Part shown: positions 1-64,000 of the stretch, one piece after another | How the letters are laid out: every line of letters begins with the position of its first letter | How positions within the stretch are numbered: the stretch's first letter is position 1 | Source of the DNA: Bdellovibrionota bacterium | Lineage (GTDB): Bacteria > Bdellovibrionota_C > UBA2361 > JAFLCA01 | Assembly (NCBI GenBank): GCA_044347745.1 | Contig: JBIKUD010000010.1 | Span: forward strand, 11,741-75,740 | Reading direction: 5' to 3' | DNA length: 64,000 nt | Made by a program: the position numbers and the translations under genes | The notes under the pieces: model-generated | Databases searched by the model: none | Told to the model about the DNA's origin: nothing | What the model saw: only the letters and a program-made list of their open reading frames with translations

Positions 1-1
1 C

Positions 2-343
2 CAGCTTGAACTTTTCCAGCATGAGAAACGCGGCAAAGAAAGAATAATTACCAAAGTTTCTGACGAAGAAAATTGGCAACAGGTGAAAGAAGCCCTGATT
101 CAGAATGTGGGCACGGGATCTATTCCAGTTATCAAAATTGAAGACGCCGACTTTGGAAAAAATCGCACGCTTTATCTACGTCACTATCATGATGGTAGAG
201 ATTTACTACTTGAATATGCAGAGCAAACCTTAAAGCATGTAAAGGCACTTTGGGAACGCGAAGTGGTGTTGGAAACTTTGCTTAATGGCAAAAAGTCGCT
301 GCTTAAAATAGTGGGAGATTCTTTAAAGGTTGAAAGAGCCTAA
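2..343 (+). CDS. 3' end of a gene that begins upstream of the window; product unknown
   Basis: Frame 2 is open from the first base of the window to the stop at 341-343. The listed ORF 83-343 is only its GTG-initiated tail. No motif recognised. Confidence 0.4.
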   Translation, partial: QLELFQHEKRGKERIITKVSDEENWQQVKEALIQNVGTGSIPVIKIEDADFGKNRTLYLRHYHDGRDLLLEYAEQTLKHVKALWEREVVLETLLNGKKSLLKIVGDSLKVERA

Positions 344-587
344 TTTCCCGAGTTTTATCAAACGCTTACGATATCGGATTTAATACTCTTTAGTTGAGAA
401 GAAGTCCCATATAACGTATAATTACGAGTTAGAGGGAAACTTTGGGGAAGTCGGCGAGCGCCGGTTACAGTTTCTTCTTCGGCACAGTAAAGGGTTAACC
501 CGTAATTACTGTAGGCACATACGTTGATCTTTAAGTAAACTAAACAATTAATTGTAATTGTATTTTGGGCTGTCAGCTTGGCTCTGG

Positions 588-620
588 GTCTTCATTGGTT
601 CTTCATTAGTTCTTCATTAG
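588..620. repeat. three tandem 11 bp direct repeats TCTTCATT(G/A)G upstream of the first TadE-like gene
   Basis: Sequence gtcttcattgg / ttcttcattag / ttcttcattag, 22-54 bp before the ATG at 642. The 11 bp period matches one helical turn. An AT-rich stretch with a tandem taattg lies just upstream (549-562). Confidence 0.5.
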
Positions 621-641
621 TACAGTTGAATAGGAAAGCAC

Positions 642-1607
<966 letters not shown>

Positions 1608-1727
1608 AAAGCAATCGCGCGCCCCTGCTCAACGACTCAGTGTTTGCGAAAACACTGAGTCGTTTTTGCCCCTGCTTTTGGCCCGAGTGTTTGAGACGGA
1701 TGGCCGCTTAACAGAGGGAGTGCTAAC

Positions 1728-2513
1728 TTGTTTTGCATGATAGTAGCAATTGGCAAAACTAGATCTCGCATTTCAGAAAATTCGGGCGCTACCATGGTAG
1801 AAACCGCCATTTTTCTGCCAATTTTTTTAATTCTTATTTTCTTTTGCTACTGGCTTGGGGTGATGAGCAACACCAAAGCCGCCTTTACGGTTTCTATAAA
1901 GGACGCATTGCATCTCGCGACTACTCGAAGCGATCCGCTTGTAGTAAACGGACTTGTTGCAAGTGATCCAAGCGGGAGCATTAGCCAAATTACAACCTGG
2001 TTAAATACTGGCACCAATCGGCCTGATTCCCTGCTTCTGTGGAATGGAACCACATCTAACCTGATGGGCGACGCAAATTACGGGGGCAATTATCGTCAGA
2101 CAAATTCTAACGGAGTACTGAGGAATATTAGTGGCTCTTCCGGAATTTCGGATATATCTGGTCTTCCAGCCAGCTACATCTACACCCTTGTTTTTATCTA
2201 TCAAAACCTCCGCCAAGCAGTAGGCGACACGGTGCATTACCCTTGCGACCCACTCTCAACAGCGTCAAATTTTTCTTCGTCTGGATGCTTGCTCTGTGTT
2301 TTTGAAAAACCAGATGGCTCAGGCGGATCATTTGACCCATTCACAGAGGGCGAAGGAAACATCATGCTGAGCTGCACTTTTAGACCAAACACTCTTATTG
2401 GTGAAGTGCTTCGGGCGCTTTTTAGTGTGGCCACCGGCCAAGCAAATACAACCCCTTTTGTAACCATGCGACAAACGGCGCTGGCACGAAGTTCAAATGG
2501 ATTTAGTCAATAA
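1728..2513 (+). CDS. TadE-like pseudopilin-family protein
   Basis: N-terminal SGATMVETAIFLPIFLILIF matches the TadE-like motif (G-A-x-x-V-E-x-A-hydrophobic-P) followed by a hydrophobic helix. It directly follows the first TadE-like gene. Confidence 0.6.
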   Translation: MFCMIVAIGKTRSRISENSGATMVETAIFLPIFLILIFFCYWLGVMSNTKAAFTVSIKDALHLATTRSDPLVVNGLVASDPSGSISQITTWLNTGTNRPDSLLLWNGTTSNLMGDANYGGNYRQTNSNGVLRNISGSSGISDISGLPASYIYTLVFIYQNLRQAVGDTVHYPCDPLSTASNFSSSGCLLCVFEKPDGSGGSFDPFTEGEGNIMLSCTFRPNTLIGEVLRALFSVATGQANTTPFVTMRQTALARSSNGFSQ

Positions 2514-2531
2514 GAGCTCAGGGAGTCTCGA

Positions 2532-5048
2532 ATGAAATATAGTTTCGCAAAGCGACTAAACTCGGAGTCTGGAGTAATTATTCCCCTGGCGGCGGTAGTA
2601 GCCCTCTCCGTATTTGTGGTTCTTTCTATTTTAGGTATCGACTCGGCCCTTGTGCATTACAAATCAGCACAACTTCGAAAAGAAGCTACTACAATCTGTG
2701 ATGCAATTATTGAGAAAGCGCCAGTACAACGCGCAGCTAGCTTAGCGTTTATGCGCCAGGTGAACAATCTCGACACCACCCTGGCCCCCCAAGGAGTAAG
2801 ACTAGAACGGGCGCGACTTATTATGCCCACCATGCCCAACATCTTTGTTCTTCCTAGTGGATACCGCACAACGTCGATGGACAACGATTACAGCGCTTCC
2901 CCACCCCACCTAACGGGTGCACAAAGTATGTGCTTAAACACGCTTCTTGGGGCCGAGGGGCCCTGTAACAACGGCACTTTTTGCAGCAGCCCTGACCGCG
3001 ACTTTGGGTCCTTTTTGCGCTGCGTCATTCAAGGAGATGTGTATTACGGAAATAGTCGCAACGTGGGGCCAGGTGTGAACTCTGATTTTTACCCAGCTGG
3101 CATGATGCATAATTTATCTCATGCCGGAAACATGGCTATTTGCGAGTTAGAGGCCAGTATCGCTTCAAGCCTTATCCCCGGAGTAAGACGAGCTATAAAG
3201 GGTGTTGCTGGTTTTCGCAGCCCTGCGGTGGGTTATTTTGATTCCCGCACCACCGATAACTGGGGTTTTCCAAGGGGTGTGCCCTATCCCGGACTGAGTG
3301 TTGCTGTTGCGCCGCATATGACTACCTGGCGAGATGCTTCTCCGCTAGATGCTCGCTTTCAATTTCGTAATTCCCCTGCAATTTTGAATCAAACAAGATA
3401 CGACCCGCTTGCGCCGAGCTGGAATTTTAATCCCAATTTTGCGGACTGTAGTTTATCAGCTTCATCTAGTCCGTCTGCCTGTAACGCAACTCCTGTTGGG
3501 CTATTTGGTGGCACTTTTGCTGGCATTGGAGCGCCCCAAAATTTCAATTCAGTTCCCGGACCAACAGGCAGCAATTTACAAGAGGCGCGCCTTGCTTGTG
3601 GAAACTTAGCCACCTTAGCTCGAAATGTATTTACGACTACCATTTTGGAACTTGCTGCCCGCCATGGCATGTTTAGAAATTTTACCGAGTTACTGCTGGT
3701 GGGAACCCAACACAGGAATGTCTCAGCGCAAAATCAAATATCGCCAAACTCAAACTTTCCTGTGCAAATTACGGCTTTGGGTGAAGATCTTACGGAGCGA
3801 GCTTATACGGTGCCGTATGTAAGTTATTTTTCGGGGAACAGCTCTTCCTCAATTCCAGGGTTTATCTTTGACGACATTGATGGGAGCTCAAACGGTTGGG
3901 TTGATCCATTCACGAGCGGATCTCCAGATATTCAAACCAACCACGCCTGGCTTTCTAGCCAACTGGCTTTTTGCTACCACCTGTATCGAGACACCCAAGC
4001 TTTTACGCGTTTTCCTGTCTCTCCGTTTGATTCAGCAAATTTAGACTTCGAAGATTCTGCTGCATTTTCACCGCTCGACACTCCCGAAAGGTTGAGACCG
4101 AGCGCATACGCTTCCAGTGATCCCTGGGTTCAAGCCTGTCCTTGGGAAAACCTGGCAAGTCCACTAACCTGTACACCCCCCCCTGGCACCTCCTCAAGAA
4201 AGTTACGAGCTCCAGAAATCACCAGCATGCTTGGCAGCATTCAAAACTGTCCGTATCCCATGCTTGGAGCGTATGGAGCTAACTGCGATAAATCAACTGC
4301 GAAAACATTTAGCGACAATGTCGCCAGCGCCTCAACTGCAACTTTAGATTTGCGCCCAGATTTAGTGGGGCTTGTAAAATACCTTACGCGAGCACCCTTA
4401 GGCACCTCAGTGTTTCCAGCTCTGGCTTCTCCTGGAATATTTCCATATTCAGGCCTTAATCCGACTTTCAATCAGCCATTTGGTGCTACCAACGCCAACC
4501 CCCGGCGTTACGTAGAAGCGGAGCAGATGGACTCAGATGGTCGGTCTTCAACTAGTTTGTTGCTGGTTACCCATCAACGCATAAATGGAAGTCTTGGAGC
4601 TTGTAATTGCTCTGCCCCAACGTCTGGGGACGAAGTTTGCAACCTACGATGCTTAGTAGAACAAGGCATGCGAACCCGCAGCGTAGACGGGCGCCGCGTG
4701 CGCAGACCAATTACCATAGCCTATTTTCCAACTACCGCAGCCGACGCCAGCGACGCAGCCATAACTAATTTAGCTGCAGCGTTTCAAGCAACAGTTTCTG
4801 CTTCAAAACCAGAAGATGCGAGTGTGCTGGTGTTTAGTCCCAGGGCCTTGGCAAATTCAGATACAACTTTTGAGGGCGATCTTGTAGCTGCCTGCTCTGG
4901 CGCTGCCCCTAGCTATGACTCAGCTTGTTCATTCCAGTATTATTGGACATATATTTTATCAGAACCAAATTCCTCGCTGCTCTCAATTGTAAATCAAGCA
5001 AGCTCAGTGTTTAACTCTCGGCTTACCCAGACCGGGGTCTTATATTAG
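2532..5048 (+). CDS. TadG-like large Flp-pilus pseudopilin / assembly protein (838 aa)
   Basis: N-terminus ESGVIIPLAAVVALSVFVVLSILGIDSA resembles the TadE/G-like 'Tad' N-terminal domain. The rest is a large Ser/Asn/Cys-rich extracellular-looking region. It sits between the TadE-like genes and the Flp pilin. Confidence 0.6.
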   Translation: MKYSFAKRLNSESGVIIPLAAVVALSVFVVLSILGIDSALVHYKSAQLRKEATTICDAIIEKAPVQRAASLAFMRQVNNLDTTLAPQGVRLERARLIMPTMPNIFVLPSGYRTTSMDNDYSASPPHLTGAQSMCLNTLLGAEGPCNNGTFCSSPDRDFGSFLRCVIQGDVYYGNSRNVGPGVNSDFYPAGMMHNLSHAGNMAICELEASIASSLIPGVRRAIKGVAGFRSPAVGYFDSRTTDNWGFPRGVPYPGLSVAVAPHMTTWRDASPLDARFQFRNSPAILNQTRYDPLAPSWNFNPNFADCSLSASSSPSACNATPVGLFGGTFAGIGAPQNFNSVPGPTGSNLQEARLACGNLATLARNVFTTTILELAARHGMFRNFTELLLVGTQHRNVSAQNQISPNSNFPVQITALGEDLTERAYTVPYVSYFSGNSSSSIPGFIFDDIDGSSNGWVDPFTSGSPDIQTNHAWLSSQLAFCYHLYRDTQAFTRFPVSPFDSANLDFEDSAAFSPLDTPERLRPSAYASSDPWVQACPWENLASPLTCTPPPGTSSRKLRAPEITSMLGSIQNCPYPMLGAYGANCDKSTAKTFSDNVASASTATLDLRPDLVGLVKYLTRAPLGTSVFPALASPGIFPYSGLNPTFNQPFGATNANPRRYVEAEQMDSDGRSSTSLLLVTHQRINGSLGACNCSAPTSGDEVCNLRCLVEQGMRTRSVDGRRVRRPITIAYFPTTAADASDAAITNLAAAFQATVSASKPEDASVLVFSPRALANSDTTFEGDLVAACSGAAPSYDSACSFQYYWTYILSEPNSSLLSIVNQASSVFNSRLTQTGVLY

Positions 5049-5057
5049 AGGCTCCTT

Positions 5058-5282
5058 ATGTTTATATTCCTAAAGTATAAGCCTCATTCAGAAACTGGCG
5101 CGTCGCTTACTGAATACGTTATTACCCTCGCCATTTTGCTTGTGGTGTTTCTTGTTGGTGGGTTGATTATTGAAAGAGCAGCTACCACTCGCGGTGATTT
5201 ATCAATGGGCGTTGGAGCTAGACCAGTGGCTTGTGATACGAGAACGCCGCTGGGGGCAATTGGGGGAGATGCGTGTAAATAA
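5058..5282 (+). CDS. flp: Flp-family type IVb pilin (74 aa prepilin)
   Basis: Leader MFIFLKYKPHSETG followed by ASLTEYVITLAILLVVFLVGG matches the Flp G/xxxxEY cleavage motif plus a hydrophobic helix. A GAGG ribosome-binding site lies about 7 nt upstream. Two C-terminal Cys residues. Confidence 0.7.
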   Translation: MFIFLKYKPHSETGASLTEYVITLAILLVVFLVGGLIIERAATTRGDLSMGVGARPVACDTRTPLGAIGGDACK

Positions 5283-5344
5283 AGCCGGGGGTCAGGGTTC
5301 GGATTGGAAAATGGGCCGACCGAGGACATGGTAACCGACTAACG

Positions 5345-5370
5345 GGTGTTCAGAATACAGGTCAACTGAA
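5345..5370. repeat. left copy of a 26 bp direct repeat flanking the four-helix-bundle gene pair
   Basis: ggtgttcagaatacaggtcaactgaa matches 6176-6201 (ggtgtacagaatacaggccaactgaa) at 24 of 26 positions in the same orientation. Confidence 0.7.
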
Positions 5371-5418
5371 AACGGGAACAGAAAACTGGAACTGCTCTTC
5401 AGAAAAAGAATGCGGGCC

Positions 5419-5724
5419 TCAGCCCGTACTTTTAATAAGCTTGTATACATGAGCGCCGAGACAGTCTAGCTTCTGCCAAGCCTGACTGCCTTCTTGCTCT
5501 GCCAAGATGAGTATTGCCTCACATTCGCGTAGGCTTCCCATTGCGATATCGTAGTATCGCCGCTTCTCCGCCATAGATCTTTTGCCGCTGCCCTCTCCTA
5601 AGTTCAGCACCACTGAAGCTGAGGCTCGGTTTAGCTGGTCCCTCAGGTGCCGTGGTAGGCATAGGGTTTTGCACAGGCGGTAAAATTCGACGCCGTGATT
5701 TAAAGTTCGAAAATTCTTTATCAT
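5419..5724 (-). CDS. four-helix-bundle protein (Avd / 23S-rRNA-intervening-sequence protein family), paralogue 1
   Basis: MIKNFRTLNHGVEFYRLCK..LNRASASVVLNLGEGSGKRS..AMGSLRECEAIL fits the four-helix-bundle family pattern (..NIAEG..R.S..F..A.GS..E). The listed ORF runs on to 5910 only because of the palindromic symmetry. I place the start at the ATG at 5724. Confidence 0.7.
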   Translation of the reverse strand: MIKNFRTLNHGVEFYRLCKTLCLPRHLRDQLNRASASVVLNLGEGSGKRSMAEKRRYYDIAMGSLRECEAILILAEQEGSQAWQKLDCLGAHVYKLIKSTG

Positions 5725-5730
5725 GATTAA

Positions 5731-5799
5731 GGCCCTCCGTTTGGAAAAAAAAGCAGTACCCACTCGGGTGAGTACTTTTTTTCTTCCAAACGGAGGGCC
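5731..5799. promoter_or_regulatory. 69 bp imperfect palindrome between the divergent four-helix-bundle genes
   Basis: GGCCCTCCGTTTGGAA(A8)GCAGTACCC..GGGTGAGTAC(T7)CTTCCAAACGGAGGGCC. The outer 16 bp arms are perfect. It sits in the 80 bp shared 5' region and is the symmetry centre of an inverted duplication about 700 bp long. Confidence 0.75.
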
Positions 5800-5804
5800 T
5801 ACAT

Positions 5805-6104
5805 ATGATGAATTTTCGAACTTATAAACTAGCGGTCGAGTTTTACCGCCGAACGCAAAACCTATGCCTAGCCCGGCATTTAAAAGACCAGCTAAACCGA
5901 GCAGCAGCATCGGTAGCTTTAAACTTAGCGGAGGGGCACGGCAGAAAGTCTATGGCAGATAGAAAGCGATTCTTCCAGATGGCAATGGGAAGCCTACGCG
6001 AGTGCCAGGCCATACTTGAGCTTGGAGCAAGTGGCAGCCAGCTTGTAGCAGAAGCCGACTGCTTGGCAGCTCATCTTTATAAGTTATTAAAGTATCGGGG
6101 CTAA
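5805..6104 (+). CDS. four-helix-bundle protein (Avd / 23S-rRNA-IVS protein family), paralogue 2
   Basis: MMNFRTYKLAVEFYRRTQNLCLARHLKDQLNRAAASVALNLAEGHGRKSMADRKRF..AMGSLRECQAIL is about 60% identical to the minus-strand paralogue, and also similar at DNA level in inverted orientation. Confidence 0.7.
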   Translation: MMNFRTYKLAVEFYRRTQNLCLARHLKDQLNRAAASVALNLAEGHGRKSMADRKRFFQMAMGSLRECQAILELGASGSQLVAEADCLAAHLYKLLKYRG

Positions 6105-6175
6105 GCGCCCCTTATTTCTCAGGAGCTGGAAACAGGTTTCTGAAACTGCAGCAGGTCACAGAAAACGGACCAACT

Positions 6176-6201
6176 GGTGTACAGAATACAGGCCAACTGA
6201 A
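6176..6201. repeat. right copy of the 26 bp direct repeat
   Basis: See 5345-5370. It lies between the second four-helix-bundle gene and the ftsY stop. Confidence 0.7.
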
Positions 6202-6227
6202 GCCTCAGACTAGGCCGCCCACCCCGT

Positions 6228-7772
6228 TTAAAGATACGGCTGCGTATCCCGTCTCTTCCTTCGCCTCGTCTCAGCATGAGCCGAAGCACTTGCGTCAATA
6301 TGTGCTGAACCTTGCCCATCGGCCGAGGTATCAAATAGTGCTTCAACAAAATCTCTTGCCACAAATGGCCGTAAATCTTGAGGCCCTTCTCCCACTCCGA
6401 TATAGCGCACGGGAAGCCCAAGTTCTTCCTTAATTGCCACCACGATGCCGCCTTTGGGTGTTCCATCAAGTTTGGTGACAATTAAACCAGACAATTTTGT
6501 TGCCTCGTTAAACTCGCGTGCTTGCTGCAACGCATTCTGGCCCGTGGCTCCATCAACCACCAAAATGGCTTCGTGTGGCGCTCCAGCAATATGTTTACTT
6601 ACCATGCTGCTAACGCCTTCAAGCTCCTGCATCAAATTTGTTTTAGTATGCAAGCGGCCTGCTGTATCAATTAATACCACATCCATTTGCAGCTCTTTGG
6701 CTTTGTTCATGCCCTCAAACACCACTGTTTGCGGCTTGGCATTGGGTGCGCCCGATACAACGGGCACATCAATGCGTTTACCCCACTCAACAAGCTGATC
6801 AACGGCAGCGGCTCTAAATGTGTCAGCAGCGACCAATAAAACTCTGGCCCCGGCTGCTTTCCACATATGTGCGAGCTTAGCGGTGGTGGTTGTTTTACCC
6901 ACTCCATTCACACCTACTACTAATACAACCAAAGGATCTGCACCGCGTTTTTTAGGCAAAATGGCCGCGTCCTGGTGGGCATTTTTCTCTAAAATTGAAA
7001 GCACTTTCATTTTAAGCACTGCGAGCAACCGTGGCTCATCCACTGCTGCACCAGAGGCAACTTCTGCCTTTAATTCTTCAAGCAGCGCCTGGCTTGTTTT
7101 TACGCCTAAGTCGCTACTCACAAGCAAAGCCTCAAGCTCTGCCAAAGTCTGAGGCTCTATTTGAGTTTTGCCACCAAAAAGCGAACGAATTTTTTCAAAT
7201 AAACCCAGTCGAGATTTTACAAGTCTTTTACTTAAAGATTCCGGCTCTACCTCTGGTTGGCTTAAGAGCTGGGCTGCTGGGGAAAAAGTTGGCGCTGGGG
7301 TTACGGGTTCAGCAGCTAGACTGGGTTCAGCAGTCTCTGGGGCATCAAACGTCTGAGGAGCAGCAGAAACTAAACTAGCAGCATCAACAAAACCATCAGC
7401 ATCACCACTGCCGACCGCGCCAAGCTGTTTAAGCATGGCTCGGGCTTCAGCGAGCTCTTGCTTGACATAGCCAACTTCGCCTTTAAAAAGTTCAAGTGCG
7501 CGCGCAGTTTCGGTACGCGCTTCGTTAAACTGCATCTCTAGGCGCTCAACTCGGCCACCTATATTATCGTAACGTTCAAATGCCCCCGCTTTCCCAGCCT
7601 CGCGTTTTGGGCCACGAAATAATGCAATCAAACCAAGCGTCAACGCCAAAAGTGACATCAGTAATAGAGTGACCACCACATCGGCAACCGCATTACCCGT
7701 GCCAAACTGCTTAGAGAGCTCGGTTGCATATTGCAAAAACGAGGAGGTAGTTGTTTGAAAATCCATGGGCAT
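6228..7772 (-). CDS. ftsY: signal recognition particle receptor FtsY
   Basis: GVNGVGKTTTTAKLA, DTAGR and TKLDGTPKGG motifs of the SRP GTPase family. N-terminal TM anchor plus an acidic A-domain. Located downstream of smc, a common linkage. Confidence 0.9.
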   Translation of the reverse strand: MPMDFQTTTSSFLQYATELSKQFGTGNAVADVVVTLLLMSLLALTLGLIALFRGPKREAGKAGAFERYDNIGGRVERLEMQFNEARTETARALELFKGEVGYVKQELAEARAMLKQLGAVGSGDADGFVDAASLVSAAPQTFDAPETAEPSLAAEPVTPAPTFSPAAQLLSQPEVEPESLSKRLVKSRLGLFEKIRSLFGGKTQIEPQTLAELEALLVSSDLGVKTSQALLEELKAEVASGAAVDEPRLLAVLKMKVLSILEKNAHQDAAILPKKRGADPLVVLVVGVNGVGKTTTTAKLAHMWKAAGARVLLVAADTFRAAAVDQLVEWGKRIDVPVVSGAPNAKPQTVVFEGMNKAKELQMDVVLIDTAGRLHTKTNLMQELEGVSSMVSKHIAGAPHEAILVVDGATGQNALQQAREFNEATKLSGLIVTKLDGTPKGGIVVAIKEELGLPVRYIGVGEGPQDLRPFVARDFVEALFDTSADGQGSAHIDASASAHAETRRRKRRDTQPYL

Positions 7773-7877
7773 TTACCTATCGAAATACGTAAGGTCTTCA
7801 GTTTTTAGAAGACAAAACAATAGCATGGCTATGAGGTGAGGCCAATTTAACCGCTAACTATGCGAGAATTCAGGGGC

Positions 7878-10800
7878 TTAAGCCACCTGCGAGTAGGCTT
7901 CCTGCAGAGACACTGAAATAGTGCGCGAGGCCCCCGGTTCCTGCATGGTCACGCCAATCAGCCTATCTGACGTAGCCATAGAGTTCTTATTGTGGGTAAT
8001 CATTAAGAACTGTGTGCGTTTACTCATGTCTTTAATAAGTGACAAGAAGCGCACAAGGTTAGCTTCATCAAGTGGGGCATCAACTTCGTCCAGCACACAG
8101 AGTGGGCTTGGTTTCTCCATAAACATGCCCAAGATAAGGGCTGTAGCGCACAGTGCTTTTTCACCGCCAGACATAAGCTCGATAGACTTAAGCTTTTTGC
8201 CTGGAGGACGGGCGATAATTTCAACGCCAGAATCAAGCGGCTTGCTTGGATCCAAAAGTTCGAGGGAACCTCTCCCGCCACCGAACAAACGCGGGACCAA
8301 CTTCGAGAAGTTCTCTCTAACCGCATTAAATGTTGCAACAAAGCGCTTTTCAGAGGTTTCAGTAAGGCGTTCAATAGTGCGTTTTAATACCTGCGCTGCA
8401 TGATCGAGGTCATGACGCTGCGCACTTAAATCTTCGAGGCGCTTACGTTCCTCTTCGTAACGCTGAATAGAGCTTGGGTCTACCTCACCTTCACGCGCAA
8501 TGCGTGACTTTAGTTTTCCAAGTTCTTCGCTAAACTCTTGGCGCACTTTAAGCTCAAGTCGTTGCATTTGCTCGGCGCGACTCAAAAGTACCGAAAACTG
8601 TTCTGGTCCACACTCAATTTCAATGCGCTCCCGCAAGTTTTGCCTCTCAAGCGCAACTTTCTGCACTGAAAGCTCGAGGGAATTCACGGCACTGCGAGCT
8701 TTATCCAATGCCTGGCGTGCTGCATGTACCTGGTTTGCAAAATGGGCCAACTTTTCGCGCCCCTCACGCCGCACTTTATCTTGGGAAGCATACTCTGCTT
8801 GCAGTTTTTCAAGTTCTGCTTTTAATTCTTGCTCTTGATCGGGAACTAAATTTTTAAGTTCCTCTGCTAGGCGCGCTTCTTCGGCTCGCAGCTCTTGAAT
8901 TTTATGCTCACACTCTTTTACTTGCTGCTGAGTCTTTAATACGTCTCCATCAACTTGCTCAAAGGTACGACGCTCGGCCTGTAAGCGCCCCACCACGGTG
9001 CCACGTTGATTTACAAGTTCCCTTACCTTTGCTTGGCGTTCACGGCTGCGACGTAAGGCGTCATTTTGAAGGCTCTCTGCCTCACGCAAAGCGCTTTGTG
9101 CCTCGTCTTTTGCTTTTTGAAGCTCTTGTTGTTTCGCTTCGAGCTCTTGTACCCGAGCCTCCAGTTCAATTGCCTTATTCTTTAACTGAATTACACCGCC
9201 CTCATGTCTTAGGCTGTAGAAACTATACTCAGTTAAAATATCACCATCTTGCGTAACAATGGTAATTCCTTTAGCCGAAACTCCTGAGTTTAAGAAAGCT
9301 TTTGCAGCGGCCAAAGTGTCGGCCACATAGACAGCTCCCAATAGCCTATGGGCTACAAGCGCAAACTCGGCATTCACTTCAACTACATCGAGGAGTCTTG
9401 TAAACGGGATGTCAGCTCTTGCTGCTTCAGGAGCTTCCGTTGCATCAAGCCCCGCGCGCTTAAATACGCCTAAACTGGAGCGCTTTTTCTTATCCTGTGC
9501 ATGAGAACTATAGGCCTCTGCAACAAACTGCTCTGCAACTGCCAGTGGATCTTCAGTTACCAAAAACTGCGCTCGTTCGGCCAAAACAGCTTGCGCTGCT
9601 TTTGAGTAAGCCGGAGGCACCCGAAGCCCATCAACCAGAAGCTGGCTAGACTCTGAAAGGCGTTTTAAAAACTGAGAATGTGGCGATGAAAGTGTATCTT
9701 TAAGCTGCGTAATCGGACTATTTGCAACAAGTTGTTCTTTCGCAGCACGCAGACTACTTTGTTTTGAAATGAGCTCTTCTCGCACCACCCGCAATTCTTG
9801 TTCTCGCTGGCGCAGTTGCTCGCGCTTTGAGGTGACGGACTCAGAGGCCTGACGCAGCTCGTCTTCTCCCCCTGTTTCAAACTCGGCTATTTCTTTGCTC
9901 AGCGCTTTTTCACGTTCCTCAAGATTCAATATCTCTTGCTGTGCGCTGGTTTTTCGCGAGGCCAAAGTCACAATGCGCTCTTCGAGGCGACGAGCTTCCG
10001 TGCCGCGAGCCTGCACAAATGCATTAATTTCACCGATTCGCGCTTTGCGTCCCGAACGCTGGCGTTCGCGTTGATGAATCTCCTCAGAGAGGCTATCTAT
10101 CTTTCGGCGCACCGTGTCGCTTTCTATATCAAGCGCAGAAAGTTGGCCGCGAGCCTCAATTTCTTGAGCTTGCACAAGCTGCAAAGCAGCCTCAGCCCGC
10201 TCTTGTTCAGCAACAACTCCGGCGCGCTGAGACTCTACTTGTTTTTCCGTTTCGCGAAGTTCAACGGCTTTATCTAAAAACAAGGCGTCTTCCAGCACTG
10301 CAAGACGATCTTTAATTTCCTGACGTGCTTCAGCACGGGCTGCCTGACGCTTAAGTGAGGAAACCTGGCGCTCAACTTCTTTCAAAATATCATCAATACG
10401 CGAGATATTTACGCCCGTTTCTTCAAGGCGTCTGGTTGCAGAAGCAATTTTATCTCTGAAGCCAAGTACACCAGCTGCTTCTTCCAAAATAAGTCGGCGC
10501 TCTTCGGGTTTAGCGGTCACAATGCGCGACACCTCGCCTTGAGCAACAATGGTGTGGGACCTTGCACCAAGGCCAATGGCGCGGAAAAAGTCTTTAACGT
10601 CTTTTAGGCGACAAGGAACGCGATTTATAAAAAACTCAGACTCGCCGCTACGATATAATCGACGGGTTACTTGAACCTCGTTTACTGCCTTGAGCCAGCT
10701 AAAACGTGTTAAAAAAGTGGCGGCTACAGGCTCTTTGCTAGCCTCTTCAGACTCTGTTGTCGGGGCTGGCGCTGAGCTAGGGGCATCTGCGGCTTCGGAA

Positions 10801-11315
10801 GCCACTGCATCTACTGCTTCAGCAGCAGCTTCAGCCTGCGGGGCTTGTTCATCTAGACCGCCAGAAATAACGGTTAAATTTGGCCTGTTTTCTTTTTCCT
10901 GCTGCGACTCTGATGTTGCTTCTTCAGGCGTAACCTCAGTTGAAGCTTGGGCATTCAGCCCTTCTTCTTCTGGGTCTATTTCCATTGCCGCAAGCTGCGC
11001 TACAAGGTCAGCTTCCATGGCAGGAGAGACGAGATCGGCAAAAAAGTTGGCCTCGGTTGAACGCAGGGTTATAGAAACTTCGGCAAGACCCAGCGGACGC
11101 AATTTGTCGGTGCCGTTAAAGATAACGTCTTCTAAGGAGGCTCCGCGCAAGTTGCTGGCCTTGGTTTCTCCCAAAACCCAGCGTAAGGCATCGACAACAT
11201 TAGATTTTCCGCAGCCATTCGGCCCCACCACGCCCGTTACCCCGCCATCAAGCGGAATAACTACTTTTTCCATAAACGATTTAAAGCCGAAAATTTCAAT
11301 TCTTGATACGCGCAT
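7878..11315 (-). CDS. smc: chromosome partition protein SMC
   Basis: N-terminus MRVSRIEIFGFKSF..GPNGCGKSNVVDALRWVLGE. C-terminal signature LSGGEKALCA..LDEVDAPLDEANL. Long coiled coils in between. An acidic/Ala-rich insertion of about 115 aa sits in the N-terminal head (about 10718-11063). Confidence 0.92.
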   Translation of the reverse strand: MRVSRIEIFGFKSFMEKVVIPLDGGVTGVVGPNGCGKSNVVDALRWVLGETKASNLRGASLEDVIFNGTDKLRPLGLAEVSITLRSTEANFFADLVSPAMEADLVAQLAAMEIDPEEEGLNAQASTEVTPEEATSESQQEKENRPNLTVISGGLDEQAPQAEAAAEAVDAVASEAADAPSSAPAPTTESEEASKEPVAATFLTRFSWLKAVNEVQVTRRLYRSGESEFFINRVPCRLKDVKDFFRAIGLGARSHTIVAQGEVSRIVTAKPEERRLILEEAAGVLGFRDKIASATRRLEETGVNISRIDDILKEVERQVSSLKRQAARAEARQEIKDRLAVLEDALFLDKAVELRETEKQVESQRAGVVAEQERAEAALQLVQAQEIEARGQLSALDIESDTVRRKIDSLSEEIHQRERQRSGRKARIGEINAFVQARGTEARRLEERIVTLASRKTSAQQEILNLEEREKALSKEIAEFETGGEDELRQASESVTSKREQLRQREQELRVVREELISKQSSLRAAKEQLVANSPITQLKDTLSSPHSQFLKRLSESSQLLVDGLRVPPAYSKAAQAVLAERAQFLVTEDPLAVAEQFVAEAYSSHAQDKKKRSSLGVFKRAGLDATEAPEAARADIPFTRLLDVVEVNAEFALVAHRLLGAVYVADTLAAAKAFLNSGVSAKGITIVTQDGDILTEYSFYSLRHEGGVIQLKNKAIELEARVQELEAKQQELQKAKDEAQSALREAESLQNDALRRSRERQAKVRELVNQRGTVVGRLQAERRTFEQVDGDVLKTQQQVKECEHKIQELRAEEARLAEELKNLVPDQEQELKAELEKLQAEYASQDKVRREGREKLAHFANQVHAARQALDKARSAVNSLELSVQKVALERQNLRERIEIECGPEQFSVLLSRAEQMQRLELKVRQEFSEELGKLKSRIAREGEVDPSSIQRYEEERKRLEDLSAQRHDLDHAAQVLKRTIERLTETSEKRFVATFNAVRENFSKLVPRLFGGGRGSLELLDPSKPLDSGVEIIARPPGKKLKSIELMSGGEKALCATALILGMFMEKPSPLCVLDEVDAPLDEANLVRFLSLIKDMSKRTQFLMITHNKNSMATSDRLIGVTMQEPGASRTISVSLQEAYSQVA

Positions 11316-11499
11316 GGGCTAATTACCGTCAAAAAAAGGCCGCAATTGGTTTTGACTCTACAGCTTTAAGCAATTTAAAGAAAGATGATTTGCCTTCTCA
11401 GCAATAAACTCGATGGAAATGGATGTACGTTCTGCCTGATATCGCCTTCACGGGCTATCCTGGGAGCAGTTAAGCCACTGGGATTAATTTGAGATCAAT

Positions 11500-12147
11500 T
11501 TAAGACCCGTTCCCCGTCTCGGATGAGGTTTTTACCTGCGGCTTTTCTTCTGCCCCAGGCCCTTGCAGCACTTCGCCTAAGACCAAGGTTGAATATTCAA
11601 CCGCGCCCCAGTAAGAAACAGCCAAAGAAAGTAAAAGAAGGTTTACGCCTAACGTTTGGCAAGTCACTCCAAAGCCAAAAATGCGCAGTTTGGTTTCATG
11701 CAGCAAAAGCAGCACGATGGCCACCATTTGAAAGCCACTTTTAATTTTGCCGCTGGCACTCGCTGCCAGCACCAGCCCCTTGGTTGCCGCGATGCTGCGA
11801 AGTCCAGTCACCCAAATTTCGCGTGCCAGCACCAAAACCACCATCCAAGCCGGCACCCAAGGCGCACCATCGAAATCTGACCGCTGCGCAACCAGCATAA
11901 TTAAAGCTGCCATGACTAAAATTTTGTCAGCCAATGGATCGAGCAATTTACCGGCATCTGAGACAGCGCCAAACTTACGCGCAAGATATCCGTCAACAAG
12001 ATCGGTTAACGCCGCTACCACAAACACAAAGGTGGCAAGCTTCACCATAAAAGGCGTTGGTTCAATAAGCAGCAAGACAAATACTGGAATAAGAGCTAGG
12101 CGCAACAGCGTCAGCCAATTAGGGATTTTTTGAACCAGTTCTCGCAT
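11500..12147 (-). CDS. pgsA: CDP-diacylglycerol--glycerol-3-phosphate 3-phosphatidyltransferase
   Basis: CDP-alcohol phosphatidyltransferase motif DLVDGYLARKFGAVSDAGKLLDPLADK, with a multi-TM profile. Confidence 0.85.
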   Translation of the reverse strand: MRELVQKIPNWLTLLRLALIPVFVLLLIEPTPFMVKLATFVFVVAALTDLVDGYLARKFGAVSDAGKLLDPLADKILVMAALIMLVAQRSDFDGAPWVPAWMVVLVLAREIWVTGLRSIAATKGLVLAASASGKIKSGFQMVAIVLLLLHETKLRIFGFGVTCQTLGVNLLLLSLAVSYWGAVEYSTLVLGEVLQGPGAEEKPQVKTSSETGNGS

Positions 12148-12832
12148 TCTCTAATTCTTTTTTTCGAGCGACCGCGTATCTGCTTCGCAGCGCCAATACT
12201 TTTTCAACGTAATCCCGAGTTTCATCATAAGGGGGAATTCCCTTATATTGGTCAACTGCTCCTGGGCCCGCATTGTATGCAGCGAGCGCCAGTCTAAGGT
12301 CTCCGGCGTATTTTCTCAATAACATAGCCAAAAAGCGACTACCGGCATGAATATTCTCATAAGGGTCAAACGAATTTTTGACACCAAACTCCTTTGCTAA
12401 TGGCGGCATAAGCTGCATAAGGCCCCGAGCCCCTTTTGGAGAAACAGCTTTCGGGTTAAAGGCAGATTCGGCATGAATGACCGCGCGTATAAGATCTTCA
12501 GTAATGCCATGGGTGCGAGCTGCAGCGCGAATTAAATCGCTATGGGCAGCCGTAAATAATTTGCTTCCCAAAGATTTTGCTCGCCTTGGCCCCAAAATGG
12601 AGTACGACACACCCTTGGAGGTAAAAACTTCTGCTTTGGTGCCCTCAGGCGGAGCCTTGGTGGTAAATCGAACTGCGCCGCTTTTGTCTTTGTAGACATA
12701 AATGGGGTTTGCAAAACTTTGGCTAGGCGCACCAGCCCAAAGGAAAACCCCAAAAAGGGGCAGCACGAACTTTGAATTCAAAGTTTTCTTCTGCACTTCT
12801 GTGCTTCGATGCAAACGTTGCTTTAGCTTCAC
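12119..12832 (-). CDS. lytic murein transglycosylase (Slt/MltE-like, secreted)
   Basis: Signal peptide present. ESAFNPKAVSPKGARGLMQLMP...AYNAGPGAV are hallmark motifs of the SLT domain. Its stop overlaps the pgsA start. Confidence 0.8.
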   Translation of the reverse strand: MKLKQRLHRSTEVQKKTLNSKFVLPLFGVFLWAGAPSQSFANPIYVYKDKSGAVRFTTKAPPEGTKAEVFTSKGVSYSILGPRRAKSLGSKLFTAAHSDLIRAAARTHGITEDLIRAVIHAESAFNPKAVSPKGARGLMQLMPPLAKEFGVKNSFDPYENIHAGSRFLAMLLRKYAGDLRLALAAYNAGPGAVDQYKGIPPYDETRDYVEKVLALRSRYAVARKKELENARTGSKNP

Positions 12833-12844
12833 CGACGTCGCACC

Positions 12845-14404
12845 TTAACGATAAGCAGCAGGAACACCCTGCCAAAGTTCGGCTAACGCAATTACGGAAA
12901 CCTGCTCTTGAGTCTCAAGTGGGCTGGCATTTTTATTCTCTAACTTGTCAGCATAAAATACACCAACGACTTCTCTATCGCTCACAATCGGAAAGGCACA
13001 AAATGGCCAATCATCGCCATAAATCGGATCGCCCGTAAAAATAACCTTACCTTCAATAAACGCCTGCACATCGGGCATAAAGTCGGCATTGGACGCCTTT
13101 AAAAGTCGTGGAGTAACCACGCTTTGTTTGGGTGCTTGTCCAAAAAGGACGGTAGGCTCAAGTAGTCGCCCGTCGGCGCTGGGCCGAAAGAGCATGGCTC
13201 TATCAAATTGCATCGCATGCACAAGTGCCTGAAGTGTGCACATTACCGCTTGCGGCAAAAACCCAGGCTCCCCCTCGCCCGGCACCGATTTAAGTGAGGC
13301 ACGTAATTCGTAAAGATAAGGGTTAATTCGCTCGGCTAGCGGCGAATATTGGGGGTGCCGTTTGCGAGCAACTCCATCGGCCCCCACCATCTCATCTTGA
13401 TATTCAATTAAGTAACTAGGCAAACGGTACCCCTTTACTCCCAAAAGCTGCATGCGACGAACAAATCCCAACGCAGCCTCTCCAAGAGCTGATTCAATTT
13501 GCTCCTGTTTTATTCCAGATTTTTCTGCATACTCGTCAATAAGAGTATCAACTTCATCTTTACCCGAAAAACGCCCAATTTCGTCAGCCAGACGGTTGGC
13601 AATAAAGCTTACTCGCACCATTAAAAGCGCCTCCGCACTATCTTCGCCAGCCCCTCCACGACGGTTCCAAGGGGGCAATTCTAGGTGCTGAACCACTTTG
13701 GAAATATTCAGTGGGATATGCGAATTATCACAAAGACCAGAGGCAAGATCGTAGAGAGACTTCCCCAGCGCCTTTTTAATATTGCGCTCAAACACATTGC
13801 GTCCTTCAAGGGAGCGATCAAGCTGCAAAGCAGCATAAATATTTGGCTTTATGTAAGCCATAAGCAGCAGTGGCAAACGCGAGAGCTGGCTCCAAAGCGC
13901 CGCTCGCTCGCGTAAGGGCGAGCGCGGTGCCACTATGCGGGCGAGATCTTCGGCAATTTGCTGCGCCAAAACCATGCGATGTAAGGCGCCCAGCCCCAAG
14001 GCGCGACCCAAGAATACGGCCTGATAATTTTTAGGTTCGCCAAAATCTCTCAGTGCATCCGCAGTACGACGAAATCCAAGGCGTTGCACCACGCCAAGCA
14101 TAGACTCAACCGGATTATTGCGGGCAAACATCGCGCTGTTCGTCTGGCCTAAAAGCCTTAAGGGGGCAATTGGGTCAGTGGCCATTAGCTCGGCAATCAA
14201 CTCGGGTCCACCTGCTCCACTTGCCAAAAACTTTTGAGATTCCTGAACTAAATTAAGCGACGAAGGATACTGCCCGTTTGCTTGAGCGAGCGATTTAAAA
14301 TAGGCCTCAAGCATCAGCCCCGTACCTTCAGGTAGCTGCGCTCCAGCCGTGGTTAAATTTTGTAAGGCTTCATTACACATGACCTCTATGATGGTCGGCA
14401 TCAT
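12845..14404 (-). CDS. signal-transduction protein with HDOD-like and C-terminal GAF-like regions (hypothetical)
   Basis: ELIAELMATDPIAPLRLLGQTNSAMFARNNPVESMLGVVQRLGF resembles HDOD. The C-terminal 150 aa resembles a GAF fold (FDRAMLFRPSADG...VGVFYAD). This is weak motif-level evidence only. Confidence 0.45.
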   Translation of the reverse strand: MMPTIIEVMCNEALQNLTTAGAQLPEGTGLMLEAYFKSLAQANGQYPSSLNLVQESQKFLASGAGGPELIAELMATDPIAPLRLLGQTNSAMFARNNPVESMLGVVQRLGFRRTADALRDFGEPKNYQAVFLGRALGLGALHRMVLAQQIAEDLARIVAPRSPLRERAALWSQLSRLPLLLMAYIKPNIYAALQLDRSLEGRNVFERNIKKALGKSLYDLASGLCDNSHIPLNISKVVQHLELPPWNRRGGAGEDSAEALLMVRVSFIANRLADEIGRFSGKDEVDTLIDEYAEKSGIKQEQIESALGEAALGFVRRMQLLGVKGYRLPSYLIEYQDEMVGADGVARKRHPQYSPLAERINPYLYELRASLKSVPGEGEPGFLPQAVMCTLQALVHAMQFDRAMLFRPSADGRLLEPTVLFGQAPKQSVVTPRLLKASNADFMPDVQAFIEGKVIFTGDPIYGDDWPFCAFPIVSDREVVGVFYADKLENKNASPLETQEQVSVIALAELWQGVPAAYR

Positions 14405-14498
14405 AGTGGTTTCACAAGAGAGTATTCAGCCCAAATGCTGTAAAAAAAGCCAAGATTTCAGTAGCTTGACAGGATAATGGGGTACTACCCCAGCGGGC

Positions 14499-15377
14499 TT
14501 ACGCAAATAGGGGCATTTGCCTATCTTTTAGGTGTGGACGGTCCTTTAAAATAAGCTTTTCCGGAGCTCGTTTCTCAATTTCTGTAAGTAAAACCCTGGC
14601 AGAATCAGGTCGTAGCCAATGAAACTTTCGGTCCTGAGCTAACTTTTGGGCGACTACATTGGTTCTGAGGCGTCGCTCTACTCGCTCGCTGCCATCGGTT
14701 ATAGATCGCACATGAATCCCGTCGGCATGCGCTATCAGGGTGTCCGCAAATCTGCCTGCATCTGCCTTCCAGTCTCCATACGGAAGCACCGGCGCCACTT
14801 GAATATTAACCTCAATACCAAAGCGCCTTAAGGCCGTGGCCATTTTAAGGCGCTCCTCTACTCGGGGCAGTTGCGAGGTGTAGCGCCGCGCAGATTCTTC
14901 AAGGTTGGTTTCTAATCCCAAAGTTACTGCACAATGGCAGCCCAGTCTTGTAAGCACCGGCATAGCAATTACCAGCAAAGGAGATCGCGTCTGCACCACC
15001 AGCAAGCCTGGAGTGTACTTTTTAAAGAGCTCTAAAAACCGCATACTTGCATCAAATTTTGCTTCAAATGGCAAAAACGGATCGGTGGTGACTCCAAAAT
15101 ACACACAGGCGCTACGCAAAACGCCCTGTGAGGAAAGCCGCATAAGATGCCTCTCAAGCTCGCAAAAGGGATTTTGTTTATTCAATGTATAGCGGCTTCG
15201 TAATCGAGTTAGTTCGGTGTCATCGTCAATTTTGAGACAATAATGATCACGAGGATCTTCGGTATCAGGAAACTTGTGCTGGCCAAAAGCAATTCCATTG
15301 GCGAACGAATCTACGCTGTAGACGATATTATAGTTTGACTTCGGCATGAGGACATTTTTTTCATTTGATGATTTCAT
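14499..15377 (-). CDS. hypothetical protein (292 aa)
   Basis: Long ORF with clear coding character. I place the start at the internal MKSSNEK, because the listed upstream extension runs through a GGGGAGG..CCTCCCC hairpin. No confident family call, and no radical-SAM Cys cluster is visible. Confidence 0.5.
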   Translation of the reverse strand: MKSSNEKNVLMPKSNYNIVYSVDSFANGIAFGQHKFPDTEDPRDHYCLKIDDDTELTRLRSRYTLNKQNPFCELERHLMRLSSQGVLRSACVYFGVTTDPFLPFEAKFDASMRFLELFKKYTPGLLVVQTRSPLLVIAMPVLTRLGCHCAVTLGLETNLEESARRYTSQLPRVEERLKMATALRRFGIEVNIQVAPVLPYGDWKADAGRFADTLIAHADGIHVRSITDGSERVERRLRTNVVAQKLAQDRKFHWLRPDSARVLLTEIEKRAPEKLILKDRPHLKDRQMPLFA

Positions 15378-15680
15378 ATCGTACCTTGCTTGTTTGTGGG
15401 GAGGCGTCCCCTCCCCTAAATTCACTCCCTCAACTTTCTCGTTAAATCGAACCCCTCTGGCCTTACTTCAAACTGCTTGAACTTATGACGCGAGTAGTCG
15501 TCAAAAGGTTCAAGAAACTTAAAGTATGTAGGCGGGTGCTGTTTAAGGGGCCTTAAGGGGGGGCCAAAAAGCCCCAAAACCCACGTTCAGTAGACTGGCC
15601 AGCGGTCCCCTAATGCGCTAGTATCGAGCGCTGGGTGGCACAATGTCACCTCATCCTCATAATTAGTGCGGGAGTTATAA

Positions 15681-16007
15681 ATGGCTGGCAACGTTCACGA
15701 AATTTCAGATTCTTCCTTTGATGCAGATGTTCTCAAATCGGCTGTGCCTGTATTGCTTGATTTCTGGGCACCTTGGTGTGGGCCATGTAAAAGCATAGCT
15801 CCAGTGCTCGAAGAGCTTGCAAACGAATACAGTGGCAAACTCAAAATTGCCAAAATGAATGTAGATGATAACCCTCGTACTCCCTCGCAATTTAACGTGC
15901 GCGGCATTCCTAACCTGGTGTTTTTTAAGGGCGGAGAGCTTGTTGAGCAAATTATTGGCGCCGTGCCAAAAGAGCAACTAGTGGCAGCCATTAAGAAAGT
16001 TATCTAA
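15681..16007 (+). CDS. trxA: thioredoxin
   Basis: WAPWCGPCK active site in a 108 aa protein. A GGGAG ribosome-binding site lies 6 nt upstream. Confidence 0.95.
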   Translation: MAGNVHEISDSSFDADVLKSAVPVLLDFWAPWCGPCKSIAPVLEELANEYSGKLKIAKMNVDDNPRTPSQFNVRGIPNLVFFKGGELVEQIIGAVPKEQLVAAIKKVI

Positions 16008-16176
16008 ATACCTTCTTAAGCCTCTTACAAACTAATTAGCTCTATAATCTTAGGCCGAGTTCTAAAGCACTCGATAGGTCACTCTAGCGCATGCAAGGTG
16101 TATGTGCGTTTAAGTGTCACCACTTAAACACTTGCTTTAAATTGCAAGCATTTTAGAAAGTGACAAGGAGTGTTGT

Positions 16177-16341
16177 ATGAGCCCAGATTCAATCCGCGCG
16201 TCCCAAGCAATTACTGCTTCGCAGCCAAAACCGGAACCAAAGCCCAAAGAAGAAGAGAGACAGGTAAGTGCACCCGAAACTAAAGCCGTGCAAGAAGAGG
16301 CAAGAAACGCACAGGGCGTTTCAACAATTGCAGAAGCATAG
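16177..16341 (+). CDS. small hydrophilic Lys/Glu/Pro-rich protein (54 aa), hypothetical
   Basis: Below the ORF-track size cutoff. Perfect AAGGAG ribosome-binding site 6 nt before the ATG. An intrinsic terminator follows at once. The antisense listed ORF 16137-16373 is probably spurious. Confidence 0.45.
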   Translation: MSPDSIRASQAITASQPKPEPKPKEEERQVSAPETKAVQEEARNAQGVSTIAEA

Positions 16342-16347
16342 AGAGTA

Positions 16348-16382
16348 ACACTTTGGGGCCTCTTGGGCCCCAAAGTGTTTTA
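16348..16382 (+). terminator. rho-independent terminator (cactttggggcc-tcttg-ggccccaaagtg + TTTTAT)
   Basis: Perfect 12 bp GC-rich stem followed by a T-tract, directly after the small ORF. Confidence 0.6.
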
Positions 16383-16397
16383 TGCACCCGAAGCTAA

Positions 16398-16434
16398 GGG
16401 CCTCGTCTGAACGCATTTTGCCGACGAACAGAAA
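16398..16434. repeat. copy 1 of a 35 bp direct repeat (GCCTCGTCTGAACGCATTTTG-N4-CGAACAGAAA)
   Basis: Matches 18105-18140 at 31 of 35 positions. Each copy lies about 250 bp upstream of a gene start (16677 and 18378). Confidence 0.65.
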
Positions 16435-16676
16435 CTTTAAAGAGCTGAGTTTTGCTCAAAACTTTGCCAAAACTGACTTTTTCACGGCGAACAAATGCCT
16501 TAATTGATTACCTCCGCTCGTGGATCTTATTGAGGCTTTGCGCTAAACTCCGACGTCTCCAAATCAGTTGGGGATTGAACTAAAACTTGCGTTTGATTTG
16601 CCTGAAGTTTGCCCATGCGATCTTTGAGCAGACCGAATGCATGACAAAAGAACAGGGTTTAGCGTAGCTCGCTACA

Positions 16677-18059
16677 ATGCAAGATCAACCGCAACCACCA
16701 ACAGCAAACGACAACCAGCCCAACGCGGCGGAAACTTCGCGTAACCCAAACACCTCAACCACTCGCACCAATAGCTTAGCTCCCCGCTTAAAAACAAATC
16801 CGCTCGATTTGTGGAACCAACTTAGCCAAGATTTGCGTCAGTCCATTCAGACTGAGGTAGCTGAAGTAACTGTTGGATTTCTCGCCAAAGATGTGTGCGT
16901 GTATTATGAAGGGTTTGGACTTCTCATTCCTCACATTGAGTCACAACAGCGAGTCCGGATTCAAGAGAACCAGGTCTTTGTGCAGACCGAGACCTTTCGC
17001 ACTTTACGATTTGAAAAGTGCGGAGAACTAGTTGCCTATCACCGTGAAAAATTTGGGTCTATTGTTGAATTAAAAGATCTTATCGAACCCACACTGAAAC
17101 GCCTGCACGCCTCCCCTTTTAGCGATAGAGACCTGAGGCAAGTGCTCCGTGGGCTGTTTCAGGCGCTTCGTATAGAAGTGGTAAGCCACGGAGCAAGTAG
17201 GTTGCTGCCGCGCCTTGGCGATTTTTTTGCGCTACATAATAGACAAGGCACCTCGGTTATCGACTGGTTTGCCGGTGCAGATATCTTTATTCGTTCCGCC
17301 TACCGTCAGACACTTTTTGTAGAGCCAACCCGCTTATCGGCTAGACCAATTTTACAGTCTTCCTGGGAACTGCTTGAAGCCGCCTACGGCCCACCTGCCT
17401 GCACCCTCGAGCTTGACCTGCTTGAACAGCTTACTGAACTGGGATACGACGCCGAGGCGCTACAAACAGGCCTCGCCGATAAGGACCGAAAGATTCCGGT
17501 TGGCGTCTATTTGCGCCTCGAAGCCCCTCAAGCGCTTATTTATTGTACCGATGGCCTGCGTCGCTTAGCTGCTCAAGCAGGTGCTATTCGCTCTGGCTCT
17601 GAGCTGGTGTTCCAACTTGCACTCGCAAACCAGGACCATGATGGCGTAGTTCCTGATTGGCCGTTACGCGCATTAGCTTTGGGGTGGATTCTTATTCAAA
17701 CCACCAAATCAAAGTCCATTAAAGTTGGCGCCGCTATTGCCTGCGACCAACCACTTATTCCAAATGGCGATTCCGAACTTCACTGTGTGCTTGCCACCCA
17801 ATTTGCGGCTGTAAAAACAGAACAGCTAAGCGCCGATGGCGCGTTTTCGTACGTTAATTTAATCGGGATTTGCCGCAACGAAGCCGAAGTTGCAGCCCTC
17901 CATTCTGTAGATCATCTGTTTAAACTTCTTGAGTATAAAGAGCTGGATCAGTGCACAAAACCAAACCGCTCATCTATTGTGGCTCGAACATATTTTGAAC
18001 TGCCTGTAAAAGACTGCGGACAAAACGGGGCCTGTACAGCTCCCAAATCTGAGCCCTAA
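16677..18059 (+). CDS. hypothetical protein (460 aa) with a Pro/Gln/Asn/Thr-rich N-terminus
   Basis: Clear ORF with no confident family. The C-terminal half is vaguely SUFU-like, which I do not treat as more than speculation. Flanked by the 35 bp repeats. Confidence 0.55.
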   Translation: MQDQPQPPTANDNQPNAAETSRNPNTSTTRTNSLAPRLKTNPLDLWNQLSQDLRQSIQTEVAEVTVGFLAKDVCVYYEGFGLLIPHIESQQRVRIQENQVFVQTETFRTLRFEKCGELVAYHREKFGSIVELKDLIEPTLKRLHASPFSDRDLRQVLRGLFQALRIEVVSHGASRLLPRLGDFFALHNRQGTSVIDWFAGADIFIRSAYRQTLFVEPTRLSARPILQSSWELLEAAYGPPACTLELDLLEQLTELGYDAEALQTGLADKDRKIPVGVYLRLEAPQALIYCTDGLRRLAAQAGAIRSGSELVFQLALANQDHDGVVPDWPLRALALGWILIQTTKSKSIKVGAAIACDQPLIPNGDSELHCVLATQFAAVKTEQLSADGAFSYVNLIGICRNEAEVAALHSVDHLFKLLEYKELDQCTKPNRSSIVARTYFELPVKDCGQNGACTAPKSEP

Positions 18060-18104
18060 CCAGTTCTCCGTCAAAATGCGTTCATACTTTGTGCCGAGCC
18101 TCGC

Positions 18105-18140
18105 GCCTCGTCTGAACGCATTTTGATGGCGAACAGAAAA
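18105..18140. repeat. copy 2 of the 35 bp direct repeat, with an adjacent 14 bp inverted repeat
   Basis: gcctcgtctgaacgcattttgatggcgaacagaaa. In addition, tcaaaatgcgttca (18071-18084) is the exact reverse complement of tgaacgcattttga (18113-18126). Confidence 0.65.
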
Positions 18141-18377
18141 TCGAGGCACCCGTGTTAATAATGCGCCTTTTGCAAAATTGAACTAACGCGCCTGCCGGGA
18201 AAAACCGCAATACGCAGTGCGTTTGAAGGCCCAGCGCCAAAAGCAGTCCGTAATTCCAATAAGTTACAAAAATTGAGACTTCTACGCCCTTTAGTCACCC
18301 CTTAAGTGGGAGGCCTGATTGGTCGATAGTGTTAATTGGGTATTTTTATTATTATCTCAGTAAATTAGCTCCTTCAT

Positions 18378-19118
18378 ATGAGCTCTCCAGGCTTTCAAAA
18401 GTACGATGCCATTCTGGTTGATCCAGATATTCAGTCGCGCATGCGCCTCAAGCAAGCCACAACTGCTGTTACCAATTTTGGCAAAGTACACCAGCTAAGC
18501 GAGCTTCGCGAAGCCCAGCAAAAACTAAGTGGTTCTGAAAAAGCCGACGTCGTGTTTATTTCAAGAAAACACGAAATGGAGGGAATTCTCAATTTTATTA
18601 AGCTAGCTAAAGGGCTGCCTCAAGGCCAAGATGCAGCCTATATATTAGTACTAGGCGCAAAAGACCAAGACACTTCTACGGTTGCCTCAAGCGTAATGTC
18701 TGGCTTCGATGGGTTTCTCTTCGAGCCCTACTCAGTCGACAATCTTTTAGAAATAACCCAAATTTCTGCGCGGGTAAAAAGAGAACGCTCAAAAGCTCGA
18801 GAAGAAGCAGCCATGAAAATGCTGATGACCGATCTCATGAACCAGATCGATTTATTAGCCTACTTACGCAGCTGCAAAAGCGACCCTGGGCGAGTGCTTA
18901 AGAAATTTAAAGAAACCACCACGGTGCTGAGAACACTCAGCCCCGAATCGTTTGATTTATATCAAACCGTGGCCATAGACATGTTTGAAAATGCCCCTTT
19001 GCCGACAAAAGTGTTCCAAAAAAGAGCCTACGGCGGCTCAAGTTCTCGGGTCAAAAAGAAAATGGAAGACAAACTTATTGCCGACCTTGAAAAGAGCTCT
19101 CAAGAGGCAAAAACCTAG
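18378..19118 (+). CDS. receiver-like (pseudo-receiver) domain protein, hypothetical
   Basis: The N-terminal 120 aa has a CheY-like pattern (AILVDPD..ADVVFISRK..ILVLGAKD) but apparently no phospho-acceptor Asp. The C-terminus is helical and charged. Confidence 0.5.
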   Translation: MSSPGFQKYDAILVDPDIQSRMRLKQATTAVTNFGKVHQLSELREAQQKLSGSEKADVVFISRKHEMEGILNFIKLAKGLPQGQDAAYILVLGAKDQDTSTVASSVMSGFDGFLFEPYSVDNLLEITQISARVKRERSKAREEAAMKMLMTDLMNQIDLLAYLRSCKSDPGRVLKKFKETTTVLRTLSPESFDLYQTVAIDMFENAPLPTKVFQKRAYGGSSSRVKKKMEDKLIADLEKSSQEAKT

Positions 19119-19181
19119 CAGCCAGCCCGCTTTATTTGCCGTTTCCCTTCTCACCTACAAACAAGTTACTATGGTGAGCCT

Positions 19182-20024
19182 ATGGCAAAAAACGAGACCT
19201 GGTGGCAGCTTGTACTTACTGCCCCTGAACTAGAACAAAACTCGGCCCAACTCTTTGACCTTGGTTTTCAAGGCATTGTCGTGCAAAGCGCTCACAAAGT
19301 GACCTCGTATATAAGCATCAGCGCAGCCGATTTGCCACAACTTCAATCTGCGCTCACCCACCTTCAAATTGAATGCGAAAGCAGTCAACAAATTAAAGAG
19401 CAGAACTGGAACCTAAGCTGCCCAGCATTGTGGGAAAAATTACAAATTGGAAAATTTTCTATTCTGCCCGTTGAAACCACATTAGAAGCCCCTACTCCAC
19501 AGCCCTTTCAAATTGCAGTTATTCCAGGCACTGGTTTTGGCACCGGTCATCATCCCTCTACCGCAGCAGCATTAACGCTGATGCAACATGCAAAGCTTTT
19601 AGCAGAACCACCCGCCACCATTTTGGACCTGGGCACCGGAAGCGGCATTTTATCCATAGCCGCCGCTCAGCTATTTAGGCAGCCCATTTTGGCAATAGAT
19701 AACGACCCCGCAGCTCTCGACAACGCGCGAGACAATATTGAAATGAATGCAGCGAGTAATATTGATTTGCAGCTACAAGAAGCATCGGCACTTTCAGGCT
19801 CTTTCAACTTGATACTCGCAAATATCTATGCTGAACTACTTTTAGATTTGATGCCGGTGCTTCAGCGTGTGAGCAAGCCTAAGACTTGGCTCATTTGTGC
19901 TGGCATTCTTGATTATTTAGCGCCCCAAGTTATTTCTGCCTATGAAGTAGCCGGGTGGGAACTTATAGAATCTGCACATCAGGGGGAATGGGTTGCACTT
20001 TTGTGGAAACGCACACCACAATAG
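19182..20024 (+). CDS. prmA: ribosomal protein L11 methyltransferase
   Basis: LDLGTGSGILSIAAAQL...AIDNDPAALDNARDNIEMN are the SAM-methyltransferase motifs typical of PrmA. 280 aa. Confidence 0.85.
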   Translation: MAKNETWWQLVLTAPELEQNSAQLFDLGFQGIVVQSAHKVTSYISISAADLPQLQSALTHLQIECESSQQIKEQNWNLSCPALWEKLQIGKFSILPVETTLEAPTPQPFQIAVIPGTGFGTGHHPSTAAALTLMQHAKLLAEPPATILDLGTGSGILSIAAAQLFRQPILAIDNDPAALDNARDNIEMNAASNIDLQLQEASALSGSFNLILANIYAELLLDLMPVLQRVSKPKTWLICAGILDYLAPQVISAYEVAGWELIESAHQGEWVALLWKRTPQ

Positions 20025-20248
20025 TCTAGAAGACATCTCATAATTCGTATATTTGAGATGCGTTCTAGAAACCATCTCATAGTTGGTAAATTTGAGATGG
20101 TTTCTAGGCGCGCCAAGGATGGCGTGCTCGGCGACCGAGCTTGTGAGGAAGCCGGTGCGACGCAAGGACGGGGCTTTTATGGGGTCCCCGTCCGAGCTTG
20201 GAGCACTCTCATAAATGCCAAGGATGGCATTTATGAGATGAGTTCTAG
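20025..20248. repeat. array of related hairpin-forming palindromic repeats (REP/MITE-like) in the prmA-downstream intergenic region
   Basis: TCTAGA..CATCTCA..TGAGATG..TCTAGA (20025-20069). A perfect 15 bp stem ctagaaaccatctca/tgagatggtttctag (20065-20107). GC hairpin ggacgggg/ccccgtcc (20166-20193). A perfect 13 bp palindrome ctcataaatgcca-agga-tggcatttatgag (20208-20237). The motifs gccaaggatggc and ccgagcttg each recur twice. Confidence 0.7.
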
Positions 20249-20283
20249 TGAATAATTGAATTTCGTCTTTTTAAGGAGCGTGT

Positions 20284-21315
20284 ATGAAGGCCGTATTTTT
20301 TGAACAGCATGGTGAAATTGATGTGCTTAAATACGCCGATTTACCCGAACCAACGCTAAACGTGGGCGAAGTCTTAGTAAAAGTAAAAGCAGTAGCGCTT
20401 AACCATCTCGATATTTGGGTGCGTCGTGGCTGGAAAGGCCTCAATCTTGAAATGCCCCACATTACCGGAAGTGATATTGCGGGTGAAATTGTCAAAGCAA
20501 ACACCCCCCATTCACAATGGTCGCCTGGTACCCCAGTGATGATTAACCCTGGCGTAATTACGGCAGAAGATGAATGGACCCGCTCTGGCGAAGCCAGTGT
20601 CAGCCCGCATTACAAAATTTTGGGCGAACAGCTTCGCGGCGGCATGGCCGAATATGTGTGTGTACCAGCAGCAAACGTGTTCAAAATTCCTGAAGGCATA
20701 AAATATGAGGAAGCCTGCGCCCCATTGCTGGTGGGAACCACCGTATGGCGCATGCTCTTTAAACAAGCAAATTTGCGCGCGGGGCACAGTGTGTTGGTGG
20801 TAGGAGCTGGCGGTGGGGTGAACTCGCTGGCCATTCAAATATGTAAGGCCGCCGGAGCCACGGTGTATGCCTTAGCTGGCACCAAAGAAAAAGCAAAAAA
20901 AGCAGCCGAGCTTGGAGCCACTGAAGTAATTAATTATGCCGAGAAAACAAACTGGGCCGCTGAGTTATTGAAACTAACCAAAGGCCGAGGAGTAGATATC
21001 GTTATTGATAACGTCGGCGCCCGAACCATGGGACAAAGCACCCGCGCCGTAGCGCGTGGCGGCACCATTGTAACGGTAGGCGCAACCAGCGGCTATGAAC
21101 TGGCCCTTGATGCCCGACTCTTTTTCACCAAACAAATTAAGCTGGTAGGCTCCACCATGGGTAACGGCCAAGACTTTATAAACGCCCTTGAATTTATGTT
21201 TCGTAACGGCATTAAGCCCGTTATTGATCAAATTGCCCCGCTTAAGGATGGCATTAAAATGCTTAAACATCTTGAAGAGGGTAAACAGTTTGGCAAAATT
21301 GTGTTGGTGCCCTAA
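20284..21315 (+). CDS. zinc-type alcohol dehydrogenase / quinone oxidoreductase (MDR superfamily)
   Basis: MKAVFFEQHGEIDVLKYADLPEP..GEVLVKVKAVALNHLD and a VVGAGGGVNSLAIQ Rossmann motif. AAGGAG ribosome-binding site. Confidence 0.85.
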   Translation: MKAVFFEQHGEIDVLKYADLPEPTLNVGEVLVKVKAVALNHLDIWVRRGWKGLNLEMPHITGSDIAGEIVKANTPHSQWSPGTPVMINPGVITAEDEWTRSGEASVSPHYKILGEQLRGGMAEYVCVPAANVFKIPEGIKYEEACAPLLVGTTVWRMLFKQANLRAGHSVLVVGAGGGVNSLAIQICKAAGATVYALAGTKEKAKKAAELGATEVINYAEKTNWAAELLKLTKGRGVDIVIDNVGARTMGQSTRAVARGGTIVTVGATSGYELALDARLFFTKQIKLVGSTMGNGQDFINALEFMFRNGIKPVIDQIAPLKDGIKMLKHLEEGKQFGKIVLVP

Positions 21316-21434
21316 TTAGGCGGGCAGCCAATTTTTTGATCGGGGCCAGGTGCTGATAAAACGCAGGCCGGGTCAAAGTCAGAGTGCGGGTTGACGGAGT
21401 GCGGTTCAAAAGAGAAGTAAGGCAGTTCTAGCCC

Positions 21435-23087
21435 CTACTTTTTCAACGACGATTGGATTTGTACAATACGTTCCCTATAACGACTTGCTTCTTCATCAAA
21501 AGGGTATTGGGGCCGGAGTTCTTGAAATATTGATTTCAGTTCGGGCAACACATCGAGCCCAGCGCCTGGCAGCAGCTCTAGTTCAAGCCGACGCCGCAGC
21601 ACGTCTTCGATTGTTTCGGCTTGCTCCGCTTGTAGCGCAAATTCAATTTCGCCGCGAATACTAAAAGGGCCGATTGGTTTTAGGAGTTCGGGCTTATCGA
21701 GAAAATATTTACAGAGCCCCCCGTAACGCGACAGCACGGAGTCAATAAGCGCATCGGACAATTTATGTGCGTGAGCGGCATTTCTAAACTTTTCCGCAAT
21801 TTCTTGGTTTTGAGTGGCCCCCGGAAAAGGCCGTTTTTCTACGCCTGCTATTGTTTTTGAAACTGAAGTTAATTCGCATACCTGCTGTAAGCCTTGCTGC
21901 ACGGTGCTCATGGCGGTGGTGAACTTACCTCCGAGCAACGATAGCACTCCTCCGGAAAATGACCAAACGGGTTTACGTGAAATATCGGATGTTGAGTGGG
22001 CTCGGGAATCGGAAACAAGTGTGCGTAATCCGGCAAAGCCGTAGTACAAACTTTCTCGATTGAGGCCCGCTGCCGGAATATCTTTTTGTAACCTGGCTAA
22101 AAGTTCTTCAACTTCTTGCTGGCTTGGTTGTGGATCCCAGCTTGGCTCGGCCACGGCAGCTTCGGTGGTTCCCACCATGGTGCCTCCGGGATGCGGCCAC
22201 ACAAAATAAAATCGCCCTCTCCCGCCTAAGGGCAAAAACAGTGCTGGCCCATGCCAGGGCCGCGCAAACAAAAGATGCGCGCCGCGACTGTAGGTAACGT
22301 GCTGGTTTAACTTGGCTCCGGGCAATCGGCCTAATTGTGCAACCCACGGACCAGAACAATTAACCACAATTCCGGCAGCTATTTCATACTTAGAATTTGT
22401 AAGAGTATCAGTAAATCCAACTACTACCCTGCGCCCTGTTTGATGGTGTAAAGAATCAACGCGCGCATAGTTTAAGGTCAGTGCTCCTTCCTGCCGCGCC
22501 GCGATAATATTTTCTTGCACAAGTCGAGTGTCGCGCATGATGCCATCAAAATAGACTAAGCCGCTGTGCGGCTGCTGGCTGGCCCCCTTAAATAACTCCG
22601 TATTGAGCTCGGCTGAAGTTGCAGTGTGAGATTTTCTATTTGGTTGGCGCACAAAATAATCGTAAAGCCAAAGCCCGATTCGATACTTGGTTCGCTGAAA
22701 CAAGGAATTGCTAAATTGTGGTAACAAAAATGGGTACGGTTTTACAAGGTGCGGAGCAGTTTCGAAAAGTGCTTCGCGGCAACGAATGCCTTCAAAAACT
22801 TGTGAGAAATCAAAAAGTTCTAAGTACCGAAGTCCGCCATGCGCCATTTTTGAGCTACGGCTGGATGTGGCCGAGGCGTAATCTTGAGCTTCCAATAAGA
22901 CGGTGCGAAATCCATTCAGTGCAGCTAGACGGGCAAACGCTGCGCCGTGAATACCTCCACCAACTACGAGGATGTCGCAGGCCGGACTACGCTGAAGCGA
23001 GCGAATCACTTTTTCTCGCTCTACCCCCAAAAAGCCAAAAGGGGCTGAGGCGTCCTGCCCGTCTAGATTGGAATATTCACTGTACAA
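21435..23087 (-). CDS. glpD: FAD-dependent glycerol-3-phosphate dehydrogenase
   Basis: DILVVGGGIHGAAFARLAALNG..LLEAQDYASATSSRSSKMAHGGLRYLE is typical of GlpD/GlpA. Confidence 0.85.
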   Translation of the reverse strand: MYSEYSNLDGQDASAPFGFLGVEREKVIRSLQRSPACDILVVGGGIHGAAFARLAALNGFRTVLLEAQDYASATSSRSSKMAHGGLRYLELFDFSQVFEGIRCREALFETAPHLVKPYPFLLPQFSNSLFQRTKYRIGLWLYDYFVRQPNRKSHTATSAELNTELFKGASQQPHSGLVYFDGIMRDTRLVQENIIAARQEGALTLNYARVDSLHHQTGRRVVVGFTDTLTNSKYEIAAGIVVNCSGPWVAQLGRLPGAKLNQHVTYSRGAHLLFARPWHGPALFLPLGGRGRFYFVWPHPGGTMVGTTEAAVAEPSWDPQPSQQEVEELLARLQKDIPAAGLNRESLYYGFAGLRTLVSDSRAHSTSDISRKPVWSFSGGVLSLLGGKFTTAMSTVQQGLQQVCELTSVSKTIAGVEKRPFPGATQNQEIAEKFRNAAHAHKLSDALIDSVLSRYGGLCKYFLDKPELLKPIGPFSIRGEIEFALQAEQAETIEDVLRRRLELELLPGAGLDVLPELKSIFQELRPQYPFDEEASRYRERIVQIQSSLKK

Positions 23088-23412
23088 TCTTTACCTCGAG
23101 CACACTGGGGCTAGTTCCTTGAGATTGAATTTTCCACTCACCGGCGGGAACAGAATTAAAAACGACACTATTGCCGTTAATTTGAGATTTTAAGGGTGCA
23201 CTTAGGCCATCCACACTTACCAGTTCAAGATCTGCAGATTGGCTTGCATCTTTAAGCCTAATTTCAACCCTGGCGGATTTGGCAACTTGCTTTACGGCAC
23301 GAGTTAACCCAATAGAGTCGAGCACCTTGAGCTCTTCTGCTTGAATTAGGCTAGAGAAAAAAAATCCAACTCCAAGCGCTAAGGCCAAAGTAGCATATTT
23401 TACTTTTTGCAT
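23077..23412 (-). CDS. small secreted protein (111 aa), hypothetical
   Basis: Signal peptide MQKVKYATLALALGVGFFFSSLIQA. Its stop overlaps the glpD start by 11 nt. Confidence 0.5.
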   Translation of the reverse strand: MQKVKYATLALALGVGFFFSSLIQAEELKVLDSIGLTRAVKQVAKSARVEIRLKDASQSADLELVSVDGLSAPLKSQINGNSVVFNSVPAGEWKIQSQGTSPSVLEVKIVQ

Positions 23413-23448
23413 AGGCTTACCCGGAGCAAATAACCAAAGAAATGTATC

Positions 23449-23625
23449 AGAGCGCGTAACAAAATGAAGGCTACTGCGCCAAGCGATATATGGCCTGCTA
23501 CATCGTCAGCCTACGCAAAGAAATCCTCAATGTAGCCCTGCTACGTTTGGGGTTCCTTTGCTTGCCTTCCTTGTTTCGGCTCATATCTCACTCGTCTCGT
23601 AACGCCTACAATTTGTTACGCGCTC
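23449..23625. repeat. 177 bp element bounded by perfect 15 bp inverted repeats (agagcgcgtaacaaa / tttgttacgcgctct)
   Basis: Read directly. The interior has cctgctac twice and ctcgtctcg. It lies between the purD 3' end and the small secreted protein gene. Confidence 0.6.
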
Positions 23626-23684
23626 TAGGTCGCTTTGTTCGTAGTATAACCAAGAATTAGAAAGAGCGCACGGCCCAGAATCTT

Positions 23685-24932
23685 CTATCTCATTCCAATG
23701 TCTCTGCGTACCTGGCGGTTCTTAAACTGAATCATATCTACCGCTCGATAGGCTTGGCCTCTTGCTTCGTCTATGGTGCGGCCTTGGGCGGTAACGCTCA
23801 GCACTCGCCCACCGGCGACACAAAAGCTGCCTGCTTTAACCTCGGTGCCGGCATGAAACACTTGCACTGTGGGAATTTGGCTCGCAAATTCTAGTCCGGT
23901 AATTGGTGCCCCAAGTTTTGGGCTTTGTGGATACCCCTCTGCCGCCAACACGACACAGACAGTAGCCAATGGACTCCACGAGACCTGCGGGGGCTCTGAG
24001 GCCAGCAGCCCCTGAAGCACCTGAAATAAGTCGGAATCTAAACGCCGCATAATGCTTTGAGTCTCTGGATCGCCAAGCCTCGTGTTAAACTCGAGCACAT
24101 GCACCTTGCCTTGCGGAGAAATCATAAGGCCCGCATACAAAAACCCACTAAAGGGCTGACCGCGACGTTTCATTTCCTGAAGCATTGGGCGAATTACGTG
24201 TTCTATGGCCCAAGCTTCTTGCTCGGAACTGAGGTGCGTTGTTGGACTGACTGAACCCATGCCTCCGGTGTTGGGCCCCTCATCGTTATCTGCAATGCGT
24301 TTATAATCATGTGTGCTAACCAGCGGCACTATAAGCTCGCCGTGGGCTGCAACTATCAACGATGCCTCAAGCCCCTCTAAAAACTCCTCGGCTACCACCA
24401 CTTCAGCTTTTAGTTCATCAAATAGCAGCGGAAGCGCCTCGCGCGCTTCTTCGGAATTCTTGCAGACTACAACCCCTTTTCCAGCTGCAAGCCCATCGGC
24501 CTTCAGCACTATTGGCCCCGCTAGTGCGGCAATAAATTTTTCTGCTTCAGGCCGCGACCGTAGGCTTGTGTACTTAGCGGTGGGCACTCCGGCAGCTATC
24601 ATCACCTCTTTGGCAAATTGTTTTGAAGCTTCGAGGCGAGCAGCGGCTTGGGATGGTCCGAATATGGGTAAATTATACCTGGTAAATAAATCTACAATTC
24701 CAAGACTTAAGGGAACTTCTGGCCCAACTACCGTAAGTGAAATCTGCTTTTGCTTGGCAAATTCTGCAAGCTCGTTCAATTTGGTGACTGCCAAAGGCAC
24801 AAGCTCGGCACATGCAGCGATACCCGGATTACCTGGCGCGCAGTACACTTTTTGCACCAGCTTTGACTGCGAAAGTTTCCAACAAAGTGCGTGCTCGCGG
24901 GCTCCTGAACCAATAACCAAAACAGATTTCAT
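23685..24932 (-). CDS. purD: phosphoribosylamine--glycine ligase
   Basis: MKSVLVIGSGAREHAL N-terminus and the ATP-grasp body. I chose the internal ATG because the upstream extension is non-conserved. Confidence 0.9.
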   Translation of the reverse strand: MKSVLVIGSGAREHALCWKLSQSKLVQKVYCAPGNPGIAACAELVPLAVTKLNELAEFAKQKQISLTVVGPEVPLSLGIVDLFTRYNLPIFGPSQAAARLEASKQFAKEVMIAAGVPTAKYTSLRSRPEAEKFIAALAGPIVLKADGLAAGKGVVVCKNSEEAREALPLLFDELKAEVVVAEEFLEGLEASLIVAAHGELIVPLVSTHDYKRIADNDEGPNTGGMGSVSPTTHLSSEQEAWAIEHVIRPMLQEMKRRGQPFSGFLYAGLMISPQGKVHVLEFNTRLGDPETQSIMRRLDSDLFQVLQGLLASEPPQVSWSPLATVCVVLAAEGYPQSPKLGAPITGLEFASQIPTVQVFHAGTEVKAGSFCVAGGRVLSVTAQGRTIDEARGQAYRAVDMIQFKNRQVRRDIGMR

Positions 24933-24942
24933 AGTGCAAAAT

Positions 24943-26496
24943 TTAATGTCTAAAGTGTCTATCAGGGGCAAACAAAAGACAGATGCCGCTGGTATTTGCG
25001 GCGGCAACTACTTCTTCATCTCGTTTGGCGCCTTTGGGTGCCACAATGGCCGTTACTCCTGCTTGGGCTAGCACTTCCACCGAGTCGGTAAACGGGAAAA
25101 ACGCATCTGAGGCCACACTGGCGCCGATAACCTGATGTCCATGCAATTTGGCCTTATGCAAGGCTAGATCAACTGAATCGATACGACTCATCTGCCCTGC
25201 CCCAACGCCAATTAATAGCCCGTCACGCACGATGACGATGGCATTTGATTTAACATGGGCACAAATTTTCCAGGCTAATTGAAGATCGCTCATTTGCGCT
25301 GTGTTTGGAATTTTGCTGGTCATCACCTCAAGCTCTGCTACGGAGCTGCTTCCTGTATCTCGCTGCTGAAGCAAAATGCCACCGGCAACAGAGCGCCATT
25401 CAAGCGGGGTCTTAAAGTTCAAATCAGCTTGTATGAGTCTTAAATTCTTATTTTTGCTCAGCACTTGCAGCGCAGTGGCGCTATAGCTTGGCGCCAACAC
25501 GATTTCAGCAAAATCTTCTTTCACCCCCAAAGCAGCTTCTTCATCAACGGTAACGTTAAAGGCAATAATTCCCCCAAAATGACTGCGGGGGTCACAGTGT
25601 TTTGCTTTTTGAAGGGCCATGCTCGCCGTCTGACCAAGCGCAGCTCCACATGGATTAAGATGTTTTACAATAACTGCGGCCGGTTGCTGAGTCGGAAACT
25701 CTTGAATAAGCCGCAACACCGCATCAACATCGAGCAAATTATTGTAAGAGAGCTCTTTTCCTTGAAGCTGCTTCCAGGGGGCGTTCTGGGATTCAAATTG
25801 CCTGTAGTATGCAGCTTCTTGGTGCGGGTTCTCTCCATATCTGAGAGCTTGAGATTTTAGAAGCACGGCTCCTTGAATTGGACTAAATGCGGCGCCGCGT
25901 TCTGCATCGTCAATATTTGAGAAATAGCGAGCAATTTCTAAGTTATCGTGGGCCAAATGGGTAAACACCTTTACAGCTAGAGAGCGGCGAAGCTTGAGTT
26001 GCGCCGCTACATCTTGAGACGTAAGGCTCTGAAGCACTTCTGGATAATCAAGCGGATCAATTACGGGATACACGGAACCATGATTTTTGGCAGCGGCACG
26101 AATCATGGTTGGCCCGCCCACATCTACAAACTCAATCATGTGTTCTGGGTCTTTGGCTTCAGGGGTATTTAAATTCTTTGTAAATGGATACAAATTTACT
26201 GCGGCAATTTCGATGGGCAAAATGCCATCTGCTTCAATTTGGCGCATATGTGCAGGGTCATCTCGGCGTGCAAGTAGTCCAGCGTGTATGCGCGGATGTA
26301 ATGTTTTGACGCGCCCATCGAGAATTTCTTTTTGGCCGGTGTACTCTTCAATTGGTGTGCTATTGATGCCAACACCGGACAAAAACTTTGCGGTGCCGGA
26401 GGTCGTCAGAAGGACATACCCAAGGCTTACAAGTTCTCTTGCAAATGCTTCAAGCCCAGTTCTATCAGAGACGCTGAGTAACGCTGCCTTTTTCAT
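24943..26496 (-). CDS. purH: bifunctional AICAR formyltransferase / IMP cyclohydrolase
   Basis: MKKAALLSVSDRTGLEAFARELVSLGYVLLTTSGTAKFL MGS-like N-terminus and the AICARFT body. 10 nt upstream of purD. Confidence 0.92.
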   Translation of the reverse strand: MKKAALLSVSDRTGLEAFARELVSLGYVLLTTSGTAKFLSGVGINSTPIEEYTGQKEILDGRVKTLHPRIHAGLLARRDDPAHMRQIEADGILPIEIAAVNLYPFTKNLNTPEAKDPEHMIEFVDVGGPTMIRAAAKNHGSVYPVIDPLDYPEVLQSLTSQDVAAQLKLRRSLAVKVFTHLAHDNLEIARYFSNIDDAERGAAFSPIQGAVLLKSQALRYGENPHQEAAYYRQFESQNAPWKQLQGKELSYNNLLDVDAVLRLIQEFPTQQPAAVIVKHLNPCGAALGQTASMALQKAKHCDPRSHFGGIIAFNVTVDEEAALGVKEDFAEIVLAPSYSATALQVLSKNKNLRLIQADLNFKTPLEWRSVAGGILLQQRDTGSSSVAELEVMTSKIPNTAQMSDLQLAWKICAHVKSNAIVIVRDGLLIGVGAGQMSRIDSVDLALHKAKLHGHQVIGASVASDAFFPFTDSVEVLAQAGVTAIVAPKGAKRDEEVVAAANTSGICLLFAPDRHFRH

Positions 26497-26628
26497 GTGA
26501 CGCCTGTTCGCTGCTGTTCAAAAATTAACTAATTTTAGATTTGCCAAAGCATGTTTTGCTGCTACGAAACAGTACTCCAAAGTCACTGAAGACTCCAGAG
26601 AATGCTGGGGGGCACGGAGAACAAGGGT

Positions 26629-28731
26629 TTAATTGTCGGATGGGATGATATGAGCAAGCTCATCTAATTCAGCTTCAGCAAGTTCGCGCTCGCGGCTTAA
26701 CTCGCGGCGTTTAATGTCTTTTGCTTTGGCATCAGAGCTCATTAATATTTTTAGGTATTCTTCTTCCCGCCGTGTTTCTTCAATTTGATTCAAAGTTTTA
26801 TCACGTTTAAAAGTAAGCTCGGCGATTGATTTGTCAGAATCAGAGACTTCGCTTTCTATAGCGCGCTTTACTTCCTCGGTAAGCTCTCTTTGGCGCTCCT
26901 TACGGGCCTTGGCAAGCTCGACTACTTTCTTTTCTTGCGCTGAATCTGAAGGATTATAACGCAGCACCTCTGCTTCCTTAAGATATGACCAAGTGGCCAG
27001 CTCAAATACTTCTTTTTTCTCTTTTACTGCTGAAGAGGCCACAGCTACTTCTGCGGCTAAATTGATAGGATCGGTGGCTGCAAGGCGCTTACGACGTCCA
27101 TACCAGACTGCAAGCTTGCGGGTAGCCACATCAATTTGAGCTCGTAAGTCTTCCTGCTCTGTCTCTAATAATTGTTTATGCTCTCGTACAGAACGTAAGT
27201 TATCGGCTAGACGCGCAGAGAGCGGCTTATCAAAGGCTGATATTTTTTCGTCAAGCTCAGCTACTACTTGTTCAAGCGCATTTTTACGGCGCAATACTCG
27301 GCTATATTCGTCCGGCGCAAGTCCAAGCTCATGATTGGATTCTGGGGCGGTTGATGGCGCTTCTGCTTGAACAGGGCTGCCGCCTTGGTAAGTAAAACCA
27401 ATTCCAGCTACAGAGGTCTTGCGCTCTATAAGGTCAGATTTTACTTCCGGCTCAAGCCGTGCAACCTGAGCTTGCGGCACTTCAGGAGCTGTTATTTCTA
27501 CCGGCACCCGATGTCCGCCAGCTCCAAGCATACGTGGAGCATAAAACCCGCCCAGAAAACCTATAAGAGTGACTACGGTGAAGGCAGCCCCAAGCACGAT
27601 AGCACGAGAGAGCGGTTGACCTCTAAGGTGTGCCCAGCGTTCGCTTAAAGAAGCGGGCTGCACTGTTGAGCCAGGGTGGCCAGGGTTCAGTGTGGCGGCA
27701 GCTTCATGCGCCGGCTGCCCTTTGACTGCTTCGCTCTCACCCGCATTCGAAGCTTGGTGGACATTGGTGATTTCAATTTTTGGCTCAAGGACAACGGATT
27801 CGTTAACCAGGACTCCTTCAAGAGACTTATTATCTTCTACTCGAGGCTCAGCAAATAAATCTTCGCTGTGCTCAGCGCTTTGATGCCCCGGGCTCGTATG
27901 CAGCGGTGGATGAGTAATAGGCTCATCCATCGGCGCGCCCTCAAAGGCATCAGGTCCCACGGGGAACTCTTCGCCCACTTCCACTGCAATAACGGTGATA
28001 TTGTCCGTTCCGCCGCGCTCATTGGCAAGTTGCACCAACTTTTGCACGGCAACATCGATGTAGTTGTCTTGCATGACAGCCGCAATTTCGTGATCATGCA
28101 CCAAATTATACAGTCCGTCCGAGCAAAGCACATACATATCGCCACGCGCAGGACCATCGCCGCTAAGCCAGCAGTCAACTTCAATTGAAGGTCCTGGCCC
28201 AAGTGAACGGGTAAGCATATGCGAAACAGGGTGATTATCCGCTTGTTCTGGGCTAATTGCCCCAGATTTTAAAAGCTCCTGAACCAAGGTGTGATCGGTA
28301 GTAAGCTGGGCAATGTGGTTGTCACGTATGCGGTAGGCTCGTGAGTCGCCTACGCTCGAAATAAGGAGCTTGGTGCCGACAAAACCAATTCCCACGTAAG
28401 TGGTGCCCATGCCGGCTAGCGAAGGATCTCCTGAGCCCTTTTCGAAAATTTCTGCGTTTGCATGTTCGACTGCCGAGCAAATAGCAGCAGAGTTAAGTTC
28501 TGTTCTATCTTCGAGGCACTCTTTAATTACATTAACTGCAAGGTTTGAGGCGATACCTCCGCCCTTCACGCCGCCCATACCGTCGGCAACGACGTAGAGC
28601 TTAAAATGCTCTGACTCTATGACTCCAAAAGAATCTTGGTTCTCTTCGCGCCGCAAACCAATGTCGGTAGCAGCTGCATGTTTCACTGCAGCTAGTGGAG
28701 AGGGTGTTGCGTTTACCGTATCGGTCGTCAT
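26629..28731 (-). CDS. membrane-anchored PP2C-family Ser/Thr phosphatase with a long C-terminal coiled-coil domain
   Basis: The N-terminal 250 aa has the PP2C motifs (RREENQDSF, VADGMGG, GTT, DG..N, GGTDNITVI). A Pro-rich linker follows, then one TM helix (AIVLGAAFTVVTLIGFLGGFY), then 300 aa of highly charged heptad-like sequence. Confidence 0.8.
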   Translation of the reverse strand: MTTDTVNATPSPLAAVKHAAATDIGLRREENQDSFGVIESEHFKLYVVADGMGGVKGGGIASNLAVNVIKECLEDRTELNSAAICSAVEHANAEIFEKGSGDPSLAGMGTTYVGIGFVGTKLLISSVGDSRAYRIRDNHIAQLTTDHTLVQELLKSGAISPEQADNHPVSHMLTRSLGPGPSIEVDCWLSGDGPARGDMYVLCSDGLYNLVHDHEIAAVMQDNYIDVAVQKLVQLANERGGTDNITVIAVEVGEEFPVGPDAFEGAPMDEPITHPPLHTSPGHQSAEHSEDLFAEPRVEDNKSLEGVLVNESVVLEPKIEITNVHQASNAGESEAVKGQPAHEAAATLNPGHPGSTVQPASLSERWAHLRGQPLSRAIVLGAAFTVVTLIGFLGGFYAPRMLGAGGHRVPVEITAPEVPQAQVARLEPEVKSDLIERKTSVAGIGFTYQGGSPVQAEAPSTAPESNHELGLAPDEYSRVLRRKNALEQVVAELDEKISAFDKPLSARLADNLRSVREHKQLLETEQEDLRAQIDVATRKLAVWYGRRKRLAATDPINLAAEVAVASSAVKEKKEVFELATWSYLKEAEVLRYNPSDSAQEKKVVELAKARKERQRELTEEVKRAIESEVSDSDKSIAELTFKRDKTLNQIEETRREEEYLKILMSSDAKAKDIKRRELSRERELAEAELDELAHIIPSDN

Positions 28732-28934
28732 GAAAAAAAAGACCTTACTTGAAGGAGCGGTACGAGGGCTAAGATGCTCTAACTTCTATACTTATCGGCA
28801 GAAAGAGCGTAAATGCTTCAGCGCTTTATGCCAGGGCACCTGAGATAAGGCAAGCGCTAGGTAACATGCTGAAAAAGCTAAGTTAATTTGTGAGTTCCGT
28901 GGCCAAAGTTATGCCGGGACCTTAGGCAGGTAGT

Positions 28935-29987
28935 TTATTTTACTACTCGTAAAAATGGGTCCCCCTGCACATAACTTTCACGCTTCAGCTGGCCAATGAG
29001 CCGCTCAGCCTGCTGCTTATTTTGCTCTGGTCCAACAATAACTCGGAAGTATTCTTCGCCTCGAACTCGCGCCGATTCGATTAACACCGGGAACCCAGAC
29101 GACTTAAGTTTTGACGCGAGTGCACTTGCATCCTGCATTTTTCGTGGCGCTGCAATTTGTGCAAACCATCCTGCTGGCAAGGTTTGGCGAACAAGAGACT
29201 TATCTGCTGCTTTTGCTGTGATCGCGGACTTTTCAGGCGCAGCGTTAGCTACCTTGGCTACTTCTGTCTTTTTTGTTGCGGGTTTAACAATTGCGGCAGG
29301 TTTTTCTGCTACTTTTTGTGAAGGCTTTAATTCTTTAAGCTCAACTTTCGCTATGCCCGTATCGGTTTTCTTGGCAGCTTGGATAGTTTCAGGGCGATTT
29401 ACAGATGCGCTGCGCTCTTGTTTAGGTTGAGGCGCTATTTCACCAAGATTCTTAGCAAACTTACTTGGTTCTTCTACGCTTGGCTCAATTGGGAACAAAC
29501 TATCCATATCAAGCCCCGCTGTCTCGGAGGACTCTACTGTCTTCGGTTGAAGCGGTGCTTGTTCCTTGACTGCGACCTCATCCCCTAAAGGAGCAACTTC
29601 AGTTGATTTAATAGCCCCCAAAATAGGCTCTTCCTTACGGGAGCTTGCCAATGCCGGTACTGGGGCGCTCAGGCGCGCATATACATCTGTTTCATTGTGG
29701 GAGGCACTATTTCCCTCGCCTTCAGCAACAGGGAACCGAGGACTATGGGCGAGGCTTCTTTCGAGTGCAGCCTCAAACCCAACACCGCGACCAGACGAGA
29801 ACCCAACATAGAACGCGCAGGCTATTGAGCCTGTGACCATTCCGAGTAATACCACGACCTGGGCAACACCAAGCCGCAACTCCCATTGTTGCAGATTCTT
29901 TTTATTCATAGTGGCTAACGGTTTTACCGTAGGATGAGTGCGCGGGCTAGGATTAACAGCCATAAAATTCTCTGAGGCGTAAACCAA
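28935..29987 (-). CDS. SPOR-domain (peptidoglycan-binding, septal) protein
   Basis: C-terminus GWFAQIAAPRKMQDASALASKLKSSGFPVLIES..YFRVIVGPEQNKQQAERLIGQLK is SPOR-like. N-terminal TM helix. The middle is a Pro/Ala/Lys-rich linker. The real start may be the internal MNKKNL, about 29909. Confidence 0.7.
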   Translation of the reverse strand: MVYASENFMAVNPSPRTHPTVKPLATMNKKNLQQWELRLGVAQVVVLLGMVTGSIACAFYVGFSSGRGVGFEAALERSLAHSPRFPVAEGEGNSASHNETDVYARLSAPVPALASSRKEEPILGAIKSTEVAPLGDEVAVKEQAPLQPKTVESSETAGLDMDSLFPIEPSVEEPSKFAKNLGEIAPQPKQERSASVNRPETIQAAKKTDTGIAKVELKELKPSQKVAEKPAAIVKPATKKTEVAKVANAAPEKSAITAKAADKSLVRQTLPAGWFAQIAAPRKMQDASALASKLKSSGFPVLIESARVRGEEYFRVIVGPEQNKQQAERLIGQLKRESYVQGDPFLRVVK

Positions 29988-30030
29988 TAGTAAAGCGCAG
30001 AGAGGAAAGCACTACGCAATATGTGCGTAA

Positions 30031-31248
30031 TTAGACCTTCTGAACGCCGGCAATATATCTGCCGGCTATGATATCCGATAGCAGATCTAAAACACCAGTA
30101 AGAATTTTGATTTCTGCTGCGCCACAAGTTCCTGTGGCAAGCTGGGCTCTAAAGTGAGGCTGATTACAAAGCGCATTGGTGCGCTCGAGTATTTCGGTCA
30201 AAACCGAAATAAACTCGGCTACCTGACCAAGGCGGCCAGCTTGCCGCTCAAAGGAATAAAAATATCTCAGTCGTAGCAGCAGTTTTAACCAGTCTTCATT
30301 AGGCAAAACATCTGCCCCCGCGCGCGAGGTCTGAGATAAAAGCGTTCTGAGACGCTGAGCGGTCAATGCTGCATATTGTATGGGGTTAGCTTTTTCTTTA
30401 AGTTGCGGCACCATCAAATCTACATCTGTCCCCGCCACCTCCGAACAAAGATATATAAGGGTCTCGGCAGGCACACGAGCGGCGAGTTGGGTAAGCGAAG
30501 CGAGTTCTTTTTGCGTTAGCTGCCAATTGGCCCAGGCTGCCCCGACGTAACTTAAGCGAATGTGCCCATTGGCTTCGCCACGCGGAAACAGGGCCTTAAA
30601 CTGAGGAGCTGGAATAGTTGCGGGCAACAACCACAAAACCCTCATTTCATCTGGATGATCTTCTTTTTGAAGTTCTGCTTGCACTCCCTCAACCAGCGAT
30701 GAAACCGTCTGGAGGGGCCAGGAAAGGACCGAGTCTATAAGGTTCACAAGGGCTTGGGGCTGAAAACTAAGCGGAATGAGGCCCTTGCCAACGAGAACCA
30801 GCTGCACCTTGGCTCCGTAAAATTGGGCGCAAAATGCTTGAAGATAGGCACGCAGCACAAGCCTTAGATGCGCGGCCCGTTCGGTTTCCTCTGTACAGGC
30901 CGGCACCAACACGCTCACTCGCTTTTCAGGCAAGGGTACTACGGTATCGAGCAAGGGGTTAGAATGAAGCAACTCGGCAGCCGATAGTCGCGCATTTAAA
31001 AATCCTCTGGTGGGCTCCAGCGTGGGTCCGCCGTCTTGCTCCCAAAGCGCTTTAATTTCAAGCGCCAGCGCCTCGGGCTTTTGAAGCACTTTGCGGGCCA
31101 GACGTGTGGGTGCGTCGGTGCCAATGTGCCCGAGTGTCAAATCGTACAGGGGCACAAATTCAACTGCTGAAATGCTGCTTGGCCAGTTCTTACTAAAAAT
31201 TTCATTTAGTTTATGAGAGAAACTTTGAATACTCACATCCATCTTCAA
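30031..31248 (-). CDS. arginyl-tRNA-synthetase-like protein lacking the catalytic core (ArgRS N-domain + DALR anticodon-binding domain)
   Basis: The N-terminus ends PTRGFLNARLS, matching the ArgRS additional-domain end (GPGFINIFL). The C-terminus NPIQYAALTAQRLRTLLSQ matches the DALR motif (vQYahARicsilrka). It is only 405 aa and the HIGH/KMSKS core is absent. Confidence 0.45.
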   Translation of the reverse strand: MKMDVSIQSFSHKLNEIFSKNWPSSISAVEFVPLYDLTLGHIGTDAPTRLARKVLQKPEALALEIKALWEQDGGPTLEPTRGFLNARLSAAELLHSNPLLDTVVPLPEKRVSVLVPACTEETERAAHLRLVLRAYLQAFCAQFYGAKVQLVLVGKGLIPLSFQPQALVNLIDSVLSWPLQTVSSLVEGVQAELQKEDHPDEMRVLWLLPATIPAPQFKALFPRGEANGHIRLSYVGAAWANWQLTQKELASLTQLAARVPAETLIYLCSEVAGTDVDLMVPQLKEKANPIQYAALTAQRLRTLLSQTSRAGADVLPNEDWLKLLLRLRYFYSFERQAGRLGQVAEFISVLTEILERTNALCNQPHFRAQLATGTCGAAEIKILTGVLDLLSDIIAGRYIAGVQKV

Positions 31249-31287
31249 AAACTACCTCTCGAAAACACGCTTAGCCGTAAGTGGTTG

Positions 31288-32334
31288 TTAACAGCGGGCC
31301 AGATCTAACGCTTCACGCAGCGCGGCCACGCGTTCGCTCGTCACCACTTCCCCACACGAGATGCAGGCTCTCAGTTCGTCAGCATATACCCGCAGCGTTT
31401 GTTTTTTAAATCCCAGCGGGGCTAATGTTTCTGCCCAAGTTTGCACCCCGTCAGCGCTTACCAAACACTGCAAAAACAGCCAATATCGCACTTCTGCGCT
31501 TACATGAAGAGCCGCCGCCTTTAGTCTAAAAAAACGTGCGAGCACCGTTTTAGAAGACTCAAGCTCAAGGCGATCAATTGCATCGGTTACTTTCCAAGCC
31601 TGAAGCTGTGTGAGAATTGCCCAAGGGTCCCGCTCTTCCATTACCTTTCGCAGTTCAGTAAGAAAACGCTGCACCGATATCACTTCAAGCATTTTTGCGT
31701 CTACGGCTGCACCCACAAGCTGCTCGGTAATGGTGTCTGGTTTGGCGTCAAGGCGAATCATGTAACGCGCTAATCTGAGAATACGTGTTGGATCATCGAC
31801 AAAACTACGCGAATGAAGCACTCGTAAGGTCTTTGAGCGTAAATCTTGAATTCCTGCATGTAAGTCAAAGCAGCGTTTTTCTAATTCTTGCTGCTGACAA
31901 TGTGTAAGCTCCATTAGTTCAAGAACATGTTTCACTTCAAGCGCAATGGCATTCACACTAAAGTCACGTCGCCCTAAATCCTCTTCAAGCTTGGATGGAG
32001 TCACCTCTGGCAAAGCTCCGGGAGTAAGGTAACGTTCAGTGCGGGCACTAGCGAAATCTATCTCGCGCACATGAGCGAATAGGCTCGGTTGCTCAATTTT
32101 GGCAGTGATAAAGGCAGTAAACTTTCTAAGTGAACCGCCACTAATTTTTTGAAGTTCCTCGGCAAACTCAATCGCGTTGCCTTCAACAACAAAATCGACA
32201 TCTTCGTCGAGCGCCGGTAAACCCCGCAATAAATCGCGAACAACGCCGCCGACTAAAAAGAGGCGCTGCCCCCTTTTAGCGGCAAAATCGGCCACGGTTT
32301 GAAATAATGTTTGATACGTTTTGCTAATTATCAT
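31288..32334 (-). CDS. tRNA nucleotidyltransferase / poly(A) polymerase family protein (head domain)
   Basis: LFLVGGVVRDLLRG..DEDVDFVV and RRDFSVNAIA are the diagnostic motifs of the poly(A)-polymerase-like head domain. 348 aa. It lies 39 nt upstream of the ArgRS-like gene on the same strand. Confidence 0.7.
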   Translation of the reverse strand: MIISKTYQTLFQTVADFAAKRGQRLFLVGGVVRDLLRGLPALDEDVDFVVEGNAIEFAEELQKISGGSLRKFTAFITAKIEQPSLFAHVREIDFASARTERYLTPGALPEVTPSKLEEDLGRRDFSVNAIALEVKHVLELMELTHCQQQELEKRCFDLHAGIQDLRSKTLRVLHSRSFVDDPTRILRLARYMIRLDAKPDTITEQLVGAAVDAKMLEVISVQRFLTELRKVMEERDPWAILTQLQAWKVTDAIDRLELESSKTVLARFFRLKAAALHVSAEVRYWLFLQCLVSADGVQTWAETLAPLGFKKQTLRVYADELRACISCGEVVTSERVAALREALDLARC

Positions 32335-32521
32335 GGGTCATAATCTTGAGATCTCTCAGCAGCTTATAACGCTTTTACCTATTTCGTCTAATAACTGAGG
32401 TGATTTTGCCCGCTTCGAGATACCAAACCTCCTCTAAGTCTTTTGTTTTTCGAGGTTTTTCCCGATTTAGATAGTGAGTTCATAAGGCTTTTTAAGCTGC
32501 CTCTTCAAGTTTAGATAGGTC

Positions 32522-34453
32522 ATGCGCACAGTAAAGGGAAAACTAAAAGACGAAAGCGGCAATATGGTGCTTTCCCTTGGAGCACTTAGCCTGATGCTGC
32601 TTTTTGCCATGTTTGCGGTCAACACCGCCTACTACTACTCATACCAACAAAAACTAAACTCAATTGCCAACTCAATTGCCGCACACGCAGGAAATTATTT
32701 GCCAAATCCGTCTTTGTCTGCACAAGCAGCAGTTAATGCATTCGAGCTTTTAAAAAATGATTTTGTTACGGGAGAACCACATTTTGGAACGGCTTTGGAA
32801 TTACAAGTGTCGTTTGATTACTACGAGGTTGGGGCTGGAAATGTGGTTACTCTTTCAAGAACTACGCTGGCAACGCCAGAAAGTTCGTGGCCGGTGGCAC
32901 TTCCTATAAAGTCGCTCACCGTCAAAGTTTCGGGCCGATATACGGCAAATTTACTAAACTTTAACTCGACCCTTGGCGCAGCATTGCCGTCAGTCCAAGT
33001 AATTGGGCAGGCAAGCACGCAGCTTATTCCCACTGATGTTGTTTTGGTAATCGAAAATTCTAATTCAATAATCTCTCCGCTCGCCGATGAAAGTGCCTCT
33101 CTTTCAAAAGCTTTTAGTCTTTGGAAGGACGATTTTCCCGGACGAGGTGTGAGTGAATCAGAAGTCCCGTACGGGTCCACTCTTGAAGTATCCCAAAGTA
33201 AAGCCCGGCTCCGCGAACGCCAGTGTTTTGGCAAAACAGCTTATGAAATAAAGCGCGCGGCTTTACAGGCATTTGACTATTTAAGTTCCGTAGGCACCTA
33301 TCGCGTTGGAGTAATTCACACAACCGATTTAATTGGCGAAGTGCCAACGGCTACTATCAATATTACGCCAGATTCCTATGGGCGTGTGTATCAGCGCAGA
33401 AGATTTTCATCGTACCAAGCGGGAGCCGCCTCTGACACACCAAGTACCTACAATGAAGTTATGTATAACCCTGGGGCTAATTCTTCGTATGGCACATTTG
33501 AGTATCCTGAAACACGCTGTGCGGCGCTTACAGCTGAAACTGCCTTTCGGGTTCCCGCTCATCCGTTTGCCTCATATGCAACGCTGAATAACTTTGCAAG
33601 TAACTCTTTAAAAACGAATCTTGCCGGAGAACTGTCATGCGATGGTGAAGTGGACACCGACAATTGCCCCAGTGCAGGACACCTCACGTATGACGCATCC
33701 GGAATTCTGATTCCACGAGAACTTATTTGGATTAAAAATTCTGGCTTTGATTTTGAGACTGGTTTGCCAAATCCCTTGTACGATTACACCAAACTTGAGT
33801 TTCCTATTTTACGCGCCATAGACATGCTGCGAACCGCACCTGCTCGTGCCGACAATTTACCCGTGCGGCGCCAAATAGTGCTGGTTTTTACAGATGGTTG
33901 GGAAACGCCTTACCTTTATGAAACGGGTGTGAATCTTGACGGTGCAACTCAGAATATGACCTTTAGGCGTGCTCCAGCCATAGCAGAGGGCTCGGCCGAA
34001 TTTTCTGAAAAAGTATACAGCCTCGATTACGCTGACTCTGCTTCAAATTTTGATTTTTATTGCGCCACCCACGCGGACAACCTCATTCAACAAAGCACTC
34101 AACCAGATGAAAGCTCTGGATTTACCCCAGAATCAAACAATTTAGGCATTAAACTTGGGGTGCTGGTGCACGGCGCAAAACAAACTGGGTACGGCGCCAC
34201 CCTTAAAGACCCAAGCTTTCGATTGTTGGCACTTCGCGGTCATGGCAACAAAGATAAAAATGACCTTGGCACTTTTCGTAGCGAGTGCAACACCCGTTGG
34301 ACCGAAGGGCGAGGGAGATTTTTTATGGAAATGACCAGCCCAGTGCTGGGAGAGGATGCCATGAGTGCAAGCCAAATGTACTACGAACAAATTACCCCGC
34401 AGGCACTCAGAAGCTTTTTTGATTCGGAGCTTATTCAGACCAATGCAGATTAG
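32522..34453 (+). CDS. TadG-like Flp-pilus assembly / pseudopilin protein (643 aa)
   Basis: N-terminus ESGNMVLSLGALSLMLLFAMFAVNTAYYY is the Tad (TadE/G-like) N-terminal domain. It has a VIENSNSI possible MIDAS-like segment. Its stop overlaps the next gene's start. Confidence 0.6.
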   Translation: MRTVKGKLKDESGNMVLSLGALSLMLLFAMFAVNTAYYYSYQQKLNSIANSIAAHAGNYLPNPSLSAQAAVNAFELLKNDFVTGEPHFGTALELQVSFDYYEVGAGNVVTLSRTTLATPESSWPVALPIKSLTVKVSGRYTANLLNFNSTLGAALPSVQVIGQASTQLIPTDVVLVIENSNSIISPLADESASLSKAFSLWKDDFPGRGVSESEVPYGSTLEVSQSKARLRERQCFGKTAYEIKRAALQAFDYLSSVGTYRVGVIHTTDLIGEVPTATINITPDSYGRVYQRRRFSSYQAGAASDTPSTYNEVMYNPGANSSYGTFEYPETRCAALTAETAFRVPAHPFASYATLNNFASNSLKTNLAGELSCDGEVDTDNCPSAGHLTYDASGILIPRELIWIKNSGFDFETGLPNPLYDYTKLEFPILRAIDMLRTAPARADNLPVRRQIVLVFTDGWETPYLYETGVNLDGATQNMTFRRAPAIAEGSAEFSEKVYSLDYADSASNFDFYCATHADNLIQQSTQPDESSGFTPESNNLGIKLGVLVHGAKQTGYGATLKDPSFRLLALRGHGNKDKNDLGTFRSECNTRWTEGRGRFFMEMTSPVLGEDAMSASQMYYEQITPQALRSFFDSELIQTNAD

Positions 34454-37400
34454 AGGCAACACCAAACGGCACACAACGCGCTGCTCTGAAAGGGGCGTCG
34501 CTTTTGTTGAGCTTGCGCTGACGCTTCCTATTCTTGTCTCAGTGGTGTTAGCCGTAGGATACCTATACAGCTATGTCAGAACCTATCAAATTGTAAAGTC
34601 GGCGGCACTTGCTGCAGCCACCTACGGCGCCAGTGGAGAGCTAAGCTCAGTAAGCAATTCAGGCACAAGTTTTCTTGAGTGGACTCATCTAAATGGTGGA
34701 ACTCCGCCCTTTCGGCCAGTTGCAATTCGGCGCCACGAACAATGCCGGGGGCTTTCGGCTGAAGCAGCAGAAACCTGCATCCAAACCGAAATAACCGCCG
34801 AACGGTACTACGCCCAAGTGTGGAGCGACTATGCAAGTTCTGTTTCCTCCCCGCTGGCAGAAGCCAGCCCCCTGCCCTTTAAGCTGTATGAGAAATCAAG
34901 CGCAACTCCCGGATACATGCTTACGACGGTGCTTCCGGTAATTGGAATCGAAAGGGCTTGTTATGAACCATATAACGAAACCGCCAGCACTATTACGGGC
35001 ACATCTCGCTTTTATAACGCCTCTATTGGTGCCGCCAACTGCACCCATGTAAAGCCCATGTATTGGCAAAGTCCAGTTCAGGCAGACTTTGATGGTGACC
35101 GGCGCGAAGACATCGTGGTGTTTAGACCCCAAGGCACGAGTACCACGTGGGGCGCAAAAGCAGACAAGTCAGAGGTAGATTTTGTCGTTTTTTACTCAGG
35201 TTCAGGATATAGCCAGGTTGGAGGCAGAGGCTATTTTAACTTGGCTACTTTGCCAGGAAGCGCCACCGCAGGTGTCACTCCAAATGATATTCCCATAGTC
35301 GCTGACTACGATCGTGACGGCCTTGCTGACTATGGTGTTTTCGATCCCCGAACGGGTGACTACCGTATTGCGTTTTCGCTCTCAAATTACTTAGTAATTG
35401 GCAGCGGCAATATGGGCGTAAGCGATCCCTCTGGGCAGCAAGGACTTATTGCCGTTCCAGGACATTACACAAGCACTACTAATCTTCAGCTCCTCGTGGT
35501 TCGAACTGCCTCAACTACTGCGGCCGGACGATATGACATGTTTATTTCGAACGTCATTAATCCAACCTTCGAGCAGCTCATGGATGATGACCTCACGTAC
35601 TCCTTACCAGCGGGACATGCCGTTTCTGGTAACGAAGTAAGTTCAGCGAATCTTTACAAAGTCAAACCAGCCCCAGGCACTGTCTCAGTGCCAGCTTTTG
35701 CCGACTATGATGATGATGGAATAACCGAACTGGGGTGGCTTAGCTGGTATGGGGGCAACATGGCTCAGCAAATTGCTGGGCGTGTGATTGGGCAGCGCTC
35801 AGCAACATTAGCTAAATTCTTTGAGACTGACAGCAACCCTGATACTACTCCCATGAACACTCGCATGAATCCATACGATATGGATTTTGATAGCGCCGGA
35901 AACTTACTCTACACAGATCCAATTGATGGCAGACTTTGGAAACTTGATGCTGATGCACTGGGAGGAATTTCGACACCAGATACAAGTTCCTCGCACATGA
36001 TAATGCCCACTGCTGATTATCAGGCAGCCCGTACGCTTGTCCCGAATCCGGAAGCCAAATTTGCACCGGAGAATGTCTATGATGTCACTCGTGATAATCG
36101 CGCGCTGAATCCTGCTGATACAGATGCTCCAGTTACAGCCAGCGAGAGGCAACTAAGAACGCCAAGAAAATTTTTTGTCGCAACGGATTACGACAAAGCA
36201 TTATATATCGCAGATCACCGCAACATGCGGATTCTGAGGCTAGAAAGCGGAGAGTCAGGAATAGATTCAACGTCTACTAGCTCTGTGATTCTGGGAAGCA
36301 GCTCATGTACGAGCGGAGGCTGTTCTGACCTTGTTGATGACAAGTCTCCCAGCCTCTATTCAATTTGGGGTGATGCCAATGGTCAATATACTATCAACCC
36401 CTCAGCAATCGAACTTGTTCCCGACACTGAGAATAAGAATCGATATTTTGTGGCGTTTTCCTCAGGCAATGCTGTGTACCTTATAACTCACGAAAACGAG
36501 GAGGGAGGGCCGCTGGGTACTGACTCTGATCGTATCTGGAAAGTTGCGGGTAAACACAGCACTGCACCAAGCTACACGGCGGGCGATACAAACGCAAAAT
36601 ACACTGACGACCTTATTGCTGACCAGGCACGCAATTCAGCCCTCTGCCCGATTATTGATCTTAAGTATCACAGCGGTATCGGCGGCGGGGTGCTGCTCAT
36701 GGCAGCATCCTGCAGCTTGCCTCGCATGCATGGAGAAACTGGCTTAACTTTTCAATCGGTCGGGGGAATTTATACCCTAACTCCCGCATTCAACTCGGAC
36801 AAAGTCTATCGCTTCCATGATCCATTAGCTGAGGATCTGGACAACTCAATTGCGCTAAGCGTCGGCACCATGTGGGTGTATCCGTGCACCCAAGGTGTGT
36901 GCGCGGGGCCACAAGCCTCTGGCGCCGGAAATTACCAGCGCAAAATAAACGTGATGGCCAATGCCAATGCAATTGATTTAGTCAATCCTGTTGATATGGA
37001 AGTTGGGCCTCGCGGAGAGGTGTATTTTATTGACCAATGGAATGAAGATACGATTTACGATACCGAAAGATTTCCTGAAAGCCCTAATGTTCAAGACCGC
37101 CTCCATCGAAATGGAGTCTGGATTTGGGATGCAGCCACGAATACAAACTCAATTCTGCCATTTACCAATAACTTTTTTTATTCAGATGGGCTGCTTCCCG
37201 TCTGGGGCCCCGACTGGTACTCGCCTACTCGCCTTGGAGATACCGCAAGCATTCAGTGGAATATTCTTGCCCATAAAGCGCCGCTTAAGAATGTTCCGGT
37301 TCCAGCGACTGCGGGAATTACAATCTCCGGTAATACAGTATACACCTCAGTTCCATTCGTACGTCCGCCATCCGACTACTCCGAAAGTCATCCACTTTAC

Positions 37401-39314
37401 ACAGAACCTAAGCAACTCGGTATGATTTACTCGATTGAATTGGATAGAGACGGCGATGGAACTCCAGACTCTGCCGATACGGATCTCGATGGTGATGGGG
37501 TGTTAAATACCTTAGACACCAGCCCACGTAGCATGCATTGCCCAGAAATTTACGGTACCACCAATTCTGGAGCTTGCAGGGCCCAAGAGGAACTCGGCAT
37601 ACCAAGACAAACATTTTTTAAAATTACAGGAGCCGATATCGCCTTTGATGCAAGCGAAGCTGGGGCTCCTACGGGCAGAAATTATGGCGAATTTTTATTC
37701 GTAAACTCAGTGGCAGAATGTGGCCCAGAAGCAGATTGCGCATCGGAGTCGCTCGGGTTTACTGCCGCGCAGGTCAAACCAGAAGTATGGGCAACTTTAT
37801 TTAACTGGGGTGATGACTTTGATTTTGGTGGAACAGATGCATGCACTTCAGATAATTCTGTTTCAACGACGAGCCCTTATTATGGTTGCATCGAAACAAG
37901 TAATGGACCTATCGCCATGCCTCAGCCTCTACACGCTATGGTTGGATGGGATGTACCGATTCTTACGTATACATTTGAGTCGTTCCCAGGCGGAGGCCAT
38001 CTAAACTCTACAACTCCGGGCACAGAGCGGCGTCCAGATTCAAACCTCTTTAAATTTCCATTTATTCTGTCGTCGCTAAGACCAAAAGAAAACGGAATTA
38101 AAAGCCCGAAGCGTGTACCTCTCTATGACGTAAAAGACCCGCGCATCACAAAATCAGGGCTCCTCTGCCGCGACTATGAAGGCGAGATCTATACGACGGG
38201 TCCAGGCCCTGCAGCTGCGGCGCCGTTCAAATTAAATTTTGACAATTATTTGGGCAATTATTTTTACTCAGGCTTTGACCCACATCTTGATAGCACCCTT
38301 GATAATGATTTTGCGAATTACGCTGTAGATTGCGCCTACGACCAAACCGCAAGTTTCCCCGGCACCGATGCGCGTAAGCAAGCGGTTGAAGGAATTGTGC
38401 TGCAGCTTGACCATGATGATACTGACGGCAAAGAAGGCGGCGTAAGTGGACAGTGGCCATACCAATGGGCTGCCGGCATCCCCGCTGACCCCGAGAATAT
38501 TAATCATTTCCTGTTTATTGACCATGATGGAAATGGCGTCAGGAATCCAAGCTATCTGATTCCCCCTCAAGCCTCTGGCGACTCAGCTTTTAGCGGCGCA
38601 AGTATGGCCAATCCATTTATGGTGGTGGGCTTAGGACTACAAAATTCTGATGACAAATACGATTCACGGACGATTAACTACATCGATAAGCTACGAGAGC
38701 CTTTTAATTCTGTGAATCTTTGGAACAATCTTGGATATGGAAGTGATTATTTGATGACAGGGCCATTTGCGAGAATCAATGCCGTCACCCAAGATTCAAT
38801 TAATTTACTATTCGATAAGGGCTGGGCCGGTACCAATCTACGCGACAACGCCCTATTTGTAGCTCTTGATTTTGAGCCCTTTATTCCCAAAGATTTTGAA
38901 ATTGGAAGCAGACAAGACGCAGGGGCTGGCCTCTTTACAAACTACACAAAAAGCACCCGGTTTCGTAGGAATGCCGATGACGATATTCCATCGGCCTTGG
39001 TGGCTGCCCGGAATGTGCTTAAAATTGCCTACGGTGTAGGAGACGCGGAGTTTACCTCCGATGAGGCAGATTTCGCCTCTGATGAGGACATTAAAGCTTA
39101 CATCAATTTATCTAAGGACGGAGCGGCGTGCACTGGTGATCTCAATTCAAGCGCTGCGCTAAACTGCGACTCGGTTGAGGTGAGATATAAATCGAGTTAT
39201 CTCGGATTTGATATAGTAGTTTCTAGTAAAGTACCTCTTAATCAGGGGTACCTTAGAAATTACCAAGAAGTGTGTGATCCAAATGGCGGGCCGGAGGGTT
39301 TTGATTGTAACTAA
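34443..39314 (+). CDS. giant (about 1620 aa) TadE-N-terminal protein with FG-GAP-like, NHL-like and Ca-binding (thrombospondin-type-3-like) repeats; candidate pilus-associated adhesin
   Basis: From the ATG at 34443 (overlapping the upstream stop) the N-terminus reads ERGVAFVELALTLPILVSVVLAVGYL, a canonical TadE motif. FG-GAP-like motifs: DFDGDRREDIVVF, ADYDRDGLADYGVFDP, ADYDDDGITELGW. NHL-like motifs: GNLLYTDPIDGRLWKLD, YIADHRNMRILRLE, VYFIDQWNEDTIYD. D-x-D-G runs DRDGDGTPDSADTDLDGDGVLNTLD. The listed start at 34365 would overlap the previous gene in another frame. Confidence 0.65.
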   Translation: MQIRGNTKRHTTRCSERGVAFVELALTLPILVSVVLAVGYLYSYVRTYQIVKSAALAAATYGASGELSSVSNSGTSFLEWTHLNGGTPPFRPVAIRRHEQCRGLSAEAAETCIQTEITAERYYAQVWSDYASSVSSPLAEASPLPFKLYEKSSATPGYMLTTVLPVIGIERACYEPYNETASTITGTSRFYNASIGAANCTHVKPMYWQSPVQADFDGDRREDIVVFRPQGTSTTWGAKADKSEVDFVVFYSGSGYSQVGGRGYFNLATLPGSATAGVTPNDIPIVADYDRDGLADYGVFDPRTGDYRIAFSLSNYLVIGSGNMGVSDPSGQQGLIAVPGHYTSTTNLQLLVVRTASTTAAGRYDMFISNVINPTFEQLMDDDLTYSLPAGHAVSGNEVSSANLYKVKPAPGTVSVPAFADYDDDGITELGWLSWYGGNMAQQIAGRVIGQRSATLAKFFETDSNPDTTPMNTRMNPYDMDFDSAGNLLYTDPIDGRLWKLDADALGGISTPDTSSSHMIMPTADYQAARTLVPNPEAKFAPENVYDVTRDNRALNPADTDAPVTASERQLRTPRKFFVATDYDKALYIADHRNMRILRLESGESGIDSTSTSSVILGSSSCTSGGCSDLVDDKSPSLYSIWGDANGQYTINPSAIELVPDTENKNRYFVAFSSGNAVYLITHENEEGGPLGTDSDRIWKVAGKHSTAPSYTAGDTNAKYTDDLIADQARNSALCPIIDLKYHSGIGGGVLLMAASCSLPRMHGETGLTFQSVGGIYTLTPAFNSDKVYRFHDPLAEDLDNSIALSVGTMWVYPCTQGVCAGPQASGAGNYQRKINVMANANAIDLVNPVDMEVGPRGEVYFIDQWNEDTIYDTERFPESPNVQDRLHRNGVWIWDAATNTNSILPFTNNFFYSDGLLPVWGPDWYSPTRLGDTASIQWNILAHKAPLKNVPVPATAGITISGNTVYTSVPFVRPPSDYSESHPLYTEPKQLGMIYSIELDRDGDGTPDSADTDLDGDGVLNTLDTSPRSMHCPEIYGTTNSGACRAQEELGIPRQTFFKITGADIAFDASEAGAPTGRNYGEFLFVNSVAECGPEADCASESLGFTAAQVKPEVWATLFNWGDDFDFGGTDACTSDNSVSTTSPYYGCIETSNGPIAMPQPLHAMVGWDVPILTYTFESFPGGGHLNSTTPGTERRPDSNLFKFPFILSSLRPKENGIKSPKRVPLYDVKDPRITKSGLLCRDYEGEIYTTGPGPAAAAPFKLNFDNYLGNYFYSGFDPHLDSTLDNDFANYAVDCAYDQTASFPGTDARKQAVEGIVLQLDHDDTDGKEGGVSGQWPYQWAAGIPADPENINHFLFIDHDGNGVRNPSYLIPPQASGDSAFSGASMANPFMVVGLGLQNSDDKYDSRTINYIDKLREPFNSVNLWNNLGYGSDYLMTGPFARINAVTQDSINLLFDKGWAGTNLRDNALFVALDFEPFIPKDFEIGSRQDAGAGLFTNYTKSTRFRRNADDDIPSALVAARNVLKIAYGVGDAEFTSDEADFASDEDIKAYINLSKDGAACTGDLNSSAALNCDSVEVRYKSSYLGFDIVVSSKVPLNQGYLRNYQEVCDPNGGPEGFDCN

Positions 39315-39503
39315 AGACATCAAATATTCCGCGCACTCATCTCAGAAGGTCCCCACGAGCCACATGGGGAATGATTGAATCTAAGTGCTCAGCCAGGCAT
39401 AAAAATTTAACACAGAGCTCACAAAGAACACAGAGAAAAAGAATACTGAGAAGATGGCTTTTTAGAAGATGAAAGGTCAGCCTCCGGTATTTGCACTCAA
39501 GCA

Positions 39504-40739
39504 TTACTTTTGGGCATAACGCTTTATCGCTTTTGCCATAGCCGCAGCAAGTTGAGCACGATACTCTGCCAAGGCTAATTTTTTGGCGTCATCGGCGTTG
39601 TCCAAATAAAGTAACTCAACTAATACACAGGGCATATGGGCACCTACCAACACGTAAAAAGGAGCTTTAGCCACCAGCTTGGCTGGACGTCGCGCTTTTG
39701 TCTGAGGCGCAAGCGGCTGAAGGTCCTTTGCAATTTCCTCGGCTAGACGCCGTGAATCCTGAAGTTTTGAATTTTGGATAAAGTCGCTTAGCATAAACTG
39801 AATGTCGCCATCTCCTCCTTCAAGCGACAATGACTCATTTTCTCGCTCAGCCAACTTTTGCGCAGCCGCATCCCCTTCCGCATCCAAGTAAAACACTTGA
39901 AATCCAGACATATCCCCCTTTTCAGAGGCATTAGTATGTAGAGAGATAAATAAGTCGGCCTCAAGGCTATTAGCTAATGCTGTGCGCTCGGCAAGCGGCA
40001 CAAATTCATCGGCCGTCCTGGTGCGCCGCGCATCAATCCCGGCATCTTTAAGTTTTTCTTCAAGACGTTTTGCAATATCAAGCACCACGTCTTTCTCAAT
40101 TAAACCAGCAGGCCCCTCACCTCCCTTATCTTCTCCGCCATGTCCTGGATCTATAAGCACCCGAAAGCCGGTCGGGGCCACTTGCTGCGGCATGCCCTGC
40201 CGGTCGAATTGAGCCTGTAAAACTGTATGCCCAGTTAGTTCCTGAATACGCGCCAGCGCCACTGCAAGTTGATCAGATTTGGGATACTCCTTTCTAACTC
40301 TCTCAAAAAAAGCCTTGGCCTCCCTTTTTTTGCCGCGCTCGACAAGTGCATCTCCCATCTTCAGTAAGGCATCGTCAGCAAGCTCGCTTTGAGGGAAACG
40401 ATTTACAAGCGCAGTAAGCTGCGCGTTCATCAGTGCCTGCGCTTCAGATTCTTGAGTTACCTTGAAGATTTGCTCGTAAACTGAAGCTGCATAAAAGAGA
40501 GCAGAAGCAGCTAACTCCTCTCGAATGCCTTTTTGTTTGGTATACTGAATAAAATCTTCGGCAACCTGAATCCAGGCATTTTCCTTTTGTAGTGCAAGGT
40601 CCGTATTACGCAATTTAAAATAGCTCGACTTAAGCTCTTCAAATTTCCTATCTACATATTTCGGTTCGGCGCTCACAGACACTGCGGGAGCCATTCCCAA
40701 GGCGCAAACAAAATAAAAAAGTGCCAAAAACCATTTCAT
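39504..40739 (-). CDS. N-acetylmuramoyl-L-alanine amidase (Amidase_3, AmiC-like) with an N-terminal helical-repeat region
   Basis: Signal peptide. RVLIDPGHGGEDKGG...LFISLHTNASE...GFQVFY are Amidase_3 zinc-site motifs. The N-terminus is TPR-like. Confidence 0.85.
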   Translation of the reverse strand: MKWFLALFYFVCALGMAPAVSVSAEPKYVDRKFEELKSSYFKLRNTDLALQKENAWIQVAEDFIQYTKQKGIREELAASALFYAASVYEQIFKVTQESEAQALMNAQLTALVNRFPQSELADDALLKMGDALVERGKKREAKAFFERVRKEYPKSDQLAVALARIQELTGHTVLQAQFDRQGMPQQVAPTGFRVLIDPGHGGEDKGGEGPAGLIEKDVVLDIAKRLEEKLKDAGIDARRTRTADEFVPLAERTALANSLEADLFISLHTNASEKGDMSGFQVFYLDAEGDAAAQKLAERENESLSLEGGDGDIQFMLSDFIQNSKLQDSRRLAEEIAKDLQPLAPQTKARRPAKLVAKAPFYVLVGAHMPCVLVELLYLDNADDAKKLALAEYRAQLAAAMAKAIKRYAQK

Positions 40740-40763
40740 AGGAACCTTTTGAATTTTAAGAGT

Positions 40764-43400
40764 TCAGGGCAGCAGCTCTTTTACCTTCTGAGACAAGGAA
40801 TAAAGCAGCGTCTGACACTCGCGCGGACTTAAATCGTCTAATGCACTGTCTTGAATCTCACGTACTACTGCTTTACAAGCTTCGTAATCGTCGGGAACGC
40901 TCATCACAGGTTCCGAAACCTTGGCTACGGAGAAAAGCGAAAGTTGCGGAGTAGGCTCTTGCACACTTGGTTGCATAGAGCGCTGGCTTAAAAGATACCG
41001 TGCACGCTTTAAAACATCTGCCGGAATGCCCGCAAGCTTCGCTACTTCGAGACCATACGAGCGTTTGGCAGCTCCATCGAGAATTCGATGGGTAAAGAAG
41101 ACTTCACCCTCTCTGTCGACAGAACCTACAGAAATATTTTTTACCGCCGGGTATACGCTCTCAAGCTGTGTGAGCTCATGAAAATGGGTAGCAAAAATGC
41201 TACGGCACTGAAGCGCATGCACCATTTGTTCAAGTATAGCTTGGGCCAAGGCAAGTCCATCGGCAGTTGCAGTGCCGCGACCAATTTCATCAACCAGCAA
41301 AAGTGAACGTTGGGTAGCGGCAGCTAAAATATAGGAAGCTTCACGCATCTCCACCATAAAAGTTGATTCGCCTTCAGCAATATTGTCGGAGGCCCCAATA
41401 CGAGCAAATAGTCTGTCAACAAGCCCCATTCGGGCCGCTTTTGCAGGAACGGGGGCTCCCATGTGGGCCATGATCACTATCAGCCCAGTTTGCCGAATAT
41501 AGGTTGATTTACCCCCCATGTTCGGTCCCGTAAGAACTAAACAGCGCGGTGTTTCAGCCTTAAGTTCAATTGAATTAGCAACAAAAGCTTGTCTTAGTTT
41601 GCTTGCAAGTACCGGATGGCTACCCTCAACAATTTCGAGCTCTGTCGATTCGTCTACTTGGGGGGTGACGTAGGCTTCTTTTACTTTAAGTTCTGCAAAA
41701 CTTAAAAGCACATCTAATTCGGCAAGTGCCAAAGCAACGCGTCTAAAATAAAGTTGGCTTTTTCTTAAAAGGGAACGCAGCGCTTCAAAATAGTTTCTCT
41801 CAAGCGCCAAGGCTTTATCCTCGGCTCCCATCACCTCTTGCTCGCGTTGCTTTAGTTCAACAGTAGTATAACGCTCGCCATTCACCGTAGATTGACGACG
41901 AATGTAGTTATCGGGCACCTTTTCTAAATTGGTTCTGGTCACTTCAATAAAGTACCCAAGAATATTATTGTACTTTATTTTTAGAGATGAAATTCCGGAG
42001 CGTTCTCGTTCACTGGCTTCAAGCTCCAATATCCAAGCTTTGCCCGATGCCTTTAATTCCCTGAGCTTGTCTAATTCTACGTCAACTCCCGCGCGAATAA
42101 TGCCGCCATCACTGACAATATGAGGCGGGTTATCGGTAAGCAAACGTTGTAACTCGCTGAGGCTGTCAGTATCCGATTCAAGTGCTTGAATAAGATGTTG
42201 AAGCTCGTTGGGTAGACTAATTGCGCTCACCGACTGTTGTATGCGGGGCACCCTTTCAAGGGTATCACGCAGCGCGCCAAGCTCCTTTGGAGAAGCGGCG
42301 GCCAATTCAATGCGCGCAGCGATACGCTCAATATCAGCGCAAAAAGTTAATTCTTCTCGAATGTTTCTTCTTAGTTCATCCGCATGAGCAAACGCCGCAA
42401 CAATTGTATGACGACGCTGAATTGCGCTCAGTTCACAGAGTGGTTGCAGTATCCACTCTCGCAGCAAACGGGCTCCGGCGCTGGTTTGAGTCAAATTGAG
42501 ATGCGCGAAAAGAGTGCCTTCAAGCCCACTGTCGCGGGTATTGGTAACTAATTCAAGATTACGGCGAGTAGTGGCGTCAATGAGGAGCGAATGCGTGTAG
42601 GTACGCGCCGATATCTGACTAATACAAACCTGTTTATCAATGGTAGTTTCATCAATATAGTTTACGAGTAAACGCACCGCTTTTTTGGTCAGCGGAGCCA
42701 GCACCGCGTAGCCCGGTAATGCGGCAAAATCTCTAAGGCCCCCACGACCAGACTCAACATATGATTCAGGGCGAAATTTAAGTGACTGAGCTGTTTGCAC
42801 CCTTTCAATTTCACGCACCCAGGGCAAACGCCGGTCTATTGGCTTTGACTGAATGCTCCGGGGCAATATCATTTCAGTGGGACAAATTCTTGAAAGTTCC
42901 TGTGCAAGCTGGGAAGCTGTAAGGCCTTCTCGCACCCACATGGTGCCTGTTTGCACCTCAGAAAAAGCAATGGCCGCTTCAGCATCTGACTCAACCACAC
43001 AACTTGCCACAATAGAGGCACTGCCCTCTTCCGCTCGGCCCAAAAGCCTAATGCCCGGAGTGACAATTCGCTCAAGCTTGCGCTCAACCATGCCCTTGCC
43101 CGTCGGCACTCCTACTTGACTGACTACTGCTACCGAAAGTCCAAGAGCCACTAAACGATCGACATACCCATCAGCCACTCCAATAGGCACCCCACACATA
43201 GGGACTGGGTTTGGATCATTTTTATCTCGGGTTGTGAGGGTTAAATTAAGCGTTTTTGAAACCAGCACCGCATCTTCGAAAAAGAGCTCGTAGAAGTCTC
43301 CCACCTGAAAAAAGAGTTGGCAGTCTGGATACTGTTTTTTGTACTCCAAATACTGAGTCAACATTGGCGGCAGTTTTGGTACTTCAACAGCTACATTCAT
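40764..43400 (-). CDS. mutS: DNA mismatch repair protein MutS
   Basis: N-terminal mismatch-binding FFQVGDFYELFFEDA, Walker A TGPNMGGKSTYIRQ and STFMVEM motifs. 878 aa. Confidence 0.92.
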   Translation of the reverse strand: MNVAVEVPKLPPMLTQYLEYKKQYPDCQLFFQVGDFYELFFEDAVLVSKTLNLTLTTRDKNDPNPVPMCGVPIGVADGYVDRLVALGLSVAVVSQVGVPTGKGMVERKLERIVTPGIRLLGRAEEGSASIVASCVVESDAEAAIAFSEVQTGTMWVREGLTASQLAQELSRICPTEMILPRSIQSKPIDRRLPWVREIERVQTAQSLKFRPESYVESGRGGLRDFAALPGYAVLAPLTKKAVRLLVNYIDETTIDKQVCISQISARTYTHSLLIDATTRRNLELVTNTRDSGLEGTLFAHLNLTQTSAGARLLREWILQPLCELSAIQRRHTIVAAFAHADELRRNIREELTFCADIERIAARIELAAASPKELGALRDTLERVPRIQQSVSAISLPNELQHLIQALESDTDSLSELQRLLTDNPPHIVSDGGIIRAGVDVELDKLRELKASGKAWILELEASERERSGISSLKIKYNNILGYFIEVTRTNLEKVPDNYIRRQSTVNGERYTTVELKQREQEVMGAEDKALALERNYFEALRSLLRKSQLYFRRVALALAELDVLLSFAELKVKEAYVTPQVDESTELEIVEGSHPVLASKLRQAFVANSIELKAETPRCLVLTGPNMGGKSTYIRQTGLIVIMAHMGAPVPAKAARMGLVDRLFARIGASDNIAEGESTFMVEMREASYILAAATQRSLLLVDEIGRGTATADGLALAQAILEQMVHALQCRSIFATHFHELTQLESVYPAVKNISVGSVDREGEVFFTHRILDGAAKRSYGLEVAKLAGIPADVLKRARYLLSQRSMQPSVQEPTPQLSLFSVAKVSEPVMSVPDDYEACKAVVREIQDSALDDLSPRECQTLLYSLSQKVKELLP

Positions 43401-43488
43401 TCGAATTTAACTCAATAATATTGACCATATGCGTTGCCAATTGCAGCAAACGCCTCAAGGGGGTATGAATCAGGCTACAGGAACAAAT

Positions 43489-43872
43489 ATGAGCGAGCCT
43501 GACCGAAAAATCCAGTCCATACTGCTGGTTGATGATGAGCCTTCGGTGGTCTTTGCACTTAAACTACTGCTTCAAGCTCTTGGTTACCAGGTGGAGGCCT
43601 TTAATACCCCATCAGAAGCAGTCATAGCTCTTGAAAGCCAAGCTCCGTTTGACCTAGTGCTTTGTGATCTTAAAATGCCAGTGTTAAATGGCTTGGGCGT
43701 GCTGAAGGCTTGTAGAGCTGCAAGACCTGAGCTGCCTTTTGTCTTAATGTCTGCGCACGCTAGTTCCGAAGAAATTGAGCAGGCCTACAGCCTCGGCGCC
43801 ACCGGGTTTCTTCCAAAACCGTTTACTCCTGAAGAGCTTAAGCAACTTATCGAAAAGCTCTCAAAAACTTAG
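43489..43872 (+). CDS. single-domain response regulator (CheY-like receiver)
   Basis: ILLVDDEPSV...DLVLCDLKMP..NGL...FVLMSAH...GFLPKP are the canonical REC motifs. Start placed at MSEPDRK, which has an AGGA ribosome-binding site. Confidence 0.8.
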   Translation: MSEPDRKIQSILLVDDEPSVVFALKLLLQALGYQVEAFNTPSEAVIALESQAPFDLVLCDLKMPVLNGLGVLKACRAARPELPFVLMSAHASSEEIEQAYSLGATGFLPKPFTPEELKQLIEKLSKT

Positions 43873-43974
43873 AGCGCGTAGCAATTGCTCGCTTCGAACC
43901 TAAAAAAGCACTAACTAAAAAGGGCACTGCTTCAAATTTTGACTATCGAGACATTACCCTTTTCACATTAAACA

Positions 43975-44016
43975 AGCATAAAACAAATGGGCGCGGCACT
44001 TACGTGCCACGCCCAT
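43975..44016 (-). terminator. rho-independent terminator downstream of rpsA
   Basis: On the minus strand: ATGGGCGTGGCAC-GTAA-GTGCCGCGCCCAT hairpin (one mismatch) followed by TTTGTTTTAT. 50 nt past the rpsA stop. Confidence 0.6.
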
Positions 44017-44065
44017 AAATTGCCCACTTTCATTACTGAAAGTGAACACTGCAGATTAGGCTGCC

Positions 44066-45781
44066 TTAGCGGCCTTCTCCGTCCATCTTCTGACGAAGCA
44101 AGTCGCCGAAGGTAACTGCTGAAGTACCCTCTTCCATAAACTCAGCAAGCTGCTCTTTGTCGTTTCGACGACGAATAGCTCTGATACTGAGGCTAATGCG
44201 ACGCTCTTCGCGATCAATGTTGGTTACCTCGCTCTCAATTTGAGCACCAACCTTGAAGCTTTCGGCGATATTCTCAACCTTCTCAACGCCTAGTTGAGAA
44301 TTGTGAATAAGGCCCTCAACTCCATTCTCGATCTCAACAAAGAGACCAAAATCGGTGATTGAGGTGATGGTTCCCTGTACACGGGTACCCACTGGGTAAC
44401 GCTGCGAAATAGTGTCCCATGGATCTGGTGTCAACTGCTTGATGCCAAGGCTGAGACGTTCATTCGAAGCGTCGATATCCAAGACAATGGCTTCAACGTC
44501 ATCACCCTTCTTAAAGAGATCATGAATCTCTTTAGGATCGCGGATGCGCTTAGTCCATGAGAAGTCAGAGACGTGTACCAAGCCGTCAATTCCGTCTTCG
44601 ACACCAACAAAGATACCGAAATCGGTGATTGAACGAACTTTACCAGCAACCTTGGATCCAATTGGGTGCTTCTCGCGAAGCTCATCCCAAGGATTCGGCA
44701 TAAGTTGTTTGAGACCTAAGCTGATGCGCTGTTGCTCTTGGTCAATGCCCAAGATGACCGCTTCAACCATGTCGCCAACATTCAAGAGCTTCGAAGGAGA
44801 ACGAACTTTCTTCGTCCAACTCATCTCAGAAACGTGAATGAGACCTTCAACGCCTTCTTCAAGCTCAACAAACGCACCGTAGTCGGTAAGATTCATTACC
44901 TTACCTTTAATGCGTCCGCCTACAGGGAAGCGCTCATGCACTGTCTGCCATGGATCGGTCTTCAATTGTTTCATGCCCAAGCTGACGCGCTCTTTCTCGG
45001 CATCATACTTCAGCACCACAACTGGCACTGTTTGACCGATAGAAAGCTTCTCAGATGGATGATTTACGCGGCCCCATGCGATATCGGTGATATGGAGCAA
45101 TCCGTCAATTCCGCCCAAGTCAATAAATGCACCGTAGTCGGTAACATTCTTAACTGTGCCTTCCATGACCACGCCTTCAGAAAGAACCTTAAGGGTCTCT
45201 GCTCGAAGACTATCGCGCTCAGACATCAATACTGCGCGGCGGGACAATACAATATTTCCCTTATCACGCGTGATTTTGAGCACTTTAAAATCGAAAGTCT
45301 CACCAATAAACTTATCGAGATTGCGGTGAGGACGAATGTCAATTTGTGAACCAGGCAAGAATGCAGGAATACCAATATCAACTTGGAGTCCGCCTTTAAC
45401 CTTTTGCACTACTTTTCCGGAAAGAATTGCGCCAGTGCGGAACATGTCTTCAACTTTGTTCCATACTTTCTGCTGATCCGCACGCTCCTTAGACAGGAGC
45501 AGCTGTCCGTATTCGTTCTCAATTGAAATAATGAATACGTCGATGGACTCACCAATTTTAGCGGTGATAGCACCTTCGGCATTCATAAATTGCGTGGTCG
45601 GGACAATACCATCGCTCTTAAATCCGATATCAACCGTGACGTAGTCTTTGTTAATACCAACTACTCGTCCGGGAACAATTTTGCCTTGACGCAAACCGCC
45701 AAGACGCTCACCCATCAAGCGCTCAAATTCGCTCGCAAAACTGCCAGCAGAGCTGCCTGAAGAACTTCCAGCTAATGTCAT
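44066..45781 (-). CDS. rpsA: 30S ribosomal protein S1
   Basis: Six S1 repeats (e.g. GxV..V..YGAF(V/I)..G..GL.H.S(E/D)). 571 aa. Downstream of cmk in the conserved order. Confidence 0.93.
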   Translation of the reverse strand: MTLAGSSSGSSAGSFASEFERLMGERLGGLRQGKIVPGRVVGINKDYVTVDIGFKSDGIVPTTQFMNAEGAITAKIGESIDVFIISIENEYGQLLLSKERADQQKVWNKVEDMFRTGAILSGKVVQKVKGGLQVDIGIPAFLPGSQIDIRPHRNLDKFIGETFDFKVLKITRDKGNIVLSRRAVLMSERDSLRAETLKVLSEGVVMEGTVKNVTDYGAFIDLGGIDGLLHITDIAWGRVNHPSEKLSIGQTVPVVVLKYDAEKERVSLGMKQLKTDPWQTVHERFPVGGRIKGKVMNLTDYGAFVELEEGVEGLIHVSEMSWTKKVRSPSKLLNVGDMVEAVILGIDQEQQRISLGLKQLMPNPWDELREKHPIGSKVAGKVRSITDFGIFVGVEDGIDGLVHVSDFSWTKRIRDPKEIHDLFKKGDDVEAIVLDIDASNERLSLGIKQLTPDPWDTISQRYPVGTRVQGTITSITDFGLFVEIENGVEGLIHNSQLGVEKVENIAESFKVGAQIESEVTNIDREERRISLSIRAIRRRNDKEQLAEFMEEGTSAVTFGDLLRQKMDGEGR

Positions 45782-46046
45782 ATTATTTTGTCTTTATATT
45801 GCTAATACGAAACGCGAGATGCGCCCCGCAAGAACCAACGCTTTCTAAAGTTGTAAACGCTTATGAGCGTACGGCTCTTTATTGAATGCCCACCTGTCTC
45901 TTAACAATTTGAATCGCCAGGCAAGCGAAATAACAGTTCAAATTGCCTACGTACCTATTACGCAGGAGCCTTAAGTTCTAACAGGCGTTTGGTTTAAAGT
46001 CTATAATAGCCAAGGGGGGAGGCAACCCCACGTAATTACTTACTAT

Positions 46047-46733
46047 TTACGCACACATTCCGCGATTTTTTGCCAATACATAAAGCCGCTCTACTATAAT
46101 GGCAACCGGTTCATGAGAATTATCGATATGCTCTGCATCTGGTGCGGCCACGGTTGGAGACAAAGCTCTTTCGGCATCACGCTTATCTCGCTCCAAAATC
46201 TCTATGCGTATTTTGTCGGCTACAGAGTGTTCGTGAGCATTTATTATTCCCAGTTGCTTTAATCGGCGCGCGATACGCACCGACTCATCTGCATGAACAA
46301 ACAACTTCAGCTTCGCTTCAGGGAATATCACCGTGCCAAGATCCCTTCCCTCAGCAACTATCGGATGGGGTAAAAATGCCGTGCGCTGGCTTTCACGCAA
46401 AAATTCGCGCACCACTCTATGCTGCGCCGCCTTCGAGGTAGCCTCTGAAACATGAGGCTCTTGAACTTCCCGGGTGATGTCTCGTCCATCCAGTTTTAGC
46501 GCCGGAGCCCCGTCCCTGCCAATGTCTAGGCTAATCTGATGCTTCGACAACAAATTCTGTAAGGCTGCCGAGTCCATGGGATCAACTTCAGCACTCAGCG
46601 CTGCATACGCAACCGCTCGATACAGTAGTCCGGTGTTGAGATGAATAAATCCCAGTCGATCGGCCAGAGCGCGGGCCAAAGTGCTTTTGCCTGAACCAGC
46701 AAGGCCATCTACGGTAATAACATGACGTGACAT
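46047..46733 (-). CDS. cmk: cytidylate kinase
   Basis: ITVDGLAGSGKSTLARALA P-loop. Typical Cmk length and motifs. Confidence 0.9.
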   Translation of the reverse strand: MSRHVITVDGLAGSGKSTLARALADRLGFIHLNTGLLYRAVAYAALSAEVDPMDSAALQNLLSKHQISLDIGRDGAPALKLDGRDITREVQEPHVSEATSKAAQHRVVREFLRESQRTAFLPHPIVAEGRDLGTVIFPEAKLKLFVHADESVRIARRLKQLGIINAHEHSVADKIRIEILERDKRDAERALSPTVAAPDAEHIDNSHEPVAIIVERLYVLAKNRGMCA

Positions 46734-46843
46734 AACAATATGTATACATGAGCAAACGCCGCAACAAAATCCCTGGTCTCAAGGCGTAGCCTTATGCTGC
46801 GTAGCTGAGTAAGATTTAAAACTACAACCGGCGCTAAACCTGC

Positions 46844-48682
46844 TTATTGCTCAAAATCGCGCACAAACAGCTCCTGGCGTAGGTACACAAATCGCGGCGT
46901 AATTGGGGGCAAATTAGCTGCGTTATTAAAGGCAGTTTCATAACTCCAAATTCGATTTGGCGCTGTGTAGTAATTTCCACCGTACACCCAAGCGCCATTT
47001 TGATGACGCGGACGATTTAAACTCACAAAAGATCCTCGATAGGTAAAGTTTCGGTTCGTCCAGTTCTCATGAAATCGGGGATAGTTTTCGAGTCCACCGT
47101 TATAAGCGCCGCCCTGTCCCCCGGCACCTTCAACACCGCCAGTAGTATCTGTTCCTGCAAGCACCGCGGCATTTACCGTGGAATCGGAAGCTACTCTACT
47201 GGCAAGTGCCAGCGCGGAAGTTCCGTTCCAACTGTTCGTATCTGCCCAGGCGGGAGAAAGCACATTAAAAGCGTCTGCCAAAAAAGCTGAAGGCAGCTTA
47301 TTTACGGTGTTGTAGTTGCCCATAACATAAAAAGCTTGGTTGCTTACCCAAGTTACACCGCGAATGGCCGGTGCACCGCCCACGTTTGAATGAAGGCGTT
47401 GAGAGTTTCGAACACGAACTCCATAGTTATTGGCAGCGCTATTTGACTGAGGTCCTTCAACTGCCAAGAAAATAACAAGCCCTCCCTGAGTAGAGTCTGA
47501 CAATAACTTTCCGCTTCCAAACCAATTACTCCGATGGAGGCAATTAAAGAGCGCAACCACATCTACATCAAGCATGCGAATTAGTTTTGCCTCGCGGTTG
47601 TTATAAAAGCTATTGGTATTTGCTATTGAACGACCGGAAATACTCCCCGAACATTGGACCATATTGGTGTTAATGGTGCTGGTGGCACTTGCATTCAGAG
47701 AATTATCCACATTTCGAACTTCAACCGCCGTAACTGCATTGGTGGTATCGGGAGTATTAGCGTTGGTTAACTTGAGAACTAAACGTAAATCAGCATTATC
47801 CCAATAGACCTGTCCCGGCGTTGGCTCCAAAACCTCTGGAGCAGGAACTTCAACCGGCGTAACCCCCATTTGAATCATCCCATTAAATGGAGTGAGCTGA
47901 TTTGGCTGAATTTGAACTCGAGTGGTGCAGGTTGGAACAAGCGTAGTTGCGACAGTGGGATTAAAAACCCGAACTAAATTTGAGTTGCAAAGGTTCTGAT
48001 TCTTTCGGCCTCGATATAAGTTACCAGCAGTAGACACCTGCCCCTGCATTATAAGTCCCGGATTTGGATTATCGGTATTCAGATACAAATCGCCATTGGT
48101 GTGCACCGGACCATTAAGCGTCATTGTTGGACCTGGCAATATTTCCAGATCTTTATTGTAAAATGCAGCAAATTGAAAAAGTGGCACCAATCGGCTTTTA
48201 AACTTTAACTCCAATTGTGCCGTCGTTCGATCTTCAATGGTTTGAGCGTTCGAAACCGCCGTATACCGGTATTCTTGCGCATTTAAATTTTGGTAAAGCT
48301 CACCTGGGGGAATAGTTATGTTTTGTGGATTTCCGGCTTCTTCCCTGACGTAGGTGACATTCGATTGATTGTTAAACGTAAAGGTTTGGCATGCAAAGTC
48401 ATTACTGCCGTTGTTACTTCCTGTGCAAGGGTTTGGTTCGGTCGGCCCAGGCCCAGTGGGCACATTATACCCGACAAATGTTTGGCGGATCGCTTCAGCG
48501 CGCACGTTAAGTCCAGCTTCCGCTGCATAAAAACCTTGCACACTCTCTTTGGACATTCGACTTGTGCCTATTTCCATGGACGAGGTGAATGTGTAGGCGC
48601 TGTATAATGCCAAAAGCACTGACATCATGAGCAGCACCGTGATGAGCACAAACCCATGTTCGTTACATTTTTTTGTGCACAT
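46844..48682 (-). CDS. PilX-like type IVa pilus minor pilin / assembly protein (612 aa)
   Basis: N-terminus HGFVLITVLLMMSVLLALYSAYTFTS matches the PilX N-terminal domain. The rest is a large Asn/Thr/Gly-rich extracellular region. It is the last gene of the minor-pilin operon. Confidence 0.6.
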   Translation of the reverse strand: MCTKKCNEHGFVLITVLLMMSVLLALYSAYTFTSSMEIGTSRMSKESVQGFYAAEAGLNVRAEAIRQTFVGYNVPTGPGPTEPNPCTGSNNGSNDFACQTFTFNNQSNVTYVREEAGNPQNITIPPGELYQNLNAQEYRYTAVSNAQTIEDRTTAQLELKFKSRLVPLFQFAAFYNKDLEILPGPTMTLNGPVHTNGDLYLNTDNPNPGLIMQGQVSTAGNLYRGRKNQNLCNSNLVRVFNPTVATTLVPTCTTRVQIQPNQLTPFNGMIQMGVTPVEVPAPEVLEPTPGQVYWDNADLRLVLKLTNANTPDTTNAVTAVEVRNVDNSLNASATSTINTNMVQCSGSISGRSIANTNSFYNNREAKLIRMLDVDVVALFNCLHRSNWFGSGKLLSDSTQGGLVIFLAVEGPQSNSAANNYGVRVRNSQRLHSNVGGAPAIRGVTWVSNQAFYVMGNYNTVNKLPSAFLADAFNVLSPAWADTNSWNGTSALALASRVASDSTVNAAVLAGTDTTGGVEGAGGQGGAYNGGLENYPRFHENWTNRNFTYRGSFVSLNRPRHQNGAWVYGGNYYTAPNRIWSYETAFNNAANLPPITPRFVYLRQELFVRDFEQ

Positions 48683-48692
48683 ATTCGCCTCT

Positions 48693-49586
48693 TTAATTCG
48701 ACAAAATATTTCTGGGAAAAAACCGCGCCGAAACAGTTCGACTCACTGGATCGGTTGCCACCGTGGCACTGCCTGTTAACGAAACTTCAATTGATGCAAT
48801 ATCTGTCCAATCATCAGTGGCAGCAAAGGCAGTAAGTACGGTCGCGTCCTGCATGGCTATTTGTATATCTAAATTAGTAAGCTCGTTGGCTACCGCAATT
48901 GGATTTGTGGTGTCTTGGTCGGTAATAATCTGTAGCACTCCATTCACCAGTCGATATCGCCACTCCTCAAGAAGGTAAATTGAAGATGCACCAACGGGAT
49001 AGGTATTAGCCCAAGTGCCTGCGCTTCGGACTATCTGAAAATCGTTGCTATTATTCTGCTCGCCAACAAAATCAAAAAACTCACCAATTCGACTAACCCG
49101 ATTATATATATACCCTTTAACGGAACCGCCGGTATTGGTGCGATAGGCGCTCCAGTTATTAAGGGCTGATAAATTAGAAGCAGTGTCACAGCCTGGCAGC
49201 GTCAGAGAATTGTCGGCTACCACCATGTTGGTAGTGCCACTCGCCGCTGTTATTTGCACACACACGTTAAAAACTTCATCTATCAGGTTACGCCGCACTA
49301 TGAGTTCATCAAAATTACCCGCCGTGCCGTCGATTAATTCTACGGCCGGAAACGTAGACGGTAAATTTTCTCCAGCTTCACGAATATCAATGCCCATAAT
49401 ATCAAGGGCACTGCGTAAGTTTTGATTTATGCGGGTGCGCACTAAGTCATAACGAAACAATCCACGGTTTGACATGGTCGCGCTTAAGGTCAGCGCCAGC
49501 ATAAGCATTCCCAGAAAGCTTACGACTAAAAGCTCAGTTAGGGTAAACCCTTTATCTGAGCCGAGTGAAGACAGTTTCAGTTTCAA
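48693..49586 (-). CDS. PilW-like minor pilin (prepilin-type N-terminal cleavage/methylation domain)
   Basis: The G|FTLTELLVVSFLGMLML class-III signal motif follows a 13 aa leader. Confidence 0.65.
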   Translation of the reverse strand: MKLKLSSLGSDKGFTLTELLVVSFLGMLMLALTLSATMSNRGLFRYDLVRTRINQNLRSALDIMGIDIREAGENLPSTFPAVELIDGTAGNFDELIVRRNLIDEVFNVCVQITAASGTTNMVVADNSLTLPGCDTASNLSALNNWSAYRTNTGGSVKGYIYNRVSRIGEFFDFVGEQNNSNDFQIVRSAGTWANTYPVGASSIYLLEEWRYRLVNGVLQIITDQDTTNPIAVANELTNLDIQIAMQDATVLTAFAATDDWTDIASIEVSLTGSATVATDPVSRTVSARFFPRNILSN

Positions 49587-49941
49587 AAACCATTCCTCCT
49601 AAATGGGACACTTGAATACGCAGATGTCGATTGGCCGCAGAGGCGCAAAAAGCCACCGTCACACAATAACTCGTTTGCACGGTAAAATTTTTATTGTCGA
49701 TAACAATCGTTTGCGAAGTGCTGCCCGAGGTAGGCAGCGCTCCTGGGTCTTGAAGTCTTAGTTCGTCAAGCGCCCGCTGGGCAGCGGCAACAGCTAAGGT
49801 GCGAATCTCTGCTTGGGTGCTGCGCTGCAAATGTCCCACATACGTACTTGCCATGGTGGCGGAGACAGTTAAAAAGAGCAGCAAAGACACCATTACCTCA
49901 AGTAAGGTAAATCCCCGCATATTTGTTTGTCGCATCTGCAT
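49552..49941 (-). CDS. PilV/GspI-like minor pilin
   Basis: MRG|FTLLEVMVSLLLFL prepilin motif. 129 aa. Overlaps the next gene by 35 nt. Confidence 0.65.
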   Translation of the reverse strand: MQMRQTNMRGFTLLEVMVSLLLFLTVSATMASTYVGHLQRSTQAEIRTLAVAAAQRALDELRLQDPGALPTSGSTSQTIVIDNKNFTVQTSYCVTVAFCASAANRHLRIQVSHLGGMVFETETVFTRLR

Positions 49942-49946
49942 AGGAG

Positions 49947-50390
49947 TTAACTTTGAGAAAGTTGCACACTGCCACCCAGAAACACTTCAATCGTGCGGCT
50001 TTGTGAGTGAATATCGTTTACTACTACTTGAGTGTTCGAGTCAGATAGTCCACGTGACGTAAAACAAACTACCCAGTTGGTGGCGCCTAGACTGGCTCCG
50101 GCTGGAAGATTTAGTGACAGAGTCGTATCGGTCACCGGCGCAGGATCCGCGCAGTTTACCCCACTTTGGGTCACAATTTGTGTGCTCGAGGTTGGCACAA
50201 TAAAATAGGCTGATGTGGAAGAGATGGCCCGAGCTCTGGCTTGCTTAAATAATCCCAGCAGCGATGCGGCTGCGTTTTCAGATGGATTGCTTAAGGCGTT
50301 TAAATTCATAATGGCAATTCCCGCCATTATTCCCGAAAGCGCCATCACGACTATCAGCTCGAAAATAGTAAATCCGCGTTCATTTCGCAT
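49947..50390 (-). CDS. FimT/FimU/GspH-like minor pilin
   Basis: MRNERG|FTIFELIVVMALSGIMAGIAI prepilin motif. I chose the internal ATG (6 aa leader) over the listed TTG at 50465 (31 aa leader). Confidence 0.6.
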   Translation of the reverse strand: MRNERGFTIFELIVVMALSGIMAGIAIMNLNALSNPSENAAASLLGLFKQARARAISSTSAYFIVPTSSTQIVTQSGVNCADPAPVTDTTLSLNLPAGASLGATNWVVCFTSRGLSDSNTQVVVNDIHSQSRTIEVFLGGSVQLSQS

Positions 50391-50722
50391 GAACAATTTT
50401 TTAACCTCTTGTTCCACAACCTGTAAGCTCCAAGGCCGGCTCAATTCGGCCAAAAGACCTTTCAACCACCTGCAAAGGAATGCAAGTGCCTCTCCAGTCC
50501 TGACAAGCAGCCCGTTCCAATAAATTCAACATGTTAGCCTGCTTCGCATTTAGCCGCTTAGGTATACGTCGACCACTTTGCGCAATTATTGCAGGGCAAA
50601 ACGCATCTGGACGCTCGGGTTTCACATCTTTAGGTTAGGAGTAAGCACTTGAAGTATTCAGAAATTTTGCAAATCAGCCGATTACCCAATGTAACGGATC
50701 ATTTAACGGAGATCCGTAACCC

Positions 50723-51910
50723 ATGAGGCGTCGTCCACAGGAGAAATCAAAACGCGCGATAGCAATGACGAAGCCGCTTTTGTCGCCCGTCAGCGACGTT
50801 GGCATAGTGCTTTCGGGCGGTGGCGCACGCGCAGCGTATCAGGTTGGAGCACTTCGAGCGCTTCAGCCTTACTTTGAAAAAACAAACACTCCAATTTCAG
50901 TAATCATTGGCAGCAGCATCGGCGCCATAAACGGCCTAATTCTTGGCGCATGTATTAAAAAGGGCTACGGCGAAGCAATTGAGCAATTAGACGCGATGTG
51001 GAGGGAACGCACCTTCCGCAACACCTTTGCAGGAGCTCCTTCTGCCGCATTTTTTCGAGCTATTAAACTAGCGGTTGTGCAGTACCTGGCCCCTGGTCCA
51101 AATGCAACCTCAGCGGCTGTTTTCGATCCGACACCACTTATGAATCGGGTAGACCAGGTGATTAACGATTTTGGTGGATTAACTCCTGAAGCCCGCGCGC
51201 CCACACTGCAAGCCGTTGCGGTCATGACGACTATTGAAGGTAGCGAACGAAAACCTCTTATATTCATGAGCTCACATAAGCAAATGGATGCAGCCACTAT
51301 GGAAGGCGCTTCTTTTGATGTGTGTTATGTTGACTCTTTGTCAGCCAAACATGGCTTTGCTTCTGCTGCACTGCCGTCAGTGCTGCCTCCGGTAGAACTG
51401 GACACCGACAAAGGGAAAGTGAGACTTGTGGATGGGGGCATTTCTCAAAATGTACCCGTAGACCCGGCAGTCAGACTAGGCGCGCATCGGGTGATTGTAG
51501 TTGATATTTCCGGACGAAGCTGGTGGCTTGATCACTACGGCGAAGCACATGACACTCGCCCAACTTGGGAAGTACCAGCAGGACTAAAGACCTACTGCTT
51601 AAGACCGCCTGATACCTTTGTTGCTCGCAACAACACAGCTTTAGGGCCTCTATTAAAAGATGCAGTCAAAGGCTCAACCGGTAAATTTATTAACGCCGTA
51701 GGCCCTGTTTGGCCAGTGTTCTCGCTTCTCAAGAAAAAACTGGGCGAAGAAATAGCGTATGAGGTTATGTCGTACGTTGCGCTCGACCCCGACTACATCG
51801 GAGCGTTAATTGAAGCTGGGTATCAAGAAACGACAAAACTTCTGAAAAATAAGTCTGATCTTGAGTTCGCTCATAACGAGTCATTTGAGCAAATGGTTAA
51901 GATGCTTTAA
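50723..51910 (+). CDS. patatin-like phospholipase
   Basis: Oxyanion GGGARAAYQVG, nucleophile GSSIGA (GxSxG), and catalytic Asp in LVDGGISQNVP (DGG). Confidence 0.85.
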   Translation: MRRRPQEKSKRAIAMTKPLLSPVSDVGIVLSGGGARAAYQVGALRALQPYFEKTNTPISVIIGSSIGAINGLILGACIKKGYGEAIEQLDAMWRERTFRNTFAGAPSAAFFRAIKLAVVQYLAPGPNATSAAVFDPTPLMNRVDQVINDFGGLTPEARAPTLQAVAVMTTIEGSERKPLIFMSSHKQMDAATMEGASFDVCYVDSLSAKHGFASAALPSVLPPVELDTDKGKVRLVDGGISQNVPVDPAVRLGAHRVIVVDISGRSWWLDHYGEAHDTRPTWEVPAGLKTYCLRPPDTFVARNNTALGPLLKDAVKGSTGKFINAVGPVWPVFSLLKKKLGEEIAYEVMSYVALDPDYIGALIEAGYQETTKLLKNKSDLEFAHNESFEQMVKML

Positions 51911-52554
51911 GGGCTAGGCGCCTTTTCTTCGGACTTACCTCGACGCTGCGGCGCACGCGCCGGCACTTCGTAAAACTCTACTATTATTTCACTCAGCTTG
52001 CTTTCATACGCCTGCTCGCTCAATTCTACTTGCCAAGCTGTTGGAAATCGTAAACTCATTTCTCTCGATTGCTGCAATAAATATTCGGAGGCTTGGGGTG
52101 TGGTCACCAGCAGCACTGGACAACGAACTCGCTGCATTAATGATCGCGCATCAAAATCAGAGGTACGTAGTCGTAACGGCAAACCCAAGGGCAAAAACTG
52201 CTCGAGCCAATCGGCACATCGTGTCAGTAAGGTTGAATGCGGCCGCATGGCAGAATCTATCAAGGCCACAACTCGAACTAATTTTGCATCTAGCAAGCAC
52301 ATATTAAGTGCCAACGTGCCGGCAGCGCCAATTGCCACTATTGAGGTTTGTCGTATTCCCTGCTCGCGCATTACATTTTTTAGGTCTGAGGTTAATACCT
52401 TCCAGTTGTCAGCACGCACCATGCCTGTTTCAATAATCAAACACTTTGCACATTTTGCTAATGCGTCTTGCAAACGCTGCGCCGCAACAAACGTCCCGTC
52501 CTCCACCAGGAGCATAAATGAACGCCCCTGCCCTTTTTCTGAACAAACTCTCAT
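51907..52554 (-). CDS. hypothetical protein, possibly a degenerate alpha/beta-hydrolase fold
   Basis: SIVAIGAAGTLALN looks like a nucleophile elbow with Ala in place of Ser. CPVLLVTTPQ resembles the C-terminal beta-strand. It overlaps the patatin stop by 4 nt on the opposite strand. Weak evidence. Confidence 0.4.
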   Translation of the reverse strand: MRVCSEKGQGRSFMLLVEDGTFVAAQRLQDALAKCAKCLIIETGMVRADNWKVLTSDLKNVMREQGIRQTSIVAIGAAGTLALNMCLLDAKLVRVVALIDSAMRPHSTLLTRCADWLEQFLPLGLPLRLRTSDFDARSLMQRVRCPVLLVTTPQASEYLLQQSREMSLRFPTAWQVELSEQAYESKLSEIIVEFYEVPARAPQRRGKSEEKAPSP

Positions 52555-52644
52555 ATCTCAATCGAACTCGCGAAAGCGTCCACTTGTCAAGCCATTTGTC
52601 CAAATAAAACCTCTTTAAGACTGAGCACTTGAAGGCGGCATTGT

Positions 52645-53118
52645 GTGCTAGCCCAATTTGATCTAGCCCTCAAATTATGCAAATCTGAAAGGGTCGAACT
52701 GAGAGAAACGCGCCGGTCTGTTTTGACGTTTTGCGGTTACTCAGATTCTTGTTTGTGTGAACGATACATCTCGATCACCCAGTTGGCAAAACGCATGATT
52801 GGAAAACCCGGACCATTCCAAATAATTGAAAGCGACGGAAGCGGTCTTGTCGATTCGCCGATGAGTCCCCCGCGTCGCAGGTACGAGTGCACCAACTACG
52901 CCACCTGCCTAGACCTAGCAGCCGCGCTTAATTGGGATAACTTCACCTGTCGCGGATGCTGTGGAGAGATTGATGAAACCCTCTATTGGCGCGCGCATCA
53001 AGCAAGCAAAAAAGATTCAGTCGCTAACTCGCTGTGTGAAATTCCAAACATCAATTACGTGGCCACTCCGAGCGAAGGTAATCCCGCTCCAGTATTGAAG
53101 CTCGTCTCAAAGCGTTAA
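52645..53118 (+). CDS. small Cys-rich hypothetical protein
   Basis: C..C...CxxCC spacing (TNYATCLDLAAALNWDNFTCRGCCGEID) suggests metal binding. It ends 2 nt before the next gene. The true start is uncertain. Confidence 0.35.
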   Translation: MLAQFDLALKLCKSERVELRETRRSVLTFCGYSDSCLCERYISITQLAKRMIGKPGPFQIIESDGSGLVDSPMSPPRRRYECTNYATCLDLAAALNWDNFTCRGCCGEIDETLYWRAHQASKKDSVANSLCEIPNINYVATPSEGNPAPVLKLVSKR

Positions 53119-53120
53119 AC

Positions 53121-54722
53121 GTGAAATTTATTCACAGCCTTTTCGTCTTTTTACTGCTGAGCGGCTGTTATGTCCTGCTTTTGTTCCCCGCCTCCCCATT
53201 TCCGGTCAGCGGTTATATCGGGCGCAGCGGCGATGAGCTACAGGCAGCTTGGAACATGTGGTGGGTAAGCTTTGCACTGGAACAAGGCCTAAGCCCTTTT
53301 AAGACCCTATTTCTTCATGCGCCCCTTGGAATTGAATTTTGGGGGCAACCGCTAGCAGCGCCTCATGGCATATTTTACTTCCTCACTAAATCGATGCTGA
53401 GTTTGCCACAGGCCTACAACACCCTTGTCTACCTTGGATTCGCGTTAACGGGGCTTTTCGCATATTGGCTGGGGCGCGACCTAGGGTTAAAGCCCGTCTT
53501 CGCCTTTTTGGCAGCTTATTTTACAAGCTTTTCGAACTTTCACTTTCAACATCTGCATGGCCACTTAGAGTTTATCTCTATGCAATGGCTGTTGCTCTAC
53601 ATGGTTTTTCTGCATCGACTTTTCACCCAGCCCACCTTGTCTGTCGCCGTCGTTGCAGCCCTCGCGCTTACCCTAGTTACCATCTCGAATTCCTACTACG
53701 CAGTTAGCGCAGTGCTTGTTTCGGTCTGCTTTAGTCTAACTTTCTTGAGAAAATTACCTGAACTTTTCACTCGTCAGCCACTCGCCTGGGTGTTATTCGG
53801 AACACTCGCTGTAGGACTCTGCGGAACCTACGCCCTTAGTTTTTTTGAGTATACGAGAGATAACCCGCTTTTGCCCGGGCACTCAGTCGCTCTTGGCTCG
53901 CTACACCCCAGTAGCATTTTTGTGCCGGGACAATTTTGGCGCTGGGGGCAAATAACTCAAAGTGTTTGGAGCCTGCAACCTGGCTACACTTTTGAGCACA
54001 GCGTCAGCCTCGGGTTCGCACTGGTTGGGCTTATTTCCTACGCGGCTTTGTCGCGACAAATTGAATCACCAGCCAAGAAAGCCTTAGGTTGGTATTTTTT
54101 ATTTTCACTTGGACTCGCGTTAGGACCAAAATTATTTATACAGGGCGAATGGCGGGACTTTCCTTTACCCTTTGATATCCTGGATTTCATCCTTCCCTTT
54201 TCCTCGCTTTCCGGTGTTCCTGTGCGCTTGTTTGCGGGGGCCGGCATTGCTGGTGCTTTTTTGGCTGCCTTTGGTGCTCAGCAGCTTTATTTTAAAAAGC
54301 GCTACCTTGTTTTAAGCATCTTAATGCTGCTGGCATGTATTGAGCAGACTCCAAAAGCTCCAGAAATTAGCCACTGGAAGGCTCCCGCGTATGCGGAGAT
54401 ACTAAAGTCCCTGCCAATTAAACATACCCAAATAGTGGCCGACTTAGTCTCAAAAGGTGGAGATCAACTCGCAGCACAAACAGTCTATAAAAAGCCTATG
54501 TTATTTGGGTACACCGCTCGTATCAGTAAACAAATTGATGCTCAGAATAGAACTTTTAGAAAACTGCTTGGTCGTGAATATCTAACTGCGCTCTGTGAGA
54601 TTGTGCCGCTAGCCTATATTGCTGCTCCAAACTCGCGCTTTCGCGCTTCCATTCGAAGCGAGCAAATAGTGTATGAGGACGCCGAAAATTATATTTTCAA
54701 GCCTTGTGTGGACGCAGATTAA
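53121..54722 (+). CDS. polytopic integral membrane protein (GT-C-like / hypothetical)
   Basis: At least ten hydrophobic helices, aromatic-rich. No soluble domain recognised. Confidence 0.55.
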   Translation: MKFIHSLFVFLLLSGCYVLLLFPASPFPVSGYIGRSGDELQAAWNMWWVSFALEQGLSPFKTLFLHAPLGIEFWGQPLAAPHGIFYFLTKSMLSLPQAYNTLVYLGFALTGLFAYWLGRDLGLKPVFAFLAAYFTSFSNFHFQHLHGHLEFISMQWLLLYMVFLHRLFTQPTLSVAVVAALALTLVTISNSYYAVSAVLVSVCFSLTFLRKLPELFTRQPLAWVLFGTLAVGLCGTYALSFFEYTRDNPLLPGHSVALGSLHPSSIFVPGQFWRWGQITQSVWSLQPGYTFEHSVSLGFALVGLISYAALSRQIESPAKKALGWYFLFSLGLALGPKLFIQGEWRDFPLPFDILDFILPFSSLSGVPVRLFAGAGIAGAFLAAFGAQQLYFKKRYLVLSILMLLACIEQTPKAPEISHWKAPAYAEILKSLPIKHTQIVADLVSKGGDQLAAQTVYKKPMLFGYTARISKQIDAQNRTFRKLLGREYLTALCEIVPLAYIAAPNSRFRASIRSEQIVYEDAENYIFKPCVDAD

Positions 54723-57700
54723 ATTGAATTGGAACAAACCGCTCCCAGAAGAATTTTTCCTCTCGCCTTGGCAACTTTGCGCTCATTTTTTAGCTTAGAA
54801 ACGGCTAATTTCGCCGCATTAATTTTGGCAGTGGCATTTTTGAGAGTTGCGCGACGGGCTTTAAGTGATCGCAATTTCTTTTGAGCGTTGTCGAGCTCTT
54901 TCTCCAAAGCGCTTTTACCCTTCGGCGAAACCCTGCCGTCTATCACAAATTGCAGAGACTCTGACAAAGCCGAAACACCAAATTCAGTGAGTAATGCGGC
55001 CTGATGATGCAACGCGACGTTACGTGCTTGGCGGCAGGAACGTGGAACTTCAAGATCTACTCTCGCCCGAACTTGACCGGCCCGAGCGGCTGTAAACAAG
55101 CCCTGCAAATTTGAGAGGCTTATATTGGTATACCCGTCTAAGTTTAGTGAAACATGGAGATTGCCCAACAAAAACCCAGGGTTTTTACCTGACTTTGAAC
55201 CAGCGATAAGATACTGCGGAGACTCACCAACTGCACCGCTCGCAGCAAGGTTAAGTCTTACAATGGCCCCAGGACCAACTCGCCTTTCACCTCGCTTCAG
55301 TGAAATAAGTGCGGCACCTCCGCCAGAGCCCGGACCAGAAACGCCACCGCCAGGTGGTGTAGGTTCAGGGGTCGGCGTTGGTGCTGGTGTGGGGAAAGAA
55401 CCATACCCAGGGCCACGACGCGGGTTAGATGCGGTTTGGCACTCGGCCACTATTTGCATCAATGTCTTTTTATAACTCTGCCGGTTGCCCGCTTGGTCTT
55501 CAGCCAGTACTTCGACGATATCATCTGAGTTTTGCAATTGTGCAACTTCATTAAATACATGGAACCCATTCGGCAAGCCTCCGCTTGGCGCAATCTGCAC
55601 ATTTATTCCGGGTCCGGTTATTGCCAGTCGGGCAATTTTACCAGAGTTGTCCCAGAATCCGACCTTAAGACCACCTGAGACACTACATGTTGGATGATTC
55701 GCAAGTGTTCCGCTAACGGACGGATGCATGCGATCAAAACTTGAAGGCATGGTGCTGGCATAAGAAGCGTTGGTTGGATATTCAGCCTCACGCCGTGCAC
55801 CAGTCTCAATCCAGTGACAAAGTTCGTACACAAAATCGGCTGCTTCTTGAGCATCAGGTCTTGTTCCGCTGCAAAGCCCTAGGCCAGCATGAGGGCCTTC
55901 GGTAAAGAAGAATTCAAGTGCCGCGTTCTGTGGATTAGCGACCGGATCATAAAAAGTGTTGTCACGGCCATCCATACGTTCACCACGCGCCGCCCAGCAA
56001 AGTTGGCTCGACAACGGTCCTAAAATAGTCGAATAAAAGCGGCGACGCCCATGTCTGTCTGGGGGATTAGAAATTGCTTGGAACGTATTTTCTGCATTCG
56101 AAACTACAAAAGCTCCAGCACCGCTTTGTCCGCTGGCGTGACAACTTCCACAATACTGATTAAATTTCTGAAAAAGACTGCTGTTGTCTCCCCATACTGG
56201 AGATTTACGCGTAGGCACATTTTCTACCGCAAATGTAGGCGTGCACTGAGAATCATACTTAATGTACGGGGTGTATCGCAGCAAATCAACTTGCGGATAG
56301 GTCGGCTGCGCTGCGGCTTTGTCGTTCCAAGAAAGGCCCTTGTTTGGCTGGTGATTATGACAGCCTCCACAACTTACTCGAATTTCACCCGCAGCCAAAT
56401 CGTGCCAGCTAGGCATGTCCATAAGCGCGAGGCCATAACGCTTATCAAGCGCTTGCCATTTAAGCGGTTGTTTTGCAGGCACCAATGCCGCAAAGGAGGT
56501 GTCATTTGGATTTCCTCCAATCATATTGGCAGCAGGCACCACACCAAGCATTTCAATTGCCTCTTTTCGTTCTGCGGTGGGATTGAGGCGTGTCGGATCG
56601 GTTTTATTGTCGGTGACGTAGAGCATAATCCCCAACACATCATTGGGATTAAGTGGATTTTCGCAAACAGAGTCAGGATGGGTTGGAGAAAGTTTGGCGT
56701 GGTCTCGAACCCATCCCAGCGGCGCAGAAGCCGACAAACTATTCTGCATCAAAACTGGGTCAGTTAATGTTCGAGTGCTGAATTTTGGAGGATTCGTGCG
56801 GATAATACATTCTGGTGGGGTTCTATCGGTATTATGAATGGCTGAACTTCCTACTTCTGCGACTGGCATCCCATCAACCGATGATGGCGGAAGAGATACC
56901 ACAGCAGGTACGCCAAATCGCTGCTGATGTGATACCCCAATTACTCGCGGATGAATAAGACTATAGAGTCCACTCGAATCTTCAATCACCTTGCGATAGA
57001 CATTTGGGTCCTGGGGATCAAGTTCTTGAGGTTGCCCTGCTCCATCCAAAAGCCCTTGCCTCAGCACAATATGGGAGCGGTAGAGTCCTTGGTTTCCGTA
57101 CAGTGCCTTACAGTCGTCAGTAGCTAACCTATGATTTGCGCACGTTGGCGAATAAGCTGCAAAAAGCTCTCCGGGTAGGCCACAACTTGGAGTTGTAAAT
57201 TTGCCGATAAGCTGCAAATTGCCACTTCCCGAGGGAATTTGAATTGCTGAGGATTCGTCCTCAAAGCCTCGCACAAATTGCGTCAAATTATTTTCGTTTA
57301 GTTGTTTGGGGACATGCACACCCGCTTGCAGTGCAAAATTCTGATTGAGTCCCTGTGTAATGGTGCGCACCCCACGCAAAGCACCAAATCCGTTGTTATT
57401 GCCCACATAATACACATTAGATACCCACACATCTGAGGTGCCAGACGCGTCGTTCGGCTGGTTGGGACAAAGCGCACCAAGGTGAAATGAAATAGCTGAC
57501 GAGGCCCCATATCCGTGTAGTGGTGCCCAACGCCCTGCTGAATCAATCGATTGAATACTCCACTTGCGAACGTCAGTAGTTCGTTCTTGATACGAGACCG
57601 CGACTCCATCACGTAGATTGGTCGGACTCAGCACCGATGTTGTCGTAAAATATTTAAATTGATTGGTAACCCCAAGGGTTCCATTAGGGTTAATGAGGCT

Positions 57701-58480
57701 ATGGAACAGATTTAAATTTATAGGACTTTGAAAATTTGAATTCTGTAGTTTTCTCTCGTTACTGACATAAAAAAGCTCTTTACCAAAAACTGTCTCTACC
57801 TCTGCCGGCCCCATTCGAATACTACCGCCCCAGCCTAAGCTAGTCGTATTAGCGAGCGTCGGATTCATGGCAGATTCAAATCTATTGGCTGGCTGGAAGG
57901 TAAGCCTTTGGGGAGTTAAGGCACCTGTGTAAGCAGGATTATCAATAAGTGGCCCAAGGTCAATTTTATAAAGGTCAGATCCGTACAGCGGTGCACCGAA
58001 GGAGTCTTTAACGGCAACATCATGAAAGTAAGAGAAATAAAGAGTTCGCCCATCAAGCGACATTTGAGGGTCAAGCGCGCAGCCCAGCACCATATTTCTA
58101 TCAACTAATGAACTATGCTCTGGTCTTGGAAATAACAAACTCACTCGCGGACTCGTTTGAGCACCCCCTTGGGATAACACATAGAGCTTACAAGCAGACT
58201 CTGGGTAAATTCTATTGGCATCAATTCCATAAGTGGTTGATTCAATCGGAGCACCACTTGAATTAGTTCTATATGCCCCAGAGGCATCGCGTAGATAACG
58301 CTCCACCGCAGAAAAAACGAGCCCCGTGTATCCGGGCCGCGGCCAGGCGGCTCCAGTTTGAAATTGCGGCGAGGATGGCGGCTGCTGGCCAAACGCCTGA
58401 GTTGCGCCTACGAAGAGCAACAGGAACGCTGCGACAAAAATATTCAAAATTGCTACCACACACCACAACCACGCGCGCAC
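54719..58480 (-). CDS. large secreted protein (1253 aa) with two CxxCH motifs, a Pro/Thr + Gly linker and a C-terminal coiled coil
   Basis: Signal peptide MRAWLWCVVAILNIFVAAFLLLFVGATQAFG. CGGCH is at about 56358-56372 and CGSCH at about 56138-56152, both on the minus strand. PTPAPTPTPEPTPPGGG is at about 55300-55400. The last 70 aa are Lys/Ala-rich heptads. Confidence 0.65.
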   Translation of the reverse strand: MRAWLWCVVAILNIFVAAFLLLFVGATQAFGQQPPSSPQFQTGAAWPRPGYTGLVFSAVERYLRDASGAYRTNSSGAPIESTTYGIDANRIYPESACKLYVLSQGGAQTSPRVSLLFPRPEHSSLVDRNMVLGCALDPQMSLDGRTLYFSYFHDVAVKDSFGAPLYGSDLYKIDLGPLIDNPAYTGALTPQRLTFQPANRFESAMNPTLANTTSLGWGGSIRMGPAEVETVFGKELFYVSNERKLQNSNFQSPINLNLFHSLINPNGTLGVTNQFKYFTTTSVLSPTNLRDGVAVSYQERTTDVRKWSIQSIDSAGRWAPLHGYGASSAISFHLGALCPNQPNDASGTSDVWVSNVYYVGNNNGFGALRGVRTITQGLNQNFALQAGVHVPKQLNENNLTQFVRGFEDESSAIQIPSGSGNLQLIGKFTTPSCGLPGELFAAYSPTCANHRLATDDCKALYGNQGLYRSHIVLRQGLLDGAGQPQELDPQDPNVYRKVIEDSSGLYSLIHPRVIGVSHQQRFGVPAVVSLPPSSVDGMPVAEVGSSAIHNTDRTPPECIIRTNPPKFSTRTLTDPVLMQNSLSASAPLGWVRDHAKLSPTHPDSVCENPLNPNDVLGIMLYVTDNKTDPTRLNPTAERKEAIEMLGVVPAANMIGGNPNDTSFAALVPAKQPLKWQALDKRYGLALMDMPSWHDLAAGEIRVSCGGCHNHQPNKGLSWNDKAAAQPTYPQVDLLRYTPYIKYDSQCTPTFAVENVPTRKSPVWGDNSSLFQKFNQYCGSCHASGQSGAGAFVVSNAENTFQAISNPPDRHGRRRFYSTILGPLSSQLCWAARGERMDGRDNTFYDPVANPQNAALEFFFTEGPHAGLGLCSGTRPDAQEAADFVYELCHWIETGARREAEYPTNASYASTMPSSFDRMHPSVSGTLANHPTCSVSGGLKVGFWDNSGKIARLAITGPGINVQIAPSGGLPNGFHVFNEVAQLQNSDDIVEVLAEDQAGNRQSYKKTLMQIVAECQTASNPRRGPGYGSFPTPAPTPTPEPTPPGGGVSGPGSGGGAALISLKRGERRVGPGAIVRLNLAASGAVGESPQYLIAGSKSGKNPGFLLGNLHVSLNLDGYTNISLSNLQGLFTAARAGQVRARVDLEVPRSCRQARNVALHHQAALLTEFGVSALSESLQFVIDGRVSPKGKSALEKELDNAQKKLRSLKARRATLKNATAKINAAKLAVSKLKNERKVAKARGKILLGAVCSNSI

Positions 58481-58762
58481 AGTTATTTGACTTTGGCGCG
58501 CTTAAACCACTTTTTGCTGTAAGCCCCTGTCGTTATGCAGAGGACTATGAAACAAGTGCCTGACTTAATTAAAAAAAGAGCAAAATTCAGGCCAGTCAGG
58601 CGGTTTTAGCTGGGACTAAGGGGTAACCAGATAAAAAGTGTGTGATGTCAGACACTTAAAGCAGTCTTACATTTTTGATAGCAGCGCCCAAACAAGAGGT
58701 ATTCTACCCCCCTTGTGGAAGCCTGTTACCCAATTGAAGCGCAACGGTTTTGGTTTAAAAAG

Positions 58763-61477
58763 CTAACTGCAAGTTGGGCACTGTTTTAATATTTCGCTAA
58801 CGGCGTCCTCCGCCTTATTCATGCGTGCAAAATCAAGTGCCGTTTGCCGAGCTATGTTCTTAATTGAAAGGTCGGCACCTTTCTCTAAAAGAAAACGCAC
58901 TGAAGTTATTTGCTTATTAAGGATAGCGTGCATGAGCGCCGTGTACCCCGACGAGTCTTGAAAATTAATATCTGCGCCAGCTTCAAGCAAATACTTCGCC
59001 GCTTCAATTTGCCCCCTGCTCACTGCTGCGCTTAAGGGTGAAATTCGATATTTTGGATCAATTCGATTGGGCGAGGTTCCCGAAGCAACAGCAGTTTTTA
59101 AATCCTCAATGCGACCAGCGAAGGCAGCAGCTACCATGGCATCCGCGGCCAAGCCCTTTATGGTCTGAATATCTTTCTGAGCAGCTGCAATTTTGCGCTG
59201 AGCTTCTTGCTGTAATGCTTCAAGTTGCAATAAGGCAACTTCAGCTTCGGGACCTTGTGCCTTTACTGAATCACGCACGGACTGGAGAGCTTTATTCTGA
59301 GCTTGCCGCACCAAAGCCAAGTTGTCTTCAAGAATATTCGGATTGAGTAGTGCCTCATGAATTTGCGCACCAAAAGCCAGCGCCTGATTGTCATCGGTGA
59401 TAAGCGCACCTGTTGCCGCATAGGCCTTAAGTGCTTCGCCTTGAAGCGCAATTGCTGCCTCAACTTCAAATTGGGTTAAATCTCGAGTGATCCCAGGCCG
59501 GTTAAATCCGGGAAGCTGAATAGCTTGTGTTGAAGCCTTTGTTTTTTTACCCACCACAATTCCCGTTTGGCTTAGCGGATCGATCCATAAAAACGAGTTG
59601 GGAAATACTTCCGTAAAAGTTTTTACAATAGAGGCATTCAGGTGCGGTGACACAAGCCTAAAGGTCACCCACTGCGCAATGGTGCCTCCCTCGTCTAACT
59701 TTTCGGCGACTAGTTCATAAAACTCTTTAGAGTACAAACTATTTACACCAGCAAAATTTGGCGGCATGGGCTCCAAGGTTACGACATCAAATGTACGCTC
59801 TGTTCTGCGTACAAACGCACGTCCGTCCATCACGGTAGTTTGCACTCTAGGGTCTTCAAGCACGTTATTATTTTTTGGAAACCAATGGGCCAGCTGAAGC
59901 ACCGCTGCATTAAGATCCACTATCTGTAGAGTCTCCGGATTCTCTGCACGCACCGCATCGGCTGTTTGACCGGTACCAAAACAAATGACCAGGGCGCGCT
60001 TTGGGTCAGTATGCAAAAGCATCGGCAAATGCCCCATCCAGCGCATATAGTGACCGAGTTTTAACTCAGTAGCTGCGTGAAACCCGTCGATTATGAGACC
60101 ACGCTCTCCTGTGGGAAATTCGATGGCAGCGATGGCTGAATCTGGTGTCTCTCGGTACTCAAGCAGAGAGTATTGCTCCACACCAAGGCGTCCAACAACC
60201 CGCGTGACGCCAACTCCCGATAATGACCTTAGGGAAATGAACCCGATAACCAGAAATACGCCTAGCAGAATGCGACTCTCGCGACTTTTAGCAGCGAGAC
60301 TAGCGCCAGCCAATAAAATTGCTAAGGCTATTGCAGTGTAAGAAAAACCAAGCACGGGTAAAAATACCCAGGCTGAGGTGATACCACCCAAAGCCGCCCC
60401 GAGGGTATTAATGCTATACACTTGCCCCCAACTCGAGTTGGCAGTTGCCTTATCCAGCAGTCGCGGCAGTACAGCGCCAAGGCATGTGATGGGCACAATG
60501 ACCACCAGCATAATAAGTACAAACCAGGTAAGCTGCACGGGATGTAGCGCCAAATGAGAGACTGAATCGAGGCGCTCTATAAAGGGAGTAGAAACAAGTA
60601 TTCCAATGCCAGCCAACACGAGCAAACGTACGTTTGGGACTTTTTTAAGCAATGGAGACTCTGAAAGCCGAGCACCAAGCGCAAGAGCTACAAGAACAGT
60701 GCACAACATTAAGGCAAATGATTCTGTGGTACTTCTAAAGGCACCTCGAAATGCCCTAAACCATGCAACTTCTAACGAAAGCGTAACAAAGCCCGTCAAG
60801 AAAGCATGCAATAAGGTGACGGAATCTAATGGCTCTCCCGAACCAGACAGATGCCTTGCCACAGGCGCTGGCGTGACTTCCTTATGAAAGCTAAATAAGG
60901 TCAGCAAGAGCGCAGCGGCCGCGTTTATTCCAGACAAGACCAAGCTTGATTGATGAACGCCGAACTGCGGGATTAACCAAAAAGCGACACCGAGACAGCC
61001 AAGTGCTCCACCAAAGGTATTAAGTCCATACAAAAGGGAAATTTGTATCTTTAAAACTGCCGCTAGTCTTCCCAACAATGGCAAGGTCGCGCCCATTAAA
61101 AAGGCTGGCACACCAATAATGGCAACCTGACAAAAAGTATATATAAACGGGGCAATTTGAGGATTTTGGGCAAAAGCCAAAGTGTCGAGCGATGATGCGG
61201 CTTCAAACAAGCTTGAGAGAAAATATCCATTCAGCGCAATGACGCCTTCACAGAGCGCAAAAAAAAGACAAGAAGCTTTTGCGGAAAGCTGCTTGGTCGC
61301 TTTACCAATACAAATTGCACCAGCACCAAACCCAAGCATGGTAGTTGCCAACGTTAAGGCAGCACCCCAAGCTGAAACACCTAACGCTAACCCGCTATGC
61401 AGTTGCCACAGAACTTCCCAGGAGAGGGCGGCAAAACCAGAGAGCAGCACTACGACACTGATAAGTATAGATTTCAA
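58763..61477 (-). CDS. polytopic spermidine-synthase-like (aminopropyltransferase-fold) membrane protein fused to C-terminal ankyrin repeats
   Basis: About 14 TM helices. LVICFGTGQTADAVRAENPETLQIVDLN...DGRAFV resembles the SpeE methyltransferase fold. The C-terminus ALMHAILNKQITSVRFLLEKGADLSIKN and SPLSAAVSRGQIEAAKYLLEAGADINFQD are ankyrin repeats. Confidence 0.7.
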   Translation of the reverse strand: MKSILISVVVLLSGFAALSWEVLWQLHSGLALGVSAWGAALTLATTMLGFGAGAICIGKATKQLSAKASCLFFALCEGVIALNGYFLSSLFEAASSLDTLAFAQNPQIAPFIYTFCQVAIIGVPAFLMGATLPLLGRLAAVLKIQISLLYGLNTFGGALGCLGVAFWLIPQFGVHQSSLVLSGINAAAALLLTLFSFHKEVTPAPVARHLSGSGEPLDSVTLLHAFLTGFVTLSLEVAWFRAFRGAFRSTTESFALMLCTVLVALALGARLSESPLLKKVPNVRLLVLAGIGILVSTPFIERLDSVSHLALHPVQLTWFVLIMLVVIVPITCLGAVLPRLLDKATANSSWGQVYSINTLGAALGGITSAWVFLPVLGFSYTAIALAILLAGASLAAKSRESRILLGVFLVIGFISLRSLSGVGVTRVVGRLGVEQYSLLEYRETPDSAIAAIEFPTGERGLIIDGFHAATELKLGHYMRWMGHLPMLLHTDPKRALVICFGTGQTADAVRAENPETLQIVDLNAAVLQLAHWFPKNNNVLEDPRVQTTVMDGRAFVRRTERTFDVVTLEPMPPNFAGVNSLYSKEFYELVAEKLDEGGTIAQWVTFRLVSPHLNASIVKTFTEVFPNSFLWIDPLSQTGIVVGKKTKASTQAIQLPGFNRPGITRDLTQFEVEAAIALQGEALKAYAATGALITDDNQALAFGAQIHEALLNPNILEDNLALVRQAQNKALQSVRDSVKAQGPEAEVALLQLEALQQEAQRKIAAAQKDIQTIKGLAADAMVAAAFAGRIEDLKTAVASGTSPNRIDPKYRISPLSAAVSRGQIEAAKYLLEAGADINFQDSSGYTALMHAILNKQITSVRFLLEKGADLSIKNIARQTALDFARMNKAEDAVSEILKQCPTCS

Positions 61478-61631
61478 ATGTCCCTTTATTTCGACAAATT
61501 CCTGAGAAATTTACTACAGCCCAAGCGATTGAATAAATAGATAAAATAAACGAGTGTTTTTAGCTAAAAAGCAAACGACTCTTGATATTCCTTGAGGAGC
61601 ACTCTTTTGGTGGTAGCACATTCTGCCATGC

Positions 61632-62594
61632 TCACAATCCGCTTTTTTGTTCCAGGCTCTTTTTACGAAACAGTAAAATCAGAGCTCCGATGAGCGCCAG
61701 CACATAGGTTTTGGCCCGCAATACTAGGGCAACCGAAAGCGCCTGTGCTGGAGAGGCTCCAGCAAGTTGCAGAAAAAAATAGAAGGCGCCTTCTTGAACT
61801 CCAATACCTTGAGGCGTAAGAGGAATTGCGGCAGTAACTAATATAAGAGGCAGAAGCACAAAAAGATCGAAGAACGGAGGATCTATCCAACCAATCGCAA
61901 TTCCAGTGGCTACGGTATTAACCACGGTAAAAGTATGGAAAAGCAGCGAAAGCAAGATTGTTTGAAAAAGAAGCTGCGGATTTCCTCTCACTAAAATAAA
62001 GCTGCCCTGAATTTTTTTAAGATGTCCTACTAATGGACTGGTAAGAGAAAAACGCTCCAAAAAGCGTATAGGCACCGGACTAAGGCAGGCGAAGATGATG
62101 GTACAAAAACCAAAGGCCATAAGGCACACTGCGCCTTTTATCTCTACGCTAAGCCCCTCTACGCTCCACATACAGGCAAGCGCCAATCCAAGCATGGCCC
62201 CGAGGCCTGTCAGGCGCTCAAGCACTGTTGCAGCGATTGCTTCATGCTGACCAATCTTTTTGCCCACGAGGTAACTTCTGACCAAATCTCCGCCCAAATA
62301 TGACGGCATCAAAAGATTCACGAAGTAGCCCACCAAATAGTAACCACTCAGTTTTACCGCATGCACTGGTTGACCAAGGGCAGAAATAAACATGCCCCAT
62401 TTAAGAGCGCTGATGTACACCAGCAACACAGAAATCAGCATTAGGTAGGTAAAACTTTGCCACGTAAGTAAACTCAGCGCTGCTGCTAGCTCAGAAAAAT
62501 CAACCAGCCAAAAAAGTGCACCGCAAATGAGCAAGGCCAAAAAAATTTTGAGTAGTTTCTTCATTGAAAGGCTCTGAATTCGGCAATCGACCAA
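61632..62594 (-). CDS. UPF0104 / lysyl-PG-synthase-TM-region (flippase-like) family membrane protein
   Basis: 320 aa, about 8 TM. The MKKLLKIFLALLICGALFWLV..DF..L N-terminus is typical of this family. Confidence 0.65.
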   Translation of the reverse strand: MVDCRIQSLSMKKLLKIFLALLICGALFWLVDFSELAAALSLLTWQSFTYLMLISVLLVYISALKWGMFISALGQPVHAVKLSGYYLVGYFVNLLMPSYLGGDLVRSYLVGKKIGQHEAIAATVLERLTGLGAMLGLALACMWSVEGLSVEIKGAVCLMAFGFCTIIFACLSPVPIRFLERFSLTSPLVGHLKKIQGSFILVRGNPQLLFQTILLSLLFHTFTVVNTVATGIAIGWIDPPFFDLFVLLPLILVTAAIPLTPQGIGVQEGAFYFFLQLAGASPAQALSVALVLRAKTYVLALIGALILLFRKKSLEQKSGL

Positions 62595-63943
62595 TCAAAT
62601 ACTTCGCGACCTCGCAATAACTTCAATTCAATTGCGATAGTTTCCTGAGGCTCAAAATAAAAGGTCATACTCGTTTCTCGGTCGCGCACAAAACGTAAAG
62701 CCTCGTATTCTCCGGGGCCAAGTAATTTTCTACGAACTCCGGAAGCGGAAATAACCTCCACTTGCAAATCCAATGGCTGATCATGCACGAAGTTCCCTAA
62801 ATCATAGGTAAAGGCCCGTAATTTTGGATGACTCGGAAATTCTACTCGAAAGAACATGCCGTCTTTCTGCGGGCGCGCCGAGCCCCAGCGCGTGTTTAAA
62901 TTCCCGTCAATAGCTCCGTCTGTTGCCGTGCCCAGTTCTGAGGTCTTCACAAACATCTCGCCCTGATACGGACGTAACTGTGTCTGTGAGGGGGCGAGAT
63001 TAAAAAGCACCACATATCGTGAGAGTAGATGCTCCTGAAACTGAATTCCCTGCCGCAAGAGCGCAAGCTTCACCACTTCGGCCTGCGCAGGCACTAACAC
63101 AAGCGGCAGAAAATCTTTCTCAGCAGTTGTTAGCTCCGCCTCATAACGCGGAATGCGTGGAGAATAAGGCTCACGGAATTGAACAAATCGAACCTTCTCT
63201 TGCGTTTCAAAAGCCAAGCGATATCCAATCCAATAATTAGTTCTGACCAAAGGAATCTGTTGAGCAAGTAACCACGAGTTTAATTCATCATGATTCTTTG
63301 AAACCCGCTCACCCTTTGCCACAAAGGGCTCGCCTGGAAGTGCCCGTCCACCCGCATAATTAGAAGCGAGGTGTATGCAGAGCACCAGCAAAAATGGAAC
63401 AAACCCAAGGCGGCCAAAATACTGCACGAACAACTGGGTGCCAAAGGCTAGTAAAAATGCATACGGAACATAGAGGGGCAATAAATATCGGGGTGATTCT
63501 GTTAATGTGCCAAAAGAGCTTAGAGAAAAAACTAGAACGATTGTTGCAAGCAGCCCCAGCAGTAACTCTGCCGGGAAATTGTAATCAAAATGTCCTCCGA
63601 GACACCTCAATATCTCTCGTGCACGATGAGCAAGTATTGCGAGTAGGCAGGAGGCTCCAATTACTGCGAGCAGCAGGCTTGACCCAGTCCATACATCGGT
63701 AAATTGCCACTGCCGTCTTGCTCCACCAAGTATTGGTGCCGACACGGTAAGCAGATTAAAAAAATGCTGTGTGGCTTCTTCCAAGGAAACCGTGGACGCG
63801 ATGCCAAAGGATGGAAATCCGAGGCGCACGTTATATAGCCAAAATGGAAGGCCTCCAATCAAAAAGGCTAAAACCCCCACCGCAGCATAAAGAGCAAAAC
63901 GACGTAGGCGACCTGCCCATGGAAGAGTCCAGTCGCGAAGCAA
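62561..63943 (-). CDS. membrane protein with a C-terminal F5/8 type C (discoidin)-like domain; possibly a glycosyltransferase-associated module
   Basis: TTG start. N-terminal TM helices. The C-terminal GAIDGNLNTRWGSARPQKDGMFFRVEF matches the discoidin motif (DGNxxTxW). Overlaps the downstream gene by 34 nt. The upstream in-frame extension up to the stop at about 63995 is hydrophobic, so the start is uncertain. Confidence 0.5.
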   Translation of the reverse strand: MLRDWTLPWAGRLRRFALYAAVGVLAFLIGGLPFWLYNVRLGFPSFGIASTVSLEEATQHFFNLLTVSAPILGGARRQWQFTDVWTGSSLLLAVIGASCLLAILAHRAREILRCLGGHFDYNFPAELLLGLLATIVLVFSLSSFGTLTESPRYLLPLYVPYAFLLAFGTQLFVQYFGRLGFVPFLLVLCIHLASNYAGGRALPGEPFVAKGERVSKNHDELNSWLLAQQIPLVRTNYWIGYRLAFETQEKVRFVQFREPYSPRIPRYEAELTTAEKDFLPLVLVPAQAEVVKLALLRQGIQFQEHLLSRYVVLFNLAPSQTQLRPYQGEMFVKTSELGTATDGAIDGNLNTRWGSARPQKDGMFFRVEFPSHPKLRAFTYDLGNFVHDQPLDLQVEVISASGVRRKLLGPGEYEALRFVRDRETSMTFYFEPQETIAIELKLLRGREVFDWSIAEFRAFQ

Positions 63944-64000
63944 AGTGGCTATTACAAATAAGAATAGGGGCAGTATAAAAAAAACAATTTGGTTGTTAAC

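Follow-up and report, generated by a model that had tools for sequence, protein, structure and literature searches.

PF05635 is a large family with a wide distribution, and one of its members is Avd, the cofactor of diversity-generating retroelements (DGRs). Avd (PDB 4DWL, 8UB7) is a small, basic four-helix bundle that assembles as a pentamer. Stand-alone proteins of the TIGR02436 type, such as XCC0516 (2GSC) and BT_0352 (2RLD), are 115 to 130 aa long, and these two crystal entries contain five chains each. Leaders that sequester the Shine-Dalgarno sequence (SD), as in type I toxin mRNAs and RNase III-processed phage leaders, are activated by processing. The PF05635 family was first found inside 23S rRNA intervening sequences (IVS), whose long stems are cut by RNase III (bioRxiv 10.1101/2024.02.27.582315). 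The IVS ORFs, including those for S23p of Leptospira and Coxiella (PF05635, '23S_rRNA_IVP'), occur singly within helix 25 or 45 of the 23S rRNA, are enclosed by a long stable stem and have no recognisable promoter of their own, and their sporadic distribution suggests horizontal spread (bioRxiv 10.1101/2024.02.27.582315). STRR or TAACTGA heptamer arrays, which are intergenic and consist of repeat units 6-8 nt in length built around a CAG/CTG core, have been described in Cyanobacteria, Bacteroidetes and Beggiatoaceae; their presence or absence varies among close relatives, and no connection with PF05635 was drawn (PMC4679880).

The window analysed here, a 64-kb stretch of Bdellovibrionota DNA, contains a cassette (W, 5333..6201) in which two PF05635/TIGR02436 genes, L and R, diverge from a central palindrome and are flanked by an array on either side. 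Its limits are given by the terminal direct repeats, by the end of homology with a second copy (L093) at W 6199 and by the absence of the entire segment from the empty sites of relatives. Gene L (5419..5724, minus strand) encodes a protein of 101 aa with a pI of 9.4 and gene R (5805..6104, plus strand) one of 99 aa with a pI of 9.9, and they are the only ORFs inside the element. Both proteins matched PF05635 (E-values of 2.6e-15 for L and 4.3e-17 for R; 57 and 62.7 bits vs a cut-off of 33.8) and TIGR02436 (57.7 and 65.6 bits vs a cut-off of 24) above the curated cut-offs, in agreement with their first assignment to the four-helix-bundle, 23S rRNA intervening-sequence family. The two proteins share 59% identity (BLASTP, E 7e-43), and positions 5510-5721 and 5805-6016 form a DNA inverted repeat of 212 nt with 74% complementarity, the sole inverted repeat of at least 45 nt in the window. 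The initial annotation had described two genes of about 100 aa, about 60% identical and in inverted orientation, around a palindrome and between direct repeats; all these features were recovered, with coordinates that were exact or off by 1-2 nt. Each gene ends in a terminator-like GC hairpin with a T-rich tail, identified by a terminator scan at 5413..5426 for L (minus strand, with a plus-strand score also at 5411-5428) and at 6097..6111 for R (plus strand). The neighbours are the FtsY gene and a pilin-like operon, in the synteny SMC-FtsY-pilin; one neighbouring protein of 838 aa had no Pfam match.

W resembles the rRNA IVS in its protein family, in the association of the genes with a long stable stem, in the lack of a recognisable promoter of their own and in its sporadic distribution. 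It differs from them in lying outside an rRNA gene, next to FtsY and pilin-like genes, in having two genes instead of one, and in the position of the stem, which separates the genes and includes their RBSs, whereas the IVS stem encloses the ORF. The stand-alone TIGR02436 proteins are the best sequence and structure matches to the proteins of W, but the latter are only about 100 aa long and, unlike the former, are encoded head to head with a common SD-containing palindrome. No description of such a pair was found in the literature searched.

The central palindrome (5730..5800) constitutes the shared leader of the two genes. Its arms (5730-5752 and 5778-5800) are 23 nt long and 96% complementary, with the outer 17 bp perfect. 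Each arm holds the SD of one gene and hence the exact complement of the SD of the other: GGAGGG of gene R is located at 5792-5797 on the plus strand, and the SD of gene L at 5738-5733 on the minus strand. The leader RNA was predicted to fold with -45.8 kcal/mol on the plus strand and -52.3 kcal/mol on the minus strand (z of -8 and -9.5, respectively), and no shuffled sequence equalled either value. Among 21 leaders of the subfamily, the SD was paired to CUCC in 20, and stem positions 5-22 were at least 86% paired, with 3-5 pair types per position. In head-to-head pairs such covariation arises automatically wherever recombination keeps the arms of a DNA palindrome alike, and information therefore comes only from the small number of single-gene loci. 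The leaders of three of these (L011, L013 and L019) had the same SD-containing hairpin despite having no inverted gene copy; these loci could be remnants of pairs. The distance from the stem end to the start codon was always 5-13 nt and the SD was always inside the stem, single-gene loci included.

The centre of the palindrome contains an inner stem-loop (5755..5776) between an A-run (5745-5752) and a T-run (5777-5783), resembling a bidirectional intrinsic terminator with a 9-bp stem and T8 on the minus strand and a 5-bp stem and T7 on the plus strand. The 1.5 kb from 5000 to 6500 contained 8 terminator-like sites vs 1.7 expected, some of them at the two gene ends and, on either strand, at the centre. 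This A-run/T-run appearance was also present in the copies of UBA2409, L012, L014, L016 and L021 and absent from L006/L007, L013, L018 and L051. A promoter scan found no sigma-70-like promoter in 5000-6500, and only weak resemblances to sigma-70 or sigma-54 promoters were seen by eye in the palindrome and on the antisense strand of the initial 100 nt of L and R.

W is, with moderate confidence, best read as a hairpin-locked copy of a dispersed, non-autonomous two-gene cassette of the Bdellovibrionota/Oligoflexia, built from the rRNA-intervening-sequence protein family. We infer from the sequence that a transcript crossing the palindrome would form a very stable hairpin in which its own SD is buried, and that the fold of W would also offer an inner stem followed by a U-run, similar to an intrinsic terminator in both directions, so that the genes would be insulated and their translation locked by default. 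The lock would be released when the long stem is cleaved or opened. By analogy with the rRNA intervening sequences, RNase III would be the likeliest agent, since it cuts the long stems of those that carry the founding members of the family. As no promoter is recognisable, the genes probably rely on transcription that enters the cassette from its surroundings or starts within the partner gene. In SD-sequestering leaders, too, the SD is held in a highly stable stem by a complementary sequence upstream of it, and translation in W should likewise be blocked as long as the stem remains intact and closed; unlike in those leaders, one palindrome would serve two divergent genes simultaneously. Finally, the two arms may recombine with each other, which would keep the first ~34 codons alike and allow the central loop to flip. 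Within pairs, DNA identity was ~83% over codons 1-34 and 53-61% over codons 35-51, a segment that is type-specific across loci.

The head-to-head pair around a palindrome was found at every related Bdellovibrionota genome locus with enough flanking sequence and at most metagenome loci. All six genome loci with both sides available (L003-L008, from two MAGs) carried the pair with a palindromic spacer of 73-103 nt, and the UBA2409 MAG contained four copies of the cassette. The pair and palindrome were also present in the metagenome loci L010, L012, L014, L016, L018, L021, L025 and L051, and in L094-L096. Across loci the palindrome measured 70-105 bp, and GC hairpins equivalent to those of W were located at the ends of both genes. 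Among relatives that retain the SMC-FtsY-pilin synteny, one with 76% FtsY identity had the pair between SMC and FtsY and not after FtsY. L090 (75%) showed an empty site of 194 nt where W holds the cassette, on a contig without its SMC-FtsY side, while in L092 (62%) both the SMC-FtsY and the post-FtsY sites were empty. These empty sites had no similarity to the repeats or arrays. They did not define the insertion point at the base level, because intergenic sequence could not be aligned with that of relatives at 62-76%. The copy in L093 was 95.7% identical over 513 nt aligned and was located beside unrelated genes; its core was ~99% identical to that of W, and its array was collinear at ~70%, a difference that gene conversion might account for if W and L093 belong to one genome. 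Among paralogous copies, homology was confined between the two gene-end hairpins, and the outer ends were not conserved. These results show that the cassette is multi-copy within genomes and that its intergenic site differs among relatives, the corresponding sites being empty in others. The initial proposal of an inserted cassette-like module, as opposed to an ordinary gene pair, is thus borne out by the recurrence of the layout at many unrelated loci and by its variable presence and site. A genome-wide REP-like repeat, which had been named as the competing possibility, does not fit: neither the genes nor the palindrome nor the direct repeat recurred elsewhere in the 64-kb window, and in all other loci the palindrome was tied to these genes.

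The mobility of the cassette could also be explained if the palindrome acts as DNA, its hairpin or cruciform being a recombination or replication-priming site for an enzyme supplied in trans and the flanking repeats being target duplications or att-like sequences. We regard this as possible but improbable. The variation of cassette sites among relatives would be expected, as would the long duplications of host DNA that flank L005 (101-117 nt, covering the last part of one gene and the first part of the following one) and L004 (24-47 nt). Moreover, the central loops of L003 and L005, two paralogous copies in one genome, are exact reverse complements of each other, which lends some support to the earlier suggestion of an inversion hotspot at the palindrome. 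Contigs repeatedly break at the inverted repeat, and folding showed no sense-strand bias: the antisense strand folded better in 5/6 single-gene relatives, while in tRNA-linked relatives the sense strand was more stable in only 16/28 (p = 0.23). The strand test therefore does not favour a sense-RNA structure, being not significant and, in the single-gene loci, pointing the opposite way, which counts against the hairpin-locked reading. However, the palindrome is central and carries both SDs, which also contradicts its previous interpretation as the terminal structure of a mobile cassette, and the outer ends of paralogous copies have no conserved sequence. Flanking direct repeats were significant in only 4/13 complete copies, with lengths of 24-117 nt. 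A Pfam scan of 30 of the 40 window ORFs of at least 200 aa found no reverse transcriptase (RT), transposase, integrase or HUH enzyme. The constant position of the stem, 5-13 nt before the start codon and including the SD even in single-gene loci, would be needless for a pure DNA site. An insertion sequence or MITE fits no better, as there are neither conserved terminal inverted repeats nor a short target duplication of fixed length, and no transposase was found in the element or in the 30 window ORFs scanned.

As for the direct repeats, the 26-mer at 5345-5370 has exactly two occurrences in the window, against 0 expected in shuffles, and is part of a direct repeat of 38 nt (5333..5370, plus strand, and 6164-6201; 33/38 identity); local alignment of the two flanks of W gave a z of 15 vs shuffles. 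Both 38-nt copies sit inside degenerate 7-8 nt periodic arrays. The left array (5346..5405, TTnnCnG type in the minus-strand reading) was the sole site in 64 kb to pass a motif-density scan, and TRF reported a period of 13 x 2.2 at 5364-5392; the right array (6112..6201, minus strand), collinear with that of L093, has the right repeat copy as its final 38 nt. The presence of the flanking repeats is therefore confirmed, but not their interpretation as a simple bracketing target duplication, since the right copy is carried by L093 and both copies lie within family-linked arrays. According to the hairpin-locked cassette reading, the 38-nt repeats would be part of arrays that travel with the cassette, and they may mark its mode of insertion or duplication. 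Sister loci contained perfect arrays (L095, TTCTCAG/A x13; L096, TCTGTCC x11; L006, ATTCAGTC x9). Most copies had a short-period array at one end, while W and L007 had arrays on both sides. A fixed orientation of the array relative to the L and R types was considered and rejected, as W shows the reverse of the orientation seen in most loci, which might result from recombination between the arms.

The W arrays resemble STRR arrays in their intergenic position, in units of 6-8 nt that have a CAG/CTG core and in a presence that varies among relatives; CAACTGA occurs twice in W, within the direct repeats. Unlike STRR arrays, those of W are degenerate, measure merely 60-90 nt and were not flagged by a strict fixed-period test. 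Short-period arrays were 42-fold enriched within 200 nt of cassettes, and arrays were strongly enriched beside PF05635 genes in three independent locus sets. The leaders of tRNA-linked relatives had exactly five octamers per arm in 45/60 loci, and one cyanobacterial plasmid gene was preceded by five heptamers directly 5' of its ATG. This association between arrays and PF05635, observed in the loci analysed here, is new to us. It is compatible with a speculative reading, to which we assign a low probability, in which PF05635 proteins and 6-8 nt arrays form one system. The proteins would bind RNA or DNA in single-stranded form at arrays of about five units, as the five chains per crystal entry and the pentameric state of Avd may suggest. 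The gene with its array, with or without a hairpin, would be a minimal unit, selfish or regulatory, that spreads to sites downstream of tRNAs, to rRNA helices and to ordinary intergenic DNA, the twin cassette W being its Bdellovibrionota form. If true, this would provide a cause for the long-unexplained STRR/TAACTGA heptamer arrays of Cyanobacteria and Bacteroidetes. Should the recurrent link of the family to short-period arrays and to tRNA genes be confirmed, it would tie together IVS proteins, heptamer arrays and the orphan genes found next to tRNAs.

Divergent genes on either side of a perfect palindrome are also the classic operator arrangement. L and R could be ordinary divergent regulators or nucleic-acid-binding paralogues that bind the palindrome and regulate their own expression. 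Both proteins are indeed basic, and L and R represent two conserved paralogue types in most loci, which would suit a hetero-oligomer. This explanation is nevertheless unlikely. The stem sequences are wholly different between lineages while the proteins remain similar, which is unlike a protein-specific operator, the arms reach 42 bp and thus far exceed operator length, and no promoter was found in 5000-6500. In addition, the dispersal of multiple copies and the hairpin of the single-gene loci would be left unexplained.

The relationship to Avd, which the initial annotation had pointed out, was examined at the structural level. The AlphaFold2 model of the gene R product, for which the alignment consisted of database homologues, showed four helices with a pLDDT of 92.8. 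Its best structural match in Foldseek was 2GSC (E 1.4e-4, TM 0.75-0.85), followed by 2RLD (E 1.2e-3), while the match with Avd 4DWL was weak (E 0.5, TM 0.65); Avd 4DWL was also absent from the profile-search matches at E <= 0.01. No sequence identical to the gene L product was on record. The proteins of W share with Avd a small, basic four-helix bundle and a broad family, and the proposed Avd/DGR connection appears reduced to a distant fold relationship. The initial annotation had stated that the window lacks an RT, and none was found in the 31 ORFs scanned (including the 30 of at least 200 aa); the precomputed Pfam calls displayed for the look-up loci did not include one either.

It might still be proposed that W is a bacterial SINE-like retro-cassette, in which a transcript of the whole module with a tandem-repeat tail is copied by an RT encoded elsewhere, with the Avd-like proteins as cofactors. 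The variable and sometimes long flank duplications (24-117 nt), the lack of conserved ends, the arrays at one end of most copies (some perfect, as in L095, L096 and L006) and the relationship of the family to a retroelement accessory protein would all agree with it. Given that no RT was found in the window ORFs scanned or in the Pfam calls shown for the look-up loci, that W and L007 have arrays on both sides and that the similarity to Avd is weak (E 0.5), we consider it very unlikely. An orphan DGR remnant, with an Avd gene duplicated after loss of the RT and of the template and variable repeats, is highly improbable and was dropped: apart from the Pfam family shared with Avd-like proteins, there was no RT in the ORFs scanned and no template/variable repeat pair (the only direct repeats of at least 45 nt in the window were S1-domain repeats at 44.3-45.2 kb), the fold is nearer to that of 2GSC and 2RLD, both stand-alone proteins, than to that of Avd, and the cassette recurs in housekeeping contexts with no RT in the Pfam calls shown for the look-up loci. 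A DGR-like adenine bias between the arrays of W and L093 was likewise rejected, since, of the 15 differences counted by eye, 5 fell on an A of W and 4 on an A of L093.

Searches beyond the cassette were also performed. Rfam returned no family at the gathering score in the 64-kb window, and no rRNA or tRNA; for nine related loci, only tRNAs and chance miRNA matches were obtained at E <= 1. No relatives of the cassette were found in 2.9 million viral contigs, and carriage by phages is thus unsupported. The hairpin-locked cassette reading implies that, in one phylum, PF05635 genes would behave as a compact, promoter-less, hairpin-guarded and multi-copy unit that changes position between relatives. 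It also offers testable behaviour for the PF05635 family, namely a translation lock by a shared palindrome, possible activation by RNase III and recombination between arms. The inverted repeat moreover breaks short-read assemblies, and such cassettes mark the ends of MAG contigs: of four independent contigs carrying exactly this cassette, three break off within gene L.

The 5333-6201 region of the window carries two genes of the IVS-protein family in divergent orientation. Gene L (5419-5724, minus strand) encodes a protein of 101 aa and gene R (5805-6104, plus strand) one of 99 aa. Both products are basic (pI 9.9 and 9.4), both match the PF05635 and TIGR02436 profiles, and they share 59% identity. 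At the DNA level the two genes make up a 212-nt inverted repeat (5510-5721 versus 5805-6016, 74% complementary), the sole inverted repeat of at least 45 nt in the 64-kb window. The head-to-head pair described in the initial annotation, as well as the palindrome between its genes, was recovered, with agreeing coordinates, family and identity. An AlphaFold2 model of the R protein consists of four helices (pLDDT 92.8). Structurally it most resembles 2GSC and 2RLD, two stand-alone members of the family, and Avd, the accessory protein of diversity-generating retroelements, is a distant match (E 0.5); a profile search of PDB sequences returned 2GSC only. No reverse transcriptase, transposase or integrase domain was detected in the 30 scanned ORFs out of the 40 of at least 200 aa in the window, in line with the earlier remark on reverse transcriptase, and no template/variable-like repeat was found in the window. 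Neither the genes, the palindrome nor the direct repeat has a second copy elsewhere in the 64 kb. In the literature searched, PF05635 figures as an Avd-like, uncharacterised domain found in the ORFs of IVSs, and we found no description there of head-to-head cassettes of PF05635 genes and nothing linking the family to repeat arrays. The feature, made up of genes from the IVS-protein family, is real and not due to chance, and its description is solid.

The palindrome (arms 5730-5752 and 5778-5800, outer 17 bp perfect) lies in the spacer between L and R and forms the leader of both genes. In the outermost part of its stem, the Shine-Dalgarno sequence GGAG, located 5-13 nt upstream of the start codon in the leaders compared, pairs with CUCC, and it is paired in 20 of 21 leaders. 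In a head-to-head pair, CUCC is the complement of the partner gene's Shine-Dalgarno sequence, and one palindrome therefore serves both genes. The leader RNAs from the two strands fold at -45.8 and -52.3 kcal/mol (z -8 and -9.5), and across the 21 leaders pairing is 86% or higher at each of the stem positions 5-22, with 3-5 different pair types. The leaders of three single genes (L011, L013 and L019) retain a hairpin containing the Shine-Dalgarno sequence, with unrelated stem sequences. These results demonstrated that the leader is structured and that its structure is conserved. Moreover, the inner stem lies between an A-run and a T-run in the window, in the four-cassette MAG UBA2409 and in L012, L014, L016 and L021, where it is scored as a bidirectional intrinsic terminator; this terminator look is absent from the other lineages compared. 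Each gene ends with a GC hairpin, and a promoter scan around the cassette (5000-6500) found no sigma-70-like promoter.

The two genes would thus be insulated by hairpins and their translation locked by the shared palindrome, until the stem is cut or opened. Transcription presumably crosses the palindrome, with occlusion of the Shine-Dalgarno sequence in vivo. RNase III is the obvious candidate for cutting the cassette stem by analogy, since it cuts the long stems of rRNA IVSs carrying this protein family (bioRxiv 10.1101/2024.02.27.582315). Alternatively, the palindrome may act at the DNA level, as a cruciform or recombination site. A strand-asymmetry test of leader folding did not support a structure confined to the sense RNA, and a DNA-level role therefore stays a serious rival to the translational lock.

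A genome pattern scan, using one genome per species, yielded seven loci in three Bdellovibrionota MAGs. Every scan locus with both sides present (L003 to L008) holds a head-to-head pair with a palindromic spacer of 73-103 nt; UBA2409 bears four copies and another MAG two. Pairs are also found at the metagenome loci L010, L012, L014, L016, L018, L021, L025 and L051, the last being GC-rich and more distant. Three further homologues on long contigs (L094, L095 and L096) all proved to be pairs, in housekeeping surroundings (lptD, a bamA-fabZ-lpxA cluster and dsbA). The same subfamily includes the single genes L011, L013, L019 and L023 and one tail-to-tail pair (L015); a search of viral contigs found no member. 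Most of the 162 close homologues sit on contigs shorter than 2.5 kb, and several homologue pairs stem from equally long contigs. The three contigs with the very cassette of the window (L001, L002 and L093) all terminate within gene L, the usual behaviour of assemblers at inverted repeats. At L095 (2135-2413), the left gene is decayed, with disrupted frames and no Pfam match on record, and its partner is intact. Cassette copies can therefore degenerate on one side, a possible route to single-gene loci.

Judged by its FtsY homologues, the organism belongs to Oligoflexia/Bdellovibrionota. The gene order in the window is SMC, FtsY, cassette, a 74-aa pilin-like gene and an 838-aa gene. In the relative P0121 (JGI 3300059473; 76% FtsY identity) it is SMC, pair, FtsY, 72 aa and 824 aa, and the pair thus occupies another intergenic site. 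In L090 (75%) only 194 nt separate FtsY from a 71-aa gene, leaving the site empty, and in L092 (62%) both sites are unfilled; the empty sites resemble neither the repeats nor the arrays of the window. This presence/absence comparison, together with the same architecture at other loci, bears out the inserted cassette proposed in the initial annotation. L093, from another metagenome, has a copy beside pantothenate kinase, biotin ligase and QRPTase genes, aligning to 5687-6199 at 95.7%; the similarity ends at most 2 nt from where the right direct repeat does. A simple target duplication can be dismissed for this repeat, which L093 carries at an unrelated locus; repeat and array are therefore part of a dispersed unit. 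We read the cassette as such a unit, non-autonomous. As counted on the alignment, identity is about 99% in the core and about 70% in the array (~6149 to 6199), which is collinear and without indels. This drop suggests a recent homogenization of the cores in copies that are themselves old and diverged, by gene conversion or core replacement, presupposing that both copies share one genome or gene pool. Cassettes frequently lie between convergent genes, which may simply reflect where insertion does no harm.

As for the neighbours (2532-5282), the 74-aa protein has by eye a Flp-pilin-like N-terminus and the 838-aa protein no Pfam match; the gene pair is conserved in three relatives (72/824, 71/824 and 60/935 aa). 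In P0121, the gap between FtsY and the 72-aa gene, where the window has its cassette, measures 580 nt without a called gene, compared with 194 and 148 nt in the two relatives whose site is empty, and could hold a decayed cassette or solo array.

The 26-bp direct repeats reported earlier occur twice in the window against 0 expected and extend to 38 nt (5333-5370 and 6164-6201, 33/38 identical). Cassettes are adjoined by arrays whose 6-8 nt units share a C-N-G core, perfect in L006 (ATTCAGTC x9), L095 (TTCTCAG/A x13) and L096 (TCTGTCC x11) and degenerate at other loci, including the window. Of the bases lying no more than 200 nt from a cassette, a fixed-period detector flagged 9.2%, versus 0.22% elsewhere. 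Significant flanking direct repeats were found in 4 of 13 complete copies: those of the window (38 nt) and L007 (44 nt) are array-like, that of L004 (24-47 nt) is unique DNA, and that of L005 (101-117 nt) comprises the upstream gene's last 48 nt, intergenic DNA and the downstream gene's first 18 nt. L004 and L005 show that host DNA was duplicated over unusually long, variable lengths, by insertion or later rearrangement. No conserved outer ends were found among paralogous copies. Arrays of heptamers (TAACTGA, STRR) have been reported to be abundant, sporadic in distribution and unexplained (PMC4679880), in a paper that does not mention PF05635. In L015 (150-310 and 1110-1592), the tail-to-tail pair lies within tandem units of 117-129 nt, each made of a hexamer array (CCTGTT/CCCGTT) and a conserved 45-nt segment. 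By eye, the minus strand of each unit could code for a short peptide that is rich in Gly and Thr and begins with MMRGKQT. Elsewhere in the window, a 39-nt tandem repeat (20025-20107; 2.1 copies, 84% identity) occupies the gap between PrmA-like and alcohol-dehydrogenase-like genes.

Within pairs, DNA identity is about 83% at codons 1-34 and 53-61% at codons 35-51. Across loci, codons 35-51 are 75-78% identical between copies of the same type versus 52% between types, so most loci hold two old paralogue types. One bears A-L-S-(V/I)-P-LNLAEG-(Y/R/W)-G plus one extra residue, the other A-S-S-S-I-(V/A)-LNLAEG; the window pair has no first-type signature, and its C-terminal parts still follow the two types. 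The centre-proximal parts of the two types stay alike, and the L003 loop is the exact reverse complement of the L005 loop in the same genome; both are consistent with the arms recombining with each other. A crossover close to the outer ends would also turn the entire core around with respect to its flanks, which may explain why the array polarity in the window is opposite to that of most loci.

Longer, canonical PF05635 genes at metagenome loci (L027 to L089) mostly lie 130-400 nt downstream of a same-strand tRNA gene (28 loci, tRNA-Pro being the commonest; e.g. L036:2256-2500 and L029:2290-2490). The order is fixed: tRNA, short A/T-flanked GC hairpin, long imperfect hairpin, about 20-30 nt and ATG. 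In 45 of 60 loci, the long hairpin has a 3' arm built from exactly five octamers (GCTCnCCT GCGGTCTC CTGyTCnC CTGyTCnC CTGyTCAA). Of the 51 occurrences of CTGCGGTC in 195 kb, 38 are upstream of a PF05635 gene of this type. The element is absent from Rfam 15. The tRNA's last 25 nt are duplicated about 60 nt downstream in L058 (130-260), and L081 (2150-2490) has three tandem copies of the hairpin-leader unit, which is duplicated in L043, L044 and L082. Four cyanobacterial plasmid genes whose annotation reads 'four helix bundle / S23 ribosomal protein' (Nostoc, Calothrix, Geminocystis; L097:637-672, L098:603-632, L099:325-350 and 745-790, L100:343-377) were also inspected, and all four have 4-5 heptamer repeats just before the start codon. 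In L100, TCAGGAG is repeated five times, the last unit 3 nt short of the ATG. In L099, a GGGAAAA array upstream is mirrored by a TTTTCCC array directly after the stop codon, and a potential long stem therefore encloses the gene, much as an rRNA IVS would.

Follow-up and report, generated by a model that had tools for sequence, protein, structure and literature searches.

What does a protein built like an arginyl-tRNA synthetase (ArgRS) do in a form that has lost the motifs for aminoacylation, and does it matter that a tRNA nucleotidyltransferase (NTase) is encoded directly upstream? This question is raised by two genes in a window of 64,000 nucleotides from a Bdellovibrionota bacterium. Their coordinates, their common minus strand and the 39 nt between them agree with the initial annotation (Table 1). 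The spacer holds a Shine-Dalgarno-like sequence, and the ArgRS-like ORF could start either at a TTG 6 nt past it (31248) or at an ATG (31242, M3), the start that 88 of 101 homologues share. No terminator was found between the two genes in a promoter/terminator scan, which was itself uninformative, with 14 terminator-like sites where 8.2 were expected.

Table 1. Features of the NTase/ArgRS-like locus (positions in the window).
Feature	Position	Strand	Basis or remark
Predicted class II tRNA nucleotidyltransferase (NTase) gene	31288..32334	-	348 aa; Pfam PolyA_pol
NTase motif A G29-G-V-V-R-D34 and catalytic carboxylates D45, D47	32194..32250	-	sequence
NTase motif B R122-R-D-F-S-V-N-A129	31948..31971	-	sequence
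NTase motif D D180-D-P-T-R184, in the neck	31783..31797	-	protein template, CTP/ATP selection in class II
Intergenic spacer, NTase to ArgRS-like gene, 39 nt	31249..31287	-	sequence read
Shine-Dalgarno-like GAGAGG in the spacer	31255-31260	-	
ArgRS-derived pseudo-synthetase gene	30031..31248	-	405 aa; stop codon within coordinates
Add1-like N-terminal domain, residues 1-105	30934..31248	-	Arg_tRNA_synt_N, residues 9-87 (profile 6-84 of 85)
G82-F83-L84-N85, counterpart of A20-recognition motif	30994..31005	-	aligned to 1iq0 'GGYLNF'
Stripped Rossmann-fold remnant, residues ~108-245, ~135 aa	30514..30927	-	AlphaFold model, hhalign
R129, sole invariant residue of the ArgRS-like family, in the Rossmann remnant	30862-30864	-	101/101 members
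All-helical C-terminal domain, residues 246-405, DALR-like, putative anticodon-binding	30034..30513	-	weak profile matches, Foldseek
N288...R299 motif of the helical domain	30352-30387	-	spacing as in ArgRS 'N..Y.QYAHAR'
SPOR-domain protein gene, directly downstream of the ArgRS-like gene	28935..29987	-	Pfam SPOR 1.8e-12

The 405-aa ORF belongs to a real, unannotated protein family, the members of which are labelled 'hypothetical protein' by NCBI and JGI. This family was uncovered only by an exhaustive HMMER search. A single-sequence search with the 405-aa protein returned one homologue only and no PDB match, and AlphaFold on a two-sequence alignment produced a useless model (pLDDT 45.7). The family consists of 151 clusters, nearly all of them between 385 and 434 aa, and its sequences have diverged very widely (median pairwise identity 21.6%). 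Its relationship to ArgRS is nevertheless clear from the family profile, which matched ArgRS structures (2zue at E=5.9e-14 and another at 1.1e-10), from hhalign against an ArgRS alignment (96.3%, E=1.8e-9), and from a compact AF2 model (pLDDT 93.1, pTM 0.92) for which the top 20 PDB matches in Foldseek were all ArgRS. A frameshifted argS fragment is ruled out by the common length of about 400 aa across the 151 clusters and by this compact, high-confidence fold. A word-indexed protein search with the family profile retrieved canonical ArgRS for the most part instead of family members; it confirmed the homology and gave no taxonomy. Scans of genome collections were near-empty (one returned nothing and the last a single Bdellovibrionales MAG), so the family is nearly absent from species-representative genomes. 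The lineage carrying the pair is uncultured Bdellovibrionota/Oligoflexia, with GCA_019694465.1, GCA_038134595.1 and CAZFXN01 among the MAGs that have it. Isoelectric point and net charge had no discriminating value.

It was initially proposed that the Rossmann catalytic core is missing from this protein. The protein has indeed lost HIGH, KMSKS and the arginine pocket, but about 135 aa of the fold persist, and the core has been hollowed and trimmed rather than deleted. The remnant is modelled as a five-stranded alpha/beta domain (strands 110-116, 147-153, 156-158, 201-207 and 230-234), the first beta-alpha-beta unit of which aligns with beta1, the HIGH helix and beta2 of ArgRS. Positions 124-127, aligned with H-x-G-H, vary across the family and only the following arginine is retained: this residue, R129, is placed by hhalign on the Arg of ArgRS 'HMGHCR'. 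The class I catalytic domain (PF00750) has no match in any of the 101 members or in the window protein. The KMSKS/MSTR loop is absent as well, since P235-x3-W239 leads straight from strand 230-234 to the helical domain, and no conserved Lys/Ser/Thr/Arg loop was seen after the fifth Rossmann strand. Arginine is bound in E. coli ArgRS by D118, Y313, D317 and R324 (PMC3956977). In the ArgRS-like family, the end of beta1 has a hydrophobic residue or a gap where D118/E would align, and the region of Y313, D317 and R324 probably has no counterpart in the remnant, to judge from its length and from the end of the hhalign alignment at ArgRS residue 171. In line with the first reading of this ORF as ArgRS-derived and devoid of aminoacylation motifs, we predict that the protein cannot aminoacylate.

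The domains that read tRNA have fared differently. The profile search proposed in the initial annotation (Arg_tRNA_synt_N, DALR_1 and PolyA_pol) gave a strong PolyA_pol match for the 348-aa NTase (1.8e-18), a sub-threshold Arg_tRNA_synt_N (PF03485) match for the window protein (E=0.085; 13.9 bits, with the cut-off at 21.5) and no DALR_1 (PF05746) match for it. The Arg_tRNA_synt_N domain is the Add1 domain of ArgRS, which reads the D-loop and A20. Its presence holds at the level of the family, with matches in 85 of 101 members (best 1.1e-10) and the 2zue alignment given above, but not for the window protein taken alone; the modelled secondary structure of residues 1-105 does fit Add1. Within this domain, G82-F83-L84-N85 aligns with Tyr77/Asn79 of T. 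thermophilus ArgRS, corresponding to the Tyr/Phe-Asn/Gln motif for A20 (PMC3956977; PMC8318970). The motif G-F/Y-L-N is retained in 88% of the members (N85 in 89/101, G82 in 85/101), the asparagine being missing in about 12%, including the member at locus L013.

For the DALR assignment of the C-terminal domain the results are mixed. Pfam does not support it, with only three of the 101 members matching DALR_1 at E<=0.1, whereas positions 284-357 of the family profile align weakly with the DALR part of 1iq0 (residues 472-545), 3fnr is matched at E=0.011, and the Foldseek alignments of the model span whole ArgRS chains, matches that support the fold. The domain has conserved Arg, Asn and Trp residues, among them N288 (98/101), R299 (99/101), N362 (92/101) and R367 (92/101). 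The weakness of the DALR similarity at the sequence level counts against the explanation that we prefer below.

Compared with ArgRS as a class Ia enzyme (2zue, 1iq0, 5b63, 4oby), the protein has the same overall domain order, an Add1 domain with the G-[FY]-[LI]-N motif of the A20 pocket, the first Rossmann beta-alpha-beta unit with the arginine after HIGH, and a helical C-terminal domain whose N...R motif is that found in the first helix of DALR. It is, on the other hand, about 175 residues shorter, lacks the insertion domains, HIGH and the KMSKS/MSTR loop, conserves no acidic residue at the position of D118, and is not matched by PF00750.

The upstream gene had been assigned to the CCA/poly(A)-polymerase family, which is correct, and described as a minimal head-domain enzyme, which is not: the protein comprises head, neck and most of the body, and only the last 50-85 residues or so are missing. 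Its closest solved relatives are the A-adding enzyme of Aquifex (A. aeolicus) and the CCA-adding enzyme of Thermotoga (T. maritima), with both of which it aligns over this same extent. The best NCBIfam match is to the A-adding tRNA nucleotidyltransferase (2.5e-36), far under the equivalog cut-off (125 against 1440 bits), and the cut-offs for PcnB (49 against 306) and for CCA-adding enzymes (79.9 against 438.8 and 71.9 against 451) are not reached either. Similarity to A-adding/CCA-adding enzymes (E of about 1e-39 alone, 1e-75 to 1e-77 as a profile) is far above that to PAP I (about 1e-4 alone, 1e-18 as a profile).

All catalytic motifs are in place. Across 25 partnered NTases the Pol-beta head has invariant G29, G30, R33, D45 and D47 in motif A (GGxVRD, DxD) and R122, R123, D124 and N128 in motif B (RRDF), and D181 and R184 are invariant in motif D, the (E/D)DxxR template of the neck. 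What the conserved Asp and Arg of motif D do in class II enzymes has been described (PMC3925840). The long flexible-loop region PGALPxV is also conserved, and an insertion of 11-13 aa after motif B is specific to the partnered NTases. From these motifs we predict a catalytically intact class II (Pol-beta type) enzyme of the A-adding/CCA-adding type.

What sets this NTase apart is its C-terminus. The profile of partnered NTases covers residues 18-321 of 441 in 3h37 and 10-318 of 410 in 4wby, and stops some 90-120 residues short of the crystallised chain ends with about 35 NTase positions of its own left over. The C-terminus is about 50-85 residues shorter than in the A-adding/CCA-adding relatives, and this shortening is common to all partnered NTases. 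From the alignment lengths, we take the missing residues to be the tail. Complete body and tail domains, which hold the acceptor/T-arm and the elbow of tRNA, are not found here, the C-terminal tail being short or absent. In sum, head, neck, body, motifs A, B and D and the PGALPxV loop region are as in A-adding/CCA-adding enzymes; the short C-terminus, the insertion, the lack of a Nrn/CBS N-terminal half and the constant pairing or fusion with an ArgRS-like protein are not. The acceptor end of tRNA is engaged by both ArgRS and class II NTases, and the two may be unable to bind one tRNA simultaneously, which counts against the explanation preferred below.

The linkage of the two genes, noted at first for this locus only, extends through the family. 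The NTase gene lies directly upstream of the ArgRS-like gene in all 13 loci, and in five of them (L002, L003, L006, L009 and L013) the two share a 4-nt start/stop overlap. Adjacency is found also in the most divergent family members and survives the rearranged flanks of L013. In two loci the pair is fused, and the fusions are different. In P0263 the NTase (residues 13-317) is joined to a full ArgRS-like part (316-703), and in P0202 head and neck only (3-249) are joined to the ArgRS-like part (267-619), which thus sits at the place of body and tail.

The explanation that fits these data best, and to which we give about an even chance, is that both genes encode halves of a single tRNA 3'-end nucleotidyltransferase, with the pseudo-ArgRS as its tRNA-binding subunit, possibly preferring tRNAArg. 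The NTase would have kept catalysis and lost the tail, the usual anchor of the tRNA elbow. The pseudo-ArgRS would have kept the parts that read tRNA, Add1 with its A20 pocket motif and the helical, anticodon-binding-like domain, joined by a stripped Rossmann scaffold in which ATP and arginine binding would no longer be possible. It would bind the body of the tRNA, at the D-loop/elbow and the anticodon arm, and present the acceptor end to the NTase, replacing the missing tail and, in one of the fusions, the body too. It may also bias the NTase towards tRNAArg. Homology, fold, motif content, the short NTase C-terminus and gene linkage are observed; the physical complex, the binding of tRNA, the nucleotide or nucleotides added and any tRNAArg preference are inferred.

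A more specific proposal is that the pseudo-ArgRS still reads tRNAArg identity, A20 through the Add1 pocket and the anticodon through the helical domain, and so makes a generic A-adding/CCA-adding core specific for these isoacceptors. The pair would then be a dedicated builder, repairer or tagger of tRNAArg 3' ends. We regard this as rather doubtful; strict reading of tRNAArg is weakened by the high divergence of the family and by the members without the A20 asparagine.

It is also conceivable, if unlikely, that the two genes have simply been inherited side by side and have no joint function. The NTase would be an ordinary A-adding/CCA-adding enzyme that happens to lie upstream of a pseudo-synthetase with a role of its own. 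The pseudo-synthetase might, for instance, bind tRNAArg as a sensor or so as to sequester it, or act in regulation together with the SPOR and PP2C genes, and it could have arisen at the former site of argS once another argS had taken its place. The neighbourhood is housekeeping and vertically inherited, and a whole block (mutS-amidase-NTase-ArgRS-like-SPOR-PP2C-purH-purD) is conserved, so that gene order by itself does not single out the pair; some of the strict synteny could reflect phylogenetic inertia in a single lineage. Wherever the contig of a related locus includes the gene downstream of the ArgRS-like one, that gene is a SPOR gene, except at the fusion locus L004, where it (334 aa) has no SPOR match on record. 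The SPOR gene is conserved context rather than an established component of the system. Since the canonical argS in L007 also has a SPOR gene, two genes downstream, the ArgRS-like gene may sit at the ancestral argS site. On the other hand, inheritance alone does not readily account for two independent fusions, five overlaps and a pair that is kept where its flanks are rearranged, and the short C-terminus in every partnered NTase calls for a compensating partner.

Less probable still, the pair may act on RNA other than mature-type tRNA, such as a tRNA-like element, tRNA fragments or the 3' ends of mRNA or sRNA, tailing or tagging them for decay with the ArgRS-derived protein as a generic RNA-binding adaptor. 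Class II NTases do include poly(A) polymerases that share the head and neck motifs, and the ArgRS-like family has diverged a long way from ArgRS. However, the NTase is much nearer to A-adding/CCA-adding enzymes than to PAP I, the A20-pocket motif is retained, and no tRNA gene, tRNA-like sequence or other Rfam element was found in the window, nor any tRNA gene or Rfam element in nine related loci.

Two further readings are very improbable and were rejected. A decaying argS relic without function would explain the loss of all catalytic motifs and the very high divergence, but not the narrow length range, the one invariant and several more than 90% conserved residues, an alignment signal sufficient for a model of pLDDT 93, or ORFs that are intact in every locus. 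A toxin-antitoxin or anti-phage module whose NTase would modify the 3' ends of tRNA as MenT does, an option of the initial annotation, has in its favour that NTase toxins targeting tRNA exist, but this NTase is of the PolyA_pol class II and not of the AbiEii/DUF1814 type, PADLOC returned nothing for it and only a 15-bit Csm2 noise match for its partner (E=0.0087), and the 13 loci share a stable housekeeping neighbourhood with no mobile-element features.

Returning to the pair as one tRNA 3'-end nucleotidyltransferase, partial parallels can be found among known synthetases and their derivatives. In bacterial GlyRS beta, an anticodon-binding domain of the DALR type and body/tail-like domains akin to those of class II CCA-adding enzymes occur in one polypeptide. 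GlyRS beta supports the class II aminoacylation alpha subunit and has neither a Pol-beta catalytic head nor an Add1 domain. HisZ, a paralogue of HisRS and the regulatory subunit of ATP phosphoribosyltransferase, is similar in that aminoacylation has been lost and that the protein apparently serves the enzyme encoded next to it. It keeps the catalytic-domain fold, however, has no anticodon-binding domain and plays a metabolic role, whereas the present protein has retained its tRNA-binding domains and has an RNA enzyme as its partner. Adjacency in 13/13 loci, overlaps and two fusions point indirectly to a stable complex and functional dependence of the HisZ type, which the pair may thus share. 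The concept of synthetase-derived, non-catalytic partners has been reviewed, with no ArgRS-derived paralogue mentioned (PMC9437257). Nothing relevant on ArgRS paralogues or ArgRS-like proteins, or on CCA enzymes paired with a synthetase-like protein, turned up in the literature searched, and neither did a published characterisation of this pairing, as had been supposed from the start.

Standard Pfam/NCBIfam annotation is blind to the ArgRS-like family, and a sub-threshold ArgRS match such as that of the window protein could mislead. The pair could exemplify natural modular rebuilding, with a catalytic head from one superfamily and a tRNA grip from a dead synthetase. If it proves to be specific for tRNAArg, it would control the amount of chargeable tRNAArg in the cell, and it would be the first nucleotidyltransferase to delegate the choice of substrate to a synthetase-derived specificity subunit.

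On its own, the 405-aa protein is nearly undetectable by standard annotation. Its single Pfam match is sub-threshold, to full-length Arg_tRNA_synt_N (13.9 bits, E=0.085), DALR_1, NCBIfam and PDB sequence searches gave no match, and a word-indexed protein search returned one homologue (38% identity). Exhaustive HMMER searching with these two sequences yielded 151 cluster representatives, nearly all of 385-434 aa and very divergent (median pairwise identity 21.6%). Once a 101-sequence family alignment (A2) is used, ArgRS ancestry is clear. Arg_tRNA_synt_N is matched by 85 of its members (best 1.1e-10), which bears out at family level the ArgRS N-domain named in the initial annotation. The A2 profile matches ArgRS structures (2zue, 5.9e-14; 1iq0, 1.1e-10; eight more), with secondary aligned stretches in the DALR region, and retrieves canonical 577-aa ArgRS from a large protein database at ~1e-10; hhalign against a canonical ArgRS alignment gave 96.3% and E=1.8e-9. 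The AlphaFold model made with A2 (pLDDT 93.1, pTM 0.92) had ArgRS for all its top 20 Foldseek matches in the PDB, aligned along the entire synthetase chain.

Positions of the features discussed
Feature	Sequence	Position	Strand	Description
NTase ORF	window	31288..32334	minus	348 aa, ATG start
NTase insertion site	window	about 31867..31935		NTase residues about 134-156
ArgRS-like ORF	window	30031..31248	minus	405 aa, TTG start
Add1-like domain	ArgRS-like protein	residues 1-105
Five-stranded alpha/beta domain (Rossmann remnant)	ArgRS-like protein	residues ~108-245
All-helical C-terminal domain	ArgRS-like protein	residues 246-405
PP2C phosphatase	window	26629..28731	minus	Stp1/IreP-like (NCBIfam 2e-70)
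643-aa protein	window	32522..34453	plus	no Pfam match
1649-aa protein	window	34365..39314	plus	TadE-like N-terminus, its only Pfam match
SUFU-domain protein	window	16677..18059	plus	460 aa; Suppressor of fused match, 1.7e-08
904-aa protein	window	58763..61477	minus	spermidine-synthase-like domain, C-terminal ankyrin repeats
LPG_synthase_TM gene	window	61632..62594
AT-skew region	window	60001..64000		+0.19 to +0.24
Family member with GYIVCS	L013 (GCA_038134595.1)	7125..8384
Canonical argS region	L007	5001..8154

Within the Add1-like domain, alignment places G82-F-L-N85 on 'GGY77LN79F' of T. thermophilus ArgRS, a Tyr/Phe-Asn motif that builds the pocket for A20, which is the main identity nucleotide of tRNAArg (PMC3956977; PMC8318970). 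N85 is conserved in 89/101 members and G82 in 85/101. The L013 member carries 'GYIVCS' at this place; not every member therefore has the asparagine, and reading of A20 may not be common to the whole family. The Rossmann core, described initially as missing, is not deleted: HIGH and KMSKS are indeed gone, but a five-stranded remnant survives. Its first beta-alpha-beta unit aligns with ArgRS beta1, HIGH helix and beta2, and R129, the sole invariant residue of the family, aligns with the Arg of 'H-x-G-H-x-R'. HIGH itself is variable at all four positions, the arginine-binding acidic residue (E. coli D118) is unconserved, the fourth strand terminates in 'W-L-x-P' instead of the ArgRS 'W-G-A-D-H', and no KMSKS/MSTR loop follows the fifth strand. 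The catalytic core is thus hollowed out, and shortened by ~175 residues. In the helical domain, N288 (98/101) and R299 (99/101) have the 11-residue spacing of the N and R in ArgRS 'N-P-x-x-Y-x-Q-Y-A-H-A-R'; D277, E285, W291, N362, P364 and R367 are also conserved.

The 348-aa protein is a class II Pol-beta nucleotidyltransferase (Pfam PolyA_pol 1.8e-18), and we are highly confident of both identities. Motif A (GGVVRD with D45/D47), motif B (R122-R-D-F..N), the PGALPxV flexible-loop region and motif D residues D181/R184 are invariant in 25 partnered homologues. Its similarity to E. coli poly(A) polymerase is far weaker than to the Aquifex and Thermotoga enzymes, and its score lies far under every NCBIfam equivalog cut-off. 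A CC-only enzyme is disfavoured by the long flexible loop (PMC3925840); candidate activities are addition of A76 alone or of the entire CCA. Unlike its nearest subfamily, it is without the typical Nrn/CBS N-terminal half (PMC13514080). It has probably also lost the tail domain, because alignment to crystallised chains stops 90-120 residues short of their C-termini with only ~35 of its own residues left; the tail of the class I enzyme anchors the tRNA elbow (PMC3925840). Between motifs B and C, every partnered NTase has 11-13 additional residues that the A. aeolicus and T. maritima enzymes lack; this insertion may contact the partner or the tRNA. Partner NTases (alignment A6) keep 30-47% identity to that of the window, and by comparison with the A2 median the ArgRS-like partner evolves much faster.

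A short NTase gene lies directly 5' of the ArgRS-like gene in all 13 loci examined (the window and 12 related ones, namely the P0001 contig, L002-L006 and L008-L013), including those of the most divergent family members (HMMER, E=2.8e-6 and 5.8e-4). In L013, where rpoC..dcd replaces mutS-amidase in the upstream flank and the PP2C gene has the opposite orientation, the pair persists: the 419-aa protein encoded next to the NTase also belongs to the family (99.65%). Five loci have a 4-nt overlap between the genes, and another five have a spacing of 0-11 nt; the widest gap is that of the window (39 nt). There, no convincing terminator was found between them, and a Shine-Dalgarno-like GAGAGG stands 6 nt 5' of the TTG; in 88/101 homologues the conserved start is the ATG two codons further on (M3). 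Two natural fusions also occur. In P0263 (704 aa), NTase residues 13-317 run straight into a complete ArgRS-like part (316-703). P0202 (622 aa), found on two contigs, keeps only head and neck (3-249) before its ArgRS-like part (267-619), so that the ArgRS-derived module stands in place of NTase body and tail. It is likely that the two proteins act together.

That the genes are merely inherited neighbours with independent functions is a lesser possibility, set against the fusions, the 4-nt overlaps and the survival of the pair between the altered flanks of L013. Action of the pair on RNAs other than tRNA is less probable still. A relic pseudogene is very improbable, and a frameshifted argS, foreseen in the initial annotation, or a decaying one was rejected, since the ArgRS-like protein is folded and under selection. 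The toxin-related tRNA-targeting pair also proposed there, or a defence module, is equally improbable given the stable housekeeping context and the lack of any meaningful PADLOC match for the window pair.

The window is ordinary chromosomal DNA (GC ~48%), in which no tRNA gene, Rfam element, argS or second PolyA_pol gene was found. Genes for a SPOR-domain protein, a 700-aa PP2C phosphatase, purH and purD follow on the same strand. The phosphatase, kept downstream of the SPOR gene in most related loci, has a ~450-aa C-terminal extension that seems to hold a membrane segment and a stretch resembling a coiled coil. On the 5' side are two divergent giant-protein genes, then an Amidase_3 gene and mutS. 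The giant proteins form a conserved pair, as others of similar size (619-668 and 1623-1639 aa) occupy the equivalent site in the P0001 contig, L002, L005 and L009. Elsewhere, the 904-aa protein has a domain combination unusual in bacteria. AT skew, roughly -0.12 to +0.08 over the rest of the window, rises sharply in the region holding the end of its gene, the LPG_synthase_TM gene and a 460-aa gene without Pfam match.

Family members, labelled 'hypothetical protein' by NCBI and JGI, include MBX7143806.1 of an Oligoflexia MAG (GCA_019694465.1), one from an 'uncultured Bdellovibrionales' MAG and that of GCA_038134595.1; usable sequence patterns recovered one of 185,579 species-representative genomes. 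In L007, from another lineage, the gene order is a canonical argS (577 aa), a 253-aa gene, a SPOR-domain gene, nagZ, a peptidase gene and scpAB. Pairs of argS and SPOR genes are common in Proteobacteria. Because a SPOR gene also follows argS in L007 after one gene, the ArgRS-like/SPOR adjacency may mark the ancestral argS site, a lead drawn from one example and this background. We know of no organism that makes Arg-tRNA without ArgRS, and a canonical argS is therefore expected elsewhere in pair-carrying genomes.

As initially supposed, the pairing seems uncharacterised: the literature searched describes no ArgRS-derived paralogue and no synthetase-like partner of a CCA- or A-adding enzyme, and a 2022 review of aaRS duplications and aaRS-like proteins gives none for ArgRS (PMC9437257). 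The superfamilies of both proteins are known, and reuse of aaRS paralogues is already an established theme. The pair is most simply read as a tRNA nucleotidyltransferase of two subunits, occasionally of a single chain. In it, the NTase would provide chemistry and nucleotide selection, and the pseudo-ArgRS would replace the lost grip on the tRNA body, with Add1 contacting the D-loop/elbow and the anticodon arm lined by the helical domain. We hold the chances that the pseudo-ArgRS is the tRNA-binding subunit to be about even. A preference for tRNAArg is plausible, since the A20 motif is kept in 88% of members, but such specificity is doubtful, because the motif is lost in ~12% and the helical domain has diverged strongly.

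Follow-up and report, generated by a model that had tools for sequence, protein, structure and literature searches.

A gene pair of an uncultured Bdellovibrionota bacterium as a candidate Tad pilus tip module with an oversized TadE-type subunit

What does a pilin-type N-terminus do on a protein of 1,623 amino acids? Tad pili were long held to be bare Flp fibres, and it was not until 2025 that tip complexes with distal domains of variable make-up came to be known. The question is raised by two overlapping genes, here called A and B, in a 64,000-nucleotide stretch of contig JBIKUD010000010.1 (the window). Our preferred reading, to which we assign a probability of roughly 0.55, is that the two genes A and B encode a tip module of a Tad (type IVc) pilus in an uncultured member of the Bdellovibrionota (Oligoflexia/Bdellovibrionales) whose tad genes are dispersed, B probably being an oversized pilus-tip adhesin. 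The gene pair is laid out as follows.

32522-34453, + strand: gene A, an intact ORF for a TadG/CpaL-like, minor-pilin-like protein of 643 aa, the conserved partner of B
34443-39314, + strand: gene B, an intact ORF for a 1,623-aa protein with a TadE-type signal and a giant ectodomain
34443-34453, + strand: overlap of the B start and the A stop, ATGcagatTAG in the sequence (ATG at 34443, TAG at 34451-34453)

Both ORFs lie where the original prediction had placed them. A mechanical ORF call lets B begin at GTG 34365, upstream of ATG 34443; we take the ATG as the true start, Met1 being unchanged in all 17 homologues. From there the start of B overlaps the stop of A by 11 nt, indicating that translation of the two genes would be coupled. 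The overlap that had been predicted was thus confirmed, and the junction is tight in the homologous loci as well, with 11 nt of overlap in L001 and L004/L005, 4 nt in L002 and a gap of 2 nt in L006. A adjoins or neighbours B in all eight loci examined, down to ~35% identity, and in five genomes the pair keeps a constant place amid genes of envelope and housekeeping functions (SPOR protein, amidase, mutS). A scan of the A/B locus for promoters and terminators yielded nothing exceeding shuffled expectation. The possibility that B is a pseudogene or an artefact was rejected, since B runs collinear with 16 homologues of full length and a JGI sample contains a partial copy of identical sequence.

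The B family comprises 17 full-length members of 1,565-1,829 aa that are collinear end to end and all stem from uncultured lineages. It is rare, being represented about 18 times in 1.84 billion protein clusters and found in 3 of 185,579 species genomes. A profile search with the C-terminal region of B against the 1.84 billion representatives gave 22 matches; the clear full-length ones are all proteins of 1,565-1,829 aa matched at their own C-terminus, the remainder are short fragments, and two marginal matches look unrelated. By this search, the C-terminal region is confined to the B family. A metagenome scan with the 17-member alignment, in which the FG-GAP loop served as search pattern, returned generic FG-GAP proteins only and no family members.

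The feature that links B to pili is its N-terminus, which reads ...CSERG/VAFVELALTLPILV... and consists of two parts.

34443-34496, + strand: leader peptide of B, residues 1-18 (MQIRGNTKRHTTRCSERG), with a predicted prepilin-peptidase site after Gly18
34497-34631, + strand: hydrophobic helix alpha-1 of B, residues 19-63 (VAFVELALTLPILV...), from the Pfam TadE match, the AF2 helix and hydrophobicity

A basic leader, Gly18 at position -1, Glu at +5 and a hydrophobic helix follow one another, and B thereby carries a class III (prepilin) signal, for which a stretch of ~20 hydrophobic residues is required. This prepilin-type signal is present again in all 17 family members found, position -1 being G or A in 17/17 and position +5 being E in 10/17; Glu+5 is missing from the other 7/17. 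The TadE motif that had been predicted here is borne out by a profile search, Pfam TadE (PF07811) matching residues 18-59 with 23.2 bits (E 7.6e-5) at a gathering cut-off of 22.9 bits and thus passing marginally. The same profile is found in 8/8 close homologues at E<=0.1 (best 1.4e-6) and, at E<=0.01, in 9/17 members of the wider family. The TadE motif is short and hydrophobic. As judged from its sequence, the N-terminus of B is of the TadE type, and hydrophobicity windows identify it as the sole hydrophobic segment of the protein. AF2 predicts a helix over residues 17-63, with a pLDDT of about 70 at residues 21-40. AF2 of residues 1-480, with an alignment of 8 sequences, gave a pLDDT of 38.9, leaving helix alpha-1 alone usable, so that a pilin fold following alpha-1 cannot be confirmed from so few sequences. 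The N-terminal 205-aa alignment of B, used in a word-based homology search, produced zero matches. In size, at 1,623 aa, B falls outside the range of small pilins (about 150-200 aa).

Behind this N-terminus a series of modules extends to the C-terminus.

34632-35057, + strand: conserved Cys region of B, residues 64-205, with C101/C112 and C173/C200 invariant and low AF2 confidence
35058-35852, + strand: FG-GAP-like repeats of B, residues 206-470, with three D-x-D-x-D-G calcium loops (215-223, 288-296, 421-429)
35853-37160, + strand: NHL-type beta-propeller of B, residues 471-906, from PDB profile search, AF2 and Foldseek
37443-37532, + strand: TSP3-like acidic calcium-binding stretch of B, residues 1001-1030 (LDRDGDGTPDSADTDLDGDGVLN), Pfam TSP_3 17.9 bits, below cut-off
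37533-39311, + strand: family-specific C-terminal region of B, residues 1031-1623 (590 aa), with acidic loops LQLDHDDTD and FIDHDGNG and cysteine pairs, most of them conserved

Residues 64-205 are possibly the globular part of the pilin. The original prediction had described FG-GAP-like, NHL-like and calcium-binding repeats, and this description holds for the latter two and in part for the first. FG-GAP scores 14.8 bits in the window copy, below the Pfam cut-off of 22.1; Pfam FG-GAP matches 6/17 family members (best E 5.4e-5) and FG-GAP_3 matches 4/17, and the Asp and Gly columns of the three calcium loops in this region are invariant in the family alignment. The tblastn matches to many generic FG-GAP proteins cover residues ~164-450. 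For the propeller, the PDB profile search found a teneurin-like structure (9ifo_A, 2e-16), PknD (1rwi, 1.3e-6) and Pizza proteins, AF2 modelled residues ~560-815 with a pLDDT of mostly 70-91, and Foldseek matched the model to teneurin-2 (5e-8) and to the NHL domains of NHLRC2 and TRIM71. Sequence and structure thus confirm an NHL propeller; five blades are modelled confidently and a sixth at low confidence, and six blades in all are likely. D-x-D-x-D-G loops occur at residues 215, 288, 421, 1001, 1012 and 1360, and the stretch of residues 1001-1030 is the most conserved segment of the family. AF2 of residues 471-1623 is confident in the propeller only and uninformative for residues ~906-1623. 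B contains eleven cysteine pairs, most of them conserved, which points to export; taken with the acidic calcium loops and the NHL propeller, they give the ectodomain the look of an exported, adhesive part. A teneurin-like toxin architecture was considered and rejected, since the match is limited to the NHL repeats and B has no YD shell. Bd0109, which came up as a possible relative at the hit locus in Bdellovibrio, was likewise rejected, since it is a YD-repeat protein of 65 kDa that has a Sec signal (PMC3818213).

The partner protein A also begins like a pilin and has two further conserved elements.

32522-32656, + strand: N-terminus of A, a basic leader (residues 1-13) ending in Gly13, followed by a hydrophobic helix, with Ser at +5
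33035-33067, + strand: residues 172-182 of A, DVVLVIENSNS, a MIDAS-like D/E-x-S-x-S strand whose columns are invariant in alignment A2
33890-33898, + strand: T457-D458-G459 of A, invariant in A2, read together with the DVVLVIENSNS strand

Its N-terminus holds the one hydrophobic window of A, and the motif, Gly at -1 without Glu at +5, is found in 8/8 aligned sequences (alignment A2); in lacking Glu at +5, A resembles the apical subunits of the GspK/TadG type. Six homologues share 31-58% identity with A, and one (P0016) is named 'Tad domain-containing protein' by NCBI. In these respects A may tentatively be called TadG-like, as had been predicted, and the evidence for this label is weak: Pfam Tad (PF13400) matches 3/8 homologues (best E 0.0067) and the window copy not at all. 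The DVVLVIENSNS strand together with T457-D458-G459 suggests a split vWA domain. For such a domain in A there was no Pfam VWA match, no PDB profile match and no support from tblastn against plasmids, and hhalign of A with the integrin alpha-M I-domain (an approximate sequence) aligned the MIDAS strand alone, over 14 columns and with a probability of 1.5%.

The window contains other Tad-type pilin genes, together with genes of a different pilus type.

642-5282, + strand: separate Tad pilin cluster (two TadE-like genes, a TadG-like gene, an Flp-type pilin), from the translations
642-1607, + strand: TadE-like gene, from the translation
1728-2513, + strand: TadE-like gene, Pfam TadE 20.5 bits
2532-5048, + strand: TadG-like gene, 838 aa, from the translation
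5058-5282, + strand: canonical Flp-type pilin, G/ASLTEY
46844-50465: type IVa minor-pilin cluster with PilX_N, N_methyl and GspH matches

The TadE/TadE/TadG-like genes and the canonical Flp gene at 642-5282 had escaped the original prediction; their G/XXXXE(Y) motifs were read off the sequence, and the gene calls recur identically in public contigs. The organism, as this cluster shows, employs Tad-type pilins, and the cluster may be the source of the fibre and of a third tip subunit for A and B. Paralogy of A and B with the genes at 642-5048 was rejected, as the similarity found by hhalign is restricted to the N-terminal helices. No Flp gene adjoins A and B in the window, and genes for TadA/B/C, CpaB/C or a prepilin peptidase are present neither in the window, in line with the prediction, nor in the 10 kb that flank it on each side.

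One of the eight loci, L003, has Tad assembly genes next to the pair, and it is also the most divergent. Its order is a pilin-like ORF of 49 aa, a CpaB-like gene (TIGR03177, 3.3e-12), the B homologue, a TadE-like gene of 278 aa and the A homologue, giving three pilin-like genes at this locus against two at the A/B locus of the window. The pilin-like ORF of L003 is Flp-sized.

Several described systems resemble the A/B pair in part. The dispersed Tad tip clusters of Myxococcus xanthus, with the disulfide-rich distal domains of KilL/KilM/KilN (Herrou et al. 2025, PMC12075869), share with it TadE/TadF/TadG-like minor pilins whose small clusters lie apart from the machinery and occur as several paralogues in a genome, G/XXXXE signals, disulfide-rich distal domains and a predatory lineage, and structural analogues of the Kil Tips have been reported in Bdellovibrio (PMC12075869). 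A Kil Tip, however, is a heterotrimer of TadE/TadF/TadG-like subunits encoded in one dispersed cluster, whereas the A/B locus has two genes and does not qualify as such. The distal domain of the Kil system sits on the TadG-like KilN, while the giant module here sits on the TadE-like, Glu+5-bearing B and, unlike the Kil distal module, consists of recognisable FG-GAP, NHL and TSP3-like domains; no sequence similarity of A or B to the Kil proteins was detectable beyond the N-terminus. A matches the plan of Caulobacter CpaL/TadG (PMC12607857; PMC12918778) in its ~600 residues, pilin-like N-terminus and Gly at -1, and also in the MIDAS-like DxSxS...TDG elements with a long insert between them, the vWA fold of A being putative. 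CpaL/TadG has been proposed as an apical, GspK-like tip subunit (PMC12607857; PMC12918778). CpaL has no partner comparable to B, whose 1,623 aa far exceed the ~600 aa of CpaL and the length of a typical minor pilin.

The analogy with PilY1/PilC of type IVa pili that had been drawn on functional grounds is reasonable, both being large candidate tip adhesins with a beta-propeller, D-x-D-x-D-G calcium sites and minor-pilin partners. PilY1, however, is a non-pilin with a Sec signal that docks by beta-strand complementation, whereas B has its own pilin-type N-terminus, and the propeller is of the PilY1/PilC type in PilY1 and of the NHL type in B; Pfam PilY1 gave no match in B, which does not belong to the PilY1/PilC tip adhesins. 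Modular pilins are widespread, the largest in a survey of N-methyl (IPR012902) pilins having 860 residues (Raynaud et al. 2021, PMC8179133), and in PilB-vWA and PilC-lectin of S. sanguinis a binding module is likewise grafted on a pilin N-terminal module for display on the filament. Compared to the pilins of that survey (PMC8179133), B is TadE-type, about twice the largest size and composed of at least four modules. The best matches for residues ~476-906 are the NHL propellers of teneurin and PknD and those for residues ~206-470 the FG-GAP repeats of integrin alpha; this resemblance is at the domain level only, as a YD shell, a kinase and an integrin architecture are all absent from B. Because dispersed Tad tip complexes (KilLMN, CpaL) and modular pilins have already been published, the concept is not new. 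What is new are the size, the domain set and the giant cargo on a TadE-type subunit. The novelty that had been claimed for B stands in these points and not for tip-located, modular Tad minor pilins encoded off-locus, which were described before (PMC12075869, PMC12607857, PMC12918778).

For A and B as a tip module we infer the following course. Both proteins would enter the inner membrane via their prepilin-type N-terminus, and a prepilin peptidase, either one of the TadV/CpaA type or, as in Bdellovibrio, PilD, would cleave after Gly18 of B and Gly13 of A. The alpha-1 helices of A and B would then bundle, perhaps together with that of a third, TadE/F-like subunit whose gene lies elsewhere, and this bundle would prime and cap the Flp fibre. 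As A lacks Glu+5, we propose it to be the apical, GspK/CpaL-like subunit, and as B retains Glu+5, we propose a position beneath A. After passage through the secretin B would display its ectodomain of ~1,560 residues, made up of FG-GAP-like repeats, NHL propeller, TSP3-like stretch and orphan C-terminal region, which, stabilised by disulfides and calcium, could bind the surface of prey or substrate. Against this model stand the lack of precedent for a folded, disulfide-bonded pilin ectodomain of this size, the fact that published tips carry the large distal module on the TadG-like and not on the TadE-like subunit, the absence of Tad machinery from the window and 10 kb on either side, and the family members without Glu+5 together with the marginal TadE score.

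TadG was originally regarded as membrane-anchored in the early Aggregatibacter literature, and B, perhaps also A, might similarly be held in the inner membrane by the TadE-like helix, cleaved or not, and act as a periplasmic or envelope scaffold, a sensor or a cell-wall-associated factor. The single N-terminal hydrophobic segment of B, the very large ectodomain, whose passage through a secretin is hypothetical, the fixed position of the pair among SPOR protein, amidase and mutS genes in five genomes and the absence of machinery nearby all agree with such an anchor. We nevertheless regard it as unlikely, since a conserved G(-1)/E(+5) prepilin motif would be superfluous for mere anchoring, disulfide-rich sets of FG-GAP, NHL and TSP3 modules are what one typically finds in binding proteins exposed at the surface, and the L003 pair lies beside pilin-like and CpaB-like genes; moreover, modelling and genetics now place CpaL/TadG and KilN at the tip (PMC12607857, PMC12075869).

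The pilus in question could also be of another kind. A and B might cap a short T2SS-like pseudopilus that pushes the B ectodomain to the surface or releases it, instead of sitting at the tip of a long retractile fibre, and GspK-type subunits without Glu5 do cap T2SS pseudopili (PMC12918778); both proteins have minor-pilin-like N-termini, and no Flp gene adjoins them in the window. Yet B begins with a TadE-type N-terminus in place of one of the N-methyl or Gsp kind, the same window includes a gene for a canonical Flp pilin and an Flp-sized pilin-like ORF adjoins the L003 homologue, which makes a pseudopilus quite improbable. The window further contains the type IVa minor-pilin cluster at 46844-50465, and PilD processes PilA as well as Flp1 in B. 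bacteriovorus (bioRxiv 10.64898/2026.07.08.737194), so PilD might process A and B and they might join a type IVa pilus in place of a Tad pilus; this is very improbable, as A and B score as TadE/Tad and show no G-F-T-L-I-E N-methyl motif, and the CpaB-like context of L003 is Tad-specific. For the Tad tip module, on the other hand, B. bacteriovorus offers a precedent: its tad genes are scattered, and lasting attachment to prey depends on a solitary tadG; no TadV was found in its tad loci (10.64898/2026.07.08.737194). A genome without tadV would thus not speak against a Tad tip module, as the original prediction had held it would.

A bolder version of the tip module, which we put forward tentatively and consider possible, though with the odds against it, is that B is a genuine subunit of a type IVc pilus, larger than any pilin-like protein seen so far, and unites the roles that type IVa pili divide between minor pilins and PilY1. 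Its propeller and calcium-binding cargo of ~1,560 residues would reach the fibre tip by way of the Tad secretin and there serve a predatory, uncultured lineage of the Bdellovibrionota in recognising prey or surfaces; by analogy with GspK and CpaL, a split pilin fold may enclose this cargo.

The B family is rare and comes from uncultured lineages, which limits immediate experimental access. If the tip module is real, it would take the idea of the tip complex to an extreme, with one TadE-type subunit bearing FG-GAP, NHL propeller and TSP3-like adhesion modules, and it would raise the mechanistic question of how a folded, disulfide-bonded ectodomain of ~170 kDa is primed at the inner membrane and passed through the secretin. 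It would also provide a concrete candidate for the recognition of prey or surfaces by Bdellovibrio-like organisms.

The A/B gene pair consists of two ORFs:

32522-34453, plus strand: A, intact ORF of 643 aa
34443-39314, plus strand: B, intact ORF of 1,623 aa

The original prediction of two intact, coupled ORFs was thus confirmed, the ATG of B overlapping the TAG of A by 11 nt. The first codon of B's mechanical ORF is GTG 34365; its biological start is ATG 34443, as Met1 and the motif following it align in all homologues. At homologous loci in other genomes the overlap is 11 nt (L001 and L004/L005) or 4 nt (L002), or is replaced by a 2-nt gap (L006). The pair forms a plus-strand island between minus-strand housekeeping genes (on one side purD, purH and genes for a PP2C phosphatase, a SPOR protein and a CCA/poly(A) polymerase-family enzyme; on the other an AmiC-like amidase gene, mutS and rpsA), and no third pilin-like ORF was found in the intergenic DNA flanking it.

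B starts with MQIRGNTKRHTTRCSERG/VAFVELALTLPILVSVVLAVGYLY (the slash marks the predicted prepilin-peptidase site), a class III (prepilin-type) signal comprising a basic leader, Gly18 at -1, Glu23 at +5 and a single hydrophobic stretch. The TadE-type N-terminus claimed for B was borne out narrowly, with residues 18-59 scoring 23.2 bits against Pfam TadE, barely above the cut-off of 22.9 bits. The same profile matched 8/8 close homologues at E<=0.1 (best 1.4e-6) and 9/17 members of the wider family at E<=0.01. Position -1 is Gly or Ala in all 17 B-family proteins, and +5 is Glu in ten of them. AF2 predicts a continuous helix for residues 17-63; as the model of residues 1-480 is unusable beyond this helix (pLDDT 38.9, 8 sequences), a pilin globular fold is a candidate only.

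The N-terminus of A (…KDESG/NMVLSLGALSLMLLFAMFAVN…) carries Gly at -1 and no Glu at +5, a pattern typical of GspK/TadG/CpaL-type apical subunits (PMC12918778). This pattern and the NCBI name of one homologue, 'Tad domain-containing protein', agree with the proposed TadG-like nature of A, whereas Pfam Tad (PF13400) matched weakly and in just 3/8 homologues. The invariant motifs DVVLVI(E/D)NSNS and TDG suggest, as a lead, a vWA domain with a MIDAS site that a long insert divides in two, as described for CpaL (PMC12607857); a vWA domain was not confirmed by Pfam, PDB profile search, tblastn against plasmids or hhalign.

The ectodomain of B comprises the following regions:

Residues 206-470: FG-GAP-like repeats with three invariant D-x-D-x-D-G loops
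Residues ~476-906: NHL beta-propeller (PDB profile matches, AF2, Foldseek)
Residues 1001-1030: TSP3-like acidic stretch, the family's most conserved segment
Residues 1031-1623: orphan C-terminal region (HMM search)

The NHL-like and calcium-loop modules of the original prediction were recovered; the proposed FG-GAP-like repeats score below the Pfam threshold in the window copy and match FG-GAP in six homologues and FG-GAP_3 in four. The B-family profile matches bacterial teneurin-like 9ifo_A (2e-16) via the six NHL repeats of the latter, as well as the PknD sensor domain and Pizza designer propellers. In the AF2 model of residues 471-1623 most of ~560-815 is confident (pLDDT 70-91), and Foldseek with this part returned the NHL propellers of teneurin-2, NHLRC2 and TRIM71. 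An exhaustive HMM search with the C-terminal region over 1.84 billion representatives gave just 22 matches: the clear full-length ones are all proteins of 1,565-1,829 aa matched at their own C-terminus, and the others are short fragments and two marginal, seemingly unrelated proteins. By sequence the region is family-specific, and 10/10 newly retrieved full-length members have the TadE-like N-terminus. After the leader B contains 22 cysteines in eleven near-neighbour pairs, mostly conserved or invariant, as fits a protein that folds outside the cytoplasm under oxidising conditions.

The family is rare and restricted to uncultured Bdellovibrionota: out of 185,579 species genomes three carry it, namely two MAGs labelled 'uncultured Bdellovibrionales' and one labelled 'Oligoflexia bacterium SSF8'. 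A and B occur together in every locus inspected. The two genes adjoin each other in the window, L001, L002, L004/L005, L006 and L011; in L003 a single gene lies between them, and in L010 they are divergent. In five genomes the pair adjoins the CCA-enzyme gene at the same place. In L003, from an uncultured Bdellovibrionales MAG (35% identity), a pilin-related run at 8573-17837 contains, in this order, a 49-aa pilin-like ORF (non-canonical KG/SIELIV, Glu at +3) and a CpaB-like gene (TIGR03177 3.3e-12; SAF 6e-6), followed by the homologue of B, a TadE-like gene of 278 aa and the homologue of A just before the contig end. This locus is the sole direct genomic link of A/B to Tad assembly genes.

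In the more distant L010 (4748-16648), A (707 aa) and B (1,696 aa) enclose a 506-aa multi-pass membrane protein and are flanked by secreted proteins of 349 and 510 aa with unassigned function. Directly downstream of B lie lineage-specific genes of 1,188 aa in L001 (15111-18677; signal-peptide-like N-terminus) and 381 aa in L004 (15129-16274), both without a Pfam match and missing from the window. FG-GAP_3 repeats occur in two neighbouring flagellin-like genes of L002 (20941-22567; Flagellin_N ... Flagellin_C), which may represent a split gene or a flagellin into which an FG-GAP segment is inserted.

As originally stated, the window contains no TadA/B/C, CpaC or peptidase genes, and none were found in the 10 kb past each end. 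A second Tad pilin cluster at 642-5282, overlooked by the original prediction, and a type IVa minor-pilin-like cluster at 46844-50465 are present:

Within 642-5282, plus strand: TadE-like signal protein, 321 aa, G/XXXXE signal, Gly/Pro/Thr-rich tail
Within 642-5282, plus strand: TadE-like protein, ~240-260 aa, G/XXXXE signal, Pfam TadE 20.5 bits
Within 642-5282, plus strand: TadG-like protein, 838 aa, without Glu at +5
Within 642-5282, plus strand: Flp pilin, 74 aa, canonical G/ASLTEY site
Within 46844-50465, minus strand: protein with PilX_N N-terminus, 612 aa, unusually large for PilX
Within 46844-50465, minus strand: N-methyl pilin-like protein, 297 aa
Within 46844-50465, minus strand: GspH/FimU-like protein, 172 aa

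The Flp gene is directly followed by a member of the 23S rRNA intervening-sequence protein family (PF05635; 5419-5910, minus strand). Elsewhere, a 1,253-aa ORF (54719-58480, minus strand) with a weak hydrazine-synthase-alpha-like beta-propeller match and a cytochrome-c-like motif lies beside a 904-aa spermidine-synthase-like/ankyrin fusion protein (58763-61477).

In its make-up the cluster at 642-5282 is similar to a 'Tip' cluster of KilLMN plus Flp. The Kil (Tad) pilus of Myxococcus draws on four dispersed, paralogous clusters of TadE/F/G-like KilL/M/N, predicted to form disulfide-rich 'Tip' heterotrimers in which TadG-like KilN exposes a variable distal domain, and structural analogues were found in Bdellovibrio (Herrou et al. 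2025, PMC12075869). B misses the strict definition of a Kil Tip, as two genes make up the A/B locus and the TadE-like subunit carries the cargo. Caulobacter CpaL/TadG, a ~600-residue minor-pilin-like vWA protein, was modelled at the Tad tip with GspK-like action (PMC12607857, PMC12918778). The tad genes of B. bacteriovorus are dispersed, and prolonged attachment to prey depends in part on a lone tadG; its tad loci lack TadV and Flp1 is processed by PilD (bioRxiv 10.64898/2026.07.08.737194), so a missing tadV does not refute the proposal, contrary to the refutation test originally put forward. Membership of B in the PilY1 family was ruled out by its NHL-type propeller and its own pilin-type N-terminus.

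The best-supported reading, with a probability of roughly 55%, takes A and B as the tip module of a Tad pilus, with A as its apical TadG/CpaL-like subunit and B as a Glu+5-bearing TadE-type subunit, which would display a giant binding domain stabilised by calcium and disulfides. The Flp fibre and a third subunit would be provided from other loci, the cluster at 642-5282 being a plausible source. Sequence features, domains, conservation and linkage are shown, while for both proteins cleavage, assembly, passage through the secretin and adhesion are inferred. It is rather unlikely that B, and perhaps A, stays anchored in the inner membrane with a role in the periplasm or envelope. A T2SS-like pseudopilus displaying or releasing B appears improbable, and entry into a type IVa pilus via PilD more doubtful still.

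The original interpretation is partly supported. The architecture and candidate status of the proposed tip adhesin stand, while its novelty has to be qualified: our literature search found no paper in which FG-GAP or NHL cargo is joined to a TadE-type N-terminus, but modular pilins, the most extreme in the Raynaud survey having 860 residues, are widespread (PMC8179133) and Tad tip complexes are already published. A and B belong with these known modular minor pilins and tip complexes of Tad pili, among which B stands out: it is large (1,623 aa), carries recognisable adhesion modules and is rare.
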